From an uncultured delta proteobacterium (lineage in GTDB: Bacteria > Desulfobacterota > Desulfobacteria > Desulfobacterales > B30-G6): a stretch of 64,000 nt of DNA. Numbering within the stretch: the first letter of the stretch is position 1; every line of letters starts with the position of its first letter. The stretch spans positions 224,001 through 288,000 of the forward strand of contig CAWGLD010000005.1 in assembly GCA_963823335.1 (NCBI GenBank), read 5' to 3'. Positions 1-64,000 of this stretch are shown here, in pieces. A model generated the notes under the pieces. It was not told the origin of the DNA and did no database searches. It saw nothing but the letters and a program-made list of their open reading frames with translations. Made by a program: the position numbers and the translations under genes.

Positions 1-34
1 CTGCTCGGTCTTTCTTAATAGCGAAACCTTCTGG

Positions 35-199
35 ATTGAAGAAACTCGCAGCAAGCTACGAGGAATGTTCTGCCGTGCGGCAGAACCTACGGGGAATACG
101 CTCGCTGTTACAAGGAGCCCTAATTGGCTCAAACAGCGCAAATCGCCATCGAATCACCCATTTCGCTCTATCTATGGTGAAAACCGAAAGTTGAGTTAA
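35..199. repeat. Composite of REP-like family B (35-111) and right end of MITE family A (112-199)
   Basis: ATTGAAGAA.CTCGCAGCAAGCTACG...CGCTCGCTGTT matches 49656-49707; AAGGAGCCCTAA...CCGAAAGTTGAGTTAA matches about 44452-44539. Confidence 0.8.
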
Positions 200-249
200 T
201 AAAAATAGCGACAACGTCGCGTTTGATAAATTTATGAAATAAATTTATT

Positions 250-278
250 TTGACATCCAGTGGTCTCTTTGTTAGAAT
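250..278 (+). promoter_or_regulatory. sigma70-type promoter
   Basis: TTGACA (250-255), 17-bp spacer, TAGAAT (273-278) with extended -10 TG; 67 nt upstream of ATG 346. Confidence 0.6.
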
Positions 279-345
279 TTACATATCCATAATGAAAACA
301 CTCACATTTTCTAAACCTGACGGCAGCGCAATTAAGGGGGTCGAT

Positions 346-1101
346 ATGTTTAAAAATTGGATGCTATTGGGTGTGACCTTGTGCTTTGTGTTTGCAGCAA
401 TGCCCTCAGTCGCCGTTGATCTGGGTATCCGAGGATACTACTGGATGCCGGGTCTGGATGGGGAGATCAACTACGATTCCGGGACAAATCTCGATCTGGA
501 AGATGATCTAGGGATGGATACGGAATCATACCCTTTGGTTGACATCTTCGCCGGTTTTGGCGACCATCATCTGCTGTTTACCTATTACAAAGCCGACTAC
601 AGTGGCAGTGAAAAGCTGAAGGATCAAATCGAGTTTGGTGGCAGCACCTACCCGGTTGGTGCCGATGTGAACAGCGAACTCAAATACACGGTCATGGACT
701 TTGCCTACCAGTGGGATGCCATCGATCTTGACAATTTTTTGGCCGGCGCTTCTCTGGGACTCGTGGGGAAGGTGAAGTATCTCGATATCACCTCCGCCAA
801 GGTGGAAGAGAAGGGCGGTGAGAGCGAAGAGGTTGATGTTGCAGGCCCGATCCCCATGGTTGGCGCCAATTTACACGTCGGCATTCTGGCAGACCTCATT
901 GAGGCACGATTCCAGGTGACCGGTATGGGTTACAGCGGCAACAGCGTGGTGGAATTTTTTGGGGACGTCTCCTACACCCCGTTTCCATTTGTGGGCATCC
1001 ATGCCGGATACCGCAGCTTTGCCCTTAATGTGGATGTGGATGACCTGGACGCCAACTTCACCACGGCCGGACCCTACGGAGCAATCACGATAGGTTTTTA
1101 A
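346..1101 (+). CDS. Outer-membrane beta-barrel protein (TIGR04219-like)
   Basis: AAGGGGG RBS before ATG 346; signal peptide; amphipathic beta strands; C-terminal GPYGAITIGF ending in Phe. Confidence 0.7.
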   Translation: MFKNWMLLGVTLCFVFAAMPSVAVDLGIRGYYWMPGLDGEINYDSGTNLDLEDDLGMDTESYPLVDIFAGFGDHHLLFTYYKADYSGSEKLKDQIEFGGSTYPVGADVNSELKYTVMDFAYQWDAIDLDNFLAGASLGLVGKVKYLDITSAKVEEKGGESEEVDVAGPIPMVGANLHVGILADLIEARFQVTGMGYSGNSVVEFFGDVSYTPFPFVGIHAGYRSFALNVDVDDLDANFTTAGPYGAITIGF

Positions 1102-1233
1102 AAACAGTTTCAACACTTTCCTGGGACACAATGACTCAGTTTGGGTGAAACATTCAATCCTCGTGCACTTGTATGGATATTTATCCAACTGACCCATCAG
1201 ATTTTTCCAAAATTCAAGATCTCCTTGACATTT

Positions 1234-1405
1234 TAGAAGCCATCTCAAAAAAAGGGTTTTGGCTCAAGTTCAAGGCGGGCCCGAACTTCAACCCGCAGGT
1301 GCCCGCAGGAAATGCCCTTGGGGTGCATACTCAAGTATTCCGAGGAGTTGAAGCAAGGGACCAACACAGAAATTGGGCTAAAAAACTTTTTTGAGATAGC
1401 TTCTA
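1234..1405. mobile_element. MITE-like element, about 172 bp
   Basis: Terminal inverted repeats TAGAAGCCATCTCAAAAAA / TTTTTTGAGATAGCTTCTA (18/19 match); TTAG/CTAG at the ends; no transposase. Confidence 0.75.
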
Positions 1406-1584
1406 GTCGTTTTGCACCGTAACAGCAATCTCGTTTCCTGCGAAGAACCGTGGGAAATGTGTGCGTTATCGCGGTTCAATACGGCCGGAAACCATTTTTA
1501 AAATTATAGAACTGTCTTGGAAAGAAGGAAACGAGAGATTCGCAACCGATGCGGTATCGTTCAAGCCGGCAGCGTACATATGAT

Positions 1585-2373
1585 ATGAAAAAGCAGGATA
1601 ATGGCAAAAATTCAAGCCGGCTGATTTCCCTGGCCGCTTCCATAACTGAAACCCTTTTCGCTTTGGGCTTAGACGACCGAGTGGTTGGCGTAACGGATAC
1701 CTGCGATTACCCTCCCAAAGTTTCGGATCTGCCGAACATCGGCTGCTGGTTCGAACCAAACTTGGAGACGCTTTACAGCCTAAAGCCGGACCTGGTCATT
1801 GGTTTGGAGACCGCCCATAGCGAATTGGCTGTACCGCTGAAACAAGCCGGTATCGGATTGAAGCTGATCAACCCGACAACCGTAGACCAGGCGATTGGAG
1901 TAATCGCCGAACTTGGAAGTTTTCTGGGGGCTGGCGAGGCAGAAATAATAGTGGATAGATTGAACACAAGGCTTAAGGCTTTGGACAACTCTGTTGCCAA
2001 AATACGTCGCTGTGACAGATTAACAACCTGCCGGATTCTTGAATTTGACGCAGGAGAGGTTTACGTGGCCGGCCCTTTGTCTTTCCAATACGACATTATC
2101 AGGCGGGCGGGTGGGATCAATGTCACCTCGGCACTGGTTGAGGCCTACCCGCGTATACTCCTGGAACAGCTTGTCGAACTTGACCCGAGTTTTATTTTTT
2201 ACTGCGGGTACAACCTGGATTACTTGGATAAAATGATGGGGAATCCGACCTGGCGTTCGATGCGTGCTGTTGAAACAGGTCGGGTTTATCGCTTTCCCTG
2301 CGAGTTGACCTGCCGTTTTGGACCCCGTATTGTGGATATGACCGAATTGCTTTATCAAAGATTGTATATCTGA
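1585..2373 (+). CDS. BtuF-like corrinoid-binding protein with no signal peptide
   Basis: RLISLAASITETLFALG, VVGVTDTCDYP, PNLETLYSLKPDLV, RFGPRIVD; paralogous to 33262-34176; start uncertain. Confidence 0.75.
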   Translation: MKKQDNGKNSSRLISLAASITETLFALGLDDRVVGVTDTCDYPPKVSDLPNIGCWFEPNLETLYSLKPDLVIGLETAHSELAVPLKQAGIGLKLINPTTVDQAIGVIAELGSFLGAGEAEIIVDRLNTRLKALDNSVAKIRRCDRLTTCRILEFDAGEVYVAGPLSFQYDIIRRAGGINVTSALVEAYPRILLEQLVELDPSFIFYCGYNLDYLDKMMGNPTWRSMRAVETGRVYRFPCELTCRFGPRIVDMTELLYQRLYI

Positions 2374-2476
2374 AACTGAACCTATTTGGTGTTACCCGAC
2401 AACCCGGATAGTCGTTTATACTTTGATCTGCCAGGCTAAAAAGGGAATATTAGGAAATATACACAAGGAGGGTATT

Positions 2477-2842
2477 ATGACAAAACTCACTGACGAAGCT
2501 AAAAAGGCTATTGGCGAAATTCGCCCATCGTTGGTTGCTACGGCAAGCAGGACAGGAAAACCAAATGTCTCCGCTAAAGGGTCGTTTCGTGTTCTGGATG
2601 ATGAAAACGTTATATTTGCAGACATAGCGTCTCCCCGAACTGTCGCCAACATCAGGGAGAATCCCCAGGTGGCCATTATCTGCTTGGACGCTGCGACGCG
2701 AAAGAGCTGCCGGATTTGGGGGAAGGGCAGTATCCTCACCTCAGGCGAACTCTTCCAACAATTAGCCGCTGAATATGCCAAGAAGAACATGGAAGTGAAA
2801 AATGTGGTAAAAGTGGCTGTGGAGGAGGTTGAGACCTTTTAA
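2477..2842 (+). CDS. Pyridoxamine 5'-phosphate oxidase-like FMN-binding protein
   Basis: AAGGAGG RBS; VATASRTGKPNVSAKGS, RTVANIRENPQVAI motifs. Confidence 0.8.
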   Translation: MTKLTDEAKKAIGEIRPSLVATASRTGKPNVSAKGSFRVLDDENVIFADIASPRTVANIRENPQVAIICLDAATRKSCRIWGKGSILTSGELFQQLAAEYAKKNMEVKNVVKVAVEEVETF

Positions 2843-3649
2843 ATGGCCAGACTGGGGATAATTGCCTGCCAAATCCTTGAGCTTGAGTTAGCCCATCTGC
2901 TTGTCAATGACATCGAGGTATTCGGTATTACCGTACTTGATAACGGTTTTGGCGATGGATTTTTTCGAGCGCTGAAACAGAAAGGGGAGAAAGCACTCAG
3001 GCTCACCGGAGACACGGGGAAGTATCTATCGCTCGAACCAGATCAGCTTGAGGTTGTTGTTCAGATCATGGAGTTAGGCCTGCACACGGTAATCAGAGCC
3101 CTCCGAACAACTGTGATCGATGCAGTGTCGGAGATGAGCACGCACGTGGATGCAATAGTGCTCGGGTATGGTCTGTGTGGGAATGCGCTCGACAATCACC
3201 AAGAGATCATCAGGGATATCGATATCCCCCTATTCATGCCCATGGATGAGGATCATACTGTGGACGACTGTGTCGGGCTTATCATTGGCGGACGCAAGGC
3301 TTATTATGAAGAGCAGTGCAAAATTGCCGGCACTTTTTTTATGAATGCCGGTTTTTCCCGTCATTGGAAGGACCTTTTACAGAAAGCGAATGCGGTTAAG
3401 TTTGATGAGGCGATGTCCAAGCGTATCATGGCGGGATATGAGAGAAGTCTTTTGCTGATCACGCCGGTTCTTTCCGAAGAGGAGATGGCTGCCAACATAG
3501 AAGATTTCAATCAAACATATGGACTGCGGACCGAGGTTCGTAAGGGAACGCTGGAGATTCTCGAGAGAACGTTGGTCAGGGGAAAGAATTTCGTATTGAA
3601 AAAAGGCGATAACCAGCATACTGATCGCGAAAAAAGAGCGAAAACTTAG
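2843..3649 (+). CDS. DUF1638 family protein (corrinoid methyltransferase-associated)
   Basis: IIACQILE, ELGLH, LGYGLCGNAL, DDCVGLIIGG motifs; starts directly after the upstream stop. Confidence 0.8.
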   Translation: MARLGIIACQILELELAHLLVNDIEVFGITVLDNGFGDGFFRALKQKGEKALRLTGDTGKYLSLEPDQLEVVVQIMELGLHTVIRALRTTVIDAVSEMSTHVDAIVLGYGLCGNALDNHQEIIRDIDIPLFMPMDEDHTVDDCVGLIIGGRKAYYEEQCKIAGTFFMNAGFSRHWKDLLQKANAVKFDEAMSKRIMAGYERSLLLITPVLSEEEMAANIEDFNQTYGLRTEVRKGTLEILERTLVRGKNFVLKKGDNQHTDREKRAKT

Positions 3650-3722
3650 ATTGATCCGCAACAGCGAGCGCTTTTGCGCTGATTGTTCTACAAACCGGGT
3701 GCTGAGCACGCGTTTCTTCAAT
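3650..3722 (-). repeat. Degenerate REP-like family B copy
   Basis: Ends ATTGATCCGCAACAGCGAGCGC and TTTCTTCAAT match 55715-55833. Confidence 0.55.
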
Positions 3723-3829
3723 TTGCTTATTGCCCTCGCGAATAAGCGACAACGTCACAGCCTATAAAATCGATTCTATAATTTTATCCGCCCTCGCAGA
3801 ACCCCACGGGCTTGCCCGTGAGGTCCCAT

Positions 3830-4180
3830 TTAAAAATTAAAAACCTTTCCCTCAGCAATCAAATCGATTAGGTGAGGTGCGCCGTCCAGCAGCATATTGG
3901 AAAAAAACTTGGCCTCGTCCACCTGACGAGCGTTTGCGCACGGCGGTCAGACACCTATGGGAACTTCATTTTCGACCAAATAGGGTAAGTAATCATCGGG
4001 GCAGTCACCGGTAACGCTCTTTTCTTTGAAGTCGCGGGTGTTATCGGCCCACTTGACGCCATCCTCGATCAGGAAGATATTTACATTGTGCCCCTTTTCA
4101 TGGGTAAATTTTGCGAATTGAAAACATCTTGTGGCCAGATTGACATCATTCTTGCTGAGCGTGTATACAAAATTTGCCAT
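3830..4180 (-). CDS. DsrE-family selenoprotein (U-P-P-C), 116 aa
   Basis: GAGGAGG RBS; GHNVNIFLIEDGV DsrE motif; UGA at 3949-3947 reads through to PPCANARQVDEAKFFSNMLLDGAPHLIDLIAEGKVFNF*; SECIS-like hairpin 3930-3914. Confidence 0.9.
3914..3930 (-). promoter_or_regulatory. SECIS-like hairpin (DsrE)
   Basis: CUCGUC-AGGUG-GACGAG, 6-bp stem; loop starts 22 nt after UGA. Confidence 0.8.
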
Positions 4181-4265
4181 TCCACACCTCCTCTAATGAG
4201 ATATATTCGGTTCCATCGTTTTGGCCCTTTATCCTGTTTCCGGGAGCTAACATCCCTAGCAAGGT

Positions 4266-4778
4266 TCAAAGTTTCTGTTGACGGATCCCTGAGTAAACAG
4301 CTTTGCAGATTTCCGAAATACCTCCCTTTAGACCATCAGGGTTTTTGAATCCCTCGGTTCTTTTCAGGCTTTCAATATAGCCCTCTGCGGTTAAAAAAGA
4401 TTTGAGTCCATGCTCATCCGGCTCATCCGGTTTGATTTGGAACACCCAGCCCTCACCATATGGATCCCGTGATATGAGGGGCACATTCAGTTTTGAACTG
4501 TGGTTGAAATGGATGTGTCCGGAAAGAGGGGCATCAATATATTGGATTTTTCCGGTGATGCAAAAAATGACTGTTTGGCCCCTGGGGACGTGTTGCCCAT
4601 CCGATACAAGCCAGTCCAGATCGTTGATGCCCCCGGCCAGAACCAGGGAGGGTTCCGTGAGCCCGAAGACGATGAATTCTTGATTCGATTTGGCCCATAA
4701 TCCCTGCTTCCCAAAATAGCCTCGATCGCCCGGGACGCTTACACGTTTTCCCAAAAATTTTTCAATGACAGCCATCAA
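4266..4778 (-). CDS. GcvH-like (lipoyl-carrier fold) protein with C-terminal extension
   Basis: GLT, TGKIQYIDAPLSG, ISRDPYGEGWVFQIK match H-protein; extra tail GGISEICKAVY. Confidence 0.75.
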   Translation of the reverse strand: MMAVIEKFLGKRVSVPGDRGYFGKQGLWAKSNQEFIVFGLTEPSLVLAGGINDLDWLVSDGQHVPRGQTVIFCITGKIQYIDAPLSGHIHFNHSSKLNVPLISRDPYGEGWVFQIKPDEPDEHGLKSFLTAEGYIESLKRTEGFKNPDGLKGGISEICKAVYSGIRQQKL

Positions 4779-5010
4779 ATCCTCCTAAACCCATGACACT
4801 AAAATCTTTCATGGTGCTAGTTGATCATTAATGTCCTGTGTTGTTATCAGAAGATTATGTGTTGTAGAAAATCGTTTTACAAGCATTATTTTATAGTAAG
4901 AAGGAAGAAACCTCGAAACTGAAAATGCCACGAAAAGAGTATTGATATCTTGAAAAGACCATTGTAACAATACGCATCTTATTTTCATTGTGGCTGAAGG
5001 TGTTTTCAGG

Positions 5011-5961
5011 ATGAGTAAAATCCGGCGATATATTTATCAAACCCAGGGTGTCTGTCCCCCGGAAATTCATTTCCAGGTAAAGGACGCCATTCTTGAAAGT
5101 GTTCGTTTTGTTGGTGGAGGTTGCCCAGGGAATGCCCAACTTGTAGCGCGTCTGCTGGAGAGGAGGCCTATTGCCGAGGTGTTGCCGATCCTAAACGGGA
5201 TCGAGTGCAGCAAAGGAACATCATGCCCGGACCAGTTGTCAGAGGCAATAAGAAGGATGCAGCGCGGAGATCTCCGGCCGACTTCTTCCTTTCGTGTGGA
5301 GCAAGACTTGTCCTCAGAAAAAATGATCGGTCTCATCGGTGACCTAAACGGTGATCACCGGGTACTGCAACAGTTGATCGGATCAATGGCGGCATGTGGC
5401 GTTGAAGCGATTTTTTGCGCCGGTAACCTGACCGGTCCGGAAAAGGCAGATCGAAAGCTGATCAAGGAGATCGACGAAAAGGGTCTTCGGGCCATTACGG
5501 GAGACAGGGACTGGACGTATGCATGTGAAATGGAAGCGGCGAAGTTTCCGTTCATAGACAATAAAACTAGGGATTTTCTCGTCCGCCTACCTCAGGTGAT
5601 CAGCTTTCGCATAGGGGACAGAAATGGCGTGTTGTTTTTCGGCGATTATCTCCAAAGCATGTCGGGATATTCTGATTTTGAACCGTACGCACTGGAAATC
5701 AATATGGTTTGCGGCTTAACGGATTTCATGCGGGACGAAAGCGTATTCCCGGCACTGGAGGCCATGACCCCGCAGTTTCGAGCGGATATCATCGTATTCA
5801 GCCAAACCGGAAGATGGGGACATTGGCACGTGGCTGGCAAAGATTTTATCGGTCTGGGGCCCGCTGTCGGTATGGACGGCATGGCATGGGCGAGCCTGGA
5901 AATCAAATCCGGGGAGTTGAAATTTTCTAAAATAGTCACCAGTAACGCAGGCGGAGTCTAA
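5011..5961 (+). CDS. TSCPD (TIGR03905-like) domain fused to degenerate metallophosphoesterase domain
   Basis: TQGVC..GGGCPGN..CSKGTSCPDQL, then IGDLNGD, CAGNL, TGDRD (calcineurin-like pattern with altered ligands). Confidence 0.75.
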   Translation: MSKIRRYIYQTQGVCPPEIHFQVKDAILESVRFVGGGCPGNAQLVARLLERRPIAEVLPILNGIECSKGTSCPDQLSEAIRRMQRGDLRPTSSFRVEQDLSSEKMIGLIGDLNGDHRVLQQLIGSMAACGVEAIFCAGNLTGPEKADRKLIKEIDEKGLRAITGDRDWTYACEMEAAKFPFIDNKTRDFLVRLPQVISFRIGDRNGVLFFGDYLQSMSGYSDFEPYALEINMVCGLTDFMRDESVFPALEAMTPQFRADIIVFSQTGRWGHWHVAGKDFIGLGPAVGMDGMAWASLEIKSGELKFSKIVTSNAGGV

Positions 5962-5962
5962 T

Positions 5963-6271
5963 ATGGTAGAACTTGTTCTTGTTGATGTGCTGCTAACCGA
6001 TTTCAATCAATGAATCGCCTGTGTCTATATGGCAGAATCGGTAAAGGTTTTACCGGAAGATATCAAGGCGATTATCGACGTTTATGAGTGGGATATGCGT
6101 ACACGTGAGGGTGTACAGCGCTTTAAAGAACTGAAAGCCAAATCCTTGCCGAGTGTCGCCCTGGACGGGAAACTGGTCTGGGAGTCCATTATTCCCATGC
6201 AGGAAGAAATCATTGCCAAAATTCAGGATCTTTACCGCCAAAAGAGTCAAGGAGTTTTAGATGCATCTTGA
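5963..6271 (+). CDS. Thioredoxin-fold selenoprotein (U-I-A-C), 102 aa
   Basis: ATG 5963 with GGAG RBS; MVELVLVDVLLTDFNQ-UGA(6011-6013)-IACVYMAES aligns with QCAACGYMMES of 21079; SECIS-like hairpin 6039-6055. Confidence 0.9.
6039..6055 (+). promoter_or_regulatory. SECIS-like hairpin
   Basis: CGGUAAA-GGU-UUUACCG, perfect 7-bp stem; loop starts 32 nt after UGA. Confidence 0.75.
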
Positions 6272-7241
6272 AGATGTGAATATAGAGGGGTTTAAATCAT
6301 TTTCCGAAGAAACCAACATGAGCTTCCAGCCGGGAATTGGTGTGATTATCGGCAATAACGGTGTGGGGAAGTCAAACATTCTGGACGCGATCGTGTGGGC
6401 GATGGGGGACAATGATCTGAATCGTATTCGCTGTTATGAGCAGGATGAGCTGTTTTTTGCAGGGAGTAAAGATTATCCGCCGGCATCAAGTATACGTGTA
6501 GAACTGAACCTGAAAGAGAGTCAGGAAAAGGACGCTGTTGGAATCAGGTTGGCGCGCGAAATGAACAAAGAGGGCCGTAATCGGTATTATATACAGGAAA
6601 AATCGTGTGATTGGGGCCTGTACAAACAGAATATTGATCGATACCATCTGGCTCATGCACTGAAAACAATTATTCGTCAGGAACACATCAACGACCTGCT
6701 TCGGCTAGATCCCCTGGAACGGGTTCAGTCGATTGGTGAACTGTTAGACAAGAAAGAGGACAATGAGGTGATTGTCCATTTACAGCAGAAAGTCGATCCC
6801 ATTTTCAAACGGTATATGTCCTATCTCATGCCCTCGGCCCATGTGGCCCTTCTCACACCGGAGTTTGACGGGAAGTTTGGAATGGATGTTGAAGTGATGC
6901 TGTCCGGCAACCGCGTGCGTCGTGTGCACCAGCTTTCAGGTGGTGAAAAAGCCGTAACCAGCCTGGCAATTAAGCTGGCCCTGTTTCGCGGGCTTGAAAG
7001 CCCCTTTTATCTGCTCGATGAAGTGGAACCCTCCCTTGACTACACCAACCACAAGTCCATGCAGGCTTTTTTAAAGGACGTTGCTTCCGAGAAACAACTG
7101 ATTATGATTACCCACCTACGCAGCACCATGGAGTTGGCCAACACACTTCACGGGGTACGCACCCGCTGGGACGGATCTTCATTCATGAAGTTCTATTTTG
7201 TTATGGAAGAAAGACTTTTAAGACTCTACAAGTGTTGCTAG
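6261..7241 (+). CDS. Miniature SMC-family ABC ATPase (head domains only), C-terminal CC
   Basis: GFKSF, Walker A GNNGVGKSN, IIRQ Q-loop, LSGGEK signature, LLDEVE Walker B, ITH H-loop; 326 aa, no hinge or long coiled coil. Confidence 0.8.
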   Translation: MHLEDVNIEGFKSFSEETNMSFQPGIGVIIGNNGVGKSNILDAIVWAMGDNDLNRIRCYEQDELFFAGSKDYPPASSIRVELNLKESQEKDAVGIRLAREMNKEGRNRYYIQEKSCDWGLYKQNIDRYHLAHALKTIIRQEHINDLLRLDPLERVQSIGELLDKKEDNEVIVHLQQKVDPIFKRYMSYLMPSAHVALLTPEFDGKFGMDVEVMLSGNRVRRVHQLSGGEKAVTSLAIKLALFRGLESPFYLLDEVEPSLDYTNHKSMQAFLKDVASEKQLIMITHLRSTMELANTLHGVRTRWDGSSFMKFYFVMEERLLRLYKCC

Positions 7242-7361
7242 CCCGGAAACACCACGAACCTGATTGGCCCTGGTGCTAGGTATTTCAGCTAAAGGCAACC
7301 AAAGCATTCCTCGTCAAGTTTTACAAAATAGTCGGGCTAAGCCTGTTTAAAGGGGCACGCT

Positions 7362-8300
7362 ATGCTAACGGAAAAAATCCTCAAGGGGGATATAAAAGCT
7401 GCTGCGCGGTTGATGCGGGATATTGAAGACGACATTCCGGAAACGCACCATGAGCTCAAGCGCTTGTTAGCACATACCGGAGGCGCCCACATCATCGGTC
7501 TGACCGGTGCACCTGGCACAGGCAAATCCACGTTGATAGACAGCATGATCCACCTTCTGCGGAAGGAGGGAAAAAGCGTCGGTATTTTGGCCATCGATCC
7601 CACAAGCCCTTTGTCCGGCGGGGCCATCCTGGGCGATCGTGTGCGCATGCAAAGACATGCCGAGGATAAAAGCGTGTTCATCAAGAGTATTGCCACCCGG
7701 GGTCAATTAGGTGGCCTCGCGCGATCTGCCTTTGGTATCGTTTCGGTCCTGGATGCCATGGGCAAGGATGTAATCCTTGTCGAAACCGTTGGTGTCGGCC
7801 AGGATGAAGTGGATGTCATGCGCCTGGCCCACACCACAATCGTGGTTGTCACGTCGGAAATGGGTGACGGTATTCAGGCTATAAAATCCGGCATATTGGA
7901 GATTGGCGATATCTTTGTTCTCAACAAGGCCGACCAGATGGGCTCGGATACAACACCGAATAAAATCAAGATGATGCTCAACATGCGACAACTCCGGAAA
8001 GGTGCCTGGAATCCTCCGGTTGTGCAGACCATTGCTATTCGTGGTCAAGGTGTCGATGAGCTGCTGCGGCAGGCGCAAAAGCATCTTGTTTTATTAAAGA
8101 CCCAAGGACTGGATCAATTCCGAAAACAAAAGGCGCTTGCCGAACTCACGACCCACTTAAAAACTATTCTGGTTGAGCGTGCCTTATCGACCTTGGAACT
8201 CAAAAATGAGTGGCAAACGATAATTGACGGTATCGTCAAGGGTGAAATCGATCCCTGCAGTGCCGCAGAAGAACTTGTATCTGAACTATTGAAAAAATAA
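7362..8300 (+). CDS. meaB: MeaB/ArgK-family GTPase
   Basis: GAPGTGKST, AIDPTSPLSGGAILGDRVRM, ETVGVGQDE, NKAD. Confidence 0.9.
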   Translation: MLTEKILKGDIKAAARLMRDIEDDIPETHHELKRLLAHTGGAHIIGLTGAPGTGKSTLIDSMIHLLRKEGKSVGILAIDPTSPLSGGAILGDRVRMQRHAEDKSVFIKSIATRGQLGGLARSAFGIVSVLDAMGKDVILVETVGVGQDEVDVMRLAHTTIVVVTSEMGDGIQAIKSGILEIGDIFVLNKADQMGSDTTPNKIKMMLNMRQLRKGAWNPPVVQTIAIRGQGVDELLRQAQKHLVLLKTQGLDQFRKQKALAELTTHLKTILVERALSTLELKNEWQTIIDGIVKGEIDPCSAAEELVSELLKK

Positions 8301-8317
8301 GGGACGATTTACGGAGA

Positions 8318-9364
8318 TCAGGTCTGGGCACGGTCTTTTAGATTTGATTTAAGGCAGGTTCTTAGCTGTTGCAGTATTTCTTCAGCCTGGATATTCCATC
8401 CGATAAATGCCAGTAGCGTTCCTGCTGGTTCCTTCCAATGGGACCATTCAGCTTTGCCTCCAACGAAGTTGACAAAAGCGGCGCGGTCCTGAAACTGAAC
8501 CGGTCCTTTTATACGAAAAAGTTCCCAGGGCAGCCCATGGATAAAAGCGTTGAAACAATCCTCGTCCAGCGCTTCGACGGACTGAAAGGAAAATGTCACG
8601 AACCCGGAAGCATCAATGCCTTTCACGTTTCCACATCCTCCCTCATCAGGTTTTATTTCTCGACTGTCCGAATCCTTTTTCGAGATAGCCGAATCCGGCG
8701 AATAATGCTTGAAGAAGCTGATCGGTTTCAAGTCAACCACATTAGAGGTGTGTTTTTCAAGAAGGGCTGCAGGATCGATATTACACTGGATGGTCGGTAT
8801 CACACGGGTTGTGGGGAAGAGCTCGTGGATTTCTTTCAGGTACGATGATATACGCTGCTTTTGGAGCAGGTCGATTTTGTTCAGTAAAATCAAGTCGGCT
8901 ATTTCAAGCTGATGATAAAACAGAGCCCCGAATATTTCGCGGCCTTCCCACAAATCAGCATCCAGCACGGTAATGGTTTTTGTTAGCGCGAGTTTTCCAA
9001 ACAGGTCTTTTTCCTGGAGTATGGCTCTGATGGATATCGGGTCGGCCACGCCGGAAGGCTCTATCAGAATCCGTGACGGGCTGAAACGTTCCATGATGCT
9101 TTGGAGAGCCTGCCTGAGATCCGCGACGAGCGTGCAGCAGATACATCCGCTGGTCAGTTCGACAACATCCGACCCGCTGTCTTTCAAAAGCGAACCGTCA
9201 ATACCCACATTTCCGAATTCATTCACCAGGACAACCGTACCTGACAGGTCGTCGTCCCATGTCAGAATACGTTTCAATAGCGTTGTTTTCCCTGAACCCA
9301 GAAATCCCGATACTAAAATGACATCTGTGCTGATTTTTTGTGATAATTGAGAAGTATTTTTCAT
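8318..9364 (-). CDS. COG0523/CobW-family metallochaperone GTPase
   Basis: SGFLGSGKTT, NEFG, GCICC, EPSG, NKID, RIKG. Confidence 0.9.
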   Translation of the reverse strand: MKNTSQLSQKISTDVILVSGFLGSGKTTLLKRILTWDDDLSGTVVLVNEFGNVGIDGSLLKDSGSDVVELTSGCICCTLVADLRQALQSIMERFSPSRILIEPSGVADPISIRAILQEKDLFGKLALTKTITVLDADLWEGREIFGALFYHQLEIADLILLNKIDLLQKQRISSYLKEIHELFPTTRVIPTIQCNIDPAALLEKHTSNVVDLKPISFFKHYSPDSAISKKDSDSREIKPDEGGCGNVKGIDASGFVTFSFQSVEALDEDCFNAFIHGLPWELFRIKGPVQFQDRAAFVNFVGGKAEWSHWKEPAGTLLAFIGWNIQAEEILQQLRTCLKSNLKDRAQT

Positions 9365-9478
9365 ATTGATTTCACCTTCCCGATAGTTACACTGCTTTTA
9401 AAATGGTGTCAATTTTGTTATGGTATCACTGTTTGATTTACCGCAGCGGTATGTAAGATATGATTGGAGGTCGGGCGA

Positions 9479-9997
9479 ATGTTAAAATTGAACTGGCAGG
9501 ATGAGTTTGTGCGGGAGGGGCACCGGGTGTTTTTCGCCGGTCAACCCTTTGCCATGCATTGCCATCATTACAATATTAATCTGCAGAAAACACTCGAAGA
9601 CACGCTTGGGGATGAAGGTATACAACTGATAATCCGGTCTGCGGAAGAATCCGGTTATTGTAACTTCCGGAACCTGGTAGATCAGTTCAGTTATCTCAAA
9701 ACCGTAAAATCAAAGCTTGAAATGGCTGCCGCAATGTACCAGAATTACGGCCTTGGGGTCATTCACCTGCAGGAAATCGATACCGGCGGCGGTCGCATCA
9801 TAAGCCCTTCCAGTCACCATGTTACCGGGTGGTTGGCCAAGCATGGAAGGCGAAAGTCGCCTGGTTGCCATTTTACCTGTGGTTGGGTTGCGGGGGTGCT
9901 GGCGGCTATTTTTGACAAGCCCAAGGGGTACTATCACATGGACGAGGTGCACTGTAAAATGGTGGGGGACCCGGATTGTGTTTTCATGGTTTCATAA
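9479..9997 (+). CDS. V4R-domain protein
   Basis: GGAGG RBS; MHCHHYN, GLG, CHFTCGWVAG, EVHCKMVGDPDCVF. Confidence 0.8.
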   Translation: MLKLNWQDEFVREGHRVFFAGQPFAMHCHHYNINLQKTLEDTLGDEGIQLIIRSAEESGYCNFRNLVDQFSYLKTVKSKLEMAAAMYQNYGLGVIHLQEIDTGGGRIISPSSHHVTGWLAKHGRRKSPGCHFTCGWVAGVLAAIFDKPKGYYHMDEVHCKMVGDPDCVFMVS

Positions 9998-10030
9998 AAT
10001 TTAGATTAAGATCCTTACAGGGAACAGCCC

Positions 10031-10633
10031 ATGGCAATAGACGGAAATAAGATCATCCATGCGGTCATGGAAGGCAGCCGAATACGAGAGGCAAAAGGGA
10101 TTATCCCTCTTTTCGGTGTTTACCTCTCCATTTTATCGGTGGGATACTATAATAAGCTCAGTTTTGACTTCGAGCGTAGGATGGGTGATACAAACGCTGT
10201 CGAGGCCCGATCATTATTGACCAGGGCGGCCCAGGAGTGTGGTTACGCTACATTTCAGGGTATACGAAATTCGTGGGAATGGGATGAAATCATTAAACCC
10301 ATGATTGAATCCGAGAAAGACCAGGTCGAAGGATTTATTTCCGTAGCGGTCGCATTCGGGTGGGGGGATCTTGAAGTCAGGGAACTCATACCCAATGAGA
10401 AGCTCATCATTCGTGCGACTGAGTCTTATGAAGCCGGCGGCTATCTCAATGATTATGGTACAGCCGTCTCCAGCAAATGCTATATGCTTCGTGGTGTAGC
10501 GGGAGCTTTTATGGACCTTCTTTATGGGGACGCATATCCTGACGGCTGTTTTACATTTATGGCAGAGGAGCGGTTCTGCCGCGCAAAGGGAGATTCATAC
10601 TGTGAATTCATTGTTCGCAGATCATCTCATTAA
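10031..10633 (+). CDS. V4R-domain protein
   Basis: FGWG, SYEA, CYMLRGVAGA, ERFCRAKGDSYCEF. Confidence 0.8.
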   Translation: MAIDGNKIIHAVMEGSRIREAKGIIPLFGVYLSILSVGYYNKLSFDFERRMGDTNAVEARSLLTRAAQECGYATFQGIRNSWEWDEIIKPMIESEKDQVEGFISVAVAFGWGDLEVRELIPNEKLIIRATESYEAGGYLNDYGTAVSSKCYMLRGVAGAFMDLLYGDAYPDGCFTFMAEERFCRAKGDSYCEFIVRRSSH

Positions 10634-10640
10634 TATCACC

Positions 10641-12857
10641 TTGAGACAGATCGAGCCCGCAGAGAAGCTATCGTGCTGGGAGATGTTTTCGTGCGACAAA
10701 GTTCTCTGCCCGGCTCACCGCCAACATCAGAAAGAGTGCTGGCTTATTCCAAAAACCCACTGTACGACCATCAAGGATGGTGACTTTATTAATAAATTTT
10801 CCTCCTGTCTGAGCTGTTCATATTTTCGTGCCAGAGGTGGGGATCCAAACTTTCGCGGTTGGAATCACTTCATTGCCAGACAACTTAACAATTACAACAT
10901 CCGCGCTCTTGAAAGGATTTATCAGAAGGAAGAGAGCTTTATCGAAATATTAAACCGCATCCCGGACGGGTTGTTTACCACCGACAGAGAGTGGCGCATC
11001 ACCTATTTCAACCCCAGTGCTGAAAAAATCACCGGCTTTTCAGCTCATGATGCAGTCGGAATGTACTGCAAAGATGTATTTAAAAATCCCATCTGTGAAT
11101 CTGATTGCGCGCTGAAGCGTGCGGTCGCAGAGCACCGGAATATTCACAATCGGGAGTACAACATAACCAATATTGACGGGAAAGAAGTTCCCATCATCTG
11201 TTCGACATCCGCTTTTTATGAAAGCTCAGGACGTATTTCGGGCGGATTGGAAATTTTCAAGGACATATCTGAAATTAAGCAGCTGCGGGGAGAAGTTGTT
11301 CGGCGTGAACGTAAATACCGTAGAATTTTCGAGGGAAGTCACGACATGATTTATACGACCAATTTGCTGGGAGATATTCTTGATATAAACCCAGCTGGTG
11401 TCGAGTTGATGGGTTATGAAGATAAGAACGACTTGCTGGAGGACAAAAACGCTTCACACCTGTACCTGCACCCAAAAGGTCGCGAAAAATTTATCAAGGA
11501 GATCAACCGCAAAGGTTATGTTAAAGATTTCGAGACCGATTTTGTGACGAGAAGCGGTAAGCCGCTGCATGTATTGATCTCGAGCCGGAGGTATGAAAAT
11601 CCAACGACAAATGACATCGAGTATGAAGGTATCATCAAAGACATTACCCATCGAAAGCAAACCGAAGAGGTTATCAAGGAGCGAAACCGCGAATTGTCCA
11701 TTCTGAACAGCGTTGCCGTTGCCCTGAATAACACCATGGACATGAACCACATTCTGAAAGTGACGCTGAAAGATGTTCTCAGAGCTCTGCGACTGGAGAA
11801 GGGTGCTCTTTTTCTAATCGATCATGAGAAAGAAAAGGCAAGACTCCAGATCAGGTCTGGTTTTCCCAGACCCCGGGACAACGGAAACATTGTTTTCGGG
11901 GACAAGATGTTGGAAAAGTATCTTCTAAAGAAGGCGCTGCCCCTAAAATCGGAGCCGACCTTCCCTTCATTTAAGGTGCGATATGAATCAAACAGCGGTC
12001 AGATAGTACCCTGGTTGTCGTGCTTCCTTATCACTTTCAAAGGCAAGGGGGTGGGGTTTTTCGGATTTGATCTTGCACTTGATCGAGAATTCAATCCCAA
12101 CGAACTGCATCTTCTCGGGTCAATCGGTAACTTCCTCGGTGGATCCATCGAGAACGCTCAATTGATGAAAATGATCCGGCTGCACCGGCAGGACCTGAGA
12201 CGACTCACGGAAAAACTGTTTCAGAGCCAGGAGGAAGAGCGCCGGCGTATTGCACGGGAACTGCATGACGAGGCCGGTCAATCCCTCACGGCCGTTAAAC
12301 TTGGGCTCGATCATCTGGAGGCTTCCTATGCCGATGAAAATAAAGCCCTCGGGAATGAAATATCCGAAATCCGTATAATGATTCAACGGACCGCGTCTGA
12401 AATCAGACGACTCTCATATCGTCTGCACCCGACGCTGCTGATCGATCTGGGCTTGCAGCCCGCGCTCAAACTCTATTTTAGGGAAATTGAAAATCACTCC
12501 GACCTGGATATCGACTTCAACATGGTGGGATTCGACCATCGGCTGAATGTCGATATCGAGACAGTATTATATCGATTCAGTCAGGAAGCACTTACTAACA
12601 CCCTGAAACATTCCGGTGCCGAAAATTTTCGTATTTCAATAATCAAGGGCTATCCGCGGATTATATTTTTAGCGGAAGATGATGGTATTGGTTTTGATTC
12701 TCAGATTGCCGGCAGGGATCGACGGAGTCTGGGACTGCTGGGAATGAGAGAGAGAACATCTCTTCTGGGTGGAACCTTCCAGCTTCGCAGCAAACCAGGC
12801 CAGGGGACTCGAATCCGGATTGAAATCCCGCTGCCCGAGGATCAAAGTTATGAATAA
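10641..12857 (+). CDS. Soluble sensor histidine kinase (two-CW-like Cys domain, 2x PAS, GAF-like, HisKA_3, HATPase)
   Basis: CWE..C..CPA..CW..C..C..C N-terminus; PAS motifs FNPSAEKITG and INPAGVELMG; ERRRIARELHDEAGQ; DDGIGF, GLLGMRER; no TM segment; start (TTG 10641) uncertain. Confidence 0.88.
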   Translation: MRQIEPAEKLSCWEMFSCDKVLCPAHRQHQKECWLIPKTHCTTIKDGDFINKFSSCLSCSYFRARGGDPNFRGWNHFIARQLNNYNIRALERIYQKEESFIEILNRIPDGLFTTDREWRITYFNPSAEKITGFSAHDAVGMYCKDVFKNPICESDCALKRAVAEHRNIHNREYNITNIDGKEVPIICSTSAFYESSGRISGGLEIFKDISEIKQLRGEVVRRERKYRRIFEGSHDMIYTTNLLGDILDINPAGVELMGYEDKNDLLEDKNASHLYLHPKGREKFIKEINRKGYVKDFETDFVTRSGKPLHVLISSRRYENPTTNDIEYEGIIKDITHRKQTEEVIKERNRELSILNSVAVALNNTMDMNHILKVTLKDVLRALRLEKGALFLIDHEKEKARLQIRSGFPRPRDNGNIVFGDKMLEKYLLKKALPLKSEPTFPSFKVRYESNSGQIVPWLSCFLITFKGKGVGFFGFDLALDREFNPNELHLLGSIGNFLGGSIENAQLMKMIRLHRQDLRRLTEKLFQSQEEERRRIARELHDEAGQSLTAVKLGLDHLEASYADENKALGNEISEIRIMIQRTASEIRRLSYRLHPTLLIDLGLQPALKLYFREIENHSDLDIDFNMVGFDHRLNVDIETVLYRFSQEALTNTLKHSGAENFRISIIKGYPRIIFLAEDDGIGFDSQIAGRDRRSLGLLGMRERTSLLGGTFQLRSKPGQGTRIRIEIPLPEDQSYE

Positions 12858-13512
12858 AAGCATACGAATCCTGATTGCCGACGACCATACCATTGTGCGG
12901 CAGGGGCTTGCCAGGCTGCTTGAGGAACAGGCGGATCTGAAAGTCATCGGTGAGGCAATAAACGGCCAGGATGCCGTGGAAAAAGCACTGGAACTCAAAC
13001 CCGACATCGCCATACTGGATATCGCAATGCCGCGTATGACCGGAATAGAAGCGGCCAAGAGAATTCGAAAGCGTCTGCCGGAAATCAAAATTATTATACT
13101 TTCCATGTACTCCCATGAACATTACATCGACGAACTAATTGAAACAGGTGTGTCGGGATATCTTCTGAAAGATTCGAGCGGCAGGGACATTATCAAAGCG
13201 ATCCGTGCTGCATTGAAAGACGAAACTTTTTTAAGTCCCTATATTTCCAAAAAACTGATAGAGAGCTATCTAACTCCAAAAAAAAATTCACTCAGGACAG
13301 ACAGGTATAAACAACTCACCAACCGGGAACGGGAAATATTTCAGTTAATTGCCGAAGGTCTTACAACCCGCAAGATTGCCGAAATGCTTTTTATCAGTAT
13401 CAGCACCGTTAAATCCCACCGAAACAAGATTATGGAAAAGCTCGAAATCGATTCGTCTGTGAAACTGGTTCACTTTGCCATTAAGCTTGGGCTGGTGGAT
13501 CCAGAGTTGTAA
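12850..13512 (+). CDS. NarL/FixJ-family response regulator
   Basis: ILIADDH, LDIAMP, GYLLK, LTNREREIFQLIAEG LuxR HTH. Confidence 0.93.
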   Translation: MNKSIRILIADDHTIVRQGLARLLEEQADLKVIGEAINGQDAVEKALELKPDIAILDIAMPRMTGIEAAKRIRKRLPEIKIIILSMYSHEHYIDELIETGVSGYLLKDSSGRDIIKAIRAALKDETFLSPYISKKLIESYLTPKKNSLRTDRYKQLTNREREIFQLIAEGLTTRKIAEMLFISISTVKSHRNKIMEKLEIDSSVKLVHFAIKLGLVDPEL

Positions 13513-13753
13513 GTTAGAGGGTGCAACGGCGCGTAAAAAGAGCCTTCCCACCAATTTTAGCTCTCCAACACGCACATTAAGGGTGTCAAGATATAAAATC
13601 AGCCTGTATTAATAAAAAAATCATCCTTTAGACGATAGCTTCCCATCGTATTCTCCGCTAAAGAACATCTTGCGCCCTGTCAATCAAACCCATTTTTTAT
13701 AAAATACAAAGGAACGATAACCACGAACAGAAATATCGGGAGAGGAGGTCGTA

Positions 13754-14710
13754 ATGTTTCAGCTCAGTAAGGAGCAAAAGGTTTGTGAAGTCGGTGGAGT
13801 GAAATTCGGTGGCCAGCCGGGTGAATACCCTTGTGTGTGTGTGAGTTCTATTTTTCAAAAAGGAGATAGGATTTTTGACGGAAAACGGAAGGAAGGCTTT
13901 AACGAGAAGAGGGCTGAGGAACTTTTAAAAGAACAAGAACGTCTGACCGTGGAAACCGGGGTTCCGGGAATGGCGGACATCGTCGCGAATACAGGAGAAG
14001 AGTTTAAAACCTATATCGATTTTGTTTCATCGGTCAGCAACATGCCGTTTTGCATCGACGCCTGGGTAATGAAACCGAAACTGGCCGGAGCGGCATATTG
14101 TGCCGAGAAAGGGTTGATGGATCGCATGTTCTACAACAGTCTCACCGTGTGGGAAAAGGATCTGGAGACTGAAATCCGCGAAATTTATCAACTGGGAGTT
14201 AAACACGTGCTCTTGGTCGCCTTTGACCAGGAAGACCAGATGCCCAGCGGAAGAATTACAGGTACCCAGAGACTGCTGGATGCGATTGATAAGGCGGGGG
14301 CGGAATTTGAAAGCATTTTCGTGGACACATCGGTAATGAACGGTCCGGCCACTGCCTTTTGTAGTATTGCCAATAGAATGATCAAAGAAAAGTGGGGTTT
14401 TCCCACCGGCAGCGCACCCAGCAACGGCTCCTATATGGATCTGACTAGATTCAAGGAAAACCTGGGTTTCAAAGGTTGGTCAGCCACGGATGCGGCTCTT
14501 GAATCTCTAGCTGCTTTTTTTTATCATGACATAATTTTTTCCGGACCAATGGCGGGAGCCGGCCGAATATTTCCTGCGGTTGCAGAAGCGGAGGCGTTTC
14601 TGGCTACCGCTGTTTTTGCCGAAACTAAAAAACTGCCAAAAGAACCGAGTCATCCATTGTACAAACTGTTCCCAGATTTTGTGGAGCAATTAAACGTTTT
14701 AGCCGGATAG
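13754..14710 (+). CDS. MtrH-family methylcorrinoid:pterin/THF methyltransferase (CmuB/MecF/MtgA-like)
   Basis: GAGGAGG RBS; MFQLSKEQKVCEVGGVKFGGQPGEYP N-terminus; FYNS; WGFPTGSAPSN. Confidence 0.85.
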   Translation: MFQLSKEQKVCEVGGVKFGGQPGEYPCVCVSSIFQKGDRIFDGKRKEGFNEKRAEELLKEQERLTVETGVPGMADIVANTGEEFKTYIDFVSSVSNMPFCIDAWVMKPKLAGAAYCAEKGLMDRMFYNSLTVWEKDLETEIREIYQLGVKHVLLVAFDQEDQMPSGRITGTQRLLDAIDKAGAEFESIFVDTSVMNGPATAFCSIANRMIKEKWGFPTGSAPSNGSYMDLTRFKENLGFKGWSATDAALESLAAFFYHDIIFSGPMAGAGRIFPAVAEAEAFLATAVFAETKKLPKEPSHPLYKLFPDFVEQLNVLAG

Positions 14711-14755
14711 ACATAAACTATTATCTACCCAAACATTTTTGAAGGGAGTTGAATC

Positions 14756-15808
14756 ATGGCAGAGCTTACACCAAAAGAACGCGTCATGCGATTATTGCGA
14801 AAAGAACCCATTGACACCATGCCGTTTTTCAGCGGGATGGGTATGGTCGTGATGCCGGGTATCGACAAAGCGGGTGTCAATTTCGCAAGCATTCATACCG
14901 ATGCAGAGCGGATGGCCCGTTCAGCGCTGTGGTCTTCGAGATTAATGGGATTTGACTGTGCAGTCATACCCTATGATATGACCATGGAATCGGAAGCGAT
15001 GGGCAATACGATCAGTCTTTATAAGGACAGTGAAGACATCCTCTATCCAACCATCCCGCAAAAAATATGGAGCACCATAGATGAGGTGAAGATTCCCGAC
15101 AATATCGTCGAACTGGGACGTCTGCCACTGATCCCCAAAGCCATCGAGGTTATCAAGAAGGAAGCTCCCGAGCTTCCCATCGGATGCTGGCAACTGGGGC
15201 CGTTTACACAGGCAGGCCAGATTCTGGAATTGGATTTGATTCTCAAGGGCGTGTTCAAGCAGAAAGCCAAGGTCGAGGAACTGCTGGATAAATTGACTGA
15301 CATGATCATCAAGATCGGTCAGTGGATGCAGGCCTCCGGGTGTGACTATATGACACTTCGTGAGCCAGGTGTTGCCGCCGATCTACTAAGCCCGCGGACC
15401 TTTCGCGATATCATCAAACCCAGGTTGACACGTATTCTGGAAGCGTGGGGCTCACCTAAATTACTGCACATATGTGGACAGACCGATCCGTTGATAGAAA
15501 TGATGAACGAGTGTGGTGCTGATGGTCTGACCGTTGATATAAAATGCAATCTTGCCGAAGCTAGGAAAAAACTGGGTAACGATGTGCTCCTGATGGGAAA
15601 TCTGGACACCTACACCATGACCTGTGATGAGAAAACACCTGTAGATAAGACTGTCGCGCACGTGAAAGAGATCATCGACAGCGGTGTCGACGCCGTTATG
15701 CCGGGATGTGATTTGTGGCCAGCAATCATTGAAGAAAATATGAAAGCTGTTTCGGATACGACCCACACGTACGGGAAAAAACCCAGCCCCGCCGTTGGAA
15801 GACTTTAG
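14756..15808 (+). CDS. MtaA/CmuA-family (UroD fold) Zn methyltransferase, Cys form
   Basis: LTPKERV, ESEAMG, GRLP, GPFT, Zn ligands HICG and PGCD. Confidence 0.88.
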   Translation: MAELTPKERVMRLLRKEPIDTMPFFSGMGMVVMPGIDKAGVNFASIHTDAERMARSALWSSRLMGFDCAVIPYDMTMESEAMGNTISLYKDSEDILYPTIPQKIWSTIDEVKIPDNIVELGRLPLIPKAIEVIKKEAPELPIGCWQLGPFTQAGQILELDLILKGVFKQKAKVEELLDKLTDMIIKIGQWMQASGCDYMTLREPGVAADLLSPRTFRDIIKPRLTRILEAWGSPKLLHICGQTDPLIEMMNECGADGLTVDIKCNLAEARKKLGNDVLLMGNLDTYTMTCDEKTPVDKTVAHVKEIIDSGVDAVMPGCDLWPAIIEENMKAVSDTTHTYGKKPSPAVGRL

Positions 15809-15880
15809 ACGCTCGTAATGTGACACCCTTGCAGGAACGGTTGAAATAAATGAAATCTGAAAAATAAGGAGAGAATACCT

Positions 15881-16540
15881 ATGGCAACAAAAGAAGAGTT
15901 ACTCGAAAAAATGAAAACAGCGGTTATCGAATGGCAGGAAGACGATATCGGCGGATATGCCCAACAGTTTCTGGATGATGGGCACGTGGCCCTGGAAGGG
16001 ATTATGGATGGATTGGCGGCCGGGATGGAAGTTGTCGGTGACTTGTATGATCGTAACGAATACTTCGTTCCCGAGGTGTTGATGTGTGCAGATGCGTTAT
16101 ATGCGGGTCTGGCTGTCCTGAGGCCCCATGTCCCAAAGTCGGAAAGTGGACCCAAAGCCCAGGTCGTTATCGGAAGCATTCAGGGAGATGTACACGATAT
16201 CGGCAAAAATCTGGTCAAGATGATGTTTGACGTGGCCGGATGGGAAGTTCACGACCTGGGTCGCGATGTGCCGCTGGAAAATTTTGTTTCAGAGCAGCTG
16301 CGGACCGATTCGGAAGTTGTGGCCATGTCGGCCATGATGACCACGACCATGATGGGTATGAAGAAGGTCATAAAAATGATCAAAGACAAGAATCCTGACG
16401 TGGCCATCATGCTGGGCGGGGCGCCGGTAACCAAGGATGTGGCCAATCTCTTTGGAGCGGACGGCTATGCCGAATCAGCTGGAAATGCCGTATCGGAAGG
16501 GATTAAAATGATCGGCCGCCTGCGGGAAATGCACAAATAA
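15881..16540 (+). CDS. Methyltransferase corrinoid protein (MtaC/MtbC-like)
   Basis: Cap domain GMEVVGDLY..YFVPEV; GDVHDIGKNLV (DxHxxG); SAMMTTT; GGAP. Confidence 0.93.
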   Translation: MATKEELLEKMKTAVIEWQEDDIGGYAQQFLDDGHVALEGIMDGLAAGMEVVGDLYDRNEYFVPEVLMCADALYAGLAVLRPHVPKSESGPKAQVVIGSIQGDVHDIGKNLVKMMFDVAGWEVHDLGRDVPLENFVSEQLRTDSEVVAMSAMMTTTMMGMKKVIKMIKDKNPDVAIMLGGAPVTKDVANLFGADGYAESAGNAVSEGIKMIGRLREMHK

Positions 16541-16560
16541 AAACAGCCCTGATGGACGAT

Positions 16561-16606
16561 ACCCCGAACCATGAGTATCCCGTGAGAAGTGGTTCGGGGT
16601 TTGTTG
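16561..16606 (+). terminator. Hairpin / possible partial terminator after corrinoid gene
   Basis: ACCCCGAACCA...TGGTTCGGGGT followed by TTGTTG. Confidence 0.45.
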
Positions 16607-16673
16607 TGCGCTGAACATAAGTCATCCGCGTACGGTAGGCAATGCTAATTCAATTTGAGGAGGAATCTGGCGA

Positions 16674-18734
16674 ATGAGCGACGATAAAGCAATGGTAATC
16701 TTTCAGCCTTCTGGCCGAAGAGGGGAGATTGCTAAAGGGACCAATATAATTGAGGCATCTCGGTTGCTCGGGGTGGATATCGAAGCCCTTTGCGGGGAGA
16801 AGAAAGTCTGCGGGAAATGTGTTGTACGTATTGAAGAGGGGACTTTCGAAAAATACGGTATTACATCGAGTATAGAGAATGTGAGTTCATGGCAGGAGGA
16901 AGAGGAAAAATTCATCAATGCGGAGCGAAAACAGAAGGGATTTCGCTTGGGGTGTATGGCGAAGATCAACGATGATGTCCTCATTTTCGTTCCCGAGGAG
17001 TCACGTGCAGGGAAACAGGTGGTGAGCAAGGCTGCCCGAGATATTCACATCGAGCACGACCCGGCCGTGAAGGTTTACCATGTGCAGGTGGCGCCGCCAA
17101 CCTTTGAGGAACCCCTGGGTGATTTTGAGCGGGTTTGCCGGGGACTTCAACGGGAACACGGTCTAGGCGATCTGGGCATCGATGTTTTTGCACTCAGACA
17201 GCTGCCGGTTGCTCTGCGAGATGGGGACTGGGCCGTGACCGTGAGTGTGTGGAACGACAAAGAGGTCATCCGTGTTCGGCCCGGCAAGGAAGAGAAGTCA
17301 TACGGCTTGGCTATCGACGTTGGGACGACGACCGTTGCCGCTTATTTTTGCGACCTGACGACCATGGAAGTTATTGACACGGTTTCCATGATGAACCCTC
17401 AGTGTAAATACGGTGAAGACGTGATGGCACGCATCACGTACCATATGACCACACCGGATGGTCTTAAGCGGATGAGCGACGACATCATCGAAGGCGTAAA
17501 CGAGATGATCGACAAGGCGATTGATAACACCTTCCCGCCCAAGAAAAAGAAGAAGAAAAGAAAAGGGGAGGAGGGACCGGTAGAATATGTGGAAGCCCCT
17601 GAAGAAGGAAAGACCTACCTGAGGCTAACACATGAGGACATCGAGGATATCACCATCGGATTTAACACGGCCATGCACCATATATTTCTCGGGTTGGATC
17701 CGGAGTTTGTCGGACTTGCACCATTTCCGCCGGTCATTCACCATAGTATGGACATCAAAGCCAGAGACCTGGGTATCGGCATCAATCCTTCGTCCTACCT
17801 GTTCGTGCTTCCCATTGAAGCCGGATTTGTAGGTGCGGACAATGTGGGGGTACTGCTTGCCGAAGAACCCTATAAGCATGAAGAGAATCAACTGATCATC
17901 GATATCGGTACCAATGGTGAGTTGGTGCTGGGTAACCGGCACAAGTTGATTTCATCGTCATGTGCAACGGGCCCGGCCCTCGAAGGTGCTCAGATCGCAT
18001 TTGGTATGCGGGCGGCACCGGGAGCCATCGAACGGATATTGATCGACCCGGTAACCAAGGAGACAGACTACAAGGTCATCGGGCGTGATGCCTGGCGAAA
18101 GTTTTCCAAACCCAAGGATATGAAAGCCAAGGGCATCTGCGGTTCGGGTATTCTTGACCTTCTGGCCGAGTTGTACACATCGGGTGTGATCTTAAAAAGC
18201 GGTGTGTTTAACAAGAAGGCCCTGAAGGATCACCCCCGTTTCAGAATCAACCCGGATACCAAACAACCCGAGTTTGTTCTGGCCTGGGCTGAAGAGTCGA
18301 GTATCGACAAAGATATCGTCGTGACACAAAAGGATATCCGGCAGATTCAACTGGCCAAGGGGGCCTTGTATGCCGGCTGTAAACTGATGGTCAAACGGAT
18401 GGGACTTGAGAAGGTCGACCGGGTTAAAATAGCGGGTGCATTCGGCACACATGTGGATCGAACCAAGGCTCTGGTCATGGGTTTGTTCCCTGATTGTGAT
18501 ATCGACAAGATCGAAGGTGTCGGCAATGCCGCGGGTGACGGCTGTAGAACCGCCCTGTTGAACAGGAAGAAGCGTGCGGAAGCCAACTGGTGTTCTCAAA
18601 ATGTTGAATATATCGAACTTACCGTCGAAGAGACATTTCAGCAGGAATTTATGGAAGCCATGCAACTGCCGCATATGACGGATAAATTCCCACACCTCAA
18701 GGGTATCGTTCCGGATGACATTCTAAACCAATAA
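16674..18734 (+). CDS. ASKHA-type reductive activator of corrinoid proteins (RACo/DUF4445) with N-terminal 2Fe-2S
   Basis: CGEKKVCGKC..RLGC; DVGTTT; YGEDV; GFVGAD; DIGTNGE; GICGSG; AGAFG; GNAA. Confidence 0.92.
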   Translation: MSDDKAMVIFQPSGRRGEIAKGTNIIEASRLLGVDIEALCGEKKVCGKCVVRIEEGTFEKYGITSSIENVSSWQEEEEKFINAERKQKGFRLGCMAKINDDVLIFVPEESRAGKQVVSKAARDIHIEHDPAVKVYHVQVAPPTFEEPLGDFERVCRGLQREHGLGDLGIDVFALRQLPVALRDGDWAVTVSVWNDKEVIRVRPGKEEKSYGLAIDVGTTTVAAYFCDLTTMEVIDTVSMMNPQCKYGEDVMARITYHMTTPDGLKRMSDDIIEGVNEMIDKAIDNTFPPKKKKKKRKGEEGPVEYVEAPEEGKTYLRLTHEDIEDITIGFNTAMHHIFLGLDPEFVGLAPFPPVIHHSMDIKARDLGIGINPSSYLFVLPIEAGFVGADNVGVLLAEEPYKHEENQLIIDIGTNGELVLGNRHKLISSSCATGPALEGAQIAFGMRAAPGAIERILIDPVTKETDYKVIGRDAWRKFSKPKDMKAKGICGSGILDLLAELYTSGVILKSGVFNKKALKDHPRFRINPDTKQPEFVLAWAEESSIDKDIVVTQKDIRQIQLAKGALYAGCKLMVKRMGLEKVDRVKIAGAFGTHVDRTKALVMGLFPDCDIDKIEGVGNAAGDGCRTALLNRKKRAEANWCSQNVEYIELTVEETFQQEFMEAMQLPHMTDKFPHLKGIVPDDILNQ

Positions 18735-18757
18735 ATAGTATTGAGATCGAAACACAC

Positions 18758-19156
18758 ATGCAGAAAAAACAACATGAGAGCGAATCTGCACGAAATGTAT
18801 CCGTAACATCACATGCGGTCTGTATTCATGTGATGCCCGGTATCTGCGGATTTACCGCTGTTATCAGCGCATGCAAACTGGAAAATAAGAAAATACGTTT
18901 CCAGATTTCAGATTCAGAGTGTGGGCAGATCAAGATGCTTGCGGCAACTTTGCAAGAAATGGATTGGAAAGACCTGTTTGTGCCCCTGACACGCAACCCG
19001 GTGTATGTAAATGCCGAGAAATCAGGATGCCACCCGTCATGTGTCATACCTGCGGCGATGCTCAAAGCCGCAGAGGTAGCGATGGGAATGGCGATTCCAA
19101 AAGATGTTTATTTCCGATTTCAACCGTGTGACGGGGAGCCGATCCATGAAGACTAA
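18758..19156 (+). CDS. DUF6951-like Cys-containing protein
   Basis: PGICGF, SEC, CHPSCVIPAAMLKAAEV...PKDV. Confidence 0.65.
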   Translation: MQKKQHESESARNVSVTSHAVCIHVMPGICGFTAVISACKLENKKIRFQISDSECGQIKMLAATLQEMDWKDLFVPLTRNPVYVNAEKSGCHPSCVIPAAMLKAAEVAMGMAIPKDVYFRFQPCDGEPIHED

Positions 19157-19742
19157 AACGGTGGTACCGTTTCGATCCAATGCAGGCATATCTTACGCGT
19201 TGATGAACCGGCTTTTGAGCAGCGGAAAAAAATACGGGCTGAACGCAATATTCCCATTCAGCCCGGAAAAAATTGTCGTTGCCGAATGGGTACTTTTAAA
19301 GTGCCAGTACGGCTGCAGTTGCTACAATACCAACTGGACATGTCCCCCAACGACACCGGATCCTGAAAGGGCACGCGCGATTCTAAACGAATACTCGTTG
19401 GCGTTGTTTCTCGTCGGCAGCAGGAACTGCTCAGATTTTTACCTGGACAACTCGCGTAAACGCGCCAGTCAGGTAAAATGTTGGAAAGGCACCATATCAC
19501 TGGAAAGGATGCTTTTTCTTGAAGGTTACTATAAAGCGTTCAGTCTTGTGGGTGAATGCTGCGCTCTGTGCAAGAGCTGTGCATATCCGGAAGTTTGCCG
19601 GTTTCCACAGGAAAAAAGGCCCGCAGTGGAGTCTTTTTCGATCGATGTGATCAGCACCTTGCACAATCTTGAGACGAACTCGACCGTGGCAACAAAACTG
19701 GACGACAATTTCAACTATTTCTCGATCATTCTTCTTGAATAG
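19146..19742 (+). CDS. DUF2284 predicted metal-binding protein
   Basis: KCQYGCSCYNTNWTCPP, CALCKSC..CRFP..RPAVES. Confidence 0.8.
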   Translation: MKTKTVVPFRSNAGISYALMNRLLSSGKKYGLNAIFPFSPEKIVVAEWVLLKCQYGCSCYNTNWTCPPTTPDPERARAILNEYSLALFLVGSRNCSDFYLDNSRKRASQVKCWKGTISLERMLFLEGYYKAFSLVGECCALCKSCAYPEVCRFPQEKRPAVESFSIDVISTLHNLETNSTVATKLDDNFNYFSIILLE

Positions 19743-20016
19743 ACAAAGGCAGACGATCTTTTAACAATCGCTACATTTTAGTTTTTTAACTTGACTATAA
19801 TGGCAGAAATCTTCATCCTAAAAGAGCCAGATTTCTGCACATTGATGGTAAAAAAGCGGCAGACCGGTCTGAACAACGAATCGCAAAAATATTAGATGAC
19901 GGAAAATGCCGGTCCAGTTGCTGTAACCCGCACAATTCTGAAAGGGGGTGATACGCAGGAAGCTCAATTTCAACCCACCTAAAACAATTACCTATTATCA
20001 GGAAAGGAGAGAAGCA

Positions 20017-21051
20017 ATGGCCAAACAAATGCTCATAGATGCTTATCGGGGAAAGATGACGCCCAAAGCACCGTGGGTACCGTATGCTGGTGTGCATTGT
20101 GCATTCTTGATCGAAGAAGAAGCCGATACAATGCTAAAAGATCCGGAACTTCTTGCAAAGGGTGTTGTGGAGGCAGCAAAACGGTACAAAGCAGACGGTA
20201 TCCCCCTTCTATTCGATCTCTCGGTGGAAGCCAACTCCATTGGTTGTGACTTGAAATGGTGGCCGGACAATGTTCCTTCTGTCCAGAATCATCCCTGTTC
20301 AGACAAAACCCCTCAGGACGCAGGACTTAAGCTCCCCACCAAGGATTCCGGCAGGTGGCCCGTTATTTTTGAGGCTGCAAGAATCGCCAAACCTCAACTG
20401 CAAGAGCTTGACTGCGCTCTTATGGGTCTTTTTTGTGGCCCGTTGACACTGGCGTCCCATCTGGCTGGTGTGCGTATCTTTACCGATGTATACAAAAACA
20501 GGGAATTTGCCCACGAAGTCGTGAAATTTGCAGGTGCGGTGGGTGCATTATCTGCACAATTCTATGCGGAAATGGGTTGTGAGATCATTGCCTGTGTGGA
20601 CCCGGTTGCCTCACAGATTAAGTCCGAAACCTTCAAGGAGTTCGTTACGCCTAATTGTCAAGAGGCGATTAAGGTTATTCACGACGCCGGATTGACCTCA
20701 TCCTTTTTTATTTGTGGCGACTGTACCAGGGTCATGGAAGATGTTTGCCAGATCGGTACGCATGGGTTTGCCATCGATGAACAGCTGAACTTGAATTTTG
20801 TACGCGACCTTGCGCGCAAACACGGTGTCGGGTTTGGTGGCAACTTGAAGCTGACCCTTGCTTTGAGCCTGGGTTTGATCTCCTCCAGAGAAGATGCCAT
20901 CGTGAGCCTTGCCGCCGGAGGGCAACACGGCTACACGTTTGCACCCGGCTGAGATATGCCATACGATGTTCCGGTGGAACATATGGACCAAGCGCTCGAA
21001 GTCAGGGATTGGTATGAACAATTCTATGCCAAGTATCCGGAATCTTGGTAA
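20017..21051 (+). CDS. MtaA/CmuA-like (UroD fold) methyltransferase selenoprotein, 344 aa, Sec312
   Basis: AAGGAG RBS; APWVPYAGVH, GPLTLA, FICGD; APG-UGA(20950-20952)-DMPYDVPVEHMDQALEVRDWYEQFYAKYPESW* aligns with PGCD of 14756; SECIS-like hairpin. Confidence 0.92.
20959..20986 (+). promoter_or_regulatory. SECIS-like hairpin
   Basis: CCAU-(ACG bulge)-AUGUUCC-GGU-GGAACAU-AUGG; loop starts 20 nt after UGA. Confidence 0.85.
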
Positions 21052-21078
21052 ACCATTTATGAAAGGAGACTTCGGATT

Positions 21079-21468
21079 ATGGCAGATAAAATACACATAG
21101 ATGTTCTGACCCTGGACAGTGTTCAATGCGCTGCCTGCGGGTACATGATGGAGTCGATTGCCGCGCTCCCAGGTGATATACAGGCGGTGATCGAATACAA
21201 GGAACACTCGATTAAAAACAAAGAAGGTGTCGGTAAATTTCTCGAGCTCAAAGGCAAGGTGCTCCCAACGATTTGCATTGAGAACGATCTGGTGTTTGAG
21301 AGTATCATCCCGCAATACGAGGAACTCATCGACGCTATGGCTCAAAGAGCACCCAACGATGAATTACGGGAAAAGATTAAAGCCCTTCGCGAGCACGGTT
21401 TCGAGTTTGACAAAATACAGGAAAACCTGGCCAAGGCGGGCTCCGGTCAAAAAACGCGCGCGAACTGA
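21079..21468 (+). CDS. Thioredoxin-fold protein (C-A-A-C)
   Basis: AAGGAG RBS; DVLTLDSVQCAACGYM, VLPTI, FESIIP. Confidence 0.85.
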   Translation: MADKIHIDVLTLDSVQCAACGYMMESIAALPGDIQAVIEYKEHSIKNKEGVGKFLELKGKVLPTICIENDLVFESIIPQYEELIDAMAQRAPNDELREKIKALREHGFEFDKIQENLAKAGSGQKTRAN

Positions 21469-21511
21469 GAATAAGCGTTTAAAAGAACGAACATCAACTA
21501 TTTGCAATGAT

Positions 21512-21549
21512 GCGATTGGGGGCCCCTCGGGGCCCTCAATCGCCTTCTT
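21512..21549 (+). terminator. Putative intrinsic terminator
   Basis: GCGATTGGGGGCCCC-TCG-GGGCCCTCAATCGC followed by CTTCTT. Confidence 0.55.
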
Positions 21550-21602
21550 GGGAATGACAACTTTTTCGAAAACGGATAGTTCCCGATTATAGGGTCCCCA
21601 CT

Positions 21603-21905
21603 ATGTCCATAAATCATCTTGAGGGGGTACTGGCGTTAAAGCAGCTTGTAATTAGGCATGGACTGCCGAGAGACGATTATGCGTTCTTTGGTGTCAAATG
21701 TCCTTATTGCGGGAAAATGGATCGCATCTGCCGTTTGGATCCTCCCGGGAGACTGAAGCAGGCTATGGGTCCCGAGGACACACTGTCATATGCAGAGCGT
21801 TGGAATACGGTTTCCCTTCCTGATCATTTGTTGGGTGTGTGTAAATTTTGCCACAACCTCCTGAAGCTGGACGAGACGATGAAGGCCGCCCCCCTGGCCG
21901 AGTAA
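21603..21905 (+). CDS. Hypothetical Zn-finger-like protein
   Basis: CPYCGK and CKFC pairs. Confidence 0.65.
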   Translation: MSINHLEGVLALKQLVIRHGLPRDDYAFFGVKCPYCGKMDRICRLDPPGRLKQAMGPEDTLSYAERWNTVSLPDHLLGVCKFCHNLLKLDETMKAAPLAE

Positions 21906-22040
21906 CACCCTATTGTAGTAATTTAATTCACTGCCGAACCCGCTGCCCGATGAAGGCGAATCCACATGTTTCTTTATAACTATTTTGGAAGATCAAGCCA
22001 ATGAGAACCCCCCATGCAAACCTGATACTGGAGGAAGATA

Positions 22041-22286
22041 ATGAAAGTTGAAGTTTTGGGACCGGGATGCAAACGATGTGAAAAACTTTACACCAACACG
22101 ACCGAGGCTGCATCGGCTTTCAGTGCCTCAAACACGATTGAGGTTGTAAAGGTGAAAGACATAAAATATTTTGCAAAAATGGGGGTATTCATGACGCCCG
22201 GGCTAGTTATCGACGGTGAGCTTATTTCAACCGGAAAAGTGTTATCCCCCGAAGAAATCAAAAAGAAAATTGAGGAGAAAATGTGA
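22041..22286 (+). CDS. Small redox-active disulfide protein (thioredoxin family)
   Basis: GGAGG RBS; VLGPGCKRC, GVFMTPGLVIDG. Confidence 0.88.
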   Translation: MKVEVLGPGCKRCEKLYTNTTEAASAFSASNTIEVVKVKDIKYFAKMGVFMTPGLVIDGELISTGKVLSPEEIKKKIEEKM

Positions 22287-22289
22287 TCC

Positions 22290-23324
22290 ATGTTTGACAC
22301 GACGCGGGTATATTTAATTACGGGTTTTCTCGGAAGCGGCAAAACCACATTGTTGAATCGGATTATCGACGGCTTCCCCAAGGACAAAAAACTGACCCTC
22401 CTGGTAAACGAATTCGGCGAGGTAGGTGTGGACGGCACCTTGGTGGAGGGTGACGACATCGATATGATGGAAATCAGCAAAGGGTCGATTTTCTGTGTCT
22501 GTGTCAAAACCGATTTTATCAAAGGCCTGTATGAACTCAACACGAAAGTCAAACCCGATGTCCTTTTGATCGAATCCACCGGGGTGGCAAACCCCACTGA
22601 CCTGAAAAGAGATCTCAAACTTCCTATATTCAACGATCGGTTTCATTTTCAGGAGCAGTTCTGCGTCATCGATGCCGTCCATTTTATGGATGCTTTCGAA
22701 GTCTATGCTTCCCTCGAAAAACAGATTGCCTCGTCCAGTGTCTTTATTATTAATAAAACGGATATCGCAACGCCTGAAGGTATCGAAGCGATCAAAAAGG
22801 TGGTCCGGCAATTTCATCCGGACCCCTTGTTTTATGAGACCACCTATGCTGATTTACCACTGAATCGATTTTTTGACTTCAATGGGGGGCACAACCCGGA
22901 TACGCAGAGAACAAAAGCTTTGGTTGAGCATACCCATGTGCTATCCGAACAGGAGTTGGAGAGATTTCTCGATGATATGCTCGACAATCCTGACCTGGAA
23001 ATCACCCCACCGGATGCCCTTGTTTCCGTGGCCTATCAATGGGAAGGCAACAACCTTGAGCAGATTAAAAACATGGCCAGGGCATTGCCTGCCGATATCG
23101 TGCGTGCGAAAGGTTTTGTTGTCGCAGAGGGCAGCTTATTTATTTTCAACTATGTCATGGGAACCTGGAGTATAGAACCATCGAGGAAGCCGATGGAGCG
23201 CGTCGTTCATAAAAACATCATTGTCTTCATCGGTCCTCAGGAAACGATGGCAGGAATTGAATCTGTGATAAGCGGTGAAAACTGGAAAAGCAGGGGGATT
23301 TTTCAGCCCTATTCCGAGGGATAG
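22290..23324 (+). CDS. COG0523/CobW-family GTPase (atypical GSIFCVC motif)
   Basis: TGFLGSGKTT, NEFGEVGVDG, ESTG, NKTD, RAKG. Confidence 0.88.
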   Translation: MFDTTRVYLITGFLGSGKTTLLNRIIDGFPKDKKLTLLVNEFGEVGVDGTLVEGDDIDMMEISKGSIFCVCVKTDFIKGLYELNTKVKPDVLLIESTGVANPTDLKRDLKLPIFNDRFHFQEQFCVIDAVHFMDAFEVYASLEKQIASSSVFIINKTDIATPEGIEAIKKVVRQFHPDPLFYETTYADLPLNRFFDFNGGHNPDTQRTKALVEHTHVLSEQELERFLDDMLDNPDLEITPPDALVSVAYQWEGNNLEQIKNMARALPADIVRAKGFVVAEGSLFIFNYVMGTWSIEPSRKPMERVVHKNIIVFIGPQETMAGIESVISGENWKSRGIFQPYSEG

Positions 23325-23367
23325 CGTTGCGATTCAAACATCATTTGCAGACGATTGAGTTGAAAAG

Positions 23368-24291
23368 GTGACGATGGATATGTATGATTTGATGATTGTT
23401 GGTGCGGGACCTGCAGGCATGACCGCTGCATTGTATGCGCAGAGGATGGGGCTGGATGTGCTTGTTTTTGGCGATATTGCCGGGGGCAGCACGTATATGA
23501 TCGAACAACTGAACAATTTTCCCGGGTTTATGAACGGGATTCCTGGAACCCAGTTCGGTCTTCAAACGTTTCAGCAGGCACAGCAAGAAGGCGCTTTCTT
23601 TACCATGACCCGGTTGGACGGCCTTTCTTTTGCAAACGGGCGGTTTATCGGAACCGATGCGGCCGGGAAATCGATCGTCGCAACGTGTGCCATTGTCGCT
23701 ACCGGAAGAACCCCCCAAAGATTGGACATTCCAAACGCAAATCTGAAAGGCATTCATTTCTGCTCGATATGCGATGGCCCTCTTTACAGGAACAAGCATG
23801 CGCATCTATCGGTCATCGGAAGCGATAACGCTGCCGGGCAGCATGCCATAGCCCTATCACGGGTGGCGGACAAAGTGCTCTTGGTTTGTCGGAGCGAGCA
23901 GCTGCTGATGGATGCTGTGCACCGGAAACAGATCGCATCCAAACAGAATCTCGATGTGCTTTGCGGAGTCGAAGTCTTGGGCTACGAGGGTCTCGACATG
24001 ATCGAGGGCATGAGGGTCAGGACAATGGAAGGTACTGAAAAACTATTGCCGGTGGATGGTGTCTTTCTGGCCATTGGCTGGCAACCGAATACAGGAATGC
24101 TGGATCTTGCCGCCGATACCACAGCGGAGGGCTATTTGAAGACCGATGAAAAATTAATGACCTCATTTCCAGGACTTTTTGCCGCCGGAGATGTCCGTAA
24201 TACAGATATGTGGCAGGTGTTGACGGCGTGTGCCGACGGCGCAAGGGCTGCCAAGCATGTTGCTGGGTTTTTATCGATCAGCCGACAATAA
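23368..24291 (+). CDS. Thioredoxin reductase-like flavoprotein
   Basis: GAGPAG, NFPG, ATG, CSICDG, GLFAAGDV; second Rossmann motif altered (GSDNAA). Confidence 0.85.
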   Translation: MTMDMYDLMIVGAGPAGMTAALYAQRMGLDVLVFGDIAGGSTYMIEQLNNFPGFMNGIPGTQFGLQTFQQAQQEGAFFTMTRLDGLSFANGRFIGTDAAGKSIVATCAIVATGRTPQRLDIPNANLKGIHFCSICDGPLYRNKHAHLSVIGSDNAAGQHAIALSRVADKVLLVCRSEQLLMDAVHRKQIASKQNLDVLCGVEVLGYEGLDMIEGMRVRTMEGTEKLLPVDGVFLAIGWQPNTGMLDLAADTTAEGYLKTDEKLMTSFPGLFAAGDVRNTDMWQVLTACADGARAAKHVAGFLSISRQ

Positions 24292-24316
24292 AATAGTCAT
24301 AAGAGGAGGCAGCCGA

Positions 24317-25462
24317 GTGAAAGCACCGAAACCATTGACGCCAAACTCACCGGTCAAACTGATATTTACCGGTGGATTTCTAGGAACGGGCAAAACCACA
24401 GCCCTTGCAGTATTGGCAAGAGAACTCATCGGTCAGGGTAAACGGGTCGGAATTATAACCAACGACCAAAGCGAAAACCTGGCGGATACGATCATTGTCA
24501 AGCAGTTACTCGGCGAGTTGGGTGTGCCGGTAGAGGAGGTTGTTGAGGGTTGTTTCTGCTGCAAATTCGATGAGCTTATCGATCAGATGGAGAAAATTCT
24601 CGTACACAAACCGGATGTCCTGATGGGTGAACCTGTGGGGAGTTGTACCGATTTTGTCGCGGCGGTTGCCAACCCCATAAAGATTCATTACAGGGATGCT
24701 TTCAGATTCGCACCATTTTCAACCATGGTAGACCCTGTTCGGGTTGGGGAATTTCTGATGGAGGACACCCAGACGACTTTTCCAGAGGAAGTGTCCTATC
24801 TTTTTCGCAAGCAGCTGGAGGAAGCGGACCTGATTGTGCTGAACAAGATCGACCAGTTATCCGATCCGGAAAGAGAGCGGCTTGTGGACGTTCTCAAGAA
24901 AAACTATCCTAAAAAGGAAGTGATGCCTGTGTCGGCAAAATACGGAAACGGTATGTCCGAATGGCTCGATGTCTTGCTTTCCGGAAGCCCCGGTGCGGAC
25001 ACGGTTTTGCATGAAATCGACTACGATCGTTATGCCAGAGCCGAGGCAGTGCTGGGATGGCTCAATGCTGCCGTAAAAATTACCGCCGACCGGTCGTTCG
25101 ATTCCGCAGTATGTTTGCGGGATCTGGCAGTAAAGTTAAGAGATGCCTTCCGGGAGATAAATGCCGGTATCGGCCATATAAAAATTGTCATGACCAGTGC
25201 CGGAAAATCCATGTGGGTCAATCTTACCCACCTGGCCGCCGAACCGATGCTCAGCGATAAACAGCTGGGAGATATCCCCGGGGGCAGTCTCATTGTCAAC
25301 GCCAGGGTTCAGATCGTTCCCGAGGTACTGGAAACCATCGTGCGCAGCGCCATTGAAGAGACATCCGTTTCACAAGGCTTTCGATGGGAAATCATCGACC
25401 TGCAATGCTTCAGCCCGGCATATCCTAACCCGCCTTACCTGGTTCGTGAAGAAAGCGTCTAA
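24317..25462 (+). CDS. COG0523-like GTPase
   Basis: GAGGAGG RBS before GTG; GGFLGTGKTT, TNDQ, GCFCC, EPVGSC, NKID. Confidence 0.85.
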   Translation: MKAPKPLTPNSPVKLIFTGGFLGTGKTTALAVLARELIGQGKRVGIITNDQSENLADTIIVKQLLGELGVPVEEVVEGCFCCKFDELIDQMEKILVHKPDVLMGEPVGSCTDFVAAVANPIKIHYRDAFRFAPFSTMVDPVRVGEFLMEDTQTTFPEEVSYLFRKQLEEADLIVLNKIDQLSDPERERLVDVLKKNYPKKEVMPVSAKYGNGMSEWLDVLLSGSPGADTVLHEIDYDRYARAEAVLGWLNAAVKITADRSFDSAVCLRDLAVKLRDAFREINAGIGHIKIVMTSAGKSMWVNLTHLAAEPMLSDKQLGDIPGGSLIVNARVQIVPEVLETIVRSAIEETSVSQGFRWEIIDLQCFSPAYPNPPYLVREESV

Positions 25463-25496
25463 CCACGATTTTTGTCGAATGATAAAGGAAAACCCC

Positions 25497-25790
25497 ATGA
25501 AAGAGATAGAAAAAATCCATCTCGAAGTACTGCACGAAGGTGCGCATTGAATCCCCTGCGAATACATGACCAGGGTGGTCGAATCTGTGGCGCCGGATTT
25601 TGGTGAGCGTTTGCAATGGGAAAAAGTCGTGACCAAAGAAATGAAAGGTGCCTTGAGGTACGGAGAATTATCAAAAAGCATCGGGCGCCCGGCGCCTGTT
25701 CCCTCTATCTTTATCAATGGAAAACTGGTTTTTGAACAGACGCCGAGCACTGAGGATCTTGCGGGGTTCCTGGAAAAACTGGTTGTTTGA
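25497..25790 (+). CDS. Thioredoxin-fold selenoprotein (U-I-P-C), 97 aa
   Basis: AAGGA RBS; MKEIEKIHLEVLHEGAH-UGA(25548-25550)-IPCEYM..APVPSIFINGKLVF aligns with CLPCFYM..APVPSLFIDGELVF of 28170; SECIS-like hairpin. Confidence 0.9.
25567..25581 (+). promoter_or_regulatory. SECIS-like hairpin
   Basis: UGACCA-GGG-UGGUCG; loop starts 22 nt after UGA. Confidence 0.7.
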
Positions 25791-25810
25791 TGCCAAAAGG
25801 AGATATTTGT

Positions 25811-26056
25811 GTGATCCGGATTGAAGTTATCGGTTTAGACCCCCCTTGCAGGAAATGCAACGAGCTGTTCGCCAACGTAAAACAGGCACTGGAGGAAATG
25901 GGGTTCGAAGCCGAAGTCTCAAAAAAATGGACCCTGTCCCAAGAAATTCGAACTGCATACGGCCTGCTGCTCAGCCCGGCACTGGCAATTGAAGGCGTGG
26001 TGGTTTTCCAGGGTAAGGTGTTCAAACCGGAACGTATTAAGGACCTTTTACGCTGA
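25811..26056 (+). CDS. Small thioredoxin-family protein
   Basis: AAGGAG RBS before GTG; IEVIGLDPPCRKC, SPALAIEG. Confidence 0.8.
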   Translation: MIRIEVIGLDPPCRKCNELFANVKQALEEMGFEAEVSKKWTLSQEIRTAYGLLLSPALAIEGVVVFQGKVFKPERIKDLLR

Positions 26057-26062
26057 ATCGTT

Positions 26063-26365
26063 ATGAAAACAAGGAATAAGAAATCCGACGCCAATGCCCG
26101 TGAATTGTATAAAAAGGGATGCGAGCTGAAGCGTGCCGGCAACCTCAGGGCGGCTGTCGCCAGTTTTTCAAAAGCGATCGATTGCGACACTCAATTTGCG
26201 GAAGCCTATTTTTCGAGAGGTGCGAGTTATTATCTGCTGGGCCAATATCAACTTGCCGGGATGGATATGGATGCGGCTGTGCTGCTTGGATGCCAGGATG
26301 CCCAGTTGTGGAGCAGATTCGACATGCATTATATGACGGAATCAGACGAGGACAGGGATACCTAA
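26063..26365 (+). CDS. TPR protein
   Basis: FSKAI..AEAYFSRG..LGQY..A TPR pattern. Confidence 0.7.
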   Translation: MKTRNKKSDANARELYKKGCELKRAGNLRAAVASFSKAIDCDTQFAEAYFSRGASYYLLGQYQLAGMDMDAAVLLGCQDAQLWSRFDMHYMTESDEDRDT

Positions 26366-26467
26366 CGCCACAGGGAGGGCGCGCTTTTTAGCTTCCGGGT
26401 CCGCTTTTCGCCATAACAGGTGTGATGACCGTTGTATGACATGTTCAGAAATGGCGATACATGGTGA

Positions 26468-27967
26468 TCATGAATCCAAATCGAGGAGTTCGAGTGCAGC
26501 GTCGGTTGGAGACATTCGACCCTCTTTTACGGCGCCGGTCAGTTTCAGAACCTTGGTTTTAGATCGTTTGTAAAACCGCTCTTTTAAACCTTCTTCCACA
26601 AGCGACCACATCCAATTTACGGATTGCCGGCGTCTTTTCTGTGAAAACTCACCCGATGCTTCCATTCTGGATCGGTAGTCCGAAATGGCCTGCCATATGT
26701 CGATGATGCCGTCCATGTTTTTTGAACTGCAGGTGAGAACCGGTACTTTCCATGCCGGGGACTCCTGTTTGACGATGCTCAGTGCGGATTCATAAATTTT
26801 TTTTGCTTCCCTGGCTTTTTCAATGTTGTCCCCATCGGCCTTGTTGATGACGATGGCATCCGCCAGTTCCAATATGCCTTTCTTGATCCCTTGAAGTTCG
26901 TCTCCTGCACCGGTGATCATCAACATCAGAAAAAAATCGACCATTGATGCCACATGTGATTCCGACTGACCGATACCCACGGTTTCCACCAGCAAGATTT
27001 CATATCCTGCAGCCTCGCAGATGACCATACTTTCTTTGGTTTTTTTTGCGATGCCGCCTAAAGTGCCGCCGGAGGCAGAGGGGCGGATAAATGCGTTCGG
27101 ATGGCCCGAGAGCCGTTTCATTCGGGTTTTGTCTCCTAGAACACTACCTCCGGTTTTCGAACTGCTGGGATCTACCGCTAGAACCGCCACACGATGCCCC
27201 ATATCGGCGAGCATTGTCCCGAAACTTTCTATAAATGTACTTTTACCTGCACCTGGAACGCCTGATATGCCGATGCGTAAAGCTTTACCCGATAAAAGCA
27301 GCAGTTGTTCGATAAGTTGGTCGGCTACCTGGCGATGTCCGGCCCGAGTGTCTTCAATGAGGGTTATGACCTTGGCGATAACCGCCCTGTCCCCGGCAAC
27401 GACGCCATCGATACATTGTCTCAGCTCAGGACGGGTTTGTTTTCTTTCCTCTAAATGGTAGAGTAATCGAGATAACCCCGATACTATATCATGACCAATA
27501 TCCAGGACTTCGTCGAAGCCGAATTCCTGATGTTTGTTTTCGACTTCCTCAAAGGCCTGCTTCCAGGCGACATTTAAAATTTTGCCACCCGATGCAACAG
27601 AAACAGCTTCCACCAGTCGGGTGACGGATGATTCCGATAGTTTGTAATCGAACGGAAACAGGACAGCATGGACATCGTTCTCAACGGCAGCTCGGGCTGT
27701 TTGTCCATGGGGAAGCCCTCCGGGATGGATATCCACGTCAAACCCCCACTGGGAAAAGGCGGTGGGAACGAGATTGTCAATACGGTTCGCGCTATTTGAT
27801 ACAATGCCACAAAGAAGAATTCTTGGCCGGCGCCCCATCCTTTGTTCGAAAAGGTCCGTTCTCCGGTTGAGAGTATGAGAGATGGTGTTGTCCAGAAGAA
27901 TGCTTTTAAAGCGTGCGAACAGGTTTCGGTTCCCAGGTCGCGTTTTATTTGCTTGGATTTGGCGCAT
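26468..27967 (-). CDS. meaB: Fusion of degenerate mutase-type B12-binding domain and MeaB GTPase
   Basis: GRRPRILL..GFDVDI..ARAAVENDVH without DxHxxG; then GVPGAGKST, DPSS..GGSVLGDKTRM, ETVGIGQSE, NKAD. Confidence 0.85.
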   Translation of the reverse strand: MRQIQANKTRPGNRNLFARFKSILLDNTISHTLNRRTDLFEQRMGRRPRILLCGIVSNSANRIDNLVPTAFSQWGFDVDIHPGGLPHGQTARAAVENDVHAVLFPFDYKLSESSVTRLVEAVSVASGGKILNVAWKQAFEEVENKHQEFGFDEVLDIGHDIVSGLSRLLYHLEERKQTRPELRQCIDGVVAGDRAVIAKVITLIEDTRAGHRQVADQLIEQLLLLSGKALRIGISGVPGAGKSTFIESFGTMLADMGHRVAVLAVDPSSSKTGGSVLGDKTRMKRLSGHPNAFIRPSASGGTLGGIAKKTKESMVICEAAGYEILLVETVGIGQSESHVASMVDFFLMLMITGAGDELQGIKKGILELADAIVINKADGDNIEKAREAKKIYESALSIVKQESPAWKVPVLTCSSKNMDGIIDIWQAISDYRSRMEASGEFSQKRRRQSVNWMWSLVEEGLKERFYKRSKTKVLKLTGAVKEGRMSPTDAALELLDLDS

Positions 27968-28169
27968 ATGATATGGCAGTATAAAAACTTAGGTGTTGCG
28001 ATGCATGCGTGTCACATCTCATGGTCCGATTTTACCGCCGAAACATATTTGAAAAACCGGCCCATGTCAACAGAATGACTCATGTACAGTGGTCGAATCG
28101 TTTTGCAACACTTCTTCCCGAAATATGGGCGAAAAATTCTGATCAATACATGAAAGGTCAACTTACAAT

Positions 28170-28508
28170 ATGGGAAACGGAAATAAAATTCTACTGGAAG
28201 TGATGTACAAGGCAAGTTATTGCCTGCCCTGTTTCTATATGGATGAAACCGTACTCGAAATTCTCCCGCAATATGCAGATCAGGTGGAGTATCGTCGGGT
28301 GGAATTCATGAAGGGAAGTGGAAAGAAACGCTTTTTCGAGTTGTCTTACGCACTTTTCGGAAAGGAAAACGTCCACAAATATGCCCGTGTGGCACCTGTC
28401 CCCTCACTGTTTATCGATGGTGAACTGGTTTTCGATGCCATTCCGCCCATGTTCGAACTGGAAGAGGCGATTCTTGAGGCATTGGAAAAAAGGGGAATTG
28501 ATACTTGA
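28170..28508 (+). CDS. Thioredoxin-fold protein (C-L-P-C)
   Basis: YCLPCFYM, APVPSLFIDG; Cys paralog of 25497. Confidence 0.82.
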   Translation: MGNGNKILLEVMYKASYCLPCFYMDETVLEILPQYADQVEYRRVEFMKGSGKKRFFELSYALFGKENVHKYARVAPVPSLFIDGELVFDAIPPMFELEEAILEALEKRGIDT

Positions 28509-28512
28509 AATT

Positions 28513-29031
28513 TTATTTTTCGATGCCGACGCGTGCCTTTACACCGCTCTGATAATAGTGCTTACGGGCTTTCATCTGGGTCACCGTATCTGCATTTTCG
28601 ATTACGCGAGGTGACGCATAGCGCCCGGTGATGATCAATTCCAGAGAATGGGGTTTGTTGATAATTAATCCCAGGAGATCGTTTGCGGCAATTAATCCGA
28701 GTCTGACGGCCACGGTGATTTCATCCAAGACCATCATGTTATATTTGTTTTCAGCCATGATGGTCCTAACCCGTTTTAACCCGATCTGGGCCGCGAGAAT
28801 ATCTTCGGGTTTGGGGTTCCTGTCGGTAAACGTTCCGAGACCGTATTGCTCTACCGTTATTTGGTCGCTGAGTCTTCTGAACGCTTTGATTTCACTATAC
28901 TCCCCTTTTTTTACAAACTGTGCGAAAAATATCTTGAAGCCTGAGCCTGCAGCCCTTATGGTCAGACCTATGGCTGCTGTTGTTTTCCCCTTGCCATCAC
29001 CTGTGAGAACATGTACATAGCCCTTAGACAT
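28513..29031 (-). CDS. cobO: Cob(I)alamin adenosyltransferase CobO/BtuR
   Basis: TGDGKGKTTAAIG, QFVK, VLDE, ITGR, KHYY..G..GIE. Confidence 0.9.
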   Translation of the reverse strand: MSKGYVHVLTGDGKGKTTAAIGLTIRAAGSGFKIFFAQFVKKGEYSEIKAFRRLSDQITVEQYGLGTFTDRNPKPEDILAAQIGLKRVRTIMAENKYNMMVLDEITVAVRLGLIAANDLLGLIINKPHSLELIITGRYASPRVIENADTVTQMKARKHYYQSGVKARVGIEK

Positions 29032-29182
29032 GATTTTCCCATTTCTGAAATGTTTGATTTAATACAGGATATTGCCTGTATTTATTAACAGTCGGCATTT
29101 TGACTGTCAATTCATTTTTATATGGCTGCATGCCGTGGCACCTCTTTTGTTGTCACACCGTTGTTGTAAGGGATAACCTGGA

Positions 29183-30487
29183 ATGTCCATTCTGTTTGAA
29201 AAAACGCGCCTCAACAATCTGACGCTGAACAACCGTTTTATTCGGTCTGCCACATGGGCCGGCATGGCAGGCGAAGACGGTATCGTGACACCGAAACTCC
29301 TAAAGCTGATGGGCGATCTTGCCGACGGGGGCGTGGGTCTGATTATCACCGGTCATGCCTATGTGCACCCGAATGGAATCCATTCTGCCGGACAACTTGG
29401 CATCGACCGGGATCTGCTTATACCGGGATTGGAGCAGATGACACGTTTGGTGCATGAGAAAAGCGCAAGAATTTTCGCCCAGCTTGGATACGGGGGCTCC
29501 TATCTGTCCCAATCCAGGGTGGCCAATATGTCGACCATGGATATAGGGGCTGTCAGTGACGCCTTCGCTTTGGCAGCGGACAGGGCCAGACGTGCCGGGT
29601 TTGACGGGGTTCAGATTTTAGCGGCCCACGGGTTTTTGCTGAGCCAGTTTCTCTGCCCGAGATACAACCCGCGTCGGGACGGATACGGGGGATCACTTGA
29701 AAACCGTGCCAGAATGCTACTGGAAGTTCTGAATGCCATAAGGAAAACAGTCGGTTCCGAATTTCCGGTGCTCGTAAAATTAAATGCCAGCGACGGGGTC
29801 GAAAACGGCATGACCCTGCAGGAATCCCTAAAAGTTGCCGATAGGCTTCAGGAAGAGGGGGTCGATGGTATAGAACTCAGTGGAGGCTTGTTGAACGTCG
29901 CCAATCTTATGGAGGCTAGCGGCGGCGATGAAGAGAACAACGTTTACTTCGAAGACGCAGCCGGTATCTATAAAAAATCCATTCATGTCCCTCTAATACT
30001 GGTGGGTGGTATTCGATCTTTTGCAAAGGCTGAAAGTCTGGTTTCATCCGGCACGGCTGATTATATCGGCATGTGCAGGCCCCTGATTTGTGAGCCGGAT
30101 CTGGTTTCCCGCTGGAAATCTGGAAACACGGAAAAGGCGTCATGCATTTCGTGCAATAATTGTGTTCAGGAAGCCATAAGAGGATCGGGGATAGCATGTG
30201 CGCCACCACAGGAAAAAAAAGTGGAACAGACCTTTTTTCCCCATAAGGAGATCCGGCTGCCTGCCGGACTTCCTTTTCCGCCGGGTACAAGTTATATTGT
30301 ATCCATCGGTCTTGAGCAATGGGGCGCCACCTACCTGCCGGTGACCAAGATTCAGATGCTTGTTAATGGGAAGACTCTGGGACACGGGCTCTCCATCCCC
30401 CAAGACAGTCGAGACAGACAGAAAATATTCCGGGTGGTAGAAACGCTCATGTCCGGGGATGTTGAGAAGGAAAACACCAACAAATGA
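29183..30487 (+). CDS. NADH:flavin oxidoreductase (OYE family) with C-terminal extension
   Basis: NRFIRSATW, AGFDGVQILAAHGFLLSQFL, N.R.D.YGGSLENR, CISCNNC. Confidence 0.88.
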   Translation: MSILFEKTRLNNLTLNNRFIRSATWAGMAGEDGIVTPKLLKLMGDLADGGVGLIITGHAYVHPNGIHSAGQLGIDRDLLIPGLEQMTRLVHEKSARIFAQLGYGGSYLSQSRVANMSTMDIGAVSDAFALAADRARRAGFDGVQILAAHGFLLSQFLCPRYNPRRDGYGGSLENRARMLLEVLNAIRKTVGSEFPVLVKLNASDGVENGMTLQESLKVADRLQEEGVDGIELSGGLLNVANLMEASGGDEENNVYFEDAAGIYKKSIHVPLILVGGIRSFAKAESLVSSGTADYIGMCRPLICEPDLVSRWKSGNTEKASCISCNNCVQEAIRGSGIACAPPQEKKVEQTFFPHKEIRLPAGLPFPPGTSYIVSIGLEQWGATYLPVTKIQMLVNGKTLGHGLSIPQDSRDRQKIFRVVETLMSGDVEKENTNK

Positions 30488-31128
30488 TCAAAAATGTTTG
30501 GGTGCTGGGTGCGGGAAAATTTGGTCTTAAAGCGGTTGAGCGGGTCAAACAGATGCACCCGGAGGTGGATTTAACCGTTATTGATATAATAGAGCATCCC
30601 GGGTCGATGCTTTCAGCCCATGGCGTGGTGTATGTTCGCAGAGACGGGATCGAATTTCTCGATAAGAAGCTGTTAGAAACCGGAGGACCGGATTGGATTA
30701 TTCCGGCCATTCCGGTTCATGTAGCCTGTGAGTGGATAAAACGCAGGCTGTCCTCGATCCGTGCTGTTCAGAACATGAATCTGCCCGAACGGTTAGCAGA
30801 CCTGCTCCCCAACACCTTGCAGGGAACACACGGGGAATTGTACAGCAGCATGGCCGATTTTTTATGTCCGGACGACTGTATCGAACCCTATGGCATTTGT
30901 ACAATTACAAATGAGAAAAGGGCTTATCGGCTATACGATTTGCTGTCATCGATTCAGCTCGAGCCCTACAAAACAGTGGTTGTCAAAAGTCGGCAGATAT
31001 GTGCCGGTGTCGGGGGGTATCGGCCGGCTGACTTAATCGGCACCCTGGAAGATATCCGGCGGTATGACGCACCCATATTGTTGAGCACATCCTGTAAATG
31101 CCATGCGGTAGTAAGTGCTTTTCAGTAG
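30484..31128 (+). CDS. Hypothetical Rossmann-fold, Cys-rich protein
   Basis: VLGAGKFG; CPDDCIEP..C; STSCKCH. Confidence 0.65.
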   Translation: MIKNVWVLGAGKFGLKAVERVKQMHPEVDLTVIDIIEHPGSMLSAHGVVYVRRDGIEFLDKKLLETGGPDWIIPAIPVHVACEWIKRRLSSIRAVQNMNLPERLADLLPNTLQGTHGELYSSMADFLCPDDCIEPYGICTITNEKRAYRLYDLLSSIQLEPYKTVVVKSRQICAGVGGYRPADLIGTLEDIRRYDAPILLSTSCKCHAVVSAFQ

Positions 31129-31261
31129 ACCCCATAGTTGCATAAACAACATGGCAAAGTATAGATAATAAGCTGTTATTATATACAATACCGTTGCGAT
31201 AGCGCCATTCTTTTGCAACACTGGGGTAGATTGTCCGGTCCAGGACATCTGACCTGGATAT

Positions 31262-31777
31262 CTATTTTTCGATACCCTTCCTTGCCGGAACACCTTTCTG
31301 GTAATAGTGCTTTATCTCTATCATCTCGGTAACAAGATCGGCTGCCTCCATGACGACAGGTGCCGCCCCCCTTCCCGTGATCACCAGCTCAATTTCATTG
31401 GGTTTGGCGGCAATAAGATCGAGAAGACGCTGGACGTCGAAAAGCCCGCAGGCGGTTGCCACGTTGCCCTCCTCGATGATGATTAGGTCGTATTTGCGGG
31501 AGAGAAGGACACGTTCTATACGCTCTAGACCGGCCTGCGCAGCATCGACCTCATCCTGGGGTGGTTTGTCCTTGATAAAATGACCAAGACCATACTGTTC
31601 GACACTAATGAGATCGGAAAATTTGGCAAGCGTTTTTATCTCGCTGTAATCACCCTTTTTCAGAAACTGGGCGATGAATACTTTCAGGTCAGCCCCGGCG
31701 GCGCGTATGGCTAAACCTATCGCTGCTGTGGTTTTCCCTTTACCGTTTCCCGTGTATATCTGTACAAATCCCTTCAT
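31262..31777 (-). CDS. cobO: Cob(I)alamin adenosyltransferase CobO/BtuR, second copy
   Basis: TGNGKGKTTAAIG, QFLK, ITGR, KHYYQKG; ATGA overlap with upstream gene. Confidence 0.9.
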   Translation of the reverse strand: MKGFVQIYTGNGKGKTTAAIGLAIRAAGADLKVFIAQFLKKGDYSEIKTLAKFSDLISVEQYGLGHFIKDKPPQDEVDAAQAGLERIERVLLSRKYDLIIIEEGNVATACGLFDVQRLLDLIAAKPNEIELVITGRGAAPVVMEAADLVTEMIEIKHYYQKGVPARKGIEK

Positions 31778-33000
31778 GGCTGTATCTTTCTTATCAGATC
31801 GTTTGGGATACATTTGTTTTCGAGTTCAATGATGACCGAGCTGCCAGGCTGGGCAAATGGGACCGGTTGATTATTTAGATCCTTTATCTCAATGATCTTG
31901 TCAATTGTATTGGGGCCCTTTTTCGTGATTATTTCAATTTTATCATGGCTATAAATTTTGTTCCTGACGTCTACCCGGGCATGTCGAGCATCGATTTCCT
32001 CTTTCACTTTTGCGACGAAGCGAAATCCGCTGCTGCCGGTTTCCGAATAGTTGGGAGTGATATGGTCCGCATTGCCCAAATAGAACCCGGTGCCGTATCC
32101 TCTGTTACTGAGTTTAGCCAGCTCTTCGACCCACCATTTTTTCACTGTGTAGGCCTGTGGATCGTCCATGTAGCTGTCGACTGCTTCCCGGTAAACCTTC
32201 ACGGTCGATGCCAGGTAGTTGATTCCTTTCATGCGGCCTTCAATTTTCAGGGAAATTATCCCCGAATCGATCATGTCCGGTATATGCTCAATCATGCAAA
32301 GGTCACGAGAATTGAAGATATAGGACCCTCTCTTATCCTCGGCGATAGGGTAGTACTGCCCCGGTCGCTTTTCTTCACAAACCGTATAACTGAAGCGGCA
32401 GGGTTGACAGCACATGCCACGGTTGCCGTCCCTGTTTTCCATGAAGTTGCTCAAAAGGCATCTTCCGGAATAGGAGATGCACATGGCGCCGTGTACAAAG
32501 GCCTCAATCTCAAGAGTGGTGTGCTCAGCAATTGCTTCTATTTCCGGCAGGCTCAGCTCTCTCGCCACGTTGACTCTTTTGACGCCCTGAGATTCCCAGA
32601 ACCGGGCGGCATTGTAGTTGGTCGTGTTGGTCTGGGTACTGAGGTGTATAGGTGTCTGTGGCATTCGTTCCCTGGACATGGCAAGGATGCCGGGGTCTGA
32701 AATAATGATGGCGTCCGGATCCATGCTCCCCAGGGAGGTCAGGAAATCGGCGATGGCCACCTGTTCGTGGTTGCGCGGGAAAATGTTGCAGGCCACATAC
32801 ACCTTTACCCCTTTTTCATGGGCAAAGGCGATGGCCTGTTGCATTTCGTCCAGTGTGAAATTGCCGGAAAAATTTCGCAGGCTGAAATCTTTGCCGGACA
32901 AATACACGGCATCCGCGCCGAAGTGGACGGCGATCTCGAGTTTTTCAAAATTTCCAGCGGGAGCCAGAAGTTCCGGTTTTGATGGTGCCTGGTATTCCAT
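31774..33000 (-). CDS. U32-peptidase family protein (TrhP-like tRNA hydroxylation)
   Basis: PELLAPAG, HLSTQ, HGAMCISYSGRC, CCQPCR, SLKIEGR. Confidence 0.9.
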   Translation of the reverse strand: MEYQAPSKPELLAPAGNFEKLEIAVHFGADAVYLSGKDFSLRNFSGNFTLDEMQQAIAFAHEKGVKVYVACNIFPRNHEQVAIADFLTSLGSMDPDAIIISDPGILAMSRERMPQTPIHLSTQTNTTNYNAARFWESQGVKRVNVARELSLPEIEAIAEHTTLEIEAFVHGAMCISYSGRCLLSNFMENRDGNRGMCCQPCRFSYTVCEEKRPGQYYPIAEDKRGSYIFNSRDLCMIEHIPDMIDSGIISLKIEGRMKGINYLASTVKVYREAVDSYMDDPQAYTVKKWWVEELAKLSNRGYGTGFYLGNADHITPNYSETGSSGFRFVAKVKEEIDARHARVDVRNKIYSHDKIEIITKKGPNTIDKIIEIKDLNNQPVPFAQPGSSVIIELENKCIPNDLIRKIQP

Positions 33001-33261
33001 TGGATTACTTTAAGGGGCATACGGCAAATATTCAAGTCTATAATTGGATGATCGCCCACTGCTTTCAGCGCGGGGTATCATCCAATTAGCGTGAAACGGA
33101 ATTATTCGCGTTTGCATATTGCCATTATTTATACTAATACCTGATCCAAGCCGGTCGGGAATCGTTACTTTTTGCGCAAGATGATATGCCAGGCGGGGCT
33201 ATAAGGCTGGAATGCTACAGACAACGCATGGCCCTAGGCTATAAGCAGTAAATAAGTATAG

Positions 33262-34176
33262 GTGGAACAGATGAATTTACGCTCCCTATTGATCTTTTCT
33301 CTGATAATCCTGGGATCGATATTTTCCTCCCCGGCCTGTGCTCAAAAGGTCAATGTTACGGACCTGCTGGGGCGACGCATGGCCATACCCAAAGATCCCG
33401 TGCGGGTGGTGTCCCTGGCGCCGAACATCACGGAGATCGTCTATGCACTGGGGCAGGCGCATCGCCTGGTGGGCGTCACGACCTACAGCGATTACCCGGC
33501 AGAGGCCGCCTCACTTCCCAAAGTCGGTTCTTATGTCCATCTCGATCTGGAGCGCATCGTATCCCTGGCGCCGGATTTATGCCTGGCCATCAAGGATGGC
33601 AACCCCATAGCGGCTGCATCGCGCCTGGAATCTTTAGGTATACCGGTATATGCTGCCGACCCGCGGGATCTTGAGAGTGTCATGGATACCATGTCCAGAA
33701 TCGGCAAACTTTTACAGGCCGATAAACAGGCAGAACAACTCGTGCAAGGCATGCAGCGTCGGATCCAGGCAGTGGAAGACCTGGTGGCCAAAACCGACCA
33801 CCGGCCGGGTCTGTTTTTTCAAATTGGTGTATCACCCATCGTATCCGTGGGAACCAACACATTTATCCATGAATTGATCATTCGGGCCGGTGCCAGGAAT
33901 CTTGCGGAGGGAGATGTTTCGTATCCAAGATTCAGCAAGGAGCAGGTATTGGGGATGATGCCGGATATCATCATTACGTCTTCCATGGCCCGCGCAGACG
34001 TTTTTGAGAAAATTAGAGCAGATTGGTACCAATGGAAGAATCTGCCGGCGGTAAAAAATGATCGAATTTATTTTCAGGACTCGAACCTTTTCAATCGGCC
34101 CTCACCCAGACTTGTGGATGCTCTGGAAATCCTGGTGCGGTTGGTCCATCCTGAAATGTTCAAGGAAGGTCCATGA
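33262..34176 (+). CDS. btuF: Cobalamin ABC transporter binding protein
   Basis: Signal peptide; RVVSLAPNITE, SDYP, RPSPRL. Confidence 0.85.
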   Translation: MEQMNLRSLLIFSLIILGSIFSSPACAQKVNVTDLLGRRMAIPKDPVRVVSLAPNITEIVYALGQAHRLVGVTTYSDYPAEAASLPKVGSYVHLDLERIVSLAPDLCLAIKDGNPIAAASRLESLGIPVYAADPRDLESVMDTMSRIGKLLQADKQAEQLVQGMQRRIQAVEDLVAKTDHRPGLFFQIGVSPIVSVGTNTFIHELIIRAGARNLAEGDVSYPRFSKEQVLGMMPDIIITSSMARADVFEKIRADWYQWKNLPAVKNDRIYFQDSNLFNRPSPRLVDALEILVRLVHPEMFKEGP

Positions 34177-35183
34177 ATAGAGACCATTCTTATATTATAA
34201 AACGTTTATCAACGGTTTCCGGGCTGTTGCTGATCGTTCTGGTGGCTGTGATGCTGGTGGGTATTTCCATCGGGTCTTCCGGGAGCGGGGTCACATCTCT
34301 ATGGCACATCGTCACGGATCAGGATCAAGCAGATCCTATGCTCTTCACCATTATATGGAAGCTCCGTTTGCCAAGGGTATTGCTGGCTGCACTGGTGGGG
34401 GCGGCGCTTTCTCTTGGTGGCCTGGTATTTCAGGCGATTTTGAGAAACCCCCTGGCAGAGCCCTATATTCTAGGAATATCCGGGGGGTCGGCCATCGGTG
34501 CCATTATAGGGATATTGCTGGGACTTTCCCAGTTTCCGGGAATCACCCTGACATCATTTGCCGGCAGTCTTGCTACGCTGCTGCTGATTATTGGTATTTC
34601 CGCGGGGCAGTCGATTCTGCAAAAAAACGCCCTGCTTCTGTCCGGTGTGATGGTGAATGCCTTTTGTTCGGCCGTGATCATGTTTCTGGTCTCCATGACC
34701 CATGACACACGTCTTCACAATATCATCTTCTGGTTAATGGGGGATCTGTCACTGGGGAACCTGCAGCATACCGGAATTCTGGCCTTGGCTTTGATCCCCT
34801 GCTTCGCGATTATTTTCTGGTTTTCAAACACCATGAATCTCATGCTGATGGGAAAGGAGATGGCCCTGAGCATGGGGGTGAATATCAAGCGTGCCACGGT
34901 CATTCTGCTGGTAACGACGTCGTTGATGGTGAGCGCCTGTGTCAGCCAGTGCGGGCTCATCGGATTTGTAGGGCTTGTCATTCCCCACCTTTTTCGCCTG
35001 ATGCTGGGGTCTGATCATCGGATTCTGTTACCTGCCTGTATTCTGGGAGGGGGGGCCTACATGGTTGTCTGTGATCTACTGGCAAGAGCCCTTCCCCAGC
35101 ACGGGGAAATGCCGGCAGGGGTGATAACCGCATTGATCGGCGCACCGTTGTTTATCTATCTTCTCAAACGGAGCGGACGATGA
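34173..35183 (+). CDS. btuC: FecCD/BtuC-type ABC permease
   Basis: LRLPR, RNPLAEPYILGISGG, IGFVGLVIPH. Confidence 0.87.
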   Translation: MNRDHSYIIKRLSTVSGLLLIVLVAVMLVGISIGSSGSGVTSLWHIVTDQDQADPMLFTIIWKLRLPRVLLAALVGAALSLGGLVFQAILRNPLAEPYILGISGGSAIGAIIGILLGLSQFPGITLTSFAGSLATLLLIIGISAGQSILQKNALLLSGVMVNAFCSAVIMFLVSMTHDTRLHNIIFWLMGDLSLGNLQHTGILALALIPCFAIIFWFSNTMNLMLMGKEMALSMGVNIKRATVILLVTTSLMVSACVSQCGLIGFVGLVIPHLFRLMLGSDHRILLPACILGGGAYMVVCDLLARALPQHGEMPAGVITALIGAPLFIYLLKRSGR

Positions 35184-35977
35184 AACACGCCATCGCCCTG
35201 GAAAAGATCCAGTATTCCTATGCCAGGACACCGGTATTGCGGGATATTACATTTTCGGTGACCCCGGGTGATTTTTTCATTATCATAGGACCCAATGGAT
35301 CCGGAAAAACAACCCTGATGAAACTGATTGCAGGCATCGTCCCGCCGGACAGCGGCTTGTTGAATATTCTTGAGCGCCCGATTCATTCCTACAGCCGAAA
35401 GATCCTGGCAAGACAGATCGCATTTGTGCCCCAGTCGGTTCCCATTGACTTCCCCTTTACCGTAAAAGAAGTTGTATTGATGGGGCGATCTCCCTACCAG
35501 GGGATGCTGGGTCTGGAAAACAAAGAAGATATGGAAAAGACCCAGCAGGCCATCACTTTTACGGGCATGACGCATCTGGCTGATCGAAACATGAATCAGT
35601 TGAGCGGTGGTGAATGTCAGCGGGCCTTTATCGCCAGGGCCATTTGTCAGGAGCCGAGTGTGCTTCTTCTGGACGAGCCAACGGCATCTCTCGATCTCTC
35701 TCATCAGATACGCATCATGGACCTGATGGAAAAATTAAAAGCGGAAAAACAGATCACAATTGTCATGGTGTCGCATGATGTGAATCTGGCTGCCATGTAT
35801 GGTAACCGTTTGCTGTTGCTTGACAAAGGTCGTATCGCCGAAATCGGCCCGCCCCGGGAGGTTCTGACATACCAGAATCTTGAGAAATCCTATGGTTGTA
35901 CGCTTCTGGTGGATAAAAACCCCCTGGGGGATGTTCCCAGGGTGACCCTTGTTCCAGGGAAATTTGTGCCCAAATAA
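35180..35977 (+). CDS. btuD: BtuD/FecE-type ABC ATPase
   Basis: GPNGSGKT, LSGGE, LLLDEP, SHD. Confidence 0.87.
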   Translation: MKHAIALEKIQYSYARTPVLRDITFSVTPGDFFIIIGPNGSGKTTLMKLIAGIVPPDSGLLNILERPIHSYSRKILARQIAFVPQSVPIDFPFTVKEVVLMGRSPYQGMLGLENKEDMEKTQQAITFTGMTHLADRNMNQLSGGECQRAFIARAICQEPSVLLLDEPTASLDLSHQIRIMDLMEKLKAEKQITIVMVSHDVNLAAMYGNRLLLLDKGRIAEIGPPREVLTYQNLEKSYGCTLLVDKNPLGDVPRVTLVPGKFVPK

Positions 35978-36089
35978 TAATATCGCGGGGCGATATTATC
36001 TGACGCACCTGCGGTGCTTTTTTTGGTTTATAGGTTCGAAAAAATAAAATAGCTTGACGAACCTTCCAATATTCATTATCAGCTTTATA

Positions 36090-36296
36090 AGGTTCAGGTG
36101 CGAATCGATTCAAAAATAACAATGATATTTTTGAATGCTTAACAGGGAACTCCGTTAAATTCGGAGACGGACCCGCCGCTGTAACCCCTCCCTGATCACA
36201 GGGAACCCTTTCAGCCTCTGCGAGCCACTGTTCTGCTATAATAAGGATGGGAAGGCCGCTGAAAGGGTGGGGGAGTCAGAAGACCTGCCTGAATCT
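36090..36296 (+). ncRNA. Cobalamin riboswitch
   Basis: AGGUG..AACAGGGAA.UCCG..AAUUCGG..CCCGCCGCUGUAA..GCCACUG..GGGAAGG..B12 box AGUCAGAAGACCUGCCU; upstream of btuB operon. Confidence 0.95.
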
Positions 36297-36355
36297 TGGA
36301 TGGCGTCCCCGTGGCCAGGGACCCATTGACAGATCAGTGGATAAAAAAGGGCAAT

Positions 36356-36388
36356 CCCGGATCGATGCAATCGGTCCGGGTTTTTTTA
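36356..36388 (+). terminator. Riboswitch expression-platform terminator
   Basis: CCCGGATCGAT-GCA-ATCGGTCCGGG followed by a 7-T run. Confidence 0.85.
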
Positions 36389-36463
36389 TGCCGGACCCGT
36401 TCTGATGTCGATGTTCTGTGGGAACATCATTCTTGAAACGAAACAAAAATTAGAAACGGGGAA

Positions 36464-37252
36464 ATGAACATGAAAAAAATGATGTGGGTTATTGTGGGTC
36501 TGCTTTTCCTGTCGATTCCATCGGCAGATGCTGAAATCGTAACATTCGACGATTTAAATCTCGGTCCGGACTCTTTTTACAATGGTTCTGACGGAGCTGG
36601 TGAATTCGAGAGCAATGGCGTTGTCTTCAATATATTTTACGATGACGAATTTGGCCCCTATTGGGAAGGCGTTGCCTACTCCAACACCACCGATACGACC
36701 ACACCGGACTTTACAAATCAATACAGTGCCATTACCGGAACAGGCGCCGATAACTCCAGCATCTATGGTGTCGCCTATTTGGGATTCTACGGTATCATAC
36801 CTACCATCACTTTTGCAGATGAAGTCAATCTTGCCAAGGCCTATATCACCAACACCACCTACGCATTCTTGGCTATGCAGGATGGAAATGCGCCTGCCAA
36901 AAAATTTGGCGGAGACGACGGAGATGATCCGGACTGGTTTTTATTGACCATTACCGGAAAAGATGTGGATGAAAACGTTACAGGTGTTATCGAATTCTAC
37001 CTGGCGGATTTTCGTTTTGCTGACAATTTACAGGATTATATTATTGATGATTGGACTGCCGTAGACCTTGGCAGTCTAGGCATGGTCAAGACGGTCGAAT
37101 TTTCTGTTTCTTCATCGGACGTGGGTGATTTTGGCATCAACACACCCACATATTTTGCCATCGACAGCATCGTCATCGATGATGATGATGGCGGCAATGG
37201 CGGCAATGGCGGCAATAATTCCACCTGCTTTATACGCTCTTTGGGTATGTAG
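36464..37252 (+). CDS. DUF4465 (BtuJ-like) secreted B12-binding protein with C-terminal CFI tag
   Basis: Signal peptide; WEGVAYSN, NQYSAI, TNTTY, SSD..GINTPTYFAID; tail DDDDGGNGGNGGNNSTCFIRSLGM*. Confidence 0.8.
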   Translation: MNMKKMMWVIVGLLFLSIPSADAEIVTFDDLNLGPDSFYNGSDGAGEFESNGVVFNIFYDDEFGPYWEGVAYSNTTDTTTPDFTNQYSAITGTGADNSSIYGVAYLGFYGIIPTITFADEVNLAKAYITNTTYAFLAMQDGNAPAKKFGGDDGDDPDWFLLTITGKDVDENVTGVIEFYLADFRFADNLQDYIIDDWTAVDLGSLGMVKTVEFSVSSSDVGDFGINTPTYFAIDSIVIDDDDGGNGGNGGNNSTCFIRSLGM

Positions 37253-37337
37253 TAAAGCCATAAGTCATAAGCGCTAAGCTGCTCACAGCTTACACCTTAT
37301 AGCTTAAAGCTTACCGCTTTTAGCTGCAAGAACAACC

Positions 37338-39377
37338 ATGATACGACATCGAAAAATAAATAGCTTTCCCGGCGTGATCTTCTTGGGTCTTCTTCTCCTT
37401 TTATTGCATATGGGCAACATCCCCTCGTTACAGGCCCAAGAGACGCCGGAGGAGCGTACGGTTTCTGAAACAGGGCAAAACCCGCCGCGTTTCGAGCTGG
37501 ACGAAATTGTGGTGACCGCCAGTGCTATGCAAGAACCCCTCAATACCGTTCCCAGAAACATAACCGTGGTTACCCGCGAGGACATCGAACAGGCTCCCAG
37601 CAAGAACATTGTGGACCTGTTGAACCGTGAGGCCGGTATCAATATGCGCAGTCTTTTCGGCAGTGACAAACAGGCGGTTATCGACATGCGTGGTATGGGG
37701 GCCACCGCGGCCAGCGATGTCATTGTCATGGTGGACGGCATCCGTATGAACTCATCGGACATGTCCGGGGTCGATTTTTCCAGCATTCCACTGGAGATGA
37801 TCGAGCGCATCGAAATTGTCCGGGGAGCCGGGTCAGTTATCTACGGCAGCGGAGCGGTGGGTGGTGTGATCAACATCGTGACCCGTAAAGGTACCCCTCA
37901 TAAGGAAACGAGGCTCTATGCCGCCTATGGCAGTTACGACACCAGAGATACACGGGCCGGTATGAGTGGCAGTGTTCAAGATCTGGGATATCATCTTAGT
38001 GCCGGGTACTATGATTCCGAAGGTTACCGGGATAACGGTGATCTGACCAAAAAGGATCTGGGGGGTGTCTTTGACTATTTTCTCACGGATATGATCACCT
38101 TGAACCTGTCCGGGGCCTACCACAAAGATGACTATGGACTGCCGGGTCCCGTGGGAAAACAGGATGTCGACTCCGGCAAAGACCGCATCAAGACCGATTT
38201 TCCCAAAGACGACGGGGAAACCATTGATAAACGAATCTCCGGTGGGTTTGATATCGATACAGATCACTGGGGATCCCTGAAGCTGGATGGGGGTTTTCGC
38301 TGGCGGAACAATCAATATATCGTGGGATACAGCCCCCTGTTATCGAAATCCGACCAGACAGACGAAATCGAAGAAAAATCAAATACCATGACACTGATCT
38401 ATGAAAAAGGCTATTCTCTTTTTGAACGGGCACATACATTTCAGCTCGGTATGGATCACTTTTTCACCGATTATGTACGCGAAGAGAATCCCGGGGGGCC
38501 ACGACAGAACAGCCAGATGACCTCGTTGGGTATTTTTACCAATAACCACTGGGCTTTATCCGAAAAGGCAGAATTTCAGTGGGGCTACAGGGTGAACCAG
38601 GTGGACGTAAAATTCCGCACAGATGAACAGGTTTCGTTTGGGGGGGTTCAGCGCTGGGTAAATGGTGATACCGATCACCCCGATTGGCGGAACACAGCCT
38701 ATGATGTGGGCTTGACTTACCGTTTGTTATCCGGGTTGACCATGTACACGAACTATGCCGCCCATTTCAGGGTTCCCAATGTTGATGAGCTTGCCGAGGC
38801 CGAACCGGGTCTGAAACCTCAGGAGGGAACCCAGGTGGAAGCGGGAGGACGTATGCAATTCGGCGATAACATGGAAGCTGCCATGACCCTCTTCACTATC
38901 ACCATCGAGGATGAAATATATTTCAGCGAAATCAACCGCAATTATGACCACAAGACAGTTCGAAACGGCATTGAAACAGATCTAAAATGGTACCCCAAAC
39001 CATTTTTGTTCATTTGGGGCAACTATTCTTATACCGAAGCAAGATTTAAAGGGGACGATGCGACGGTGCCGCTGGTTCCCCGCCACAAGGGATCTTTGGG
39101 CGTCGAGTGGGAGGCTGTACATGGTTTGACCCTCTCTGCAACCGGTACGTATGTCGGCTCGAGATATGATGGCAACGATGTGGACAACGACCGTTATGAG
39201 AAACTGGATGCCTACCAGGTCTTTGACACCAAAGCGACCTATGGGAAAAAAAGTCTCACGGTTTTTGTCGGTGTCAACAACCTTCTGGATGAACGATACG
39301 AAACGTCTTCATTCAGCGAAAGCTATTACCCCATGCCCGGCCGGAATTATTATGCCGGGGCGGAGATGAAGTTTTAA
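37338..39377 (+). CDS. btuB: TonB-dependent cobalamin receptor
   Basis: TonB box DEIVVTA, IERIEIVRG..YG..AVGGVINI plug, C-terminal Phe; riboswitch-controlled. Confidence 0.88.
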   Translation: MIRHRKINSFPGVIFLGLLLLLLHMGNIPSLQAQETPEERTVSETGQNPPRFELDEIVVTASAMQEPLNTVPRNITVVTREDIEQAPSKNIVDLLNREAGINMRSLFGSDKQAVIDMRGMGATAASDVIVMVDGIRMNSSDMSGVDFSSIPLEMIERIEIVRGAGSVIYGSGAVGGVINIVTRKGTPHKETRLYAAYGSYDTRDTRAGMSGSVQDLGYHLSAGYYDSEGYRDNGDLTKKDLGGVFDYFLTDMITLNLSGAYHKDDYGLPGPVGKQDVDSGKDRIKTDFPKDDGETIDKRISGGFDIDTDHWGSLKLDGGFRWRNNQYIVGYSPLLSKSDQTDEIEEKSNTMTLIYEKGYSLFERAHTFQLGMDHFFTDYVREENPGGPRQNSQMTSLGIFTNNHWALSEKAEFQWGYRVNQVDVKFRTDEQVSFGGVQRWVNGDTDHPDWRNTAYDVGLTYRLLSGLTMYTNYAAHFRVPNVDELAEAEPGLKPQEGTQVEAGGRMQFGDNMEAAMTLFTITIEDEIYFSEINRNYDHKTVRNGIETDLKWYPKPFLFIWGNYSYTEARFKGDDATVPLVPRHKGSLGVEWEAVHGLTLSATGTYVGSRYDGNDVDNDRYEKLDAYQVFDTKATYGKKSLTVFVGVNNLLDERYETSSFSESYYPMPGRNYYAGAEMKF

Positions 39378-39570
39378 GGGCAGGGTATGGATCTGAGGGT
39401 TGGAGGGGTAAAAGGGCAGGGTTGGAGGTTTGGAGGGTGCAGGGCTAAGAGAGCAGGAAAAGGAATTGTCTAGTTTTATTCTATCATATAAAACCTGATC
39501 CTTTGGGCCCGGGTTTCTACTGTTTAAAAAATCATATAATACTATAAGTTATATCGAGTAACTTAAAGTT

Positions 39571-40416
39571 ATGGTTAAGGTAAATGTAACAAGTATGATT
39601 AAGAAAAACATGATTGGCTTTCTTTTTTTTACGATGCAGTTGGTTGCTGTGTCGCTGACCTGGGCGGGGCCTTATCCACCCAGTGCGGACGAGTTCGGAT
39701 CCCATGCCATATCCATGAATGATTCTGCGCTGATATCCTGGGCCATCGGATACAGCGACTATCTTGTGGGGCAAAATGTGGATAAGACCTGGCAGGTTCC
39801 GGGAAATGCATTGGGGCCGGCAGAAGGTAATTCCTTTGACATCGTCGCCTTGGGAAGCGGCGGCAGGATCACGCTGAGATTTGATCCGCCCATCGAAAAC
39901 GGTGAGGGCTGGGATTTTGCTGTCTTTGAGAATTCTTTCAGCGATCGATATCTGGAACTGGCTTATGTAGAGGTTTCATCCAACGGAATTGATTTTGTTC
40001 GTTTTGATGCCATTTCTCTGACCCCCCATCCCGTACCGGGGTTCGGTAACATCGATCCTACGGATGTGGATGGTCTGGCCGGTAAATATCGACAGGGTTA
40101 CGGGACCCCTTTTGATCTCGAGGAGATTTCGGATAAGCCCGGAGTGCTTTCCGGAGATGTCGACCTTTCCAGTATATCCTTCATCAGAATTGTCGATGTC
40201 GTTGGTGACGGTACCTTTCTGGACAGTCTCGGGGAGGTCATCTATGATCCATATCCCACGGCCGGTAGCGCGGGATTCGATCTCGATGCCGTGGGGGTTT
40301 CAAACGGCGCACCTTATCCGGACGGCGAATATATCCCACCCAGCGCCCCGCCGGAAAATGGCGATTCCGGGTTTGGTGAGGATACGGGGTGCTTTATTTC
40401 AGCAGTGCTGTCGTAA
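39571..40416 (+). CDS. Secreted BtuH-like protein with C-terminal CFI tag
   Basis: Signal peptide; [38 protein letters not shown]; tail [18 protein letters not shown]; start uncertain. Confidence 0.6.
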
Positions 40417-41038
40417 AAATAGCCAGATTTCCCAGGATATGGATGGTTATGGGCACCATGAGGTTTTTTTCTTTTTCATAGGCCAGGGCAAACAGGATGC
40501 CGCCGACGATCTGTGGCAATGGAATCCGATGGAAGATTGCATGGGCCAAGACGAAGGCAGTCGTGCTGAAAAGAAGCGCCGCCCACATTCCCCAGCGCCG
40601 GAAGTACCCATAGAGCATGCCCCGGAAAAAAATCTCTTCGGCCACCGGACTGATGATACCGCCCACCACAAATAATAAAAACAGGCCTGGTTGTGTTGAG
40701 GAGATATTGGCGGCAATCAGATCTGCGGGATGCAGACCAGTTATCATCAGAATGACAGCCACCAGACCGACCATCAATCCGAACCCCGCCGACCAGAGAA
40801 ACCCTCTTAACAGACCATAGGTGATACGTTTCGGGAGAATACCGAGTGTTTTGATGCCGCCTGACTCGGTCATGTAGACGATCGTCAGAAGGAGTATGAT
40901 TTCGAGACTCCTGGCGCCACCGACAATGAGAATGGCTGCAGCGCTAAGGTTGTTCATGAGCGTTGCCAGCGATTCAATTATCAGAATGGCCGCCATGCCA
41001 AGCCCTACAGTTTTCAGTTTGATGCGATCTGTTTCCAA
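40394..41038 (-). CDS. CPBP (Abi/CAAX-like) intramembrane glutamic endopeptidase
   Basis: EEIFFRG, FVLAH, HILGN; multiple TM segments. Confidence 0.9.
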
Positions 41039-42537
41039 CCCAGTTTCCTCAGTGCATTATAGGCGTATAACTGGACATACCAGTGATCAGACGTCTTAAT
41101 AGTTTCCAGAAGTCTTGCCGTGGTTTTCCGGAATTTCCTTTTTCCCATGCTGTAAAGCGCCTGACACACCACATTGGGGTGGGGATCTCGCATGAGGGTG
41201 ATCAGGTGTGTTTCGTCATCGGGGTGCCTGCCTGTTCCCAGGTTTCTGGCCAGCCAGTAACGAACCGGTATCGATGGGTGCTGTGACAGGTCTTTGGTAA
41301 GATCGAATTGATGCAGATCCAACCTGTTTGCTTCAATCTGCTTGAGTGCCTGGACCGTATCTTTCCAGTTGTCCGACGCAAGCATTCCGGGCAGGCTCTC
41401 AATTGTGAGGTCTTTTTTATCCCGCATGGGCATCAACATGAGCAACAGGATGCCCAACAGGCAGCAGACGACGATGCCGGCAATGGCAGATGACTGCCTG
41501 CCAAGGAAGCATGAGAATCCCCGGCACAACAGTCCGTTGAACAGCCAATAGAGTATCAGGGGGAATCCCACCAGCAATGATATTGATGTTGCTGCGCGAA
41601 AATGGATATAGGCATCATTGCTCTTGGACAGATCCTGCAGGATTTGTCGCGTATTTTCAAAAAAATCCTGCAGATCCGTCTCTATGACTGCCTGTCGACT
41701 TCCAGACAATCGTATACGTTCTTTTTCGACCGTGACTTCAAGGTCCGCCTTTCCCCTTCCATCGATCAATAAATAGTCGTAGTTGCCGAGCTTTCTTTTT
41801 AATTGCTTATATTCCCGGGAACCTTCTGACCCCGAGAGGTGATAGGTCTTGATCAGTTTTTGATTCAGGTTGCGAAAGACTTCTGCTGGATACAGGGTAT
41901 ACTGATAATAGAAGTCGTTGAGGTGTACGCCCGGAGCATTCGACAATAAAAGGTTGTCTCTGATATTGATATAGAGAGAGGCATTCATCTGGGTCGACCA
42001 GAGAAAGGCCAACAGCGAAACGACCAGAAAATGCAGCGATAGCGTCAGCCGGGAATGCCGTCCCGGATCGTTGGGGCTTAAAAGCAGGAAAAGTATGACC
42101 ACAACAGCAGGAATAAGGATGGCATGCAGGGTCGGCATGAGCACGAAGCCATGCCAGTTAAGGGCTGTTATCGACGATGCCCACAGCCCCAGGAAGACAA
42201 ATAGAAAACCCTTGTTCATGCGGCACAGGTATTTCCAGATCCAGACACACGCCAGGGATGCCAGAGAAATGCCCACCCCTACAGTGAGGGTGAAAAAGAG
42301 CCCACCGTTAAAGGCAGGGGATATCATTTTGAGTGTCGGTAATATCTTTTGGTTGGGGACCGTGAGAAAGCCGGCCTGGGCAAGCCAAAACATTTTCTCA
42401 TAAAGCGCCAGGTTGCTGATGAATACCTGTACCGTGCCAATTGTCTGTGCCAGGAGTAGGCCGGAACCGACAGATATGGATGCTGAAAACCGTGTTTTCA
42501 ATGTGCAGGTTCCTTTTTGTCTCGGAGCTATGAACAA
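41014..42537 (-). CDS. Polytopic membrane protein with C-terminal HEAT repeats
   Basis: Several TM segments; [30 protein letters not shown]. Confidence 0.7.
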   Translation of the reverse strand: MFIAPRQKGTCTLKTRFSASISVGSGLLLAQTIGTVQVFISNLALYEKMFWLAQAGFLTVPNQKILPTLKMISPAFNGGLFFTLTVGVGISLASLACVWIWKYLCRMNKGFLFVFLGLWASSITALNWHGFVLMPTLHAILIPAVVVILFLLLSPNDPGRHSRLTLSLHFLVVSLLAFLWSTQMNASLYINIRDNLLLSNAPGVHLNDFYYQYTLYPAEVFRNLNQKLIKTYHLSGSEGSREYKQLKRKLGNYDYLLIDGRGKADLEVTVEKERIRLSGSRQAVIETDLQDFFENTRQILQDLSKSNDAYIHFRAATSISLLVGFPLILYWLFNGLLCRGFSCFLGRQSSAIAGIVVCCLLGILLLMLMPMRDKKDLTIESLPGMLASDNWKDTVQALKQIEANRLDLHQFDLTKDLSQHPSIPVRYWLARNLGTGRHPDDETHLITLMRDPHPNVVCQALYSMGKRKFRKTTARLLETIKTSDHWYVQLYAYNALRKLGWKQIASN

Positions 42538-42853
42538 AAAGAAGGTGAATATCGCGGCTGCTGGATAATCCCTGTTCGACTGTGAAAAACTCAGACAGTT
42601 TCACAGTCACTCAGAGATCACCCATCAGCCTTAGGGTCTTACCTCTGTTTGGTTTACAGGCCCGTTTTGTTTAATGTTTGAGACTTATAGCGATGACGTA
42701 TACCATATATGGCAACCCTTGGGCAAATACCAATCTTTTCTTGTCTATTCAAAGGAATTGGGATATAAAAATCGTTTTATTGAAGAGCATCCATAAGCCG
42801 TAAGCTATTTGCGGCTTATGGCTTAATGCTTACAGCTTGAAAAAGAGGTTATC

Positions 42854-44227
42854 ATGAAAATTATCGTGGCAGGTACAGGGTATGTAGGGCTCGTCCATGC
42901 AGCGGTCTGCTCGGAGTTCGGTCATGAAGTGATCGCTTATGATAATGATGAAGAGAAAATAGAGGCATTCTCCAGTGGGGAGACGGACCGAATCCTTCAA
43001 TATGTCAATGAGCCTGGATTGGCCGACATCATCCGGAAGGTCTATGGGAAGCATCTTTTCTTTTCTACGAGCCTGAAGGATATTGTCGAGGGAACGGATG
43101 TGATTTTTCTGTGTCTGCCTACGCCTCCCAACCTGGATGGCTCCACCAACCTGACCTATTACGATGCCGCCCTTGAAGTTATCGCAAAACACCTGCAGGA
43201 CCGGAAAGATCTGAGACGGGTCGTGGTCGTCAACAAAAGCACCGTACCCATCGGTACGGCAAACCACCTGAAATCGGTCCTGGAGCGCAACAAGGTCGAA
43301 AATGTCGGTGTGGCCTCCAATCCTGAGTTTCTTGCCGAGGGGACAGCGGTGCCGGAGGCCAGAAAACCGGATAGAATCATCGTGGGATGTAATGATGATG
43401 AAGATTTTATCCTTCTGCAGCGGGTTTATTCCAAATTCGTTCACCATGTGCAGACAAAATATATCGAGACCTCCCCGGAAACCGCCGAAGCCATCAAGTA
43501 TGTGGCCAATACCATGCTTCTGACCTATATATCGTTCTGGAACGGCATCGGTGCAAAACTGGGTGAGAAAATACCGAATGTGAAGATCGACGACCTGCGG
43601 CTTGGCGTCACGGCAGACAAACGCATCAGTACCTGGGGCTCGTTTGTCAGTAACGGTGCCGGTGGGAGCTGCTTTGGCAAGGATATCGCCTCCCTGATAT
43701 ACCAATTGCGACGGGCGAACGTCGACACAAAGATGTTGGAGGCTTCCTTCGAGGTCAATGAAAACCAGAAAGTCTATCTGGTGGATCGTGCCATCACCGA
43801 AAGTGGTTTCCAGTTCAATAACAAAACCATAGCTGTACTGGGTCTGGCTTTCAAGAAAAACACCAACGACATGCGTGATGCATCATCCATCAAGGCCATA
43901 GAACGTTTGCTGGGCAAAGGTGTTTCGTCCATAAGAGCTTACGATCCCCTGGCCAATGATGCTGCCAGGCTGGAATTCAATCCTTCCAGAAATGTGTTGT
44001 TTGAAAAAATACAGTATTTTGACTCGGCCAGGTCGGCCATCAAAGGATCGGATGCCCTGTTTATTTCTTCGGATTGCGAAGAATTTCGAGGGCTTTCCCG
44101 AACCATCGAAGATACGGCGGCCCCGCCGTATCTTATCTTGGATGGCAGACGCATGATCCCGGACTTTGAAATACTTGTGAAAAAAGGGTATACATACTTG
44201 GCAGTCGGATCCATGGTAATGGGTTAG
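42854..44227 (+). CDS. ugd: UDP-glucose/GDP-mannose 6-dehydrogenase
   Basis: GTGYVG, KSTVPIGT, SNPEFL, GGSCFGKD, GLAFK. Confidence 0.92.
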   Translation: MKIIVAGTGYVGLVHAAVCSEFGHEVIAYDNDEEKIEAFSSGETDRILQYVNEPGLADIIRKVYGKHLFFSTSLKDIVEGTDVIFLCLPTPPNLDGSTNLTYYDAALEVIAKHLQDRKDLRRVVVVNKSTVPIGTANHLKSVLERNKVENVGVASNPEFLAEGTAVPEARKPDRIIVGCNDDEDFILLQRVYSKFVHHVQTKYIETSPETAEAIKYVANTMLLTYISFWNGIGAKLGEKIPNVKIDDLRLGVTADKRISTWGSFVSNGAGGSCFGKDIASLIYQLRRANVDTKMLEASFEVNENQKVYLVDRAITESGFQFNNKTIAVLGLAFKKNTNDMRDASSIKAIERLLGKGVSSIRAYDPLANDAARLEFNPSRNVLFEKIQYFDSARSAIKGSDALFISSDCEEFRGLSRTIEDTAAPPYLILDGRRMIPDFEILVKKGYTYLAVGSMVMG

Positions 44228-44283
44228 GCTTGGATCCAGGCGGCTATTAGCATGTAGCTGTTAGCTGATAGCTCGATTAAAAG

Positions 44284-44539
44284 TTAAATCTCAACTTTCG
44301 GGGTTCAGTGAACGCGAAATGAATAATCCCCTGGCGCTTTGCGAACTCGCCGCAAGGGCTCCTAACATCAGCACTTGCCATAAAGTTTAACAGGTATGAC
44401 TGTTAAATGATCGGGTTTTCATATTGGATTTTCATTGTCCTGCGCTGATGTAAGGAGCCCTAAGCGCCTCAAACAGCGCAAATCGCCATTGGATCACCCA
44501 TTTCGCTCTATCTATGACGAAACCCGAAAGTTGAGTTAA
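44284..44539. mobile_element. MITE family A, full-length copy (about 256 bp)
   Basis: TIRs TTAAATCTCAACTTTCGGG / CCCGAAAGTTGAGTTAA; right end repeated at 112-199 and 55832-55877. Confidence 0.75.
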
Positions 44540-44646
44540 GTGTCTTGTTACCATCGGACAAAAGCAGATGAGAGAAGCGGGAATTATTAAAATAAGCGGC
44601 GAAGCCGCGTCAAATAAAATCACGCAGTGATTTTATGGGGGTATGG

Positions 44647-47451
44647 ATGGATTACAAACAAACCTTGAATTTGCCCAAGACGAAATTTCCCATGAAGGCC
44701 AATCTGGCGGTTCGTGAGCCGGAACAGATTGCTGAATGGGAAACCTTAAAACTTTATGACAGAATTCGTGAGGAATCCAGGGAGCGGGAACCCTTTATCC
44801 TGCATGACGGCCCTCCTTATGCCAACGGCAATATTCATATCGGTACGGCCTTAAACAAGATTCTGAAAGATATTATTGTTCGTTCGCGCCAGATGTCCGG
44901 GTTCAATGCCACCTACGTTCCTGGATGGGACTGCCACGGCCTGCCCATCGAGCATAATGTCGACAAGGAAATGGGTGACAGGAAAAAAGAGATTTCCCAG
45001 GCGGATTTCCGTCGCAAGTGTCGGGCCTATGCTGAAAAGTGGATAGATATACAGCGGGAAGAATTCAAACGGCTGGGGGTCATGGGTGAATGGGAGAACC
45101 CGTACCTGACCATGAAATACCGCTACGAAGCGATTATCGCCACCGAATGCCTGAAGTTCGGGCTCAACGGCACTCTTTTCAGAAGCAAGAAACCGATTCA
45201 CTGGTGCTGTAGCTGTCAAACCGCCCTGGCAGAAGCCGAAATCGAATACCATGATGAAACCTCCCCATCCATTTATGTCAAATTTCCCATGATTGACGGG
45301 CTGGATGACGAAATACCGGCACTCAAGGGCAAGACGGTATCGGTAATTATCTGGACAACGACACCCTGGACGATACCGGCAAATCTGGCCATTACCCTGC
45401 ATCCCAATTTTATCTATGCGGCTGTGGATGTGGGCAACAACGATGTTTATATCCTCGCCAGGGAACTGGTGGAAAACTGCATGCAGACTTTCGGTATTTC
45501 CGACTATACAATTCTGGCCGAAATCGAGGCGTCGACACTGGAACGGAAAAAATGCCGTCATCCCCTTTACGACAGGGAATCCATGCTGATACTTGGCGAC
45601 CATGTAACCCTGGAAGCTGGAACCGGCTGTGTTCACACGGCTCCGGGTCATGGCCGGGAAGACTACGAAGTTGGGCTGGCATACGGTATCGACGCCTATT
45701 CTCCGGTGGACGATGACGGTCGTTTCACCGATGAGGTGGATCTTTTCAAGGGTGGCTTTGTTTTTGACACCAATAAAGCCATCAATGACACCTTGAATGA
45801 AGCCGGGGCCTTGCTGGCCAGTGAAAGCATCAAGCATTCCTATCCCCATTGCTGGCGGTGCAAAAAACCCGTGATATTCCGGGCAACTCCCCAGTGGTTT
45901 ATCTCGATGGATAAGACCGGTCTGAGGGAAAAGAGCCTGAAAGCCATTGATAAGGTTGAGTGGATACCGCATTGGGGAAAAGACCGGATATTCGGAATGA
46001 TCGAAAACCGCCCGGACTGGTGTATCTCACGGCAGCGGGCGTGGGGGGTTCCCATTGCGGCTTTTTATTGCAAAGACTGTGAAACACTGCTCTTGAACCA
46101 GGAGATGATCGACAACGTATTTCGATTGTTTGAAGCGCACGGCGCTGATGCATGGTTTGAAAGGGATACCAGTGAAATACTTCCCAAAGACGCAAGCTGT
46201 GAAAACTGTGGGAGTCAAACATTTGTCAAGGAAACCGATATTCTGGATGTGTGGTTTGACTCCGGTGTGAGCCACGCTGCCGTGCTCGAAGATCGGGACT
46301 ACTTGCGATGGCCCGCGGAACTCTATCTGGAAGGGAGCGATCAGCACCGGGGCTGGTTTCACAGCTCACTTCTGACTGCGGTGGGCACCCGGGGAAGTGC
46401 GCCCTATAAATCTGTTTTGACCCATGGGTTCGTGGTGGATGCCGATGGCCGCAAGATGTCAAAATCCATCGGAAACGTCATTGCACCCAAAAAAGTGATC
46501 GATAAATACGGCGCAGAGATTTTGCGTCTCTGGGTGGCGGCATCCGATTACAGGGACGATATCCGCATTTCTGAAAATATCTTGAGACAGCTCAGCGATG
46601 CCTATCGCCGTATTCGCAACACAAGTCGTTTCATGCTTGGAAACCTGTACGACTTTGATCCTGAAAAGGACAGTGTCACTTATGACGAAATGCCGGAAGT
46701 CGATCAATATGCACTGCATCGGCTTTACAGAATCATCGAAAAGACGCGCAAGGCCTACAACACCTATGAATTTCATGTGATTTATCATGCACTCTACAAT
46801 TTTTGTACACTGGATCTGTCTGCTTTCTATCTGGATATCCTGAAGGACCGTCTTTATACGTCACCACCGACGTCCGTGGCAAGACGAAGCGCCCAGACCG
46901 TCATGTGTGCCATCCTGGATGCCATGGGACGACTGATGAGCCCGATTCTACCTTTCACGGCTGAGGAGATCTGGAAATATATGCCCGGCCGGAATGAACA
47001 AGGAGAGAGTATCCATCTGCAGAGTCTCCCTGAGGCCAAGACCGTATGGAAAAACGATGCATTGGCCAAAAACTGGAAACTGTTGCTCGAGATCCGTGGC
47101 GAGGTTACCAAAGCGCTCGAAGAGGCCAGAACGCAGAAACTGATCGGTCACCCCCTCGATGCCGCTGTGACCTTGTCCGTTGATCCAGAAACGTATAAAA
47201 AATTGAAGCCATATTCAGAGGATCTAAGATTTATCCTCATTGTGTCCCAGGCGGATCTGACCAAGGGTCCCCTGGACGGGCACACTTTTCAGAGCGACGA
47301 TATCGAGGGCCTCAGCATAGAAGTGGCGCCTTCGCAAGGGACAAAATGTGAGCGGTGTTGGACGCACAGTCCCTCTGTCGGGTCACATGAGAGCTTTCCC
47401 ACCATCTGTGATCGTTGCGTGGGCACCATGGAGAAGTTAGATATAGCTTGA
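44647..47451 (+). CDS. ileS: Isoleucyl-tRNA synthetase
   Basis: [35 protein letters not shown]-terminal CERCW. Confidence 0.98.
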
Positions 47452-47472
47452 GTGCTTCAATAAAAGGAATAT

Positions 47473-47994
47473 TTGGAATATGAGCTTAGAAGTGGGGGCC
47501 CCGTGTCGGCAATTTTAGGAAACCGGTATGCCAAACTGGTGATGATCGCCGGAACTGTCTGCATCGTGGATCAGCTTGTGAAGGCCCTGATTGTATCCAT
47601 GGTTCCTGTATACCAGACGATTTCGGTCATTCCTGGATTTTTTAACCTGACACACATATATAATCCCGGAGGGGCATTTGGCTTCTTGTCCGGCAGTCCA
47701 TCGGAGCTGCGACATCTTTTTTTTGTGGTCGCATCGGTGGTGGCTATGGGTCTGATCATCTTTCTCTATGCCAAGACACCGTCCGGCCAGGGCTTGCTGG
47801 AATTCGGGCTGTCTTTGATCCTGGGTGGGGCTGTCGGTAATATTATAGACAGAATTCGTCTTGGAAAGGTGATCGACTTTCTCGATGTTTATGTCAAAGG
47901 TATTCACTGGCCTGCATTTAATGTCGCCGACAGTGCCATCACCATAGGTATCGGCTTATTTATTTATCATCTGCTCTTCAAAGAACTCAATTGA
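47473..47994 (+). CDS. lspA: Lipoprotein signal peptidase II
   Basis: DQLVK, NPGGAFG, GNIIDR, VIDF, FNVAD. Confidence 0.96.
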   Translation: MEYELRSGGPVSAILGNRYAKLVMIAGTVCIVDQLVKALIVSMVPVYQTISVIPGFFNLTHIYNPGGAFGFLSGSPSELRHLFFVVASVVAMGLIIFLYAKTPSGQGLLEFGLSLILGGAVGNIIDRIRLGKVIDFLDVYVKGIHWPAFNVADSAITIGIGLFIYHLLFKELN

Positions 47995-49274
47995 CGTCCA
48001 TCAAACACAACGAGATTCAGCAGTATTTAAAGCGCTTAAGCCAGGACAAAGGATCGGTTTTTTATCCGGTTTGCCTGTTGCACGGAGAGGAAGTGTTGAC
48101 CAAGGCCGCGCTTCAAAGCGTGTTGAACCTTCTCATGCCTGGGTCAGCCAGGCAATACAGTTACGAAACCTGGGAAGGCATACCTGAGAACGTCTTTGCT
48201 GCTGTGCAGTATTTGAACACCTATGCGCTGCTTAACAGCGGCAAGGTTGTGGCCCTGCTGAACAGTTCTCTTTTCTCTGCAACCCAAAAAGGAACACCCC
48301 CGTCTGACGACGCCCGTCAAGGACGGTCGACACCCGGTGATGCCGCTGAAATACTGATGACGGCCCTGTCGGAAAAATTTCCAGACAATCATTATTTAAT
48401 CATGACGGCAGAATCCGTTGATAAACGTCGACGGCTCTACAAGGTTGTGGAAAATGCCGGTCTGGTGGTTGACTGTTCCGTGCCACAGGGTGACCGTCAG
48501 GCGGACAGGGTCGCACAGGAGTCCGTTCTCAGAGAAAGCATGCAGAGCCTTCTTTCACAACACGATAAAATTCTGGAACCTTCAGCATTTGAAGCGCTCT
48601 GTGACATGACCGGGTTCGACATCCGAACATTTCAGAACAATCTCAACAAGCTTATCGATTATGTAGGTGACCGGAAAAATATCGCTCTGGAGGACATTTC
48701 GATTGCCCTGGAGCGGACCAAGCAGGACCCTATTTATGCATTCACGAATGCCTTGTCGGAAAAAGATGTTGGGAACGTGTTGTTTTATATGGATTCACTG
48801 CTTTCGAACGGATATCACGAACTGCAGCTTGTGGCGGCAGCGGTCAATCAGATCAGGCGTTTGCTGGTCATCAGAGACTTTGCGACAACAGTTGCCGGTG
48901 GTACCTGGCAGGCCGGTATGTCCTACAATACTTTCCGGGGCCATGTCATGCCCCTGATTCAAAAGCATGACACGGCTTTGAAGGAACAGCTCGCGGATTG
49001 GGACCGGTCTCTTGCGGGTGACGCGGAGACGGCCGGTGAGTCAAAAAAGCGAGTGACCGGGAGCGACCTTTTGATTGCTCCGAACCCGAACAATGCCTAT
49101 CCTGTTTACAAACTGATGCAAAATGCTGTGACATTCCATGTTGCAGAACTTCTTGACGCGCTGAAGACGCTCGGTCGAGCGGACCGGTATCTCAAATCTT
49201 CGGGGCAGCCACCCAGAGCGATTCTGGCCGATGCAGTATTGAATATATGTAGTGGGTTAAGATCGCATAGTTAA
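47991..49274 (+). CDS. holA: DNA polymerase III delta subunit
   Basis: LLHGEE, VDKRRRLYK, LNKLIDY, ADRYLKS. Confidence 0.8.
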   Translation: MTSIKHNEIQQYLKRLSQDKGSVFYPVCLLHGEEVLTKAALQSVLNLLMPGSARQYSYETWEGIPENVFAAVQYLNTYALLNSGKVVALLNSSLFSATQKGTPPSDDARQGRSTPGDAAEILMTALSEKFPDNHYLIMTAESVDKRRRLYKVVENAGLVVDCSVPQGDRQADRVAQESVLRESMQSLLSQHDKILEPSAFEALCDMTGFDIRTFQNNLNKLIDYVGDRKNIALEDISIALERTKQDPIYAFTNALSEKDVGNVLFYMDSLLSNGYHELQLVAAAVNQIRRLLVIRDFATTVAGGTWQAGMSYNTFRGHVMPLIQKHDTALKEQLADWDRSLAGDAETAGESKKRVTGSDLLIAPNPNNAYPVYKLMQNAVTFHVAELLDALKTLGRADRYLKSSGQPPRAILADAVLNICSGLRSHS

Positions 49275-49303
49275 ATAAAAACATGAGGGTTTGCGGGGCA
49301 ATA

Positions 49304-49415
49304 AATGACGCGCGTAGCGCTAATGACGCCTGAAAGGCAAATGTCATCCGCAGGATAAATTGCACCCGTAAGGGTAAATATCGTCCGAAGGACTAATGAC
49401 ACCCGAAGGGCAAAT
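49304..49415. repeat. Tandem array of six 18-19 nt mini-hairpin units
   Basis: AATGAC-like linker plus 4-bp stem and GNA loop; stems differ between units but stay paired. Confidence 0.85.
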
Positions 49416-49418
49416 AGT

Positions 49419-49631
49419 ATGCTAAAGTTTGTTAAACAACAGGAACAAAAATTGGCCATGCGGCTCCTGGCCTGGCACTATGAGAAAAACTCCATTGTGA
49501 TGCCGCCGCCTTCCGAATTGAGGCAACAGGCCGAGCGTCTTGTCAATGACGCCCATCGCATCGCGAGGGAGAGGGGACGCAATGTGATGTCGATTATCAA
49601 GGACCTGGTTGCGGATATCAAGAAAGGTTAG
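49419..49631 (+). CDS. Small helical hypothetical protein
   Basis: 70-aa ORF, amphipathic helical pattern, same strand as neighbours. Confidence 0.6.
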   Translation: MLKFVKQQEQKLAMRLLAWHYEKNSIVMPPPSELRQQAERLVNDAHRIARERGRNVMSIIKDLVADIKKG

Positions 49632-49655
49632 AAACCCGTAGCACACTGTTCATCA

Positions 49656-49707
49656 ATTGAAGAACCTCGCAGCAAGCTACGGGGAATGCGCTCGCTGTTG
49701 CGGTTCA
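49656..49707 (+). repeat. REP-like family B copy
   Basis: ATTGAAGAACCTCGCAGCAAGCTACGGGGAATGCGCTCGCTGTTGCGGTTCA. Confidence 0.8.
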
Positions 49708-49811
49708 TTATCGGTTGCAAAAAAGAAAACGAGTATGTTAAGAAAATAATTTAATAGCGATAAGCGATAAGCCGTTAGCAGCGTATTGCTTATACACAGG
49801 TTAATAAACAC

Positions 49812-50870
49812 ATGACAAACCAGGGAAATAAAAGAATCACCGTCGGTATCATAGGGGCGACCGGTTATGCGGGTGCGGAACTTGTGAGAATCCTTTCCGG
49901 TCATCCCCATGTGACCGTGACAGTGCTGACATCACGTCAGTACACCGGGATCCGGTTCGACCAGGTATACCCGGCAATGAAGGACCGCATGCCGCTGGTA
50001 TGTGAAACGCTTTCCATGGAGAGACTGGACAATGCCTGTGAAGTGATATTTATGGCACTCCCGCATCAGATACCCATGACCATTGCTCCCGAACTGATTG
50101 CAAAAGGGAAACGCGTCATCGATCTCTCAGCCGATTTTCGATTCAACGACCCCAGTCTATATGAATCCGTATATCAACGCCATACTGCAATAGAGCTGCT
50201 GGGTGATGCTGTTTACGGTCTGAGTGAAATATATCCGGAGGCTATTCAGGATGCCGTGTTGATCGGAAATCCAGGTTGTTATCCTACCAGCGCGCTTTTA
50301 CCGATTATTCCACTTTTGCGGAGTGGGTTGATCGACTTGACGTCGATTATCATCGACGCTAAATCAGGGGTTAGTGGTGCCGGGCGTTCCTTGTCTCTGG
50401 GTACTCACTTCTGCCAGGTAAACGATTCCTTCAAGGCTTACAAGGTAGCCGAACATCGTCACAATCCTGAAATCGACGCCATCTTGAGCCGCGAAGCCGC
50501 AGAATCTGTGAGCGTTCTTTTTGTACCCCACCTGGTGCCAATGACCCGGGGTATGCTGACGACCATGTACGCAGGCTTGCAAAATCAGGTGACAGGGGAT
50601 GATATTCGGGCTTGTCTGAATGCATTCTATGGCAAGCGCCCCTTTGTGCGTATCTGCCCGGAAGGAAGCCTGCCGGAAACCCTTCATGTCAAAGGAACCA
50701 ATTACTGTGATATCGGTTTCAAGCTGGATCAAAAACAGGGTCGGGTCATCCTGATATCCGCCATCGACAATCTGGTAAAAGGTTCTGCAGGGCAAGCTGT
50801 TCAAAACATGAACATCATGTGTGGTTTTGATGAAAGCGCTGGATTGATGCAGATGCCATACCCGGTCTGA
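49812..50870 (+). CDS. argC: N-acetyl-gamma-glutamyl-phosphate reductase
   Basis: GATGYAG, DLSADFR, NPGCYPT, SGVSGAG, DNLVKG. Confidence 0.97.
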   Translation: MTNQGNKRITVGIIGATGYAGAELVRILSGHPHVTVTVLTSRQYTGIRFDQVYPAMKDRMPLVCETLSMERLDNACEVIFMALPHQIPMTIAPELIAKGKRVIDLSADFRFNDPSLYESVYQRHTAIELLGDAVYGLSEIYPEAIQDAVLIGNPGCYPTSALLPIIPLLRSGLIDLTSIIIDAKSGVSGAGRSLSLGTHFCQVNDSFKAYKVAEHRHNPEIDAILSREAAESVSVLFVPHLVPMTRGMLTTMYAGLQNQVTGDDIRACLNAFYGKRPFVRICPEGSLPETLHVKGTNYCDIGFKLDQKQGRVILISAIDNLVKGSAGQAVQNMNIMCGFDESAGLMQMPYPV

Positions 50871-50949
50871 CCCAAGCACTTGACATGATCCGGTTCATGC
50901 AATAAAACCGTTTTACTATCAATTATTTATTCAGGAAAGGAGAGCCATT

Positions 50950-51864
50950 ATGACAGCAACGCTGATCAAAGGGACCGAGATTCGCGAAGAAATCTTGGAA
51001 GAAATTACAGCAGAAGTAGCTGAAATTAAAGCCAAACATGGTGTCGTTCCAGGTCTTGTCACTATTCTTGTTGGCGAGAGTCCCGCGTCCATATCCTATG
51101 TCACGCTAAAGATAAAAACAGCCCACAGAGTCGGATTCAAGGAAATTCAGGACAGCCAGCCGGTTGATATCTCAGAAGAGGCCCTGTTGGCCCTGATCGA
51201 CAAGTATAACAATGATGAATCCATCAACGGTATTCTTGTTCAACTACCGCTTCCCAAACATATCAATGAAAAGAAAGTGCTCAATGCCATCGACCCGGAC
51301 AAGGATGTGGACGGATTCCATCCTGTCAATGTCGGTAGGTTAATGATTGGCGGCGACGAGGTCAAGTTTCCTCCCTGCACACCCTATGGTATTCAAGAGA
51401 TGATTATTAGGGCCGGTGTTGAGACAAGTGGTGCCGAGGTGGTGGTTGTCGGCCGATCCAATATCGTTGGAAAACCCATCGCCAATATGATGGTTCAAAA
51501 AGGACCGGGTGCCAACGCCACTGTCACGGTGGTGCATACGCGGACCAAGGATCTTGCCGCACATTGTCTACGCGCAGATATTCTTATCGTTGCTGCCGGT
51601 GTTCCTGGATTGGTCAAACCGGAGTGGATCAAACCCGGTGCCTGTGTCATCGATGTCGGTGTGAACCGCGTCGGCGAAAAACCTAGCCAGAAGAATCCCG
51701 GGAAAATGGTCGCAATACTAAAAGGCGATGTCGACTTTGACGAAGCCAAGGAAATTGCAGGTTTTATTACACCGGTTCCTGGGGGCGTCGGTCCCATGAC
51801 CATTACCATGCTCATGCTGAATACCCTGAAAGCACTCAAATTTAAGCTCGGTATAGCCGCCTAA
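50950..51864 (+). CDS. folD: Methylene-THF dehydrogenase/cyclohydrolase
   Basis: GILVQLPLP, KDVDGFH, PCTP, GRSNIVGKP, TPVPGGVGPMT. Confidence 0.97.
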   Translation: MTATLIKGTEIREEILEEITAEVAEIKAKHGVVPGLVTILVGESPASISYVTLKIKTAHRVGFKEIQDSQPVDISEEALLALIDKYNNDESINGILVQLPLPKHINEKKVLNAIDPDKDVDGFHPVNVGRLMIGGDEVKFPPCTPYGIQEMIIRAGVETSGAEVVVVGRSNIVGKPIANMMVQKGPGANATVTVVHTRTKDLAAHCLRADILIVAAGVPGLVKPEWIKPGACVIDVGVNRVGEKPSQKNPGKMVAILKGDVDFDEAKEIAGFITPVPGGVGPMTITMLMLNTLKALKFKLGIAA

Positions 51865-51872
51865 TCTGGATT

Positions 51873-51916
51873 TTTTCCGTGAAGCACCGTTCTTGCCGGC
51901 GGTGCTTCATGGAAAA
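51873..51916 (+). terminator. Hairpin terminator after folD
   Basis: TTTTCCGTGAAGCACCG...CGGTGCTTCATGGAAAA. Confidence 0.6.
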
Positions 51917-52119
51917 CGTTCTTCGCTGTCTGATTGTAGAAAAAACATGGCCATGTCATGCTGGAGGCCAGGGACACCAGCCCAGGCTTGACAGGCTGTT
52001 TCAATCGTGGTAAAAATAAACTTTAGCAAATTCGATATCCTTATAATAGACCATTGAAAAGAGGATCTAATATGTTTTAAGATCCTGTTTTCAATTGGAC
52101 GATTGCAGAGCGCATAGTC

Positions 52120-53043
52120 ATGAAGAAAATGACCTTTTTTGTTTTGAGCAATACCGGTTCACGGGCCAGTCAGATTTCGGTGCCGGGTAGTCTTATTTAT
52201 GTTTCCTTTGCCGCTATTTTTATCGCTCTATCGATTCTGGGTTATTTAGCCTACGATTATTATCAGCTCAGAACAGTCGGTCTGGTCAATCAAGCATATG
52301 AAAGACAGATCGATGATCAAAAGGATACCATTGCCGGTCAGCAAGCCCAAATCCAGACCTTTACTTCCGAAATAAACAAGCTGAAATCAAAACTGGTGAC
52401 ACTCAATAATTTTGAAAAGAAGATCCGCGTGATTGCCAATCTTGATCAAGAGAACGATCAGGAAAATCTTTTCGGGGTTGGTGGCTCAATACCGGAAGAC
52501 CTTGAAACCGATCTTGATTTGACAAAAAGACAGACGGGTCTGCTCCGGGAGATGCACGAACAGGTCGATAACTTGAATCTGGCGACTTCCAATCAGAAGA
52601 CCGGTTTTTCATCCCTTCTGGAGGCCCTTGAAGGCCAGAAAAATCTTCTGGCATGTACCCCAGCTCTCAGACCTGTCAAGGGATGGATGACATCTCGATT
52701 CGGGTACCGAAAGTCTCCTTTTACGGGTCGTAAAGAACTTCACAAGGGGCTTGATATCGCCAACAGAGAAGGCACTCAGATAATTGCACCTGCCGATGGG
52801 ATAGTAAAATTTACAGGCAGAAAAGGGCTTTTAGGTAAGTCGATGGATATCGATCACGGCCACGGTATGATAACCCGTTACGGTCATCTCAAAGAGATAT
52901 TAAAAAAGCGGGGTGAGCCGGTCAAAAGAGGAGATATCATTGCAGAAATGGGTGACACAGGACGAAGTACCGGTCCGCACCTTCACTATGAGGTTCATCT
53001 CAACAGTGTACCCGTCAATCCAATCAAGTATATCCTAAACTAG
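52120..53043 (+). CDS. M23 metallopeptidase
   Basis: N-terminal TM and coiled coil; HKGLD, TGPHLHYEV. Confidence 0.92.
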   Translation: MKKMTFFVLSNTGSRASQISVPGSLIYVSFAAIFIALSILGYLAYDYYQLRTVGLVNQAYERQIDDQKDTIAGQQAQIQTFTSEINKLKSKLVTLNNFEKKIRVIANLDQENDQENLFGVGGSIPEDLETDLDLTKRQTGLLREMHEQVDNLNLATSNQKTGFSSLLEALEGQKNLLACTPALRPVKGWMTSRFGYRKSPFTGRKELHKGLDIANREGTQIIAPADGIVKFTGRKGLLGKSMDIDHGHGMITRYGHLKEILKKRGEPVKRGDIIAEMGDTGRSTGPHLHYEVHLNSVPVNPIKYILN

Positions 53044-53188
53044 TTATGGCATCGCTGCCGCGCTGCCATCCAATCCAGGCTGCAATCTTTTTAAAATCAA
53101 ATTGCGTAATATGGGTTTTACCATTGCCTTGGTGATCTTTATGTATTAATTCGTGAAGCGAATTTATTTTCGGAGGGAACACTTCCAC

Positions 53189-55717
53189 ATGGTTATGAAT
53201 TTTTTGACAAAAATATTCGGCAGTAAAAATGAACGGGAACTAAAAAAGCTTCAACCCATGGTTGGTCAAATCAACCTACACGAGCCGACTGTTCAGGCCA
53301 TGAACGATGGGCAGCTGACGCAGCAGACCTTGCGCTTCAAAGAACGATTGACGAATGGTGAGTCCCTGGACGACATTCTGCCCGAAGCGTTTGCTACAGT
53401 TCGTGAAGCGTCTGTACGCACATTGGGGATGCGTCATTTCGACGTTCAGCTCATCGGCGGGATAGTACTCCACAATGGATGTATCGCTGAAATGAAGACC
53501 GGTGAGGGCAAAACACTTGTGGCCACACTGCCGGCTTATTTGAATGCTTTGGCGGGAAAAGGCGTCCATATTATCACGGTCAATGACTATCTGGCAAAAC
53601 GTGATACTGAGTGGATGGGAAAGCTCTATAATTTTCTCGGCTTGTCTGTCGGTACTATCGTTCATGGAATAAATGACAACGAGCGTAAAACAGCCTATGG
53701 CTCAGACATTACCTATGGAACAAACAACGAGTTCGGTTTTGATTATCTGCGGGACAACATGAAGTTTGACCACAAGACTCTGGTGCAATCCGAGTTGAAT
53801 TATGTCATCGTCGATGAAGTGGACAGCATCCTGATCGATGAGGCGCGAACCCCATTGATTATTTCCGGCCCTGCTGAAAAATCAACCCATCTCTACTACC
53901 AGGTTAACAGCATTATTCCCAAACTAAAGCGTGAACATGATTTTACCATTGACGAAAAGGCACGATCCGCTGTTCTTACAGAAGAAGGTGTCGCCAATGC
54001 AGAGCGTATCCTGAATGTCGACAATCTGTACGATCCCAAACAGATCGAGCTTTTGCATCATATCAACCAGGCTGTCAAAGCCCACGCCCTGTTCAAAAGA
54101 GATGTAGACTATATCGTTAAAAACGGTGAAGTCATCATTGTGGATGAATTCACCGGGCGTTTGATGCCGGGAAGGCGCTATAGTGAAGGTTTGCACCAGG
54201 CGCTCGAAGCCAAAGAGAACGTTAAAATCGAAAATGAGAATCAGACCCTGGCTACGGTCACATTCCAGAATTATTTCAGAATGTACAATAAACTTGCCGG
54301 TATGACCGGCACCGCGGACACGGAAGCGGCTGAATTCAAAAAGATCTATCAACTTGATGTCTTGGTCGCTCCAACCAACCAGCCCATGATCCGCAAAGAT
54401 TTTTCGGATGTTATCTATAAAACACGCAGGGAAAAATTCGAAGCGGTCATGGATGAAATCGTAGAACTCAATCAAAAAGGCCAACCGGTTTTAGTGGGAA
54501 CCATCTCCATCGATGTTTCCGAAGAACTGAGCAAAAAACTGAAAAAGAGAGGTATCCAGCATGAAGTTCTGAATGCCAAGAACCACGAGAAAGAGGCAGA
54601 GATCATTTCAATGGCCGGTCAAAAAGGGGCTGTAACAATCTCCACCAACATGGCGGGTCGCGGTACAGATATCGTGTTGGGTGACGGTGTTGTCGATCTG
54701 GGGGGGCTCCATATTTTAGGAACCGAGCGTCATGAGAGCCGTCGAATCGACAATCAGCTCAGGGGGCGGTCCGGTCGTCAGGGGGATCCGGGGTCCTCAC
54801 GTTTTTATCTTTCCCTGGAAGACGATCTTCTGCGGATTTTCGGTGGTGAAAGGATTACCGGAATCATGGAAAAACTTGGCATGGAGGAGGGTGAGCCTAT
54901 TGAGCATAGTCTGATCAGTCGCGCCATCGAGAATGCACAGGCCAAGGTTGAAGGTCATAATTTTGATATTCGTAAACACCTGCTCGAGTACGACGATGTC
55001 ATGAACCAACAGCGTGAAGTCATTTACAAACAGCGCCGTGAGGCGCTGGATGGGAAGAATCTGAAGGAAACCATTCAGGATATCATATTTGACAAGGCTT
55101 CAGGGATAGCTGAATTGTTTGCAGACGAAAAGATTTTGCCCGAAGAATGGGATTTCAAGGGGATTGATGAAGCGGTTTTTAAGCAGTTCAACTTGAGGAT
55201 CGGTAAACCTGATGACGATACACTCGATGGCCTGACGGGCGAGGGGCTTACTCAGTTGATTCACGACGTTGCCGTCTCAGCCTACCATGAAAAAGAAACC
55301 CTTATCGGTCCTGATGAATTTAGAAATCTGGAACGCTATATTCTGCTGCAGACGGTGGACCAGTTGTGGAAGGACCATCTGCTCAGCATGGATCACCTGA
55401 AAGAAGGGATAGGACTCAGGGGATATGCCCAGCAGAACCCATTGCTTGTGTATAAAAAAGAGGGGTTTGAGATGTTTCAGGATATGATCTCAAGGGTTCA
55501 GGAAGAGACGCTTTCGATTCTATACCGAATTCAGCTGGCAGAACCTGAGAATCTGAAGGAACTACAAAAGCCCGAGGAACCACCGCTGATGTTTTCCGGT
55601 GGCGATATGGCAGCTGCCAAGAAAAAGCCGGCGACACGATCTGACAAGAAAGTTGGCCGCAATGCACCATGCCCCTGTGGCAGCGGGAAAAAATATAAAA
55701 AATGCTGCGGGCAGTGA
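53189..55717 (+). CDS. secA: Preprotein translocase SecA
   Basis: [48 protein letters not shown]. Confidence 0.98.
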
Positions 55718-55877
55718 ACCGAAACAGCGAGCGCATTCCCCGTAGCTTGCTGCGGGGTTAGCGAGCGAATCTAAATTAGACAGAATTCCTTACGGTCGAA
55801 GATTCCTCGTAGCTTGCTGCGAGGTTCTTCAATCACCCATTTCACTCTGTCGATGGCGAAACCCGAAAGTTGAGTTA
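55715..55877. repeat. Family B copy (reverse, 55715-55833) abutting family A right end (55832-55877)
   Basis: TGAACCGAAACAGCGAGCGCATTCCCCGTAGCTTGCTGC..CGTAGCTTGCTGCGAGGTTCTTCAAT plus CACCCATTTC..CCCGAAAGTTGAGTTA. Confidence 0.8.
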
Positions 55878-55907
55878 TAAAGCGTAAAGGGTATCAATTG
55901 CATAGTC

Positions 55908-56411
55908 ATGCCTACAGAACTTCAAATATCAGACTACATTGAATCAACATCCTGGACCATTGGTGTCATCTCCGATACACACGGACTGTTACGCCCGGAA
56001 GTGATGAAATCCTTTGAAGGTGTGGATCTCATTCTCCATGCAGGTGATGTCGGAGACCCGGAAGTGATTGATCTCCTGGAATCCGTTGCACCGCTGGTTG
56101 TGGTCAGGGGTAACATGGATTACGGGAGTTGGGCGGATCGACTTCCCGTTTCAACATCCCTTGTCATCGATAAAATCAAGCTGTTTCTAATTCATGATAT
56201 TGAGCGGGTCGATGCTAAAATGAAACTGCAAAACTATCAGGTCGTTATTACCGGGCATACCCATTGCCCGCTTATCGAAAAGCAGGACAACATTCTATTT
56301 ATAAATCCAGGCAGCGCAGGGCCTCAAAGAAACCGGCATTCCGTGTCGATTGGAAAACTGACCTTCTTCGATGGCCAACTGGATGCCCAACTTGTAGAAC
56401 TGGATGTCTGA
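55908..56411 (+). CDS. YfcE-family metallophosphoesterase
   Basis: SDTH, HAGD, GNMD, GHTH, NPGS. Confidence 0.9.
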   Translation: MPTELQISDYIESTSWTIGVISDTHGLLRPEVMKSFEGVDLILHAGDVGDPEVIDLLESVAPLVVVRGNMDYGSWADRLPVSTSLVIDKIKLFLIHDIERVDAKMKLQNYQVVITGHTHCPLIEKQDNILFINPGSAGPQRNRHSVSIGKLTFFDGQLDAQLVELDV

Positions 56412-56536
56412 TCTGGATGCCTCTTTACAAAGCAGTGTCTTGATGCTTATAGTATAGATACTGTTGTGCCGGCCTTGTGAGTGCCGCTTCAATAATGTTA
56501 ATAAATATAGATGGATGTGCGCAGGAACAGGCAAAA

Positions 56537-56851
56537 ATGAACATGTCAAAAACCGATATCACGGCCGATGCGCAGACCAGGACCCGTAAACGCGTTCAAG
56601 AGCCGCCGCTGTACCGGGTGCTACTCCATAATGACGATTATACCACCATGGAGTTTGTCATCGAGGTCTTGAAGGTTGTTTTCAATCGGTCCATGGAGGA
56701 TGCGACGCAAATCATGCTGAATGTCCACAGAAATGGTATCGGCATTTGCGGTGTCTATCCATATGAGATTGCGGAAACCAAAGTGGAGATTGTAGAGGTG
56801 CTTGCCAGAACAAATGACTTTCCTTTAAAATGCTCCATGGAGAAAGCGTAA
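56537..56851 (+). CDS. clpS: ClpAP adaptor ClpS
   Basis: YRVLLHNDDYTTMEFV, MLNVH, AETK, FPL. Confidence 0.96.
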   Translation: MNMSKTDITADAQTRTRKRVQEPPLYRVLLHNDDYTTMEFVIEVLKVVFNRSMEDATQIMLNVHRNGIGICGVYPYEIAETKVEIVEVLARTNDFPLKCSMEKA

Positions 56852-56854
56852 AAA

Positions 56855-59125
56855 ATGATCAGTAAAGAACTCAGCGAAACATTGGGATTCGCTGTCAAAG
56901 AAGCCAAAAAAAGACGGCATGAATATGTGTGCGTGGAGCATGTACTTTACGCTATCCTGCATGACGAGAGCGGTGTCGATATCGTTGAAAACTGTGGTGG
57001 GAACGTAGAGAACCTCAAAGCATTGCTTGAAAAATTCTTTTCAGAGAAGGTAGAACGCATCCCTGAAGGATCTGAATACGTCCTGCAGCAGACCATCGGT
57101 TTTCAGCGGGTCATCCAGCGGGCTGTCAACCATGCACGTTCGGCTGAAAAACAGGAAGTGGCCGTGGGGGATATCCTGGCATCCATTTTCCAGGAGAAGA
57201 ATTCCCATGCCGATAACTTTTTAAAATCGGAGGGTGTAACGCGCTTCGATATTCTGAATTATATATCGCACAATATCCACAACGAAGCTTTAAAACCCGG
57301 GGACAGCAGAATATCCAGACCGGATCAGAAAGAGAAAAAGAAATCAGATCCCCTGGCACTTTTTACCATCGATCTTATGGAAAGAGCCGCCCAAGGAAAA
57401 CTGGATCCGTTGATCGGCAGGCAGCTTGAATTGGAACGAACCATGCAGGTCCTCTGCAGACGGCGCAAGAACAACCCTGTTTTTGTCGGTGATCCCGGTG
57501 TTGGAAAGACTGCGATGGCTGAAGGTCTGGTACAACGGATTGTGGCAGGGGCTGTCCCGGATATCCTGAAAGGTATTCGGATTTACGCTCTCGACCTGGG
57601 GGCGCTCCTGGCCGGAACAAAGTTTCGGGGTGATTTTGAGCAGCGTCTTAAAGGGGTCATTTCAAAGCTGATCAGTACCCCGAATTCGATCCTCTTTATC
57701 GATGAAATCCACACCATTGTGGGAGCAGGTGCCACGAGTTCCGGCTCCATGGACGCTTCCAACATTTTGAAACCAGTACTCGGTTCCGGTGACTTGCGCT
57801 GTATCGGCTCAACGACCTATGAGGAATACAAAAATCATTTTGATAAAGATCGAGCCTTTTCCCGCCGTTTCGAAAAAATCGAAATTGCGGAACCACCTGT
57901 GGATGAAACAGTGAAAATACTGAAAGGCCTGCGTTCGCGGTATGAGGCGCACCACAATATACGTTACAGCGACACGGCATTGAAGGCTGCAGCAGAACTG
58001 TCTGCCAAGCATCTGAATGACCGATATCTCCCTGATAAGGCCATCGATGTCATCGACGAGGCAGGCGCGTTCGTCCGGCTTTCAGGATCCACCCGCCGGA
58101 AGAGAATCAATCCGACCGATATCGAAAAAATCGTTGCAAAAATGGCCCGGATTCCCACCAGGAGTGTTTCCATAAATGACAGGACCAGGCTGTCGACACT
58201 TGAAAACCGACTCAAAGAATATGTTTACGGCCAGGACGAAGCCATTACTTCACTGGTAACCTCCATCAAGCGCTCCAGGGCCGGGCTGGGGTTTCCCGGT
58301 CATCCCATCGGTTCATTTCTGTTTACCGGACCAACGGGTGTGGGCAAGACAGAGGTGGCCATCCAGATAGCTAAGAATCTGGGTATCGAATTCATGCGAT
58401 TCGACATGAGCGAATATATGGAGAAACACGCCATTGCACGGTTGATCGGTGCGCCGCCGGGTTATATCGGATTCGAACAGGGGGGACTGTTGACGGACGG
58501 TATCCGCAAACATCCCTACTGTGTCCTTCTGCTGGATGAAATTGAAAAGGCCCACCTGGATCTCTTCAATATATTGTTGCAGGTGATGGACCATGCTACC
58601 TTGACAGACAACAACGGCAAAAAGGCAGACTTTCGCAATGTCATCCTGATCATGACCACCAACGCCGGCGCCCGTGAAATGAGCTCCCAGTCCATTGGTT
58701 TTGGGGATCCCAAATCTGATACGGTCTTCAAGGGGAAAAAGGCCATTGAAAAAATATTCAACCCGGAATTCAGGAATCGTCTCGATGCCATCATCACATT
58801 CAATTCATTATCGAAGGATATCATGGGGTTGATTGTGGATAAGTTTATCAAAGAATTGAATGACCAGTTGGTTCCCCGAAATGTAAGGATAGAGCTTTCA
58901 GCGGAGGCAAGGGAATGGATGGCCCAAAAGGGTCATGACCCCCAGTATGGTGCCAGACCCCTGACAAGATTGATACAGACCGAAATCAAGAATATGCTGT
59001 CCGATGAAATTCTTTTCGGAAAACTGGAAAAGGGTGGTCATGTGCTCGTTGAAAGGGACGGTGACAAACTTTCTTTAAATACGACAGCGAAGCAAAAGGC
59101 CATTGCTGAAGCCCCGGCTGTATAA
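56855..59125 (+). CDS. clpA: Clp protease ATPase ClpA
   Basis: Two AAA modules GDPGVGKT and GPTGVGKT; DMSEY; follows clpS. Confidence 0.97.
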   Translation: MISKELSETLGFAVKEAKKRRHEYVCVEHVLYAILHDESGVDIVENCGGNVENLKALLEKFFSEKVERIPEGSEYVLQQTIGFQRVIQRAVNHARSAEKQEVAVGDILASIFQEKNSHADNFLKSEGVTRFDILNYISHNIHNEALKPGDSRISRPDQKEKKKSDPLALFTIDLMERAAQGKLDPLIGRQLELERTMQVLCRRRKNNPVFVGDPGVGKTAMAEGLVQRIVAGAVPDILKGIRIYALDLGALLAGTKFRGDFEQRLKGVISKLISTPNSILFIDEIHTIVGAGATSSGSMDASNILKPVLGSGDLRCIGSTTYEEYKNHFDKDRAFSRRFEKIEIAEPPVDETVKILKGLRSRYEAHHNIRYSDTALKAAAELSAKHLNDRYLPDKAIDVIDEAGAFVRLSGSTRRKRINPTDIEKIVAKMARIPTRSVSINDRTRLSTLENRLKEYVYGQDEAITSLVTSIKRSRAGLGFPGHPIGSFLFTGPTGVGKTEVAIQIAKNLGIEFMRFDMSEYMEKHAIARLIGAPPGYIGFEQGGLLTDGIRKHPYCVLLLDEIEKAHLDLFNILLQVMDHATLTDNNGKKADFRNVILIMTTNAGAREMSSQSIGFGDPKSDTVFKGKKAIEKIFNPEFRNRLDAIITFNSLSKDIMGLIVDKFIKELNDQLVPRNVRIELSAEAREWMAQKGHDPQYGARPLTRLIQTEIKNMLSDEILFGKLEKGGHVLVERDGDKLSLNTTAKQKAIAEAPAV

Positions 59126-59215
59126 GCTGTAGACTGTTAGGCTATTAGACTGTAGGCTGTTGAGCGCCTAATGGCCTAATAGTCTACAGCCTAACCAAGC
59201 TAATCTCTTAAACTC

Positions 59216-59905
59216 ATGCCTGTTTATCTTTTGTCAGAAGCCCTCACGTTTCCTCCTCCCCGTTTGGCATCCCAGGAAGGGTTGCTCGCTGTGGGCGGGG
59301 ATCTGAGCCCGGAGCGCTTGCTGGCGGCATATGGTCAGGGCATCTTTCCATGGTTTTCAGAAGGCGAGCCCATTCTGTGGTGGTCGCCGGACCCGCGCCT
59401 GGTTCTCTTTCCCCATGAATTCAAGATCTCCAAAAACCTTAAAAAAATTATCAGACGATCTTTTTTCGAAATCACGGTTGATCAGGCGTTTCAAAAGGTG
59501 ATTACCGAATGTGCCGAGATCCGGGTGAAACAGAAAGAACCTACCTGGATCGTGGGGGACATGATCGATGCGTATTGCCGGTTGCATGAATCCGGCTTTG
59601 CCCACTCGGTGGAAGCCTGGCAGGGTGGTGTGCTGGCGGGTGGTCTGTATGGCGTTTCCCTGGGTAAATGCTTTTTCGGCGAGTCCATGTTTGCCAGGGC
59701 CAGCAACGCATCCAAAATCGCGCTTGCCTGGTTAGTGGATTTCTTGCGGTCGCATGCGTTTCACCTGATTGATTGCCAGGTCACCACGACACATCTGGTC
59801 AGTCTGGGGGCAAGGGAGATCCCACGAGACAGGTTTCTGAAACTGCTGAAGACAGCATTAAAGGAACCGACCATCAAGGGCAAGTGGCAATATCTTGACG
59901 GGTGA
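59216..59905 (+). CDS. aat: Leu/Phe-tRNA-protein transferase
   Basis: GGDL, GIFPW, WWSPDPR, AHSVE, FFGESMF. Confidence 0.96.
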   Translation: MPVYLLSEALTFPPPRLASQEGLLAVGGDLSPERLLAAYGQGIFPWFSEGEPILWWSPDPRLVLFPHEFKISKNLKKIIRRSFFEITVDQAFQKVITECAEIRVKQKEPTWIVGDMIDAYCRLHESGFAHSVEAWQGGVLAGGLYGVSLGKCFFGESMFARASNASKIALAWLVDFLRSHAFHLIDCQVTTTHLVSLGAREIPRDRFLKLLKTALKEPTIKGKWQYLDG

Positions 59906-60078
59906 TGATGCTATAGGGGTTGTCAGAAAAACGTTCCGACGGTTTATTTGTACATTATCAGATGTGAAAACAGTATATTAGGCTTAATAAAAAAACGTTG
60001 AAATTCTGATAATTCCCGAATTAGATGAAATCTTCTATTTCGCAGATGCCCAGATTGCTATGATTTGCATTCACATAA

Positions 60079-60397
60079 ATGGTGAGCACACAAGATCTCT
60101 GGGAAATTAGAGCTTCTGCTGGCTCGAACATTTTTCGGCTTATTGGCTTTTTTGATGGCGCCAATATTGTGGTTGTGGCACATGGGTTTCAAAAAAAGAC
60201 CCAAAAAACACTCAAAGAGCCATTGAACTTGTCGAAGAGAGAAAAATAGACTATTCCAGGAGGAAAAAGATATGAGTGATCTTCAAAAATATATAAATAG
60301 AAGAAAGTCTCTCGATAGCAACTTTGCAGAAGGATATCCATTCGAAGCTATCCATTTTATCGATGATCCTTTGAAAAAGGGTCTGCGGCAACTTTAA
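60079..60397 (+). pseudogene. Decayed RelE/ParE (Gp49-like) toxin and truncated antitoxin
   Basis: LWEIRASAGSNIFRLIGFFDG..HGFQKKTQKT, frameshifts to AIELVEERKIDY; N-terminus missing; antitoxin MSDLQKYINRRK..FAEGY stops before any HTH. Confidence 0.75.
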
Positions 60398-60550
60398 TTC
60401 AGTCAATAAACGGCCCGAGTATTCTGTTTCCTGCTGGTCGGTGACAGGTTGTTTTTGAAAGCTGATTGACAGTAATAAGTAAAAATACATAAAATAGGGT
60501 AAACGTATAACTTTTGGGGTCGTTGTACTGAATAAAAAGAGGGGGTAAAT

Positions 60551-62482
60551 TTGGCTGAAAATAAAAAAGAGACTTTACATTCTTTAAGCTACGGTTGGTG
60601 TGGAAAAATTTTAAAGGTTGATCTTTCTTCAGGCGTCATCACAAAGATTGACACCCAGCCGTATGCAGACCGTTTTTTAGGTGGACGGGGAATCGCTACT
60701 CGTCTCTATTGGGAAAATGTACCTGCCGCAGCCAAGGCGTTTGACCCGGAAAATCATTTGATTTTCATGACAGGACCAATCACGGCTACCGGTGCTCAAG
60801 GCGCATCGAGGTTTTCCATCATCGGAAAATCGCCAATGCTGATGCCAGAGGGGTTTTGCTACGGCAATATGGGCGGATACTGGGGCGCTTCATTAAAAAG
60901 AGCTGGTTTTGACGGACTGATGGTATCCGGCAAGGCGGAGAGACCTGTTTACCTGTTCATTTCTGACGGGAACGCAACAATAGAGGATGCATCCGGGATT
61001 CATCTTGAAGGGGTTAAACAGGTCGAGGAGTATTTGCGCCAGACCCACGGGAAAAAAACACATTTCATTACAACAGGCCCAGCCGGGATGAATCTATGCC
61101 GCAATGCGAACCTGATGACGGATAATGAGGGCAGTGCAACCGGGGGGTTTGGCGCGATTCTAGGTGCAAAAAATTTAAAGGCAATTGCAGTGATAGGCAC
61201 TCAATCTCCCCGGGTAAGCGACCCTGTGGCGCTAAAGGAACTCAATCAGTTCACCATAAAGTTAAACAAGCGTGATACTTCCTTTAATCCATATCCGCCT
61301 GATCAGATTTCCCGTAAAGGAAAAGCTTCATGTTTTCAGTGTGGCTTGGACTGTGTCATGCGATCCACCTATAAAACCCAATCGAACAGAGAGGTTGTCA
61401 GAAAGTGTCAGGCCATGTTTGTGTATTTCCCTTGGGTAATGGGACGCCAGGGGGAACCGGCTGAAACAGCTTTAAATGCAACCGGACTGTGCAACGATTT
61501 GTCCATATGCACGATGGAGATGGCAAATATCATTCAGTGGATAAGTGCGGGTTACAAGGCTGGCTATTTAAACGATGCCCAAACCGGTCTTGAAATTGAC
61601 AAACTGGGCACATGGCAGTTTTTTGAAGACCTGTGCGACATGATCGCCTATCGAAAAGGATTTGGTAATCTTTTGGCCGAAGGTCTTTTAAGAGCGGGAG
61701 AAACCTTGGGGGAGGAAGCCAAAAACCTGTTTGCCAATGAGGTTGCAGGTGTCGGCGACGGTGCCACGTATTCTGCAAGAGAGTACCTGATGAATGGTTT
61801 GCTGTATGCCTTTGAACCCCGACAGCCCATTGCCATGCTGCATGAGGTCAGCAGAACGATTGGCATGTGGGTTATGAACTTGCAATATCCAGGATCAACA
61901 CCGGTTTCCGCAGATGTTTACCGGGCAGCAGCAGCTAAATTCTGGGGCCATGAAAAGGCCTGGGACCTGAATACGCATGAAGGAAAAGCCATGGCTGCCA
62001 CACGCATAATTGATCGCACTTATGTTAAGGACAGCCTGGGGCTATGTGATTCCTGCTGGCCATTGATGTTTTCACACCACACAGACGATAATGTGGGCGA
62101 TTCAACCTTGGAAGTCCGCACATTCAATGCAGTTACTGGAAAAGAAATCGATGAAGACGCTTTGTTGAAAATCGGTGAAATCATTTTTAATCAACAGCGT
62201 GCTATCCTATTACGGGAAGGTTGGAACCCAAGGAAAGATGATACTATTGCAGACTTCAATTTCACCGATCCGGTCCAATCAGTTTTTATGAACGATGAGG
62301 TGCTTATCCCTGGCGAGGGTACTGTTGTTTTAAACCGTAAAGGCCAAGTTCTGGACCGTGAAGTCTTCGAGGAAATGCGGGATGAGTTTTATCGATTAAG
62401 AGGGTGGGATCCAGAAACAGGATATCCTGGGGCAAAAAAACTTCACGAACTTGGACTCTTAGACCTTTTAGATGCGAAGTGA
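60551..62482 (+). CDS. Aldehyde:ferredoxin oxidoreductase (W/Mo AOR family)
   Basis: GKILKVDLS, LGGRG, AGFDG, GAKNLKAI, CFQC..C, DSLGLC, YRLRGWD. Confidence 0.9.
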   Translation: MAENKKETLHSLSYGWCGKILKVDLSSGVITKIDTQPYADRFLGGRGIATRLYWENVPAAAKAFDPENHLIFMTGPITATGAQGASRFSIIGKSPMLMPEGFCYGNMGGYWGASLKRAGFDGLMVSGKAERPVYLFISDGNATIEDASGIHLEGVKQVEEYLRQTHGKKTHFITTGPAGMNLCRNANLMTDNEGSATGGFGAILGAKNLKAIAVIGTQSPRVSDPVALKELNQFTIKLNKRDTSFNPYPPDQISRKGKASCFQCGLDCVMRSTYKTQSNREVVRKCQAMFVYFPWVMGRQGEPAETALNATGLCNDLSICTMEMANIIQWISAGYKAGYLNDAQTGLEIDKLGTWQFFEDLCDMIAYRKGFGNLLAEGLLRAGETLGEEAKNLFANEVAGVGDGATYSAREYLMNGLLYAFEPRQPIAMLHEVSRTIGMWVMNLQYPGSTPVSADVYRAAAAKFWGHEKAWDLNTHEGKAMAATRIIDRTYVKDSLGLCDSCWPLMFSHHTDDNVGDSTLEVRTFNAVTGKEIDEDALLKIGEIIFNQQRAILLREGWNPRKDDTIADFNFTDPVQSVFMNDEVLIPGEGTVVLNRKGQVLDREVFEEMRDEFYRLRGWDPETGYPGAKKLHELGLLDLLDAK

Positions 62483-62868
62483 AGCCAGGCCAGAATACAG
62501 CAAATATTCTGGTTAGATTTATACTACATTACAAGTTTCATAAAGGAGTTTTCTGCTTGAAAAAATGTAGGCCTATTTAAGATTTGCTCATTCTACCAGA
62601 TTTTGGCGAATTAATACTTTGGTATACGGCAGTGCGGCAGGTCTTAATCTCAATTTGAGGTTTTGACACCTTATTTCCAGATAAAAGGTTTGACATCCGG
62701 CCGTCAAGACGGGTAATAATTGAAAAATATAGGGTGGAAGATGCCTTCGATATCTATCTCACAATCGGATTGCTTTCGATTTGTACCCTGGCGCACATAC
62801 TCCTCTCAAAGATTCAAACACGCTCCAACATCACCAACGAAAACCCTTTCAACTATGGGAGGCTCCAA

Positions 62869-63348
62869 ATGATCAAAACCATCCAATTTACCCTCAACGA
62901 CAAACCCGTTCGTGTCGAAGTCGACACGGAGCGGACACTCCTATGGGTTTTGCGAACTGATCTGGGCCTTACCGGTGCAAAATATGGTTGCGGAGAGGGT
63001 TTGTGCGGTGCTTGCACGGTCCTTTTAGACGACGAGGCGGTTCCCTCGTGTCAAATGTCCGTAGGGTCCGTCGCGGGTGGGAACATAAAAACAATTGAAG
63101 GTCTCGCCAAGAACGGGCAGATGCACCCCATCCAACGGGCCTTTATCAAGCACGATGCCCTTCAATGCGGGTTTTGCACGCCCGGCATGATTCTCAAGGC
63201 CTATAGTCTCCTGGTTTCGAATCCAAAACCGACCCGCGATCAAATCATTTCGGGAATGGACGCCAATCTTTGCCGCTGTGGCACCCATATTCGGATTGTT
63301 CAAGCCATTCAAACCGCATCCGAAGAGCTGAAAGGAGGCAGACCATGA
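62869..63348 (+). CDS. 2x[2Fe-2S] small subunit of xanthine-oxidase-family enzyme (IorA/CoxS-like)
   Basis: GGGAGG RBS; GCGEGLCGAC, QCGFC, NLCRC. Confidence 0.93.
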   Translation: MIKTIQFTLNDKPVRVEVDTERTLLWVLRTDLGLTGAKYGCGEGLCGACTVLLDDEAVPSCQMSVGSVAGGNIKTIEGLAKNGQMHPIQRAFIKHDALQCGFCTPGMILKAYSLLVSNPKPTRDQIISGMDANLCRCGTHIRIVQAIQTASEELKGGRP

Positions 63349-64000
63349 TGACAAAAGAGACCTTCGTGGGAAATGAAATCGGCCAAACTGCCCCTTTCGC
63401 ATCGCTAAGTAGAAGGGAGTTTATAAAACGCATGGGCCTGATGGGCGGTGGCCTCATCGTCTATTGTACCATAGGAGATATAACAGCCCAGGCCCGGGCT
63501 CCGAGAGAGGGCTATGCCGGTAGTAATGTACCCACCGATTTCAACGCTTTTCTGCGAATCGGCATAGATAACCGGGTAACCTGTTTTGTGGGGAAAATTG
63601 AAATGGGCCAAGGCCCCATTACCTCCTTTGCCCAGATGCTGGCCGAAGAGCTTGACGTCGCATATGAGTCGGTGGACATGGTCATGGGGGATACGGACAG
63701 ATGCCCGTGGGACGCGGGAACGTGGGGATCCCTGTCGACCCGCTATTATGGTATCTTCGTGAAAGAAGCCGCCGCAGAGGCCAAAGGGGCCCTGAAGGAA
63801 TTGGCCGCCGAAAGACTTTTATGTCCTGTAACGCGCTTGGTCACGGAGAATGGTATCATATCCGACAGAAAACATCCTATGTCCCGAGTGACCTACGGAG
63901 AGCTGACTACCGGGAAAATCATTGAACGGCATTTGAAAGAGCTGCCCCCTCTTAAGCCTGCATCCGAATATATCATCAGTGGCAAGTCCTATTTGCGAAG
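63345..64000 (+). CDS. Tat-exported molybdopterin large subunit (IorB-like), runs off the window
   Basis: SRREFIK Tat motif; AFLRIG, GKIEMGQG, MLAEELDV, GDTD..GTWGS. Confidence 0.88.
   Translation, partial: MMTKETFVGNEIGQTAPFASLSRREFIKRMGLMGGGLIVYCTIGDITAQARAPREGYAGSNVPTDFNAFLRIGIDNRVTCFVGKIEMGQGPITSFAQMLAEELDVAYESVDMVMGDTDRCPWDAGTWGSLSTRYYGIFVKEAAAEAKGALKELAAERLLCPVTRLVTENGIISDRKHPMSRVTYGELTTGKIIERHLKELPPLKPASEYIISGKSYLR

Follow-up and report, generated by a model that had tools for sequence, protein, structure and literature searches.

A conserved three-gene cassette encoding a TSCPD-phosphoesterase fusion, a predicted selenoprotein, and an armless SMC-type ATPase in corrinoid methyltransferase islands

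What might an SMC-type ATPase head, devoid of arms and hinge, do when it is encoded together with a phosphoesterase-fold protein and a small selenoprotein? This question is raised by three genes found in a stretch of 64,000 nucleotides from an uncultured delta proteobacterium (the window, taken at its full length), the products of which are referred to here as TSCPD_PE, SecTrx, and sSMC. The answer that we propose, with a probability of roughly one half, is that the cassette is not a DNA machine but an accessory module of B12 methyltransferase systems, gated by ATP and dependent on selenol/thiol groups, which would serve to mature or repair metal or cofactor centres. The cassette comprises the following features:

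5011..5961, plus strand: TSCPD_PE, ATG at 5011 and TAA at 5959-5961; N-terminal TSCPD domain followed by a degenerate metallophosphoesterase-fold domain
5963..6271, plus strand: SecTrx, ATG at 5963 and stop TGA at 6269-6271; 102 residues with a U-I-A-C motif, the Sec codon being TGA 6011-6013
6038..6056, plus strand: SECIS-like hairpin (GGU loop); the 5' arm begins 24 nt past the last base of the UGA
6261..7241, plus strand: sSMC, ATG at 6261 and TAG at 7239-7241; 326 residues with a C-terminal YKCC

The first-pass annotation of this DNA had described genes that are 1 nt apart or overlapping, and the layout bears this out: 1 nt separates the TSCPD_PE stop codon from the SecTrx ATG, and the SecTrx and sSMC genes overlap by 11 nt. 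In RNA libraries of four estuary runs, contigs span the two gene junctions, UGA included; their support for co-transcription is weak, because contigs cannot prove one single transcript. The middle gene, where a Sec protein had been proposed, contains the in-frame TGA at the same place in 12 of 12 orthologs (the window and 11 loci), and the same holds for the loci L098 and L106. The peptide sequence is conserved on either side of this codon, with the motif context DVLLTDFxQ-U-xAC. Paralogs with a Cys occur in the loci L014 and L018 as well as in the window, where the following copy is found:

21079..21468, plus strand: Cys paralog of SecTrx with a CAAC motif, aligning from residue 1 with 48% identity

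The host genome encodes selB (373 bits, above the cut-off). RNAalifold analysis of 11 sequences reports a hairpin of 13 pairs after the UGA, two of them with compensatory changes, within a nucleotide sequence that is nearly invariant. A Rfam scan of positions 4700-7500 with E up to 1 matched no family, and the cassette is thus devoid of a curated SECIS match. SecTrx matches Thioredoxin_3 weakly (E 0.013), and no NCBIfam model reaches its own cut-off on it; among these, NF047660 is hit with an E of 1.6e-10, but SecTrx is not a member, its 41 bits falling short of the cut-off of 105. Judged by the conserved in-frame UGA and the Cys located at the same position in homologs, SecTrx is a predicted UxxC selenoprotein.

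TSCPD_PE contains two domains, a TSCPD domain (residues 8-83) and a phosphoesterase-fold domain (residues ~100-316). The first one matches PF12637 (E 7e-15, 55.5 bits for a cut-off of 22.8) and the 4-Cys family TIGR03905 (68.4 bits for a cut-off of 67.7), a model of a stand-alone protein of ~78 positions, the TSCPD_PE copy being a fused domain. A family search returns 586 matches, and an alignment of 40 family sequences exhibits four invariant cysteines (C15, C38, C66, and C72), in line with the 4-Cys TSCPD domain noted earlier, together with further invariant residues that include G138-N139, G164, and D167. A resemblance of this domain to IscU/NifU-like scaffolds was considered and rejected (PDB matches faint, E ~0.1; hhalign probability 0.12 with the IscU-like protein of the genome). 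TSCPD domains occur at the end of some ribonucleotide reductases (RNRs), and the second TSCPD match of the host genome, located in a 738-aa open frame, is consistent with this. The Cys-rich zinc domain of class II RNRs comprises six Cys with CxxC-type spacing at the extreme C-terminus, and the name TSCPD does not appear in the excerpt of PMC5704485 that describes it; an identity of the two domains is not used as support here.

The second domain is assigned less directly. Metallophos_2 reports 21.9 bits, under the Pfam cut-off of 27, and a search of the family profile against PDB sequences returns Vps29 as its best match (E 5.5e-5). Structural comparison of the AF2 model (pLDDT 86.7) with VIA-align yields Z scores of 18.0 to 1nnw, 16.1 to SapH, 13.9 to YfcE, and 12.7 to Vps29, while Mre11/SbcD proteins reach 9.3-10.4. 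A Foldseek phosphoesterase match (E 1.3e-9) and Atlas features (0.94 to Metallophos clusters) agree with this, and the model indicates that TSCPD_PE adopts a calcineurin-like α/β sandwich fold, to which the family adds its own highly conserved helical segment (residues ~221-256). Aligned against the canonical YfcE-like phosphoesterase of the same window (55908-56411), motifs I-III read DLN, GN, and GDRD where DxH, GD, and GNxD would be expected, which confirms the loss of metal ligands (DLN, GN, GDR) reported in the first pass. Across the family, conservation is missing at the Asp of motif I, at the position of the motif-III Asn, and at the last His, and the metal ligands are lost family-wide. 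Several contigs encode proteins of 543-582 aa (P0235, P0149, and P0404-P0406) in which DUF1638, TSCPD, and phosphoesterase domains are fused. The protein P0109 (396 aa) has an N-terminal extension that resembles an HMA domain by eye; Pfam reports no match for it at E <=0.01, and this assignment was dropped.

HMM analysis of sSMC reports a strong hit with SMC_N (Pfam, E 1.3e-43) and none with hinge or coiled-coil families. The Walker A, Q-loop, signature, Walker B, D-loop, and H-loop motifs are invariant in 23/23 family members, and the arginine at the finger position is kept. This domain and motif analysis agrees with the earlier description of all ATPase motifs within 326 residues, no arms or hinge, and a YKCC end. 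A family-specific C-terminal helix is likewise invariant, together with the Cys pair that follows it (22/22 loci). Beside the arginine-finger position, residue 58 is a Cys in 18 of the 22 loci, a Leu in three, and a Ser in one; a disulfide switch between C58 and the C-terminal tail is for this reason ruled out as a general mechanism.

The host genome also encodes a canonical SMC (996 bits, 1217-aa open frame), whose residues 2-121 and 1066-1197 align with sSMC, with 31-33% identity to the head halves; where the canonical protein has ~945 residues of arms and hinge, sSMC has 57. In the AF2 model (pLDDT 75.6), the coiled coil is limited to a short helical stub, and Foldseek returns the engineered Geobacillus SMC head 5h68 as the best match (E 4e-20, TM 0.72). 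The NCBIfam SMC model TIGR02168 scores 188.1 bits, under its cut-off of 567.35, and the Rad50 and SbcC models score below it, at 32-53 bits. The ATPase is nearest to true SMC and not to Rad50/SbcC. A database search reports 815 matches of similar length, the best 120 of which share 65-100% identity. The nearest relatives are other proteins of 316-329 aa and not full-length smc genes. At 50% identity, full-length sSMC forms three clusters among 1.84 billion representatives, beyond which the next matches are canonical SMCs with 31-38% identity. The SMC-like proteins P0274 and P0316 (614-624 aa) likewise terminate in Cys-Cys and may represent intermediates.

In the window, the genes neighboring the cassette are as follows:

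2843..3649, plus strand: DUF1638 protein (Pfam E 1e-34), the domain that is fused to TSCPD_PE in other organisms
7362..8300, plus strand: MeaB-type G3E GTPase (TIGR00750, 315.9 bits, above cut-off)
8318..9364, minus strand: CobW/COG0523-type GTPase (Pfam cobW, E 2.6e-44)
13754..19742, plus strand: corrinoid methyltransferase core comprising MtrH-family, MtaA/CmuA-family, corrinoid protein, RACo, DUF6951, and DUF2284 genes

This island also contains a thioredoxin-reductase-like gene and three CobW genes. The gene directly upstream of sSMC is SecTrx in 11 of 12 full-length genome loci, nine of which also have TSCPD_PE upstream, and the flanks encode DUF1638, CobW, MtrH, URO-D-type methyltransferases, corrinoid protein, RACo, DUF6951, DUF2284, and V4R proteins; the DUF1638 gene adjoins TSCPD_PE in L008-L010. 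Nine other carriers from a sample of 401 genomes of the phylum all have SecTrx upstream of sSMC, and eight of them a CobW-like gene downstream, the ninth contig stopping there. A CobW-family gene follows sSMC in L098 and L106 as well. One gene order (TSCPD_PE, SecTrx in two copies, sSMC, CobW, corrinoid protein, RACo, MtrH) is found again both at a divergent metagenome locus and in a genome of a second phylum. The cassette thus resides in corrinoid methyltransferase islands of both Desulfobacterota and a second, Firmicutes-type phylum, and the conserved synteny whose lack would have spoken against a module is present.

The constant core is formed by SecTrx and sSMC, usually followed by a CobW gene. 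TSCPD_PE was absent from the search results in 4 of the 10 carriers of the phylum sample and in two further carriers, and the pair of phosphoesterase and ATPase is therefore not an obligate core. The cassette occurs in 10/401 genomes of that sample, a count that is not one of independent cases, as the carriers are a few lineages of related genomes. DUF6951 accompanies it in 8/10 carriers, two having none detected, versus 14/391 non-carriers, which links the cassette to one type of island. RACo, tried as a discriminating marker, is uninformative as it occurs in 315/401 genomes, and most corrinoid systems therefore run without the cassette. No RACo was found in carrier G134, an assembly of 830 contigs, and corrinoid genes are absent within 7 kb at the locus L019 of a Firmicutes-type MAG. 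One distant Firmicutes-type sSMC is preceded instead by a protein with Fer2_BFD and zf_CopZ domains. Together with the UxxC motif, the C-terminal Cys pair, and the thioredoxin-reductase-like and CobW genes of the window island, this lends the module a redox and metal character.

A further line of evidence comes from the fusions with DUF1638. In an excerpt of PMC5764234, DUF1638 mutants of an organism whose corrinoid methionine synthase is split are described as needing methionine, and RamA-like activators are reported to occur together with DUF1638. No functional study of the cassette was found in the literature, mostly outside subscription journals, on TSCPD, DUF1638, and selenoprotein, corrinoid, and thioredoxin-like proteins, and at the level of search terms the excerpts of two D. 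kuznetsovii papers (PMC5770442 and PMC13541210) mention no ATPase, TSCPD, or thioredoxin genes. The cassette of three coupled genes is conserved and so far uncharacterised. Because it is embedded in corrinoid methyltransferase islands of two phyla, the B12 link goes beyond the hint that the first-pass annotation drew from TSCPD and RNRs, and the module probably belongs functionally to these islands.

From what is described above on how the genes are arranged, the Sec recoding, the conservation of the families, their assigned folds, and the synteny with corrinoid genes across phyla, we infer the physical interactions, ATP-driven dimerisation, substrate, and chemistry of the cassette as follows. 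SMC heads dimerise on ATP. With its intact motifs and fold, sSMC would do likewise in spite of its missing arms and hinge, and through its ATP cycle it would clamp or switch its protein partners. The C-terminal Cys pair of sSMC, the UxxC motif of SecTrx, and, where present, the four Cys of the TSCPD domain, carried on a catalytically dead, Vps29-like phosphoesterase scaffold, would build a thiolate/selenolate relay. This relay might hand a metal ion or a corrinoid to the adjacent corrinoid protein or to the Zn-dependent MtaA-type methyltransferases or, alternatively, might reduce and repair these proteins, working with the usually adjacent CobW-family GTPase and possibly also with DUF1638 and the RACo reactivation proteins. 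Metal or cofactor trafficking is a tentative assignment of its action, and a purely disulfide or redox repair function is rather unlikely. Equally tentative is the fuller picture of a novel nucleotide-driven, selenium-dependent chaperone or repair machine that re-uses SMC heads off DNA and, with CobW GTPases and the DUF1638/RACo proteins, passes metal, corrinoid, or reducing equivalents to the corrinoid proteins or methyltransferases of anaerobic B12 systems. The cassette had been interpreted at first as a module for ATP- and redox-dependent remodelling of cofactors or proteins; the conserved coupled module stands and such a servicing role would fit the context, given the location in corrinoid methyltransferase islands, while the SbcCD analogy attached to it is weak.

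Other functions would be compatible with part of these observations. A regulatory switch that senses thiol/selenol redox or metal status, or ATP, and gates the activity or expression of the island could draw on Cys/Sec sites that are typical of redox sensors, on the ability of SMC heads to bind DNA, and on the nearby regulators, which comprise a PAS histidine kinase with a LuxR-type regulator and V4R proteins in the window and a PadR regulator at one related locus. However, Pfam and NCBIfam report no DNA-binding or signalling output domain in any of the three proteins, and the tightest partner beyond SecTrx is the CobW-type metallochaperone GTPase, which favors delivery rather than sensing and leaves such a switch improbable.

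Less probable still is a minimal SMC or SbcCD-like complex in which the head clamps DNA, the phosphoesterase is a nuclease, and the B12 genes are incidental neighbors. True SMCs are indeed the nearest relatives outside the sSMC family, every ATPase motif and the finger-position arginine are kept, a phosphoesterase fold paired with an ABC ATPase recalls Mre11-Rad50, and residual DNA binding by sSMC may occur, as it is 31-33% identical to the SMC head of its own genome. Yet such a machine would have to operate devoid of coiled coil, hinge, and zinc hook, with a phosphoesterase that has lost its metal ligands family-wide and lies closer to small metallophosphoesterases (Z 18.0) than to Mre11/SbcD, and that is not found in six carriers. 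General annotation of the examined loci noticed no kleisin or nuclease gene, the corrinoid-gene synteny is kept across two phyla, and the genome already has a canonical SMC.

A defence ABC ATPase module of the MADS, Gabija, Septu, or Lamassu-like type, directed against phages or plasmids and landed in a mobile B12 island, is very improbable. PADLOC assigns sSMC a best match with mad3 (126.6 bits, E 4e-37) and many weaker ones with GajA, PtuA, AriA, and LmuB, and the taxonomic distribution of the cassette is patchy. These scores are, however, not above those of generic SMC heads (188 bits to TIGR02168), TSCPD_PE and SecTrx return no PADLOC match, a Pfam scan of the annotated loci saw no nuclease, methylase, or other defence partner among the neighbors, and the same metabolic genes adjoin the cassette in distant lineages. 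Lastly, a decaying smc remnant with chance neighbors, suggested by the two head halves joined by 57 residues and by a frameshifted sSMC gene in carrier G169, is already refuted, because the relatives are equally short and a normal SMC is kept in the genome, and also by the 815 homologs of similar length, the invariant catalytic motifs, C-terminal helix, and Cys pair, and the synteny kept in two phyla: sSMC is a conserved family.

In the absence of oxygen, methanol, methylamines, glycine betaine, and methoxylated aromatics are used by way of corrinoid methyltransferase systems, and little is known about the factors that mature and repair these systems apart from the RamA/RACo activators. If the proposed role in B12 methyltransferase systems is true, the cassette would define a new accessory function, tying three proteins to corrinoid islands: an SMC ATPase devoid of arms, a selenoprotein, and an adaptor rich in Cys. 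The SMC head would be re-usable outside chromosome biology, and sSMC would be the first member of the SMC family known to act on something other than nucleic acids. SecTrx would add an unannotated selenoprotein family, the genes of which are cut short at the UGA by gene callers. The cassette would also offer a way to approach the unexplained need for DUF1638 in methyl transfer by B12; gene fusion links the cassette to DUF1638, which is genetically required for the split B12 methionine synthase (PMC5764234, in excerpt).

The architecture of the cassette resembles several known systems and differs from each of them. sSMC shares the two-lobed ABC head fold of SMC (condensin) heads, such as the engineered constructs from Geobacillus (5h68) and Pyrococcus (4i99), and like bacterial SMC has all its nucleotide-binding motifs intact. 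In contrast, the long arms and the hinge of bacterial SMC are missing, an extra C-terminal helix ends in the Cys pair, and the context is one of B12 methyltransferase genes instead of chromosome functions; general annotation of the loci, as opposed to a dedicated search, reports no gene for the SMC partners ScpA/ScpB near sSMC. As in Mre11-Rad50/SbcCD, a phosphoesterase-fold protein is encoded beside an SMC-superfamily ABC ATPase. However, Mre11/SbcD has intact dinuclear metal motifs (DxH, GD, GNH, H, GHxH) where those of TSCPD_PE are degenerate, Rad50/SbcC has a coiled coil and a CxxC zinc hook that sSMC lacks, and several carriers apparently do without the phosphoesterase protein. The SbcD/SbcC echo heard in the first-pass annotation is thus weak, since the fold of TSCPD_PE is closer to the YfcE, ApaH, SapH, and Vps29 types than to Mre11/SbcD, its ligands are lost, and the ATPase is nearest to true SMC. 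Vps29, a catalytically inactive metallophosphoesterase scaffold, shares with TSCPD_PE the fold and the same GN...GD replacement in motifs II and III, but it is a eukaryotic retromer subunit devoid of a TSCPD domain. SecTrx resembles the UxxC thioredoxin-fold selenoproteins of NF047660 (HUIPC motif) in its small size, its Sec at the first position of the redox motif, its Cys paralogs, and its post-UGA hairpin. An analogy may be drawn with SufC in SufBC2D, MeaB, and CobW, which are soluble, run on nucleotides, and look after metal or cofactor centres jointly with Cys-rich scaffold proteins. SufC is an ATPase of a different type from the SMC-type sSMC, while the genes of the G3E chaperones MeaB and CobW directly adjoin the cassette.

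The cassette lies on the plus strand and consists of the following genes:

5011-5961, plus strand: TSCPD_PE, a TSCPD domain fused to a degenerate metallophosphoesterase (ATG 5011, TAA 5959-5961)
5963-6271, plus strand: SecTrx, a thioredoxin-like selenoprotein (ATG 5963, read-through of TGA 6011-6013, stop TGA 6269-6271)
6261-7241, plus strand: sSMC, a head-only SMC-type ATPase (ATG 6261, TAG 7239-7241)

One base separates the TSCPD_PE stop from the SecTrx ATG, and the sSMC ATG at 6261 overlaps the SecTrx end by 11 nt. These coordinates (5011-7241) bear out the coupling of the three genes reported by the first-pass annotation, the description of which agrees on all checkable points. Four estuary metatranscriptome runs yielded RNA contigs with at least 95% identity to the stretch; one reaches from the end of TSCPD_PE over the UGA and the ensuing hairpin (5775-6193), and two cover the SecTrx/sSMC junction (6177-6400 and 6131-6460). 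Such RNA-library contigs may include DNA and are no proof of a single transcript; they hint at expression across both junctions.

Pfam analysis of sSMC reports an SMC_N hit (E 1.3e-43), and the NCBIfam SMC model covers the protein at its two ends only (model positions 2-119 and 1073-1168). A canonical SMC is present elsewhere in the genome (996 bits, 1217-aa open frame) and aligns with sSMC over its residues 2-121 (33% identity) and 1066-1197 (31%). The arm and hinge of this SMC, ~945 residues, are swapped in sSMC for 57 residues, and the sSMC C-terminus extends 19 residues beyond the alignment. All ATPase motifs are invariant in 23 aligned members, as is the YKCC ending, in keeping with the initial description of a complete ATPase devoid of arms and hinge. 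A database search (179-571-aa range) returned 815 relatives, the best 120 of which comprise 326-396 aa and cover the whole query at 65-100% identity. A search of 1.84 billion 50%-identity representatives revealed no more than three short clusters of full length (329, 323, and 316 aa); beyond these and some fragments come canonical SMCs (~830-1320 aa, 31-38% identity). That sSMC is the remnant of an smc gene, which would place full-length smc genes as its nearest homologs, is refuted, since the nearest relatives are short forms; sSMC is a conserved family. Its AF2 model (pLDDT 75.6, pTM 0.77) superposes best on the laboratory-made SMC heads 5h68 and 4i99 (E ~1e-20 to 1e-19, TM ~0.72). Two or three cysteines occur among the last four or five residues in all 22 genomic loci (YKCC in 19, CFC, CSC or CCC in the rest), and C58, invariant in the first alignment, is Leu in three and Ser in one of the 22. 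Two mid-length SMC-like proteins, P0274 (624 aa) and P0316 (614 aa), also end in Cys-Cys; their coiled coil is shortened, the finger position still holds the Arg-Cys pair, and they may represent either evolutionary intermediates or a sister clade. One genome (G169:C53:39741-40719, L096/L097) has a frameshift near residue 217 that breaks the sSMC homolog in two, with one TGA counted inside the second piece; this may reflect a pseudogene or an error of assembly.

SecTrx returned no Pfam match when translated with upstream residues and stop; the exact 102-aa protein weakly matches Thioredoxin_3 (E 0.013). NCBIfam reports a weak match to a UxxC thioredoxin-like selenoprotein family (41 bits, cut-off 105). 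A thioredoxin fold is probable. The in-frame TGA is kept in 12/12 SecTrx genes (the window and all 11 loci with the gene), within the conserved peptide DVLLTDFxQ-U-xACVYM, and in both tandem copies of L098 and L106. The nucleotides 3' of the TGA are almost invariant and form a hairpin with a GGU loop (6038-6056; 13 predicted pairs, compensatory changes in two), for which Rfam reports no match. The genome also contains selB. SecTrx is a selenoprotein. Cys-containing paralogs occur in L014, L018, and the window (21079-21468, CAAC), the window paralog sharing 48% identity over 84 residues in an alignment that starts at residue 1. The tandem Sec-containing paralog of L098 (2575-2790) and L106 (7834-8091), directly 5' of sSMC, carries a U-A-S-G motif without the resolving Cys.

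Twelve full-length species-genome loci were compared, 11 labelled Delta/Desulfobacterota and one a Firmicutes MAG (L019). SecTrx lies directly 5' of sSMC in 11/12 and TSCPD_PE upstream in 9/12, and the same corrinoid genes flank the cassette, L019 being the exception with none within 7 kb. There, a 122-aa Fer2_BFD and zf_CopZ protein (6540-6908) replaces the selenoprotein before an sSMC homolog that is 44% identical and ends CFC. In the phylum sample, 10/401 genomes from four families carry sSMC. The other nine carriers have SecTrx 5' of sSMC in 9/9 (one partly masked), a CobW-like gene 3' of it in 8/9, the ninth contig ending there, and TSCPD_PE within the flanks in 4/9. In whole-genome searches, TSCPD_PE turned up on a different contig in one additional carrier; it was not found in four carriers with 92-100% completeness, nor in two further ones, and is thus dispensable. 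L098, a divergent metagenome locus, and G792, a genome of the same phylum as the Firmicutes MAG (one of 2/401 carriers there), share the order TSCPD_PE, SecTrx, SecTrx2, sSMC, CobW, corrinoid protein, RACo, MtrH. Gene order recurs across phyla; the absence of conserved synteny, named at the outset as refuting, is not observed. RACo is too common (315/401 genomes, 9/10 carriers) to be discriminating. DUF6951 tracks the cassette (8/10 carriers versus 14/391 non-carriers), although these figures are not an independent-sample statistic because the carriers are related genomes. The islands around the cassette hold unusually many small thioredoxin-like proteins; in the second-phylum locus L106, four small tandem genes directly precede TSCPD_PE (5423-6569), three with a Thioredoxin_3 match.

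The cassette is embedded in a B12 island (window 1.5-40 kb) that comprises:

1.5-40 kb: transport genes (BtuF-like binding proteins, FecCD/ABC genes, a TonB receptor with DUF4465)
1.5-40 kb: two ATP:corrinoid adenosyltransferases, two MeaB genes, three CobW-family genes
1.5-40 kb: a thioredoxin-reductase-like gene and DUF1638
1.5-40 kb: methyltransferase core (MtrH-family, MtaA/CmuA-family, corrinoid protein, RACo, DUF6951, DUF2284)
21079-25462, plus strand: second redox/metal block (SecTrx Cys paralog with CAAC, CobW gene, thioredoxin-reductase-like gene, CobW-like gene)

In the last block, a possible electron source for SecTrx, the thioredoxin-reductase-like gene (233 bits, cut-off 343) is overlapped by the CobW-like gene. 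A DsrE-like gene (3830-4180, minus strand), called as only 77 aa, extends to 116 aa through TGA 3947-3949 with a U-P-P-C motif; this form returned no NCBIfam match, and the gene probably encodes a selenoprotein of the DsrE-like family, which a review (PMC13188914) lists. One MeaB (499 aa, 26468-27967, minus strand) bears an N-terminal extension of ~195 residues without family match. The two adenosyltransferase genes (28513-31813) enclose an Oxidored_FMN gene and a 214-aa ORF without Pfam match, and two adjacent V4R-type small proteins (9464-10633, plus strand) are kept beside the cassette and CobW in L008-L010.

The TSCPD domain of TSCPD_PE is well supported (E 7e-15; TIGR03905 68.4 bits, cut-off 67.7), and its four cysteines are invariant in 40 sequences, together with G138-N139, G164, D167, and a long segment (~221-256), confirming the proposed Cys4 fusion. 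The fusion family has 586 relatives of similar length. Metallophos_2 stays sub-threshold (21.9 versus 27), and structure comparison of the AF2 model (pLDDT 86.7), with Foldseek concurring, assigns residues ~100-316 a metallophosphoesterase fold. Alignment to the canonical YfcE-like gene of the same window (55908-56411) sets DTH/GD/GNMD opposite DLN/GN/GDRD, upholding the suggested loss of metal ligands; across the family there is variation at the motif-I Asp, at the residue in the motif-III Asn position, and at the last His of GHxH. Most likely, this domain serves as a scaffold without catalytic activity. On several contigs, TSCPD_PE is fused to DUF1638 in 416-582-aa proteins. According to PMC5764234, a DUF1638 mutant of Phaeobacter inhibens, whose corrinoid methionine synthase is split, requires methionine, a RamA-like activator co-occurs with DUF1638, and no specific function is proposed there; PMC12478193 restates the 'reductive recharging' reading. 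A literature search found no functional study of the cassette.

The gene structure, the recoding to Sec, the conservation of the families, their folds and the synteny across phyla assign the cassette to corrinoid methyltransferase systems and speak against a role on DNA. Its rarity even among RACo-bearing genomes marks it as a specialised accessory. As for its mechanism, we infer that the sSMC heads would form an ATP-gated dimer, with a thiolate/selenolate relay (sSMC C-terminal Cys pair, SecTrx UxxC, Cys4 TSCPD) as its means of acting on partner proteins; together with a CobW GTPase, the relay would load a metal or cofactor centre or repair it. Less likely on the same grounds is a mini-SMC or SbcCD-like complex that acts on DNA, the analogy first drawn from the pairing of phosphoesterase and SMC ATPase. 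A regulatory switch, too, is less likely than this servicing role, as is a defence ATPase, the PADLOC mad3 match (126.6 bits) being generic. Regarding known systems, the nearest structures to the phosphoesterase domain of TSCPD_PE are 1nnw (Z 18.0), SapH (16.1), the MJ0936-type 1s3l (14.2), YfcE (13.9), and Vps29 (12.7), whereas Mre11/SbcD score only Z 9.3-10.4. Vps29 also gives the family profile its best sequence match in the PDB (E 5.5e-5), and the GN...GD pattern is common to both.

Follow-up and report, generated by a model that had tools for sequence, protein, structure and literature searches.

Within the 64-kb stretch of DNA that was analysed here as a whole (hereafter the window), a series of forward-strand genes points to a corrinoid-dependent methyl-transfer system, and one of these genes carries an in-frame TGA. 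Its frame opens with the ATG at 20017 and, as an ordinary open reading frame (20017-20952), closes at the TGA at 20950-20952, directly after ...F-A-P-G. Reading through this codon gives U312 followed by D-M-P-Y-D-V-P-V-E-H-M, with TAA at 21049-21051 and a total of 344 residues; both the stop at APG and the 344-aa readthrough product of a preliminary description of this DNA are borne out by translation. The features of the locus are given below, where neighbour counts refer to 80 loci (the best 80 among 162 relatives of a query of the Sec form), many of them cut by contig ends.

13754..14710, + strand: MtrH-family methyltransferase, likely a methyl-corrinoid:pterin methyltransferase (MtrH 172 bits; PRK00979 286 against a cut-off of 287; 21/80 loci)
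14756..15808, + strand: canonical H-x-C...C MtaA-like methyltransferase (URO-D 200 bits; PRK06252 234 bits; 45/80 loci)
15881..16540, + strand: methyltransferase-cognate corrinoid protein (B12-binding, B12-binding_2; pyl_corrinoid 188 bits; 44/80 loci)
16674..18734, + strand: RACo-type reductive activator of corrinoid proteins (RACo_C_ter 311 bits; 49/80 loci)
18758..19156, + strand: DUF6951 Cys-rich protein (DUF6951 93 bits; 61/80 loci)
19104..19742, + strand: DUF2284 Cys-rich predicted metal-binding protein (DUF2284 139 bits; 48/80 loci)
20017..21051, + strand: probable selenoprotein gene, stop codon included, for a 344-codon URO-D-fold MtaA-like corrinoid methyltransferase homologue (translation; Pfam URO-D; structural model; Foldseek)
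20950..20952, + strand: in-frame UGA, read as selenocysteine, residue 312, in the motif A-P-G-U-D (TGA in 79/80 loci; Cys orthologues; alignment to MtaA 4ay7)
20953..21048, + strand: C-terminal 32 codons after Sec, predicted last barrel helix (coding-type variation; structural model)
20967..20981, + strand: SECIS-like hairpin, 6-bp stem UGUUCC/GGAACA with triloop GGU, beginning 14 nt past the UGA (invariant pairs; frozen synonymous sites)
21079..21468, + strand: 129-aa thioredoxin/glutaredoxin-fold partner, here Trx129, with a C-A-A-C motif (directly 3' in 73/80 loci; fusions; predicted complex)
21603..21905, + strand: 100-aa zinc-ribbon-like protein with two CxxC pairs (no Pfam/NCBIfam match; 41/80 loci)
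22290..23324, + strand: COG0523/CobW-type metallochaperone GTPase (cobW 134 bits, plus CobW_C; 60/80 loci)
23368..24291, + strand: low-molecular-weight thioredoxin-reductase-like (TrxR-like) flavoprotein with a C-S-I-C motif (Pyr_redox_2; TRX_reduct 233 bits, cut-off 343; 43/80 loci)
24230..25462, + strand: second CobW-type GTPase, true start probably 3' of 24230 (cobW 84 bits; 19/80 loci)

Genomic association with a corrinoid protein and a RACo protein was thus found in 44 and 49, respectively, of the best 80 of 162 loci. Among the CobW-type proteins, COG0523 subfamily 13 co-localises with Zn-dependent corrinoid methyltransferases according to a published report.

Across relatives, the codon aligned with the in-frame stop was TGA in 79 of the 80 loci, no two of which share a species, and TGC in a single one (L052); this ratio overstates the Sec share, because the 80 are the best of 162 relatives retrieved with a Sec-form query. 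These 80 loci span Desulfobacterota and three Bacillota genomes. The preliminary description had proposed this very count at residue 312, and had regarded a UGA confined to one genome, with TGC or TGT in its relatives, as a sign of sequencing error or recent nonsense mutation; UGA was found here in many genomes. Among the best 120 database homologues, 116 are gene calls ending at 311 or 307 aa, all at A-P-G, and the remaining 4 run to full length and have Cys. Identity between the query and its Cys orthologues is 74-80%, and Cys occupies the position of residue 312 in P0026, P0079, P0111, P0119 and P0124 as well as in L052. In the alignment of 81 sequences, residue 312 is Sec in 80, and the coding sequence has 344 codons and the same stop place in 77. 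Entropy within the 32 codons that follow the UGA is dominated by the third position (0.37, 0.36 and 1.05 bits by codon position) and, by this comparison, these codons evolve as coding sequence.

The hairpin consists of stem arms at 20967-20972 and 20976-20981 around a GGU loop at 20973-20975. All 6 pairs are unchanged in 81/81 sequences, wobble positions included, the loop follows the consensus G-[G/U]-[U/C] with G as its first base throughout, and codons 317, 318, 319 and 321 are the sole 4 of 227 conserved degenerate codons that lack synonymous variation. By itself the hairpin is unremarkable (for the 67-nt fold alone z = -0.92, and 37 of 200 shuffles folded at least equally well) and its weight comes from the cross-species comparison, judging from which it is under RNA-level constraint. 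RNAalifold found no covariation, because every pair is invariant, and an Rfam scan of 20900-21100 with E up to 10 returned no SECIS family, only two chance matches, to a snoRNA and an L19 leader. The distance and loop rules for bacterial SECIS elements are those of the bSECISearch model. The preliminary description had drawn a longer, bulged hairpin with a GGU loop, of which the upper stem and the loop are conserved; its lower stem, CCAUA/UAUGG, is peculiar to this window, the codon for Pro315 being CCA in only 10 of the 81 sequences.

Could the UGA instead be a genuine terminator, or stem from a sequencing error or a recent nonsense mutation, leaving a 311-residue product and some other element to explain the downstream conservation? 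Gene callers and public annotation do end the protein at 311 aa, and the hairpin alone lacks significant stability, but we consider this highly improbable: the same TGA recurs in the loci of 79 of 80 species (best 80 of 162), the in-frame 3' sequence varies in the manner of a coding region and keeps its stop, Cys orthologues continue through this codon without a break, and the 32 residues that would be missing form a confidently modelled last barrel helix aligned to the MtaA C-terminus. On these grounds a pseudogene or sequencing error was rejected. Harder still to credit is a genome-wide reassignment of UGA to Trp or Gly, in favour of which no point was found; this reading was rejected as well, since TGA serves as an ordinary stop in the window, where it terminates 22 of the 53 longest non-overlapping open reading frames, and since relatives carry Cys at this position, neither Trp nor Gly. 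Judged by these comparisons, the TGA at 20950-20952 is a genuine selenocysteine codon, widely conserved and at a metal-binding-site position. As for other parts of a selenocysteine system within the 64-kb window, a tRNA scan found 0 tRNA genes, hence no tRNA-Sec, and no members of the selA, selB and selD families were found. An all-frame scan of the window for further genes with in-frame TGA gave no other convincing case; it missed a paralogue of Trx129 with a UxxC motif, which was recovered in the window by a later tblastn search.

The readthrough product belongs to the URO-D family (Pfam score 154 bits, cut-off 23.9), and scores 116.8 bits with the NCBIfam MtaA/CmuA model (TIGR01463), below the cut-off of 235.4. 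A profile of the subfamily matched MtaA (4ay7) with E = 2.7e-57 and true uroporphyrinogen decarboxylases with 4.7e-20 or weaker. The structural model that the preliminary description had suggested was built (pLDDT 95.5, pTM 0.93) and its top Foldseek matches, 4ay8/4ay7, superpose at TM 0.88; decarboxylases reached TMq 0.79-0.84, below the 0.88 of 4ay8. MtaA, the methylcobalamin:coenzyme M methyltransferase of Methanosarcina mazei, thus has the same TIM barrel (rmsd 2.3 A) and is the best PDB sequence match of the Sec enzyme, yet only 23% identical to it. The earlier assignment as MtaA-like agrees with the URO-D score, the profile match and the superposition. In the model, residues 320-336 form a helix; pLDDT is 93-95 over residues 311-330 and 82 over 331-340, and the last 32 residues align with MtaA through to its C-terminus.

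At the active site, the MtaA counterpart of Cys233 is the Cys of H-I-C-G; Asp254 falls on the first Glu of V-E-E-K, and residue 312 is matched by the A-P-G-C Cys. We take these MtaA residues to be zinc ligands, the counterpart of Asp254 being the fourth. The UGA falls on the Cys of A-P-G-C, consistent with the earlier proposal that Sec occupies the position of the C-terminal zinc-ligand Cys. The H-x-C...C zinc motif is not preserved as such: its His is replaced by Phe in 81/81 sequences (Phe231), its first Cys is kept in 81/81, and its second Cys is Sec in 80/81, which fits the remodelled site postulated beforehand. Phe in the His position was also scored in 19 of 76 sequences, and these are the closest relatives. 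Conservation in 81/81 sequences extends to each of F231, C233, D254, E255 and D313. The additional Cys236 of FICGDC, to which the preliminary description had drawn attention, is present in 46 of the 81 sequences and replaced by Ala in 35; being unconserved, it is therefore not part of the site. Metal binding at the Sec site is putative, since the His zinc ligand is absent, and His27, which is invariant in the subfamily, could substitute for it. The 350-aa product of 14756-15808 has M-P-G-C-D-L and H-I-C-G-Q-T where the Sec gene has A-P-G-U-D-M and F-I-C-G-D-C; of the earlier portrayal of this protein as a paralogue, the motif match at A-P-G-U and M-P-G-C holds, but the identity is just 18%.

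Trx129 is encoded directly 3' of the Sec gene in 73 of the 80 loci (best 80 of 162), and of the seven loci without an adjoining copy five end less than 360 nt past the Sec codon; L064 (Sec form) and L052 (Cys form) have no partner gene directly downstream. The protein is highly conserved (mean column identity 81%, with an invariant CxxC region), and in relatives of ~38% identity it is fused to the URO-D enzyme (fused-protein model: pLDDT 92.6, pTM 0.91); a Cloacibacillus protein is one such natural fusion. In one such fused relative, P0159, Cys233, Cys312 and the partner CxxC have all been lost together. Using as enzyme chain the Cys orthologue P0026, from another organism and 80% identical, a complex with Trx129 was predicted with a median ipSAE of 0.72 against 0.00 for the best control; 58 of 80 solved complexes attain that mark, as do 2 of 110 mismatched pairs, counts that are only rough because custom alignments went into the prediction. 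Runs agreed in at least 55% of contacts, with a partner pLDDT of at least 81. The predicted interface comprises, on the enzyme, residues 233-235, 312-313 and 315 and, on the partner, residues 15-19 and 22-23, such that the CxxC of Trx129 is predicted to dock onto Cys233 and Sec312. The recovered paralogue has Sec at the first Cys of the CxxC (U-x-x-C). Trx129 and its two window paralogues are weakly similar to the HUIPC-motif thioredoxin-like (seleno)protein family NF047660, one of them having U-x-x-C at the same motif; with 33, 41 and 73 bits all three score below the cut-off of 105 and are relatives rather than members.

Taken together, we think it probable that gene 20017-21051 is a genuine selenoprotein in a proposed MT2-type methyl-transfer system. 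By comparison with its relatives and with MtaA, the UGA at 20950-20952 would be read as selenocysteine, assisted by the hairpin at 20967-20981, giving a 344-residue MtaA-like (MT2-type) corrinoid methyltransferase homologue in which Sec312 would lie where the last barrel strand ends, in the place of MtaA's C-terminal zinc-ligand Cys and beside the invariant Cys233. The enzyme may move a methyl group between the corrinoid protein of the cluster, which RACo would keep active, and a soft (S or Se) atom, with the MtrH-type enzyme providing a link to pterins. Cys233, Asp254 and Sec312 might bind the customary metal or stand in for it, the His ligand having been lost, and the CobW-type GTPases could serve metal insertion. 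The Sec site would face the CxxC of the adjacent thioredoxin-fold protein, which may either draw electrons from the TrxR-like flavoprotein to reduce a Cys233-Sec312 selenenylsulfide or supply a thiol that binds to the site. Sec probably arose once from Cys near the base of the clade, with a few reversions to Cys. The preliminary description had considered Sec as a metal ligand or a methyl-accepting nucleophile; judging from gene context, a third role, in redox or thiol exchange with the CxxC neighbour, which it did not consider, appears at least as plausible. A more far-reaching possibility, to which we give somewhat less than even odds, is that this is the first natural alkyl-transfer enzyme with selenium as its active-site chalcogen. 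Sec312 would then ligate the catalytic metal as a selenolate or carry a covalent intermediate, Se-methyl or selenenylsulfide, and the enzyme would act in an obligate complex with a thioredoxin-fold protein dedicated to it, whose motif is CxxC (UxxC in paralogues). This would amount to an undescribed, redox-coupled and selenium-dependent corrinoid methyltransferase system, widespread in sulfate-reducing Desulfobacterota and transferred to Bacillota.

Less likely than not, in our view, is a purely redox site in which, with the His, zinc has also been lost, and a Cys233-Sec312 selenenylsulfide forms in every catalytic cycle, for example when a methyl-S or methyl-Se substrate is reductively released or activated, and is reduced again by the CxxC partner and the TrxR-like flavoprotein. 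The Phe found for His in 81/81 sequences, and in 19 of 76 scored, would suit such chemistry, as would the presence of the CxxC partner in 73 and of the TrxR-like gene in 43 of 80 loci (best 80 of 162), the docking model that sets the partner CxxC on residues 233 and 312, the joint loss of all three Cys features in P0159, and the partner paralogue whose Sec at the first CxxC Cys is typical of redox-active motifs. However, Asp254, aligned to what we take to be the fourth zinc ligand, is invariant in 81/81 sequences and would be needless for a pure redox pair, CobW-type neighbours, known companions of Zn-dependent corrinoid methyltransferases, occur in 60 of the 80 loci (best 80 of 162), and the invariant His27 could replace the lost His. 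Alternatively, the thioredoxin-fold protein could itself be the substrate, its first Cys taking the coenzyme M position at the Sec/Cys site and being methylated or demethylated there. The predicted interface, which covers the barrel mouth with partner residues 15-19 touching enzyme residues 233-235 and 312-313, is compatible with this, and so are the extreme conservation of the partner and its covalent fusion to the enzyme in relatives; but the interface is a prediction, the TrxR-like neighbour suits a redox role better, and we know of no precedent among MT2 enzymes, so that we regard a substrate role of the partner as improbable.

The Sec enzyme differs from MtaA in having Phe for His, Sec for the second Cys and a CxxC thioredoxin-fold partner that looks obligatory; it comes from bacteria, and its link is to an MtrH-type enzyme instead of coenzyme M chemistry. 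The type 1 mlp clusters described in a preprint by Kountz and Balskus (PMC10418091) likewise encode MtaA-like proteins of anaerobic bacteria together with a corrinoid protein and a RACo-type activase. As described there, the MtaA-like enzyme class has a His-Cys-Cys sphere, Mlp proteins are proposed to act on methyl-sulfur or methyl-selenium compounds, and ClMlp2 methylates selenide from methylcobalamin. The Mlps differ from the Sec system in that they retain the His-Cys-Cys sphere and have no pterin methyltransferase in their clusters, whereas the Sec system has no His and includes an MtrH-type gene. Searched by term, the preprint text gave no thioredoxin partner, CobW, MtrH or Desulfo- taxa, and no Sec-containing Mlp is described in the selenocysteine passages that were seen.

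Most selenoprotein families are thiol oxidoreductases. Within methyl-transfer biochemistry, ArsM, the arsenite methyltransferase, depends on SAM, and HgcA is a corrinoid carrier. Sec forms of both are known (PMC13188914 Table 1), in which Sec likewise takes over from a Cys in contact with a metal or metalloid; HgcA shares the corrinoid theme but has an unrelated fold and is a carrier, not a methyltransferase, and the fold of ArsM is unrelated as well. A Sec-containing MT2-type corrinoid methyltransferase is absent from this 2026 inventory, which holds as few as 119 selenoprotein families, and from NCBIfam release 20, and literature searches found no Sec-containing URO-D or MtaA protein. Term look-ups within PMC1976440, PMC9312934, PMC8318568 and PMC12013277 likewise gave no such enzyme, though the supplementary tables of these papers could list the family.

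If the proposed reading is right, methyl-group metabolism would have selenium at its catalytic centre in sulfate reducers, both those living in sediments and those of a marine worm symbiosis, and the Sec and Cys forms would be a natural pair for asking what part the chalcogen plays in zinc-thiolate alkyl transfer. A coupling of methyl transfer to thiol/selenol redox chemistry is hinted at by three kinds of neighbour: the thioredoxin-fold partner, the TrxR-like protein and the CobW proteins. For annotation, the result would correct public gene calls that end at the UGA (116 of the best 120 database matches; 79 of 80 loci, the best 80 of 162). One of the loci (L007) comes from the Olavius Delta 1 symbiont, reported as selenoprotein-rich in PMC1976440. 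Candidate cultured carriers of the gene are Desulfatitalea alkaliphila M08but (L005), Desulfofundulus australicus DSM 11792 (L079) and Desulfotomaculum copahuensis (L073).

Judged from its sequence and those of its relatives, the enzyme encoded at 20017-21051 is a remodelled variant of the MT2 corrinoid methyltransferases that has its own thioredoxin-fold partner, and it represents a real, conserved selenoprotein family. The features concerned are the following.

14756-15808: relative of the enzyme, a canonical H-x-C...C MtaA-like protein
20017-21051 (+): the selenocysteine (Sec) enzyme
20950-20952: its in-frame TGA, residue 312
21079-21468 (+): the 129-aa thioredoxin-fold partner, with a C-A-A-C motif

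On translation, the frame opened by the ATG at 20017 reaches the TGA right behind F-A-P-G, and readthrough adds 32 codons up to a TAA at 21049-21051, for a total of 344 residues. The relative reads H-I-C-G-Q-T and M-P-G-C-D-L, against F-I-C-G-D-C and A-P-G-U-D-M in the Sec enzyme. The preliminary description had reported the stop at A-P-G, the readthrough, the relative's motifs and a GGU-loop hairpin 3' of the TGA, all of which we found in the sequence, and had proposed counting UGA against Cys at residue 312. Scanning one genome per species gave 162 relatives, of which the best 80 were fetched; the aligned codon was TGA in 79 of these 80 loci and TGC in one (L052), a count that favours the Sec clade, as the best 80 came from a Sec-form query, and that leaves the remaining 82 hits outside. 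Five of the six search patterns lay upstream of the TGA, so the loci were not picked for carrying it. They are chiefly from Desulfobacterota, among them the Olavius Delta 1 symbiont and the isolate Desulfatitalea alkaliphila; the three Bacillota loci belong to Desulfotomaculum copahuensis, Desulfofundulus australicus and a MAG. In 116 of the best 120 protein-database homologues the called gene is 311 or 307 residues long and ends A-P-G; the remaining four run to full length and carry Cys at the position of residue 312. In the 80 loci plus the window gene (81 sequences), variation 3' of the TGA falls mainly on third codon positions (0.37, 0.36 and 1.05 bits, versus 0.40, 0.23 and 1.37 upstream), and the stop stands at codon 344 in 77. 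UGA is not reassigned, since among the 53 longest ORFs of the window 22 end at TGA. Comparison across the relatives shows the UGA at 20950-20952 to be a selenocysteine codon.

We then considered the recoding signal. Of the codon columns, 227 are degenerate and conserved, with the majority residue present in 70 or more of the 81 sequences; synonymous change is wholly absent from just four of them, codons 317, 318, 319 and 321. Where codon 320 encodes Val (69 sequences), it is always GTG. A six-base-pair stem, UGUUCC/GGAACA (20967-20972 with 20976-20981), is identical in 81/81 sequences around a triloop of consensus G-[G/U]-[U/C], and the loop codon swaps its amino acid (Val, Leu, Ala, Ser) despite the constant stem. 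Because the stem is invariant, the 81 sequences offer no covariation within it; the single-sequence fold is unremarkable (z = -0.92) and an Rfam scan gave no match for the hairpin. Of the bulged hairpin drawn in the preliminary description, the upper stem is conserved, and the lower, bulged part is peculiar to the window. L052, the only Cys-form locus of the 80, retains the hairpin, as expected if it had recently switched from Sec to Cys.

The enzyme falls into the Pfam family URO-D, and its subfamily profile matches MtaA (4ay7) at E = 2.7e-57, versus 4.7e-20 at best for true uroporphyrinogen decarboxylases. An AlphaFold model (pLDDT 95.5, pTM 0.93), which includes a helix at 320-336 after the Sec, superposes best on 4ay8/4ay7 (TM 0.88). 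The NCBIfam MtaA/CmuA score of 116.8 is below the cut-off of 235.4, so the protein, which these comparisons show to be MtaA-like, is not a member of that curated family.

Residues of the Sec enzyme and their counterparts in MtaA (4ay7), HMMER alignment
Phe231: His of L-H-I-C-G
Cys233: Cys of L-H-I-C-G
Asp254: first Glu of V-E-E-K
Residue 312 (Sec): Cys of A-P-G-C

We take these four MtaA residues to be its zinc ligands. F231, C233, D254, E255 and D313 are invariant in the 81 sequences, of which 80 carry Sec at position 312 and the remaining one Cys; Cys236, previously counted as part of a new motif, drops out, being Cys in 46 and Ala in 35. Among 76 sequences scored for site pattern (74 full-length representatives and two window proteins), 33 have H-C-C, 19 have F-C-C and are those closest to the Sec enzyme, and the others have no Cys pair. 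For members of the superfamily that methylate sulfur, the Kountz and Balskus preprint (PMC10418091) confirms a His-Cys-Cys sphere. The alignments show Sec at the second Cys-ligand position and the His ligand lost. His27 and Cys77 are nearly invariant within the F-C-C group, and His27 might substitute for the lost His.

The window's gene order recurs in the related loci.

Genes in order, with occurrence among 80 loci, many of which are ended by contig ends
1. MtrH-type methyltransferase: 21/80
2. Canonical H-x-C...C MtaA-like enzyme: 45/80
3. Corrinoid protein: 44/80
4. RACo activase: 49/80
5. DUF6951: 61/80
6. DUF2284: 48/80
7. Sec enzyme: 80/80
8. 129-aa protein (partner): 73/80
9. 100-aa double-CxxC protein: 41/80
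10. CobW-type GTPase: 60/80
11. TrxR-like flavoprotein: 43/80
12. Second CobW: 19/80

Seven loci lack the 129-aa gene; five of these break off within 360 nt downstream of the Sec codon, and in L052 and L064 a CobO-like gene lies directly downstream in its place. L052 (Cys form) and L064 (Sec form) are sister loci, both with Ala at position 236. The partner has no Pfam family and is named hypothetical in every source; in a language-model atlas it sits with look-alikes of glutaredoxin and Thioredoxin_3. Its mean column identity (81%) is above that of the enzyme, the segment around C-A-A-C is invariant, and comparison shows this CxxC thioredoxin-fold protein to be a constant companion of the Sec enzyme. 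Its gene starts 27 nt past the Sec-gene stop. Codons 338-340 (21028-21036), near the 3' end of the Sec gene, form a second stretch of constrained synonymous sites (where codon 338 encodes Ala, in 63 sequences, it is always GCC, and codon 340 is TAT in 78/81), which may be linked to translation start of the partner gene.

Enzyme relatives at ~38% identity from Sphaerochaetaceae, Cloacibacillus, Thermovirgaceae and others are fused to a partner-like domain (length ~455 residues) and retain F-C-C-G, P-G-C-D and C-A-P-C; a model of one fusion reached pLDDT 92.6 and pTM 0.91. In the 455-aa fusion P0159, Cys233 is replaced by Thr and Cys312 by Arg, and the thioredoxin-fold CxxC is also lost, a single case hinting that the three act as a unit. 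We also predicted the complex of a Cys orthologue of the enzyme (P0026) with the window's partner as scored chain, supplying an alignment for each. Median ipSAE was 0.72, versus 0.00 for the best of three controls, and passed a mark reached by 58/80 solved complexes and 2/110 mismatched pairs, which is rough here because our own alignments were used. Contact agreement between runs was at least 55% and partner pLDDT at least 81, and the confident interface is the barrel mouth (enzyme 26, 233-235, 312-313 and 315; partner 15-19 and 22-23). Related PDB entries found were of MtaA alone, making it unlikely that the pass comes from a remembered complex. The prediction supports binding of the partner to the Sec enzyme.

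We propose that the Sec enzyme would carry a methyl group between the corrinoid protein and an atom of sulfur or selenium, with a metal held by Cys233, Asp254 and Sec312, and that the partner would either reduce a Cys-Sec bond or bring a thiol of its own to the site. A metal site of this kind agrees with the retained Asp and the CobW genes; COG0523 GTPase neighbours are known for Zn-dependent corrinoid methyltransferases (PMC2770081). Alternatively, Cys233 and Sec312 could form a metal-free redox pair, in keeping with the loss of the His and the presence of the CxxC partner and of the TrxR-like gene. We consider this slightly less likely, and lean narrowly towards a metal site that needs the partner for its reduction or completion.

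A FastTree phylogeny of the 81 sequences, five Cys forms and eleven outgroups (fused outgroups trimmed to 360 residues, support values disregarded) placed three Cys forms basally, three others nested within one Sec clade, and the three Bacillota sequences (L073, L079, L080) inside Desulfobacterota. This suggests that Sec was gained once and occasionally reverted to Cys, and that the gene moved horizontally. Gene order around the three Bacillota copies is rearranged, and two corrinoid-protein genes lie upstream; together with the nesting, this suggests that the enzyme-partner pair was transferred horizontally to Bacillota.

The family is apparently previously undescribed. NCBI and JGI records give the truncated 311-residue product, and NCBIfam release 20 has no selenoprotein model for the enzyme. 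A 2026 review (PMC13188914), self-described as the most comprehensive inventory, counts 119 selenoprotein families, and none in its Table 1 has a URO-D fold or is an MtaA-type enzyme. Full-text literature searches and term look-ups in further papers, whose scope stopped short of Haft and Gwadz 2023, of the later paper that the review cites as reference 64 and of all supplementary tables, found no description. The available parts of the Kountz and Balskus preprint (PMC10418091) tie MtaA-like proteins to methyl-selenium metabolism and do not report Sec in them, and a Methanococcus study (PMC11097638) links 'uroporphyrinogen decarboxylase' genes to dimethylselenide use.

The window is also centred on vitamin B12 at 1549-9364 and 26468-39377, where we found two BtuF-like binding proteins, DUF1638, two MeaB and three CobW-type GTPases, two CobA/CobO adenosyltransferases, a BtuCD-type ABC transporter, a TonB-dependent receptor and DUF4465. 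At 29183-31128 (+), a 434-aa Oxidored_FMN ORF ends in a TGA that overlaps the start of a 214-aa ORF, which has no family match. Two paralogues of the partner were seen. The one at 28170-28508 (+) has C-L-P-C and scores 73 bits with HUIPC_Trx_selen, below the 105 cut-off. The other, at 5963-6262 (+), is 50% identical to the partner over residues 19-84 and scores 41 bits against the same cut-off; an in-frame TGA (6011-6013) at the first Cys of its CxxC gives U-I-A-C, a stable hairpin follows (MFE -19 versus -10.8 for shuffles, z = -3.29), and D-F-x-Q-U-x-A-C with TGA has 18 hits in related loci. It is probably a second selenoprotein of the system.

Follow-up and report, generated by a model that had tools for sequence, protein, structure and literature searches.

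A covarying mini-hairpin array 5' of a small gene as one copy of a dispersed intergenic repeat of uncultured Desulfobacterales, probably derived from the arms of PF05635 cassettes

The array between holA and a 70-aa ORF

The window, by which we mean the whole stretch of 64,000 nucleotides that was analysed, carries on its plus strand a tandem array of short palindromic units in the spacer between a holA-like gene and a small ORF, with argC and folD downstream of the latter. The array begins 30 nt 3' of the holA stop codon, on the same strand, and the features of the locus are the following.

47991-49274, plus strand: holA, DNA polymerase III delta subunit-like (PF21694, E = 6.3e-8)
49285-49297, plus strand: G-rich flank GAGGGTTTGCGGG; the same stretch lies 5' of the left arm (see below) in loci L032 and L038
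49298-49303, plus strand: GCAATA, remnant of the conserved head CAACAATA, which precedes nearly all arrays
49304-49321, plus strand: unit 1, AATGAC GCGC-GTA-GCGC T; identical in locus L031
49322-49339, plus strand: unit 2, AATGAC GCCT-GAA-AGGC A; identical in L031
49340-49357, plus strand: unit 3, AATGTC ATCC-GCA-GGAT A
49358-49376, plus strand: unit 4, AATTGC ACCC-GTAA-GGGT A; 19 nt
49377-49394, plus strand: unit 5, AATATC GTCC-GAA-GGAC T
49395-49412, plus strand: unit 6, AATGAC ACCC-GAA-GGGC A; one A-C mismatch
49413-49418, plus strand: partial seventh spacer AATAGT; the same tail (AAATAGTATG / ATTAGTATG) is found in relatives
49419-49631, plus strand: 70-aa ORF, a conserved small protein with no Pfam family; a neighbour of the repeat and not part of it

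All six mini-hairpin units of the preliminary description are present as listed (49304-49412, plus strand), each consisting of an AAT-N-N-C spacer, a 4-bp stem, a GNA or GNNA loop and a one-base linker, together 18-19 nt. The array had been taken to end at 49415, a figure that includes the AAT of the partial seventh spacer, whereas unit 6 itself ends at 49412 and the ATG stands at 49419. The last hairpin had also been said to cover the likely ribosome-binding site of the ORF; the GAAGGG of unit 6 (49405-49410) does lie 8 nt 5' of the ATG, and it is plausible as the ribosome-binding site of the 70-aa ORF, although it is a candidate only.

Tandem Repeats Finder did not report the array, since its units are too unlike one another. 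As a whole, the 166-nt array region folds no better than its shuffles (z = -0.86 on the plus strand and -1.44 on the minus strand), and the structural signal is therefore local, residing in the 4-bp stems, with no global fold. A search of Rfam, as proposed in the preliminary description, gave no Rfam 15 match on the array at E values up to 10 over positions 48800-50000, and with gathering thresholds the sole match in the whole window was a cobalamin riboswitch lying away from the array. The promoter scan at the locus returned two promoter-like sites, against 1.1 expected, and the terminator scan no terminator-like site. Contigs from three metatranscriptome runs and one DNA run were compared with the locus, uncovered parts carrying no meaning in this comparison. 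The array bin was covered in all three metatranscriptome runs, by contigs only, which may represent DNA and in which some 50 genomic copies are indistinguishable; positions 49325 and 49436 are joined in one RNA-library contig and units are replaced in another, and these contigs do not bear on the transcription, strand or ends of the copy in the window.

Of 61 genomes, 36 have the 70-aa ORF; 22 of the 46 other families of the order are represented among them, and the array pattern was not found in those families. The region 5' of the ORF was compared in 12 genomes, five of which carry an array there (the source genome G000, G003, G004, G005 and G007) and seven of which do not (G001, G006, G008, G009, G012, G014 and G015). 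Two more MAG contigs have an array at the orthologous locus, and the units at this locus differ between the array-bearing genomes. L031, apparently the G005 locus, agrees with the window in the first three units and differs in the later ones, units 4 and 5 being fused in L031 by an internal deletion.

Unit design and distribution of the repeat

The source genome comprises 4.37 Mb in 11 contigs. A single-unit scan with required pairing was too noisy there (2117 matches versus 1696 in the shuffle) and was replaced by a spacer-only scan for AATNNC every 17-20 nt, in which pairing was not required and a mononucleotide-shuffled genome served as the control. This gave 72 chains of 3-8 spacers, against nine in the shuffle, all nine of three spacers; the shuffled genome held no chain of four or more, and an array such as that in the window is beyond what chance would give. 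Chains with at least two units having at least three of the four stem pairs were defined as clean arrays, by which 50 of the 72 were kept and 22 set aside.

The units collected by the spacer-only scan (164 of 18 nt and 36 of 19 nt) have a 7-nt A/T-rich spacer (A-A-A-T-N-W-C) and, 3' of it, a mini-palindrome of 11-12 nt with a C-GNA-G closure; the search itself had set unit positions 1-3 and 6. Pairing played no part in the collection of the 164 units of 18 nt, and their four stem pairs show Watson-Crick pairing in 135, 146, 149 and 149 units. The pair with 146 is 8-16; pair 9-15 is Watson-Crick in 149 units versus 72 expected with independent columns, distributed over C-G (67), G-C (53) and A-T (29), while for the control pair 6-18 the 12 paired units among the 164 equal the 12 expected. 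The observation in the preliminary description that pairing is kept while the stem sequence changes is thereby borne out well beyond the six units on which it was made, with three pair types at a middle pair that is Watson-Crick in 149 of 164. In the GCGC class of units (n=47), the commonest base at positions 4, 5, 12 and 18 is kept in only 59, 72, 40 and 59% of units (range 40-72%), and at the 3' stem positions in 95-100%, which indicates that the copies diverged freely at positions without a part in pairing. Only some dozen stem types are in use and the copies are kin, so that the number of independent compensatory events should be taken as about a dozen and not as 164. Stem mismatches were counted by eye as about 20 G-T versus 11 A-C, which is too few to tell the folding strand.

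The C-GNA-G loop rule likewise holds for units collected genome-wide: among the 164 units, C occupies position 10 in 147, G occupies positions 11 and 14 in 134 and 141, and A occupies position 13 in 149. The commonest loops are GAA (79) and GCA (36), followed by GTA (14), AAA (9), ATA (4) and GGA (3), and the tetraloops are GNNA and are not confined to the RNA-type GNRA, the non-GNRA forms being in the majority (GATA in 8 of 16). Both the loop rule and the GNNA tetraloops without GNRA restriction are shared with the DNA mini-hairpins GCGNAGC / GCGNNAGC described in the review PMC13037366. The passages on loop stability in that review name only GNA triloops as forming very stable DNA mini-hairpins, and give a melting temperature of 39 C for the RNA counterpart versus 76.5 C for the DNA mini-hairpin. 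The mini-hairpins treated there are single-stranded DNA oligomers or belong to phage and plasmid origins, whereas in the present case there is the sequence rule alone, in an orientation that follows transcription (PMC13037366). The C-GNA-G rule and the mostly non-GNRA tetraloops would thus seem to fit DNA mini-hairpins better than RNA, and a fold formed by the non-template strand of the DNA as it is transcribed would agree with the loop rule as well as with the orientation. An ssDNA structural repeat, one of the alternatives in the preliminary description, is still conceivable.

Instead of a gene finder, a longest-ORF proxy that covers 87% of the genome was used to define genes, and by this proxy 49 of the 50 clean arrays are intergenic. 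The lone non-intergenic array lies inside a 104-aa opposite-strand ORF that is probably spurious. The neighbours of the arrays are ordinary metabolic operons, with 2-oxoglutarate dehydrogenase, cbb3 oxidase and many acyl-CoA/beta-oxidation genes, together with efflux components, lactate utilisation, SHMT, SMC and MreB; no mobile-element genes were seen among the array neighbours in this genome. The arrays mostly stop a few tens of nt 5' of the next start codon. Between co-directional genes, 30 arrays are in sense and 7 in antisense orientation (binomial p = 1.9e-4), a tally that takes in two odd chains and in which the copy in the window was mis-scored through the choice of a minus-strand ORF by the proxy, the true tally being 31:7. 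On the 2-Mb contig C1, where the GC skew changes sign near 1.0 Mb, one arm has 7 plus-strand and 8 minus-strand arrays and the other 2 and 5, which gives no replication-strand bias. Taken together, the sense bias and the absence of a replication-strand bias indicate that orientation follows transcription and not replication. Of 38 headed arrays, 28 open with a GCGC unit, and the commonest unit transitions are GCGC to GTCC (26) and GTCC to GCAC (16); judged from their sequences, the array copies descend from one composite.

A two-unit pattern search was extended to 14 other genomes of the same family and to 46 other families of the order. The pattern occurs in 13 of the 14 genomes, which span three genera, with 0 (G001) to 161 (G007) matches per genome and 64 in the source genome, and the reversed pattern used as a control gave no match in any genome of the family. 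The single match among the 46 other families was a false positive in an unrelated AT-rich repeat. Viral contigs and plasmids gave no pattern match. The named relatives are MAGs of uncultured Desulfobacterales or of a 'delta proteobacterium'. The design recurs in the other genera of the family, where the elements are often symmetric and have complete inverted and direct arrays. Between close relatives, the number and identity of the units turn over.

Genome G001 belongs to the same genus as the source genome and is 95% complete, and it has no pattern match at all. At two array loci its spacers measure 53 and 29 nt, versus 315 and 226 nt of repeat in the source genome, so the same operons are run with short spacers and do not need the repeat. 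The insertion ends could not be placed at these two loci, where the flanks are too diverged for boundaries to be set, and a target-site duplication is not definable because no clean empty site was found.

Relation of the arrays to a PF05635 cassette

A common head, in which AGCTATC-type words are followed by CAACAATA, stands before nearly all arrays. About half of them have, further upstream, conserved inverted units of the form GTCATTT..ACTTCGT..GTCATTTATTG, here called the left arm, and 16 of 25 left-arm motifs are followed by the head within 35-73 nt. The rest of the spacers is filled, from the stop codon to the next start, by GGGTTGGAGGGT-type and GTTTTAGG-type word arrays in a fixed order. 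A clear match between the far flanks of the arrays was found in only 1 of 47; the arms lie nearer, beside the AGCTATC words.

The link to a gene-bearing element comes from the PF05635 family, which has 20 matches in the source genome, each with its own kind of word array, compared with 1 of 14 control genomes. One of these (G000:C1:744859-745249) is a frameshifted PF05635 gene with an inverted array on its left and a direct array on its right, both of units of the type found in the window. The left array is inverted and contains GTCATT and palindromes, and the right array is direct and reads CAAAAAACAATA, then AATAAC GCTCC-GAA-GGAGC, AAATTAC and so on, that is, with the unit design of the window and 5-bp stems. 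A search of the source genome with 4-bp-stem motifs, at a distance of 150-5000 nt from left arm to head, found no gene-bearing copies; the sole gene-bearing copy, with its 5-bp-stem units, was found via PF05635. An orthologous cassette with an open ORF lies between the same two host genes in G002, G004, G007, G009 and G015, the last of another family. All five cassette ORFs match PF05635 (76.9-96.2 bits, cut-off 33.8), and the solved structure nearest to them is 2GSC from Xanthomonas. For S23p of Xanthomonas, PMC4990558 describes the structure (Lin et al. 2006) as a pentamer of four-helix bundles.

The junctions of this cassette are those of the dispersed arrays. The cassette ORFs end ..NNK-stop inside AACAATAAATGAC, so that the right arm supplies the stop codon, as TGA or TAA, with its first spacer; the head that gene-less arrays carry is therefore to be read as the 3' end of the gene. 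On the left, the junction ACTTCGT-GTCATTTATTGT is common to gene-less and gene-bearing elements. The identity of the junctions rests on short stretches of 13 and about 20 nt. Both inner junctions are kept in the gene-less copies, where the gene is replaced by about 20 nt of AGCTATC-type words that are not clearly gene-derived. With RNAfold, the 746-nt cassette has 92 predicted pairs between left and right arm, and gene-less copies with a left arm are predicted to have the same arm-arm fold.

Among related PF05635 loci, right arms of the AATGAC type were found by script at 7 of 22, and by eye at one more in G009. In the seven AATGAC-armed loci the protein identity is at least 63%, or the locus is the pseudogene of the source genome, and the 13 loci with a protein identity of 59% or less carry other arm words; one partial locus was left out. 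That the AATGAC arms surround the closest PF05635 kin is not proof of co-evolution, since relatives have the gene and the arms in common. There is no parallel between the number of arrays and the presence of the gene: G015 has an intact PF05635 gene and no pattern match, G009, with its gene likewise intact, has 6 matches, G005 has 104 with a truncated gene, and G014 31 matches with no PF05635 gene found. At the conserved locus the cassette looks vertically inherited and not recently mobile; in G001 about 40 nt of the left arm persist at this place.

The copy in the window shares its arm units (AAT-N-W-C followed by the C-GNA-G palindrome) with the gene-bearing element, the head AACAATAAATGAC and the junction GTCATTTATTGT being shared by the family. 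It has no PF05635 ORF, the ORF next to it being without a Pfam family, and the array is therefore classed as a gene-less derivative and not as a cassette. It also has no long-stem complementary flanks and no left arm. In the alignment with relatives, about 105 columns are missing from the window, corresponding to the left arm, the GTTTTAGG words and the AGC words, with a break point at a short GCAAT repeat. With the left arm and the loop missing, the copy in the window is a solo right arm.

Proposed origin and alternative readings

This transcription-oriented, pairing-constrained and family-specific repeat shares its units and junctions with the arms of the PF05635 cassette. We consider it probable that the array in the window is one copy, reduced to a solo right arm, of a lineage-specific dispersed intergenic repeat that derives from the arms of PF05635 hairpin cassettes. 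In the proposed parent cassette, an inverted left array and a direct right array enclose the small gene for the PF05635 four-helix-bundle protein; the gene-less copies, which have multiplied within one family of uncultured Desulfobacterales, would be internal-deletion derivatives of the cassette. The elements would be co-transcribed with the host operons, and complete copies may then form a long RNA hairpin that is cut by RNase III as in the case of rRNA intervening sequences, while a solo arm such as that in the window would form local mini-hairpins only. The latter copy probably has no locus-specific role other than to supply the 70-aa gene with its 5' leader and perhaps with a ribosome-binding site. 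The long arm-arm pairing gives no reason for units that are internally palindromic, and this counts against the proposal, as do the shortness of the shared junctions, the array numbers that do not go with gene presence, the seemingly vertical inheritance of the cassette and a loop rule that suits DNA better than RNA.

The closest comparison is with the 23S rRNA intervening sequences of Coxiella, Leptospira, Xanthomonas and Brucella. As described in PMC4990558, intervening sequences with an S23p ORF have complementary bordering arms and are excised by RNase III, and the S23p ORF in Coxiella is under reductive evolution. In both cases a PF05635 four-helix-bundle gene lies in the loop of a long stem (predicted for our cassette), the element is in sense orientation within a host transcript (transcription being presumed here), and the gene decays while the arms persist. 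The present elements differ in lying between protein-coding genes (holA and the 70-aa ORF in the window) and not in helix 45 of 23S rRNA, in having arms of tandem 18-20-nt units each of which is a mini-hairpin, and in the number of gene-less derivatives, at tens or more per genome. The copy in the window, moreover, has neither gene nor left arm, and cutting by RNase III is suggested for the elements by analogy. In comparison with MITEs, inverted arms are present, the parent cassette is without a transposase, and there is no clean empty site to define a duplication.

The new points are an arm family whose word is a covarying mini-hairpin, a conserved head that corresponds, by its sequence, to the 3' end of a gene, and the spread of gene-less arrays through one bacterial family. 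No description of the 18-nt repeat was found in the literature, most subscription journals lying outside the scope of the search, and in the text of the survey PMC6749651 the strings 'Desulf' and 'hairpin' are both absent. A covarying tandem repeat of constant period is here tied to a gene-bearing parent of the rRNA-intervening-sequence type, and reports on tandem repeats of this kind in other bacteria have called them enigmatic. If the link to the cassette is true, it would provide an origin for constant-period repeats and a testable partner in the four-helix-bundle protein, and the array-rich operons compared with G001 (no match by pattern search) would offer a natural contrast for the effect of inserts in polycistronic messages.

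It is tempting to speculate further that the PF05635 protein is the specificity factor of a hitherto undescribed type of mobile or copy-spreading element, and that it recognises the arm units and, with host enzymes, copies cassettes and gene-less arrays into transcribed spacers. The units would be recognised as RNA or as the non-template DNA strand, through the spacer and the C-GNA-G mini-hairpin, and the gene-less arrays would relate to the PF05635 protein as REPs relate to RAYTs. If true, this would explain the source of the rRNA intervening sequences and the clade-specific arm words, and we regard it as conceivable, though on balance unlikely.

The arrays might instead be a host-serving RNA module, strings of mini-hairpins with A-rich single strands being useful between the cistrons of a transcript. 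Candidate roles are protection of the downstream 5' end, blocking of Rho loading on long untranslated spacers, or the binding of a multi-site RNA-binding protein. The sense bias of 30 versus 7, the usual end of the arrays a few tens of nt before the next start, the strong constraint on the stems and on AAT..C and the lack of a terminator-like site at the locus in the window are in line with such a role, as is the array sequence in RNA-library contigs, where DNA carry-over is possible. However, the orientation bias could equally be due to loss of harmful antisense copies, GNA triloops are described as weak in RNA (PMC13037366), unit number and identity turn over among close relatives, and G001, with no pattern match, has 53-nt and 29-nt spacers in its operons. 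A host-serving module is in our view improbable.

REP/BIME and REPIN-RAYT systems belong to enterobacteria and pseudomonads, with REP palindromes of 20-40 nt. The present repeat resembles REP/BIME in its high-copy, GC-rich palindromes confined to the intergenic transcribed spacers of ordinary operons, in the mosaic combination with other short motifs and in presence or absence between close relatives, and it differs in a palindrome of only 11-12 nt, in units that are direct tandem copies with a fixed 18-nt period and not inverted pairs, and in a likely parent that carries a four-helix-bundle gene. A reading on these lines, in which a Y1 (HUH) transposase recognises and spreads mini-hairpins that form in single-stranded DNA, would be favoured by C-GNA-G being the rule for very stable DNA mini-hairpins (PMC13037366), by high-copy intergenic palindromes being typical of REPs, and by the presence of PF01797 genes, with 8 matches in the source genome. 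None of these 8 loci has a unit within 2.5 kb, however, and PF01797 occurs equally in G001, which is free of arrays, and in six other array-free families searched; there is also no replication-strand bias. With no Y1 (PF01797) transposase associated, we have rejected the RAYT link, and spreading of this kind is very unlikely.

Little more can be said for a protein-binding array in duplex DNA, in which a nucleoid or regulatory protein would bind the AAT-N-W-C motif recurring at 18-bp intervals. A constant period, a short invariant motif and a variable rest are seen also in the 20-21-nt and 52-nt repeats of Bacillus (PMC8161180), and Subirana and Messeguer consider that such constant-period repeats may function as transcribed RNA or as protein-binding DNA (PMC8161180). 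Our repeat is like theirs, as described in the same paper, in being non-coding and lineage-specific, with a strict period, a variable sequence and a short invariant motif, and unlike theirs in a period of 18-19 nt as compared with the published 20-21 and 52 nt (PMC8161180), in its internal palindrome with covariation and in its link to a gene cassette. Binding to the duplex leaves the compensatory stem changes, the strand-specific loop rule and the transcription-following orientation without a reason, and we hold it to be highly improbable.

There is hardly any case left for the main reading of the preliminary description, a leader or sRNA dedicated to the 70-aa gene, as the array abuts the ATG, has its last unit overlapping the GAAGGG 8 nt 5' of it and stands at the same place in a sub-group of the genus, but is missing at 7 of 12 orthologous loci (present at 5), has no Rfam match, and was not found in the 22 of 46 other families that have the ORF, while about 50 further copies lie beside unrelated genes. 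The preliminary description had itself held that scattering over intergenic sites as a generic repeat would speak against its reading, and such a repeat is what we found, so that the locus-specific leader or sRNA is refuted; to read this striking and seemingly regulatory hairpin array as a leader of the neighbouring small gene would mislead, the array being a copy of a dispersed repeat with about 50 arrays in the genome and up to 161 matches in relatives.

PF05635 cassettes and their arms

The number of PF05635 four-helix-bundle genes in the source genome (G000) is unusually high, with 20 matches, as against a match in one of the 14 control genomes. On its two sides each of these genes has a word of its own and the complement of that word, forming a cassette in which the gene stands between complementary arms built of tandem words. 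Examples among the 20 places in G000 are the following.

C2:127769, PF05635 gene
C6:205292, PF05635 gene
C5:488603, PF05635 gene
C4:116996, PF05635 gene

At the cassette locus with AATGAC-type arms, which has the same two host genes across relatives, the upstream aminotransferase-like gene extends into the left arm in the related genomes G002, G005 and G001 (loci L122, L124 and L154, respectively), and the last codons and the stop of this gene therefore come from the repeat.

G-rich words and higher-order duplication

In the intergenic spacers of G000, many arrays have upstream of them, in the sense strand, G-rich words that contain four runs of GGG (AGGGTTCGAGGGTGATACAAGGGTTGGAGGGT) and begin at stop codons or just past them. 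These words resemble quadruplex-forming sequence, and a match to them is present in the same genome in the left arm of the PF05635 cassette at C7:178049. In the related genome G007, one pair of units recurs four times with a spacing of 53 nt (G007:C1:130921-131121), which is a higher-order tandem duplication of part of an array.

Other features of the window

Window 36079-36306, cobalamin riboswitch (85.7 bits)
Window 49419-49631, 70-aa ORF
Window 49655-49707, motif of about 50 nt with CGCAGCAAGCTACGGGGAATGCGCTCGCT, between the 70-aa ORF and argC
Window 49756-49772, tandem words AGCGATA x 2.4, upstream of argC

The CGCAGCAAGCTACGGGGAATGCGCTCGCT motif looks like a further short repeat that is very widespread. 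Summed contig depth over it was 235-1080 in all four runs, the DNA run among them, and the contigs have numerous loose ends on both sides. The motif is found again 5' of the array at G000:C7:393762, and its reverse complement is contained in five near-identical PF05635 cassettes of a different word type.

The AGCGATA words are another word array, one that is changing fast; at the matching spot L031, apparently a locus of G005, has an extra run of AGCTTAC x 4.

The 70-aa ORF encodes a conserved small protein without a Pfam family, found in 36 of 61 Desulfobacterales genomes, usually after holA.
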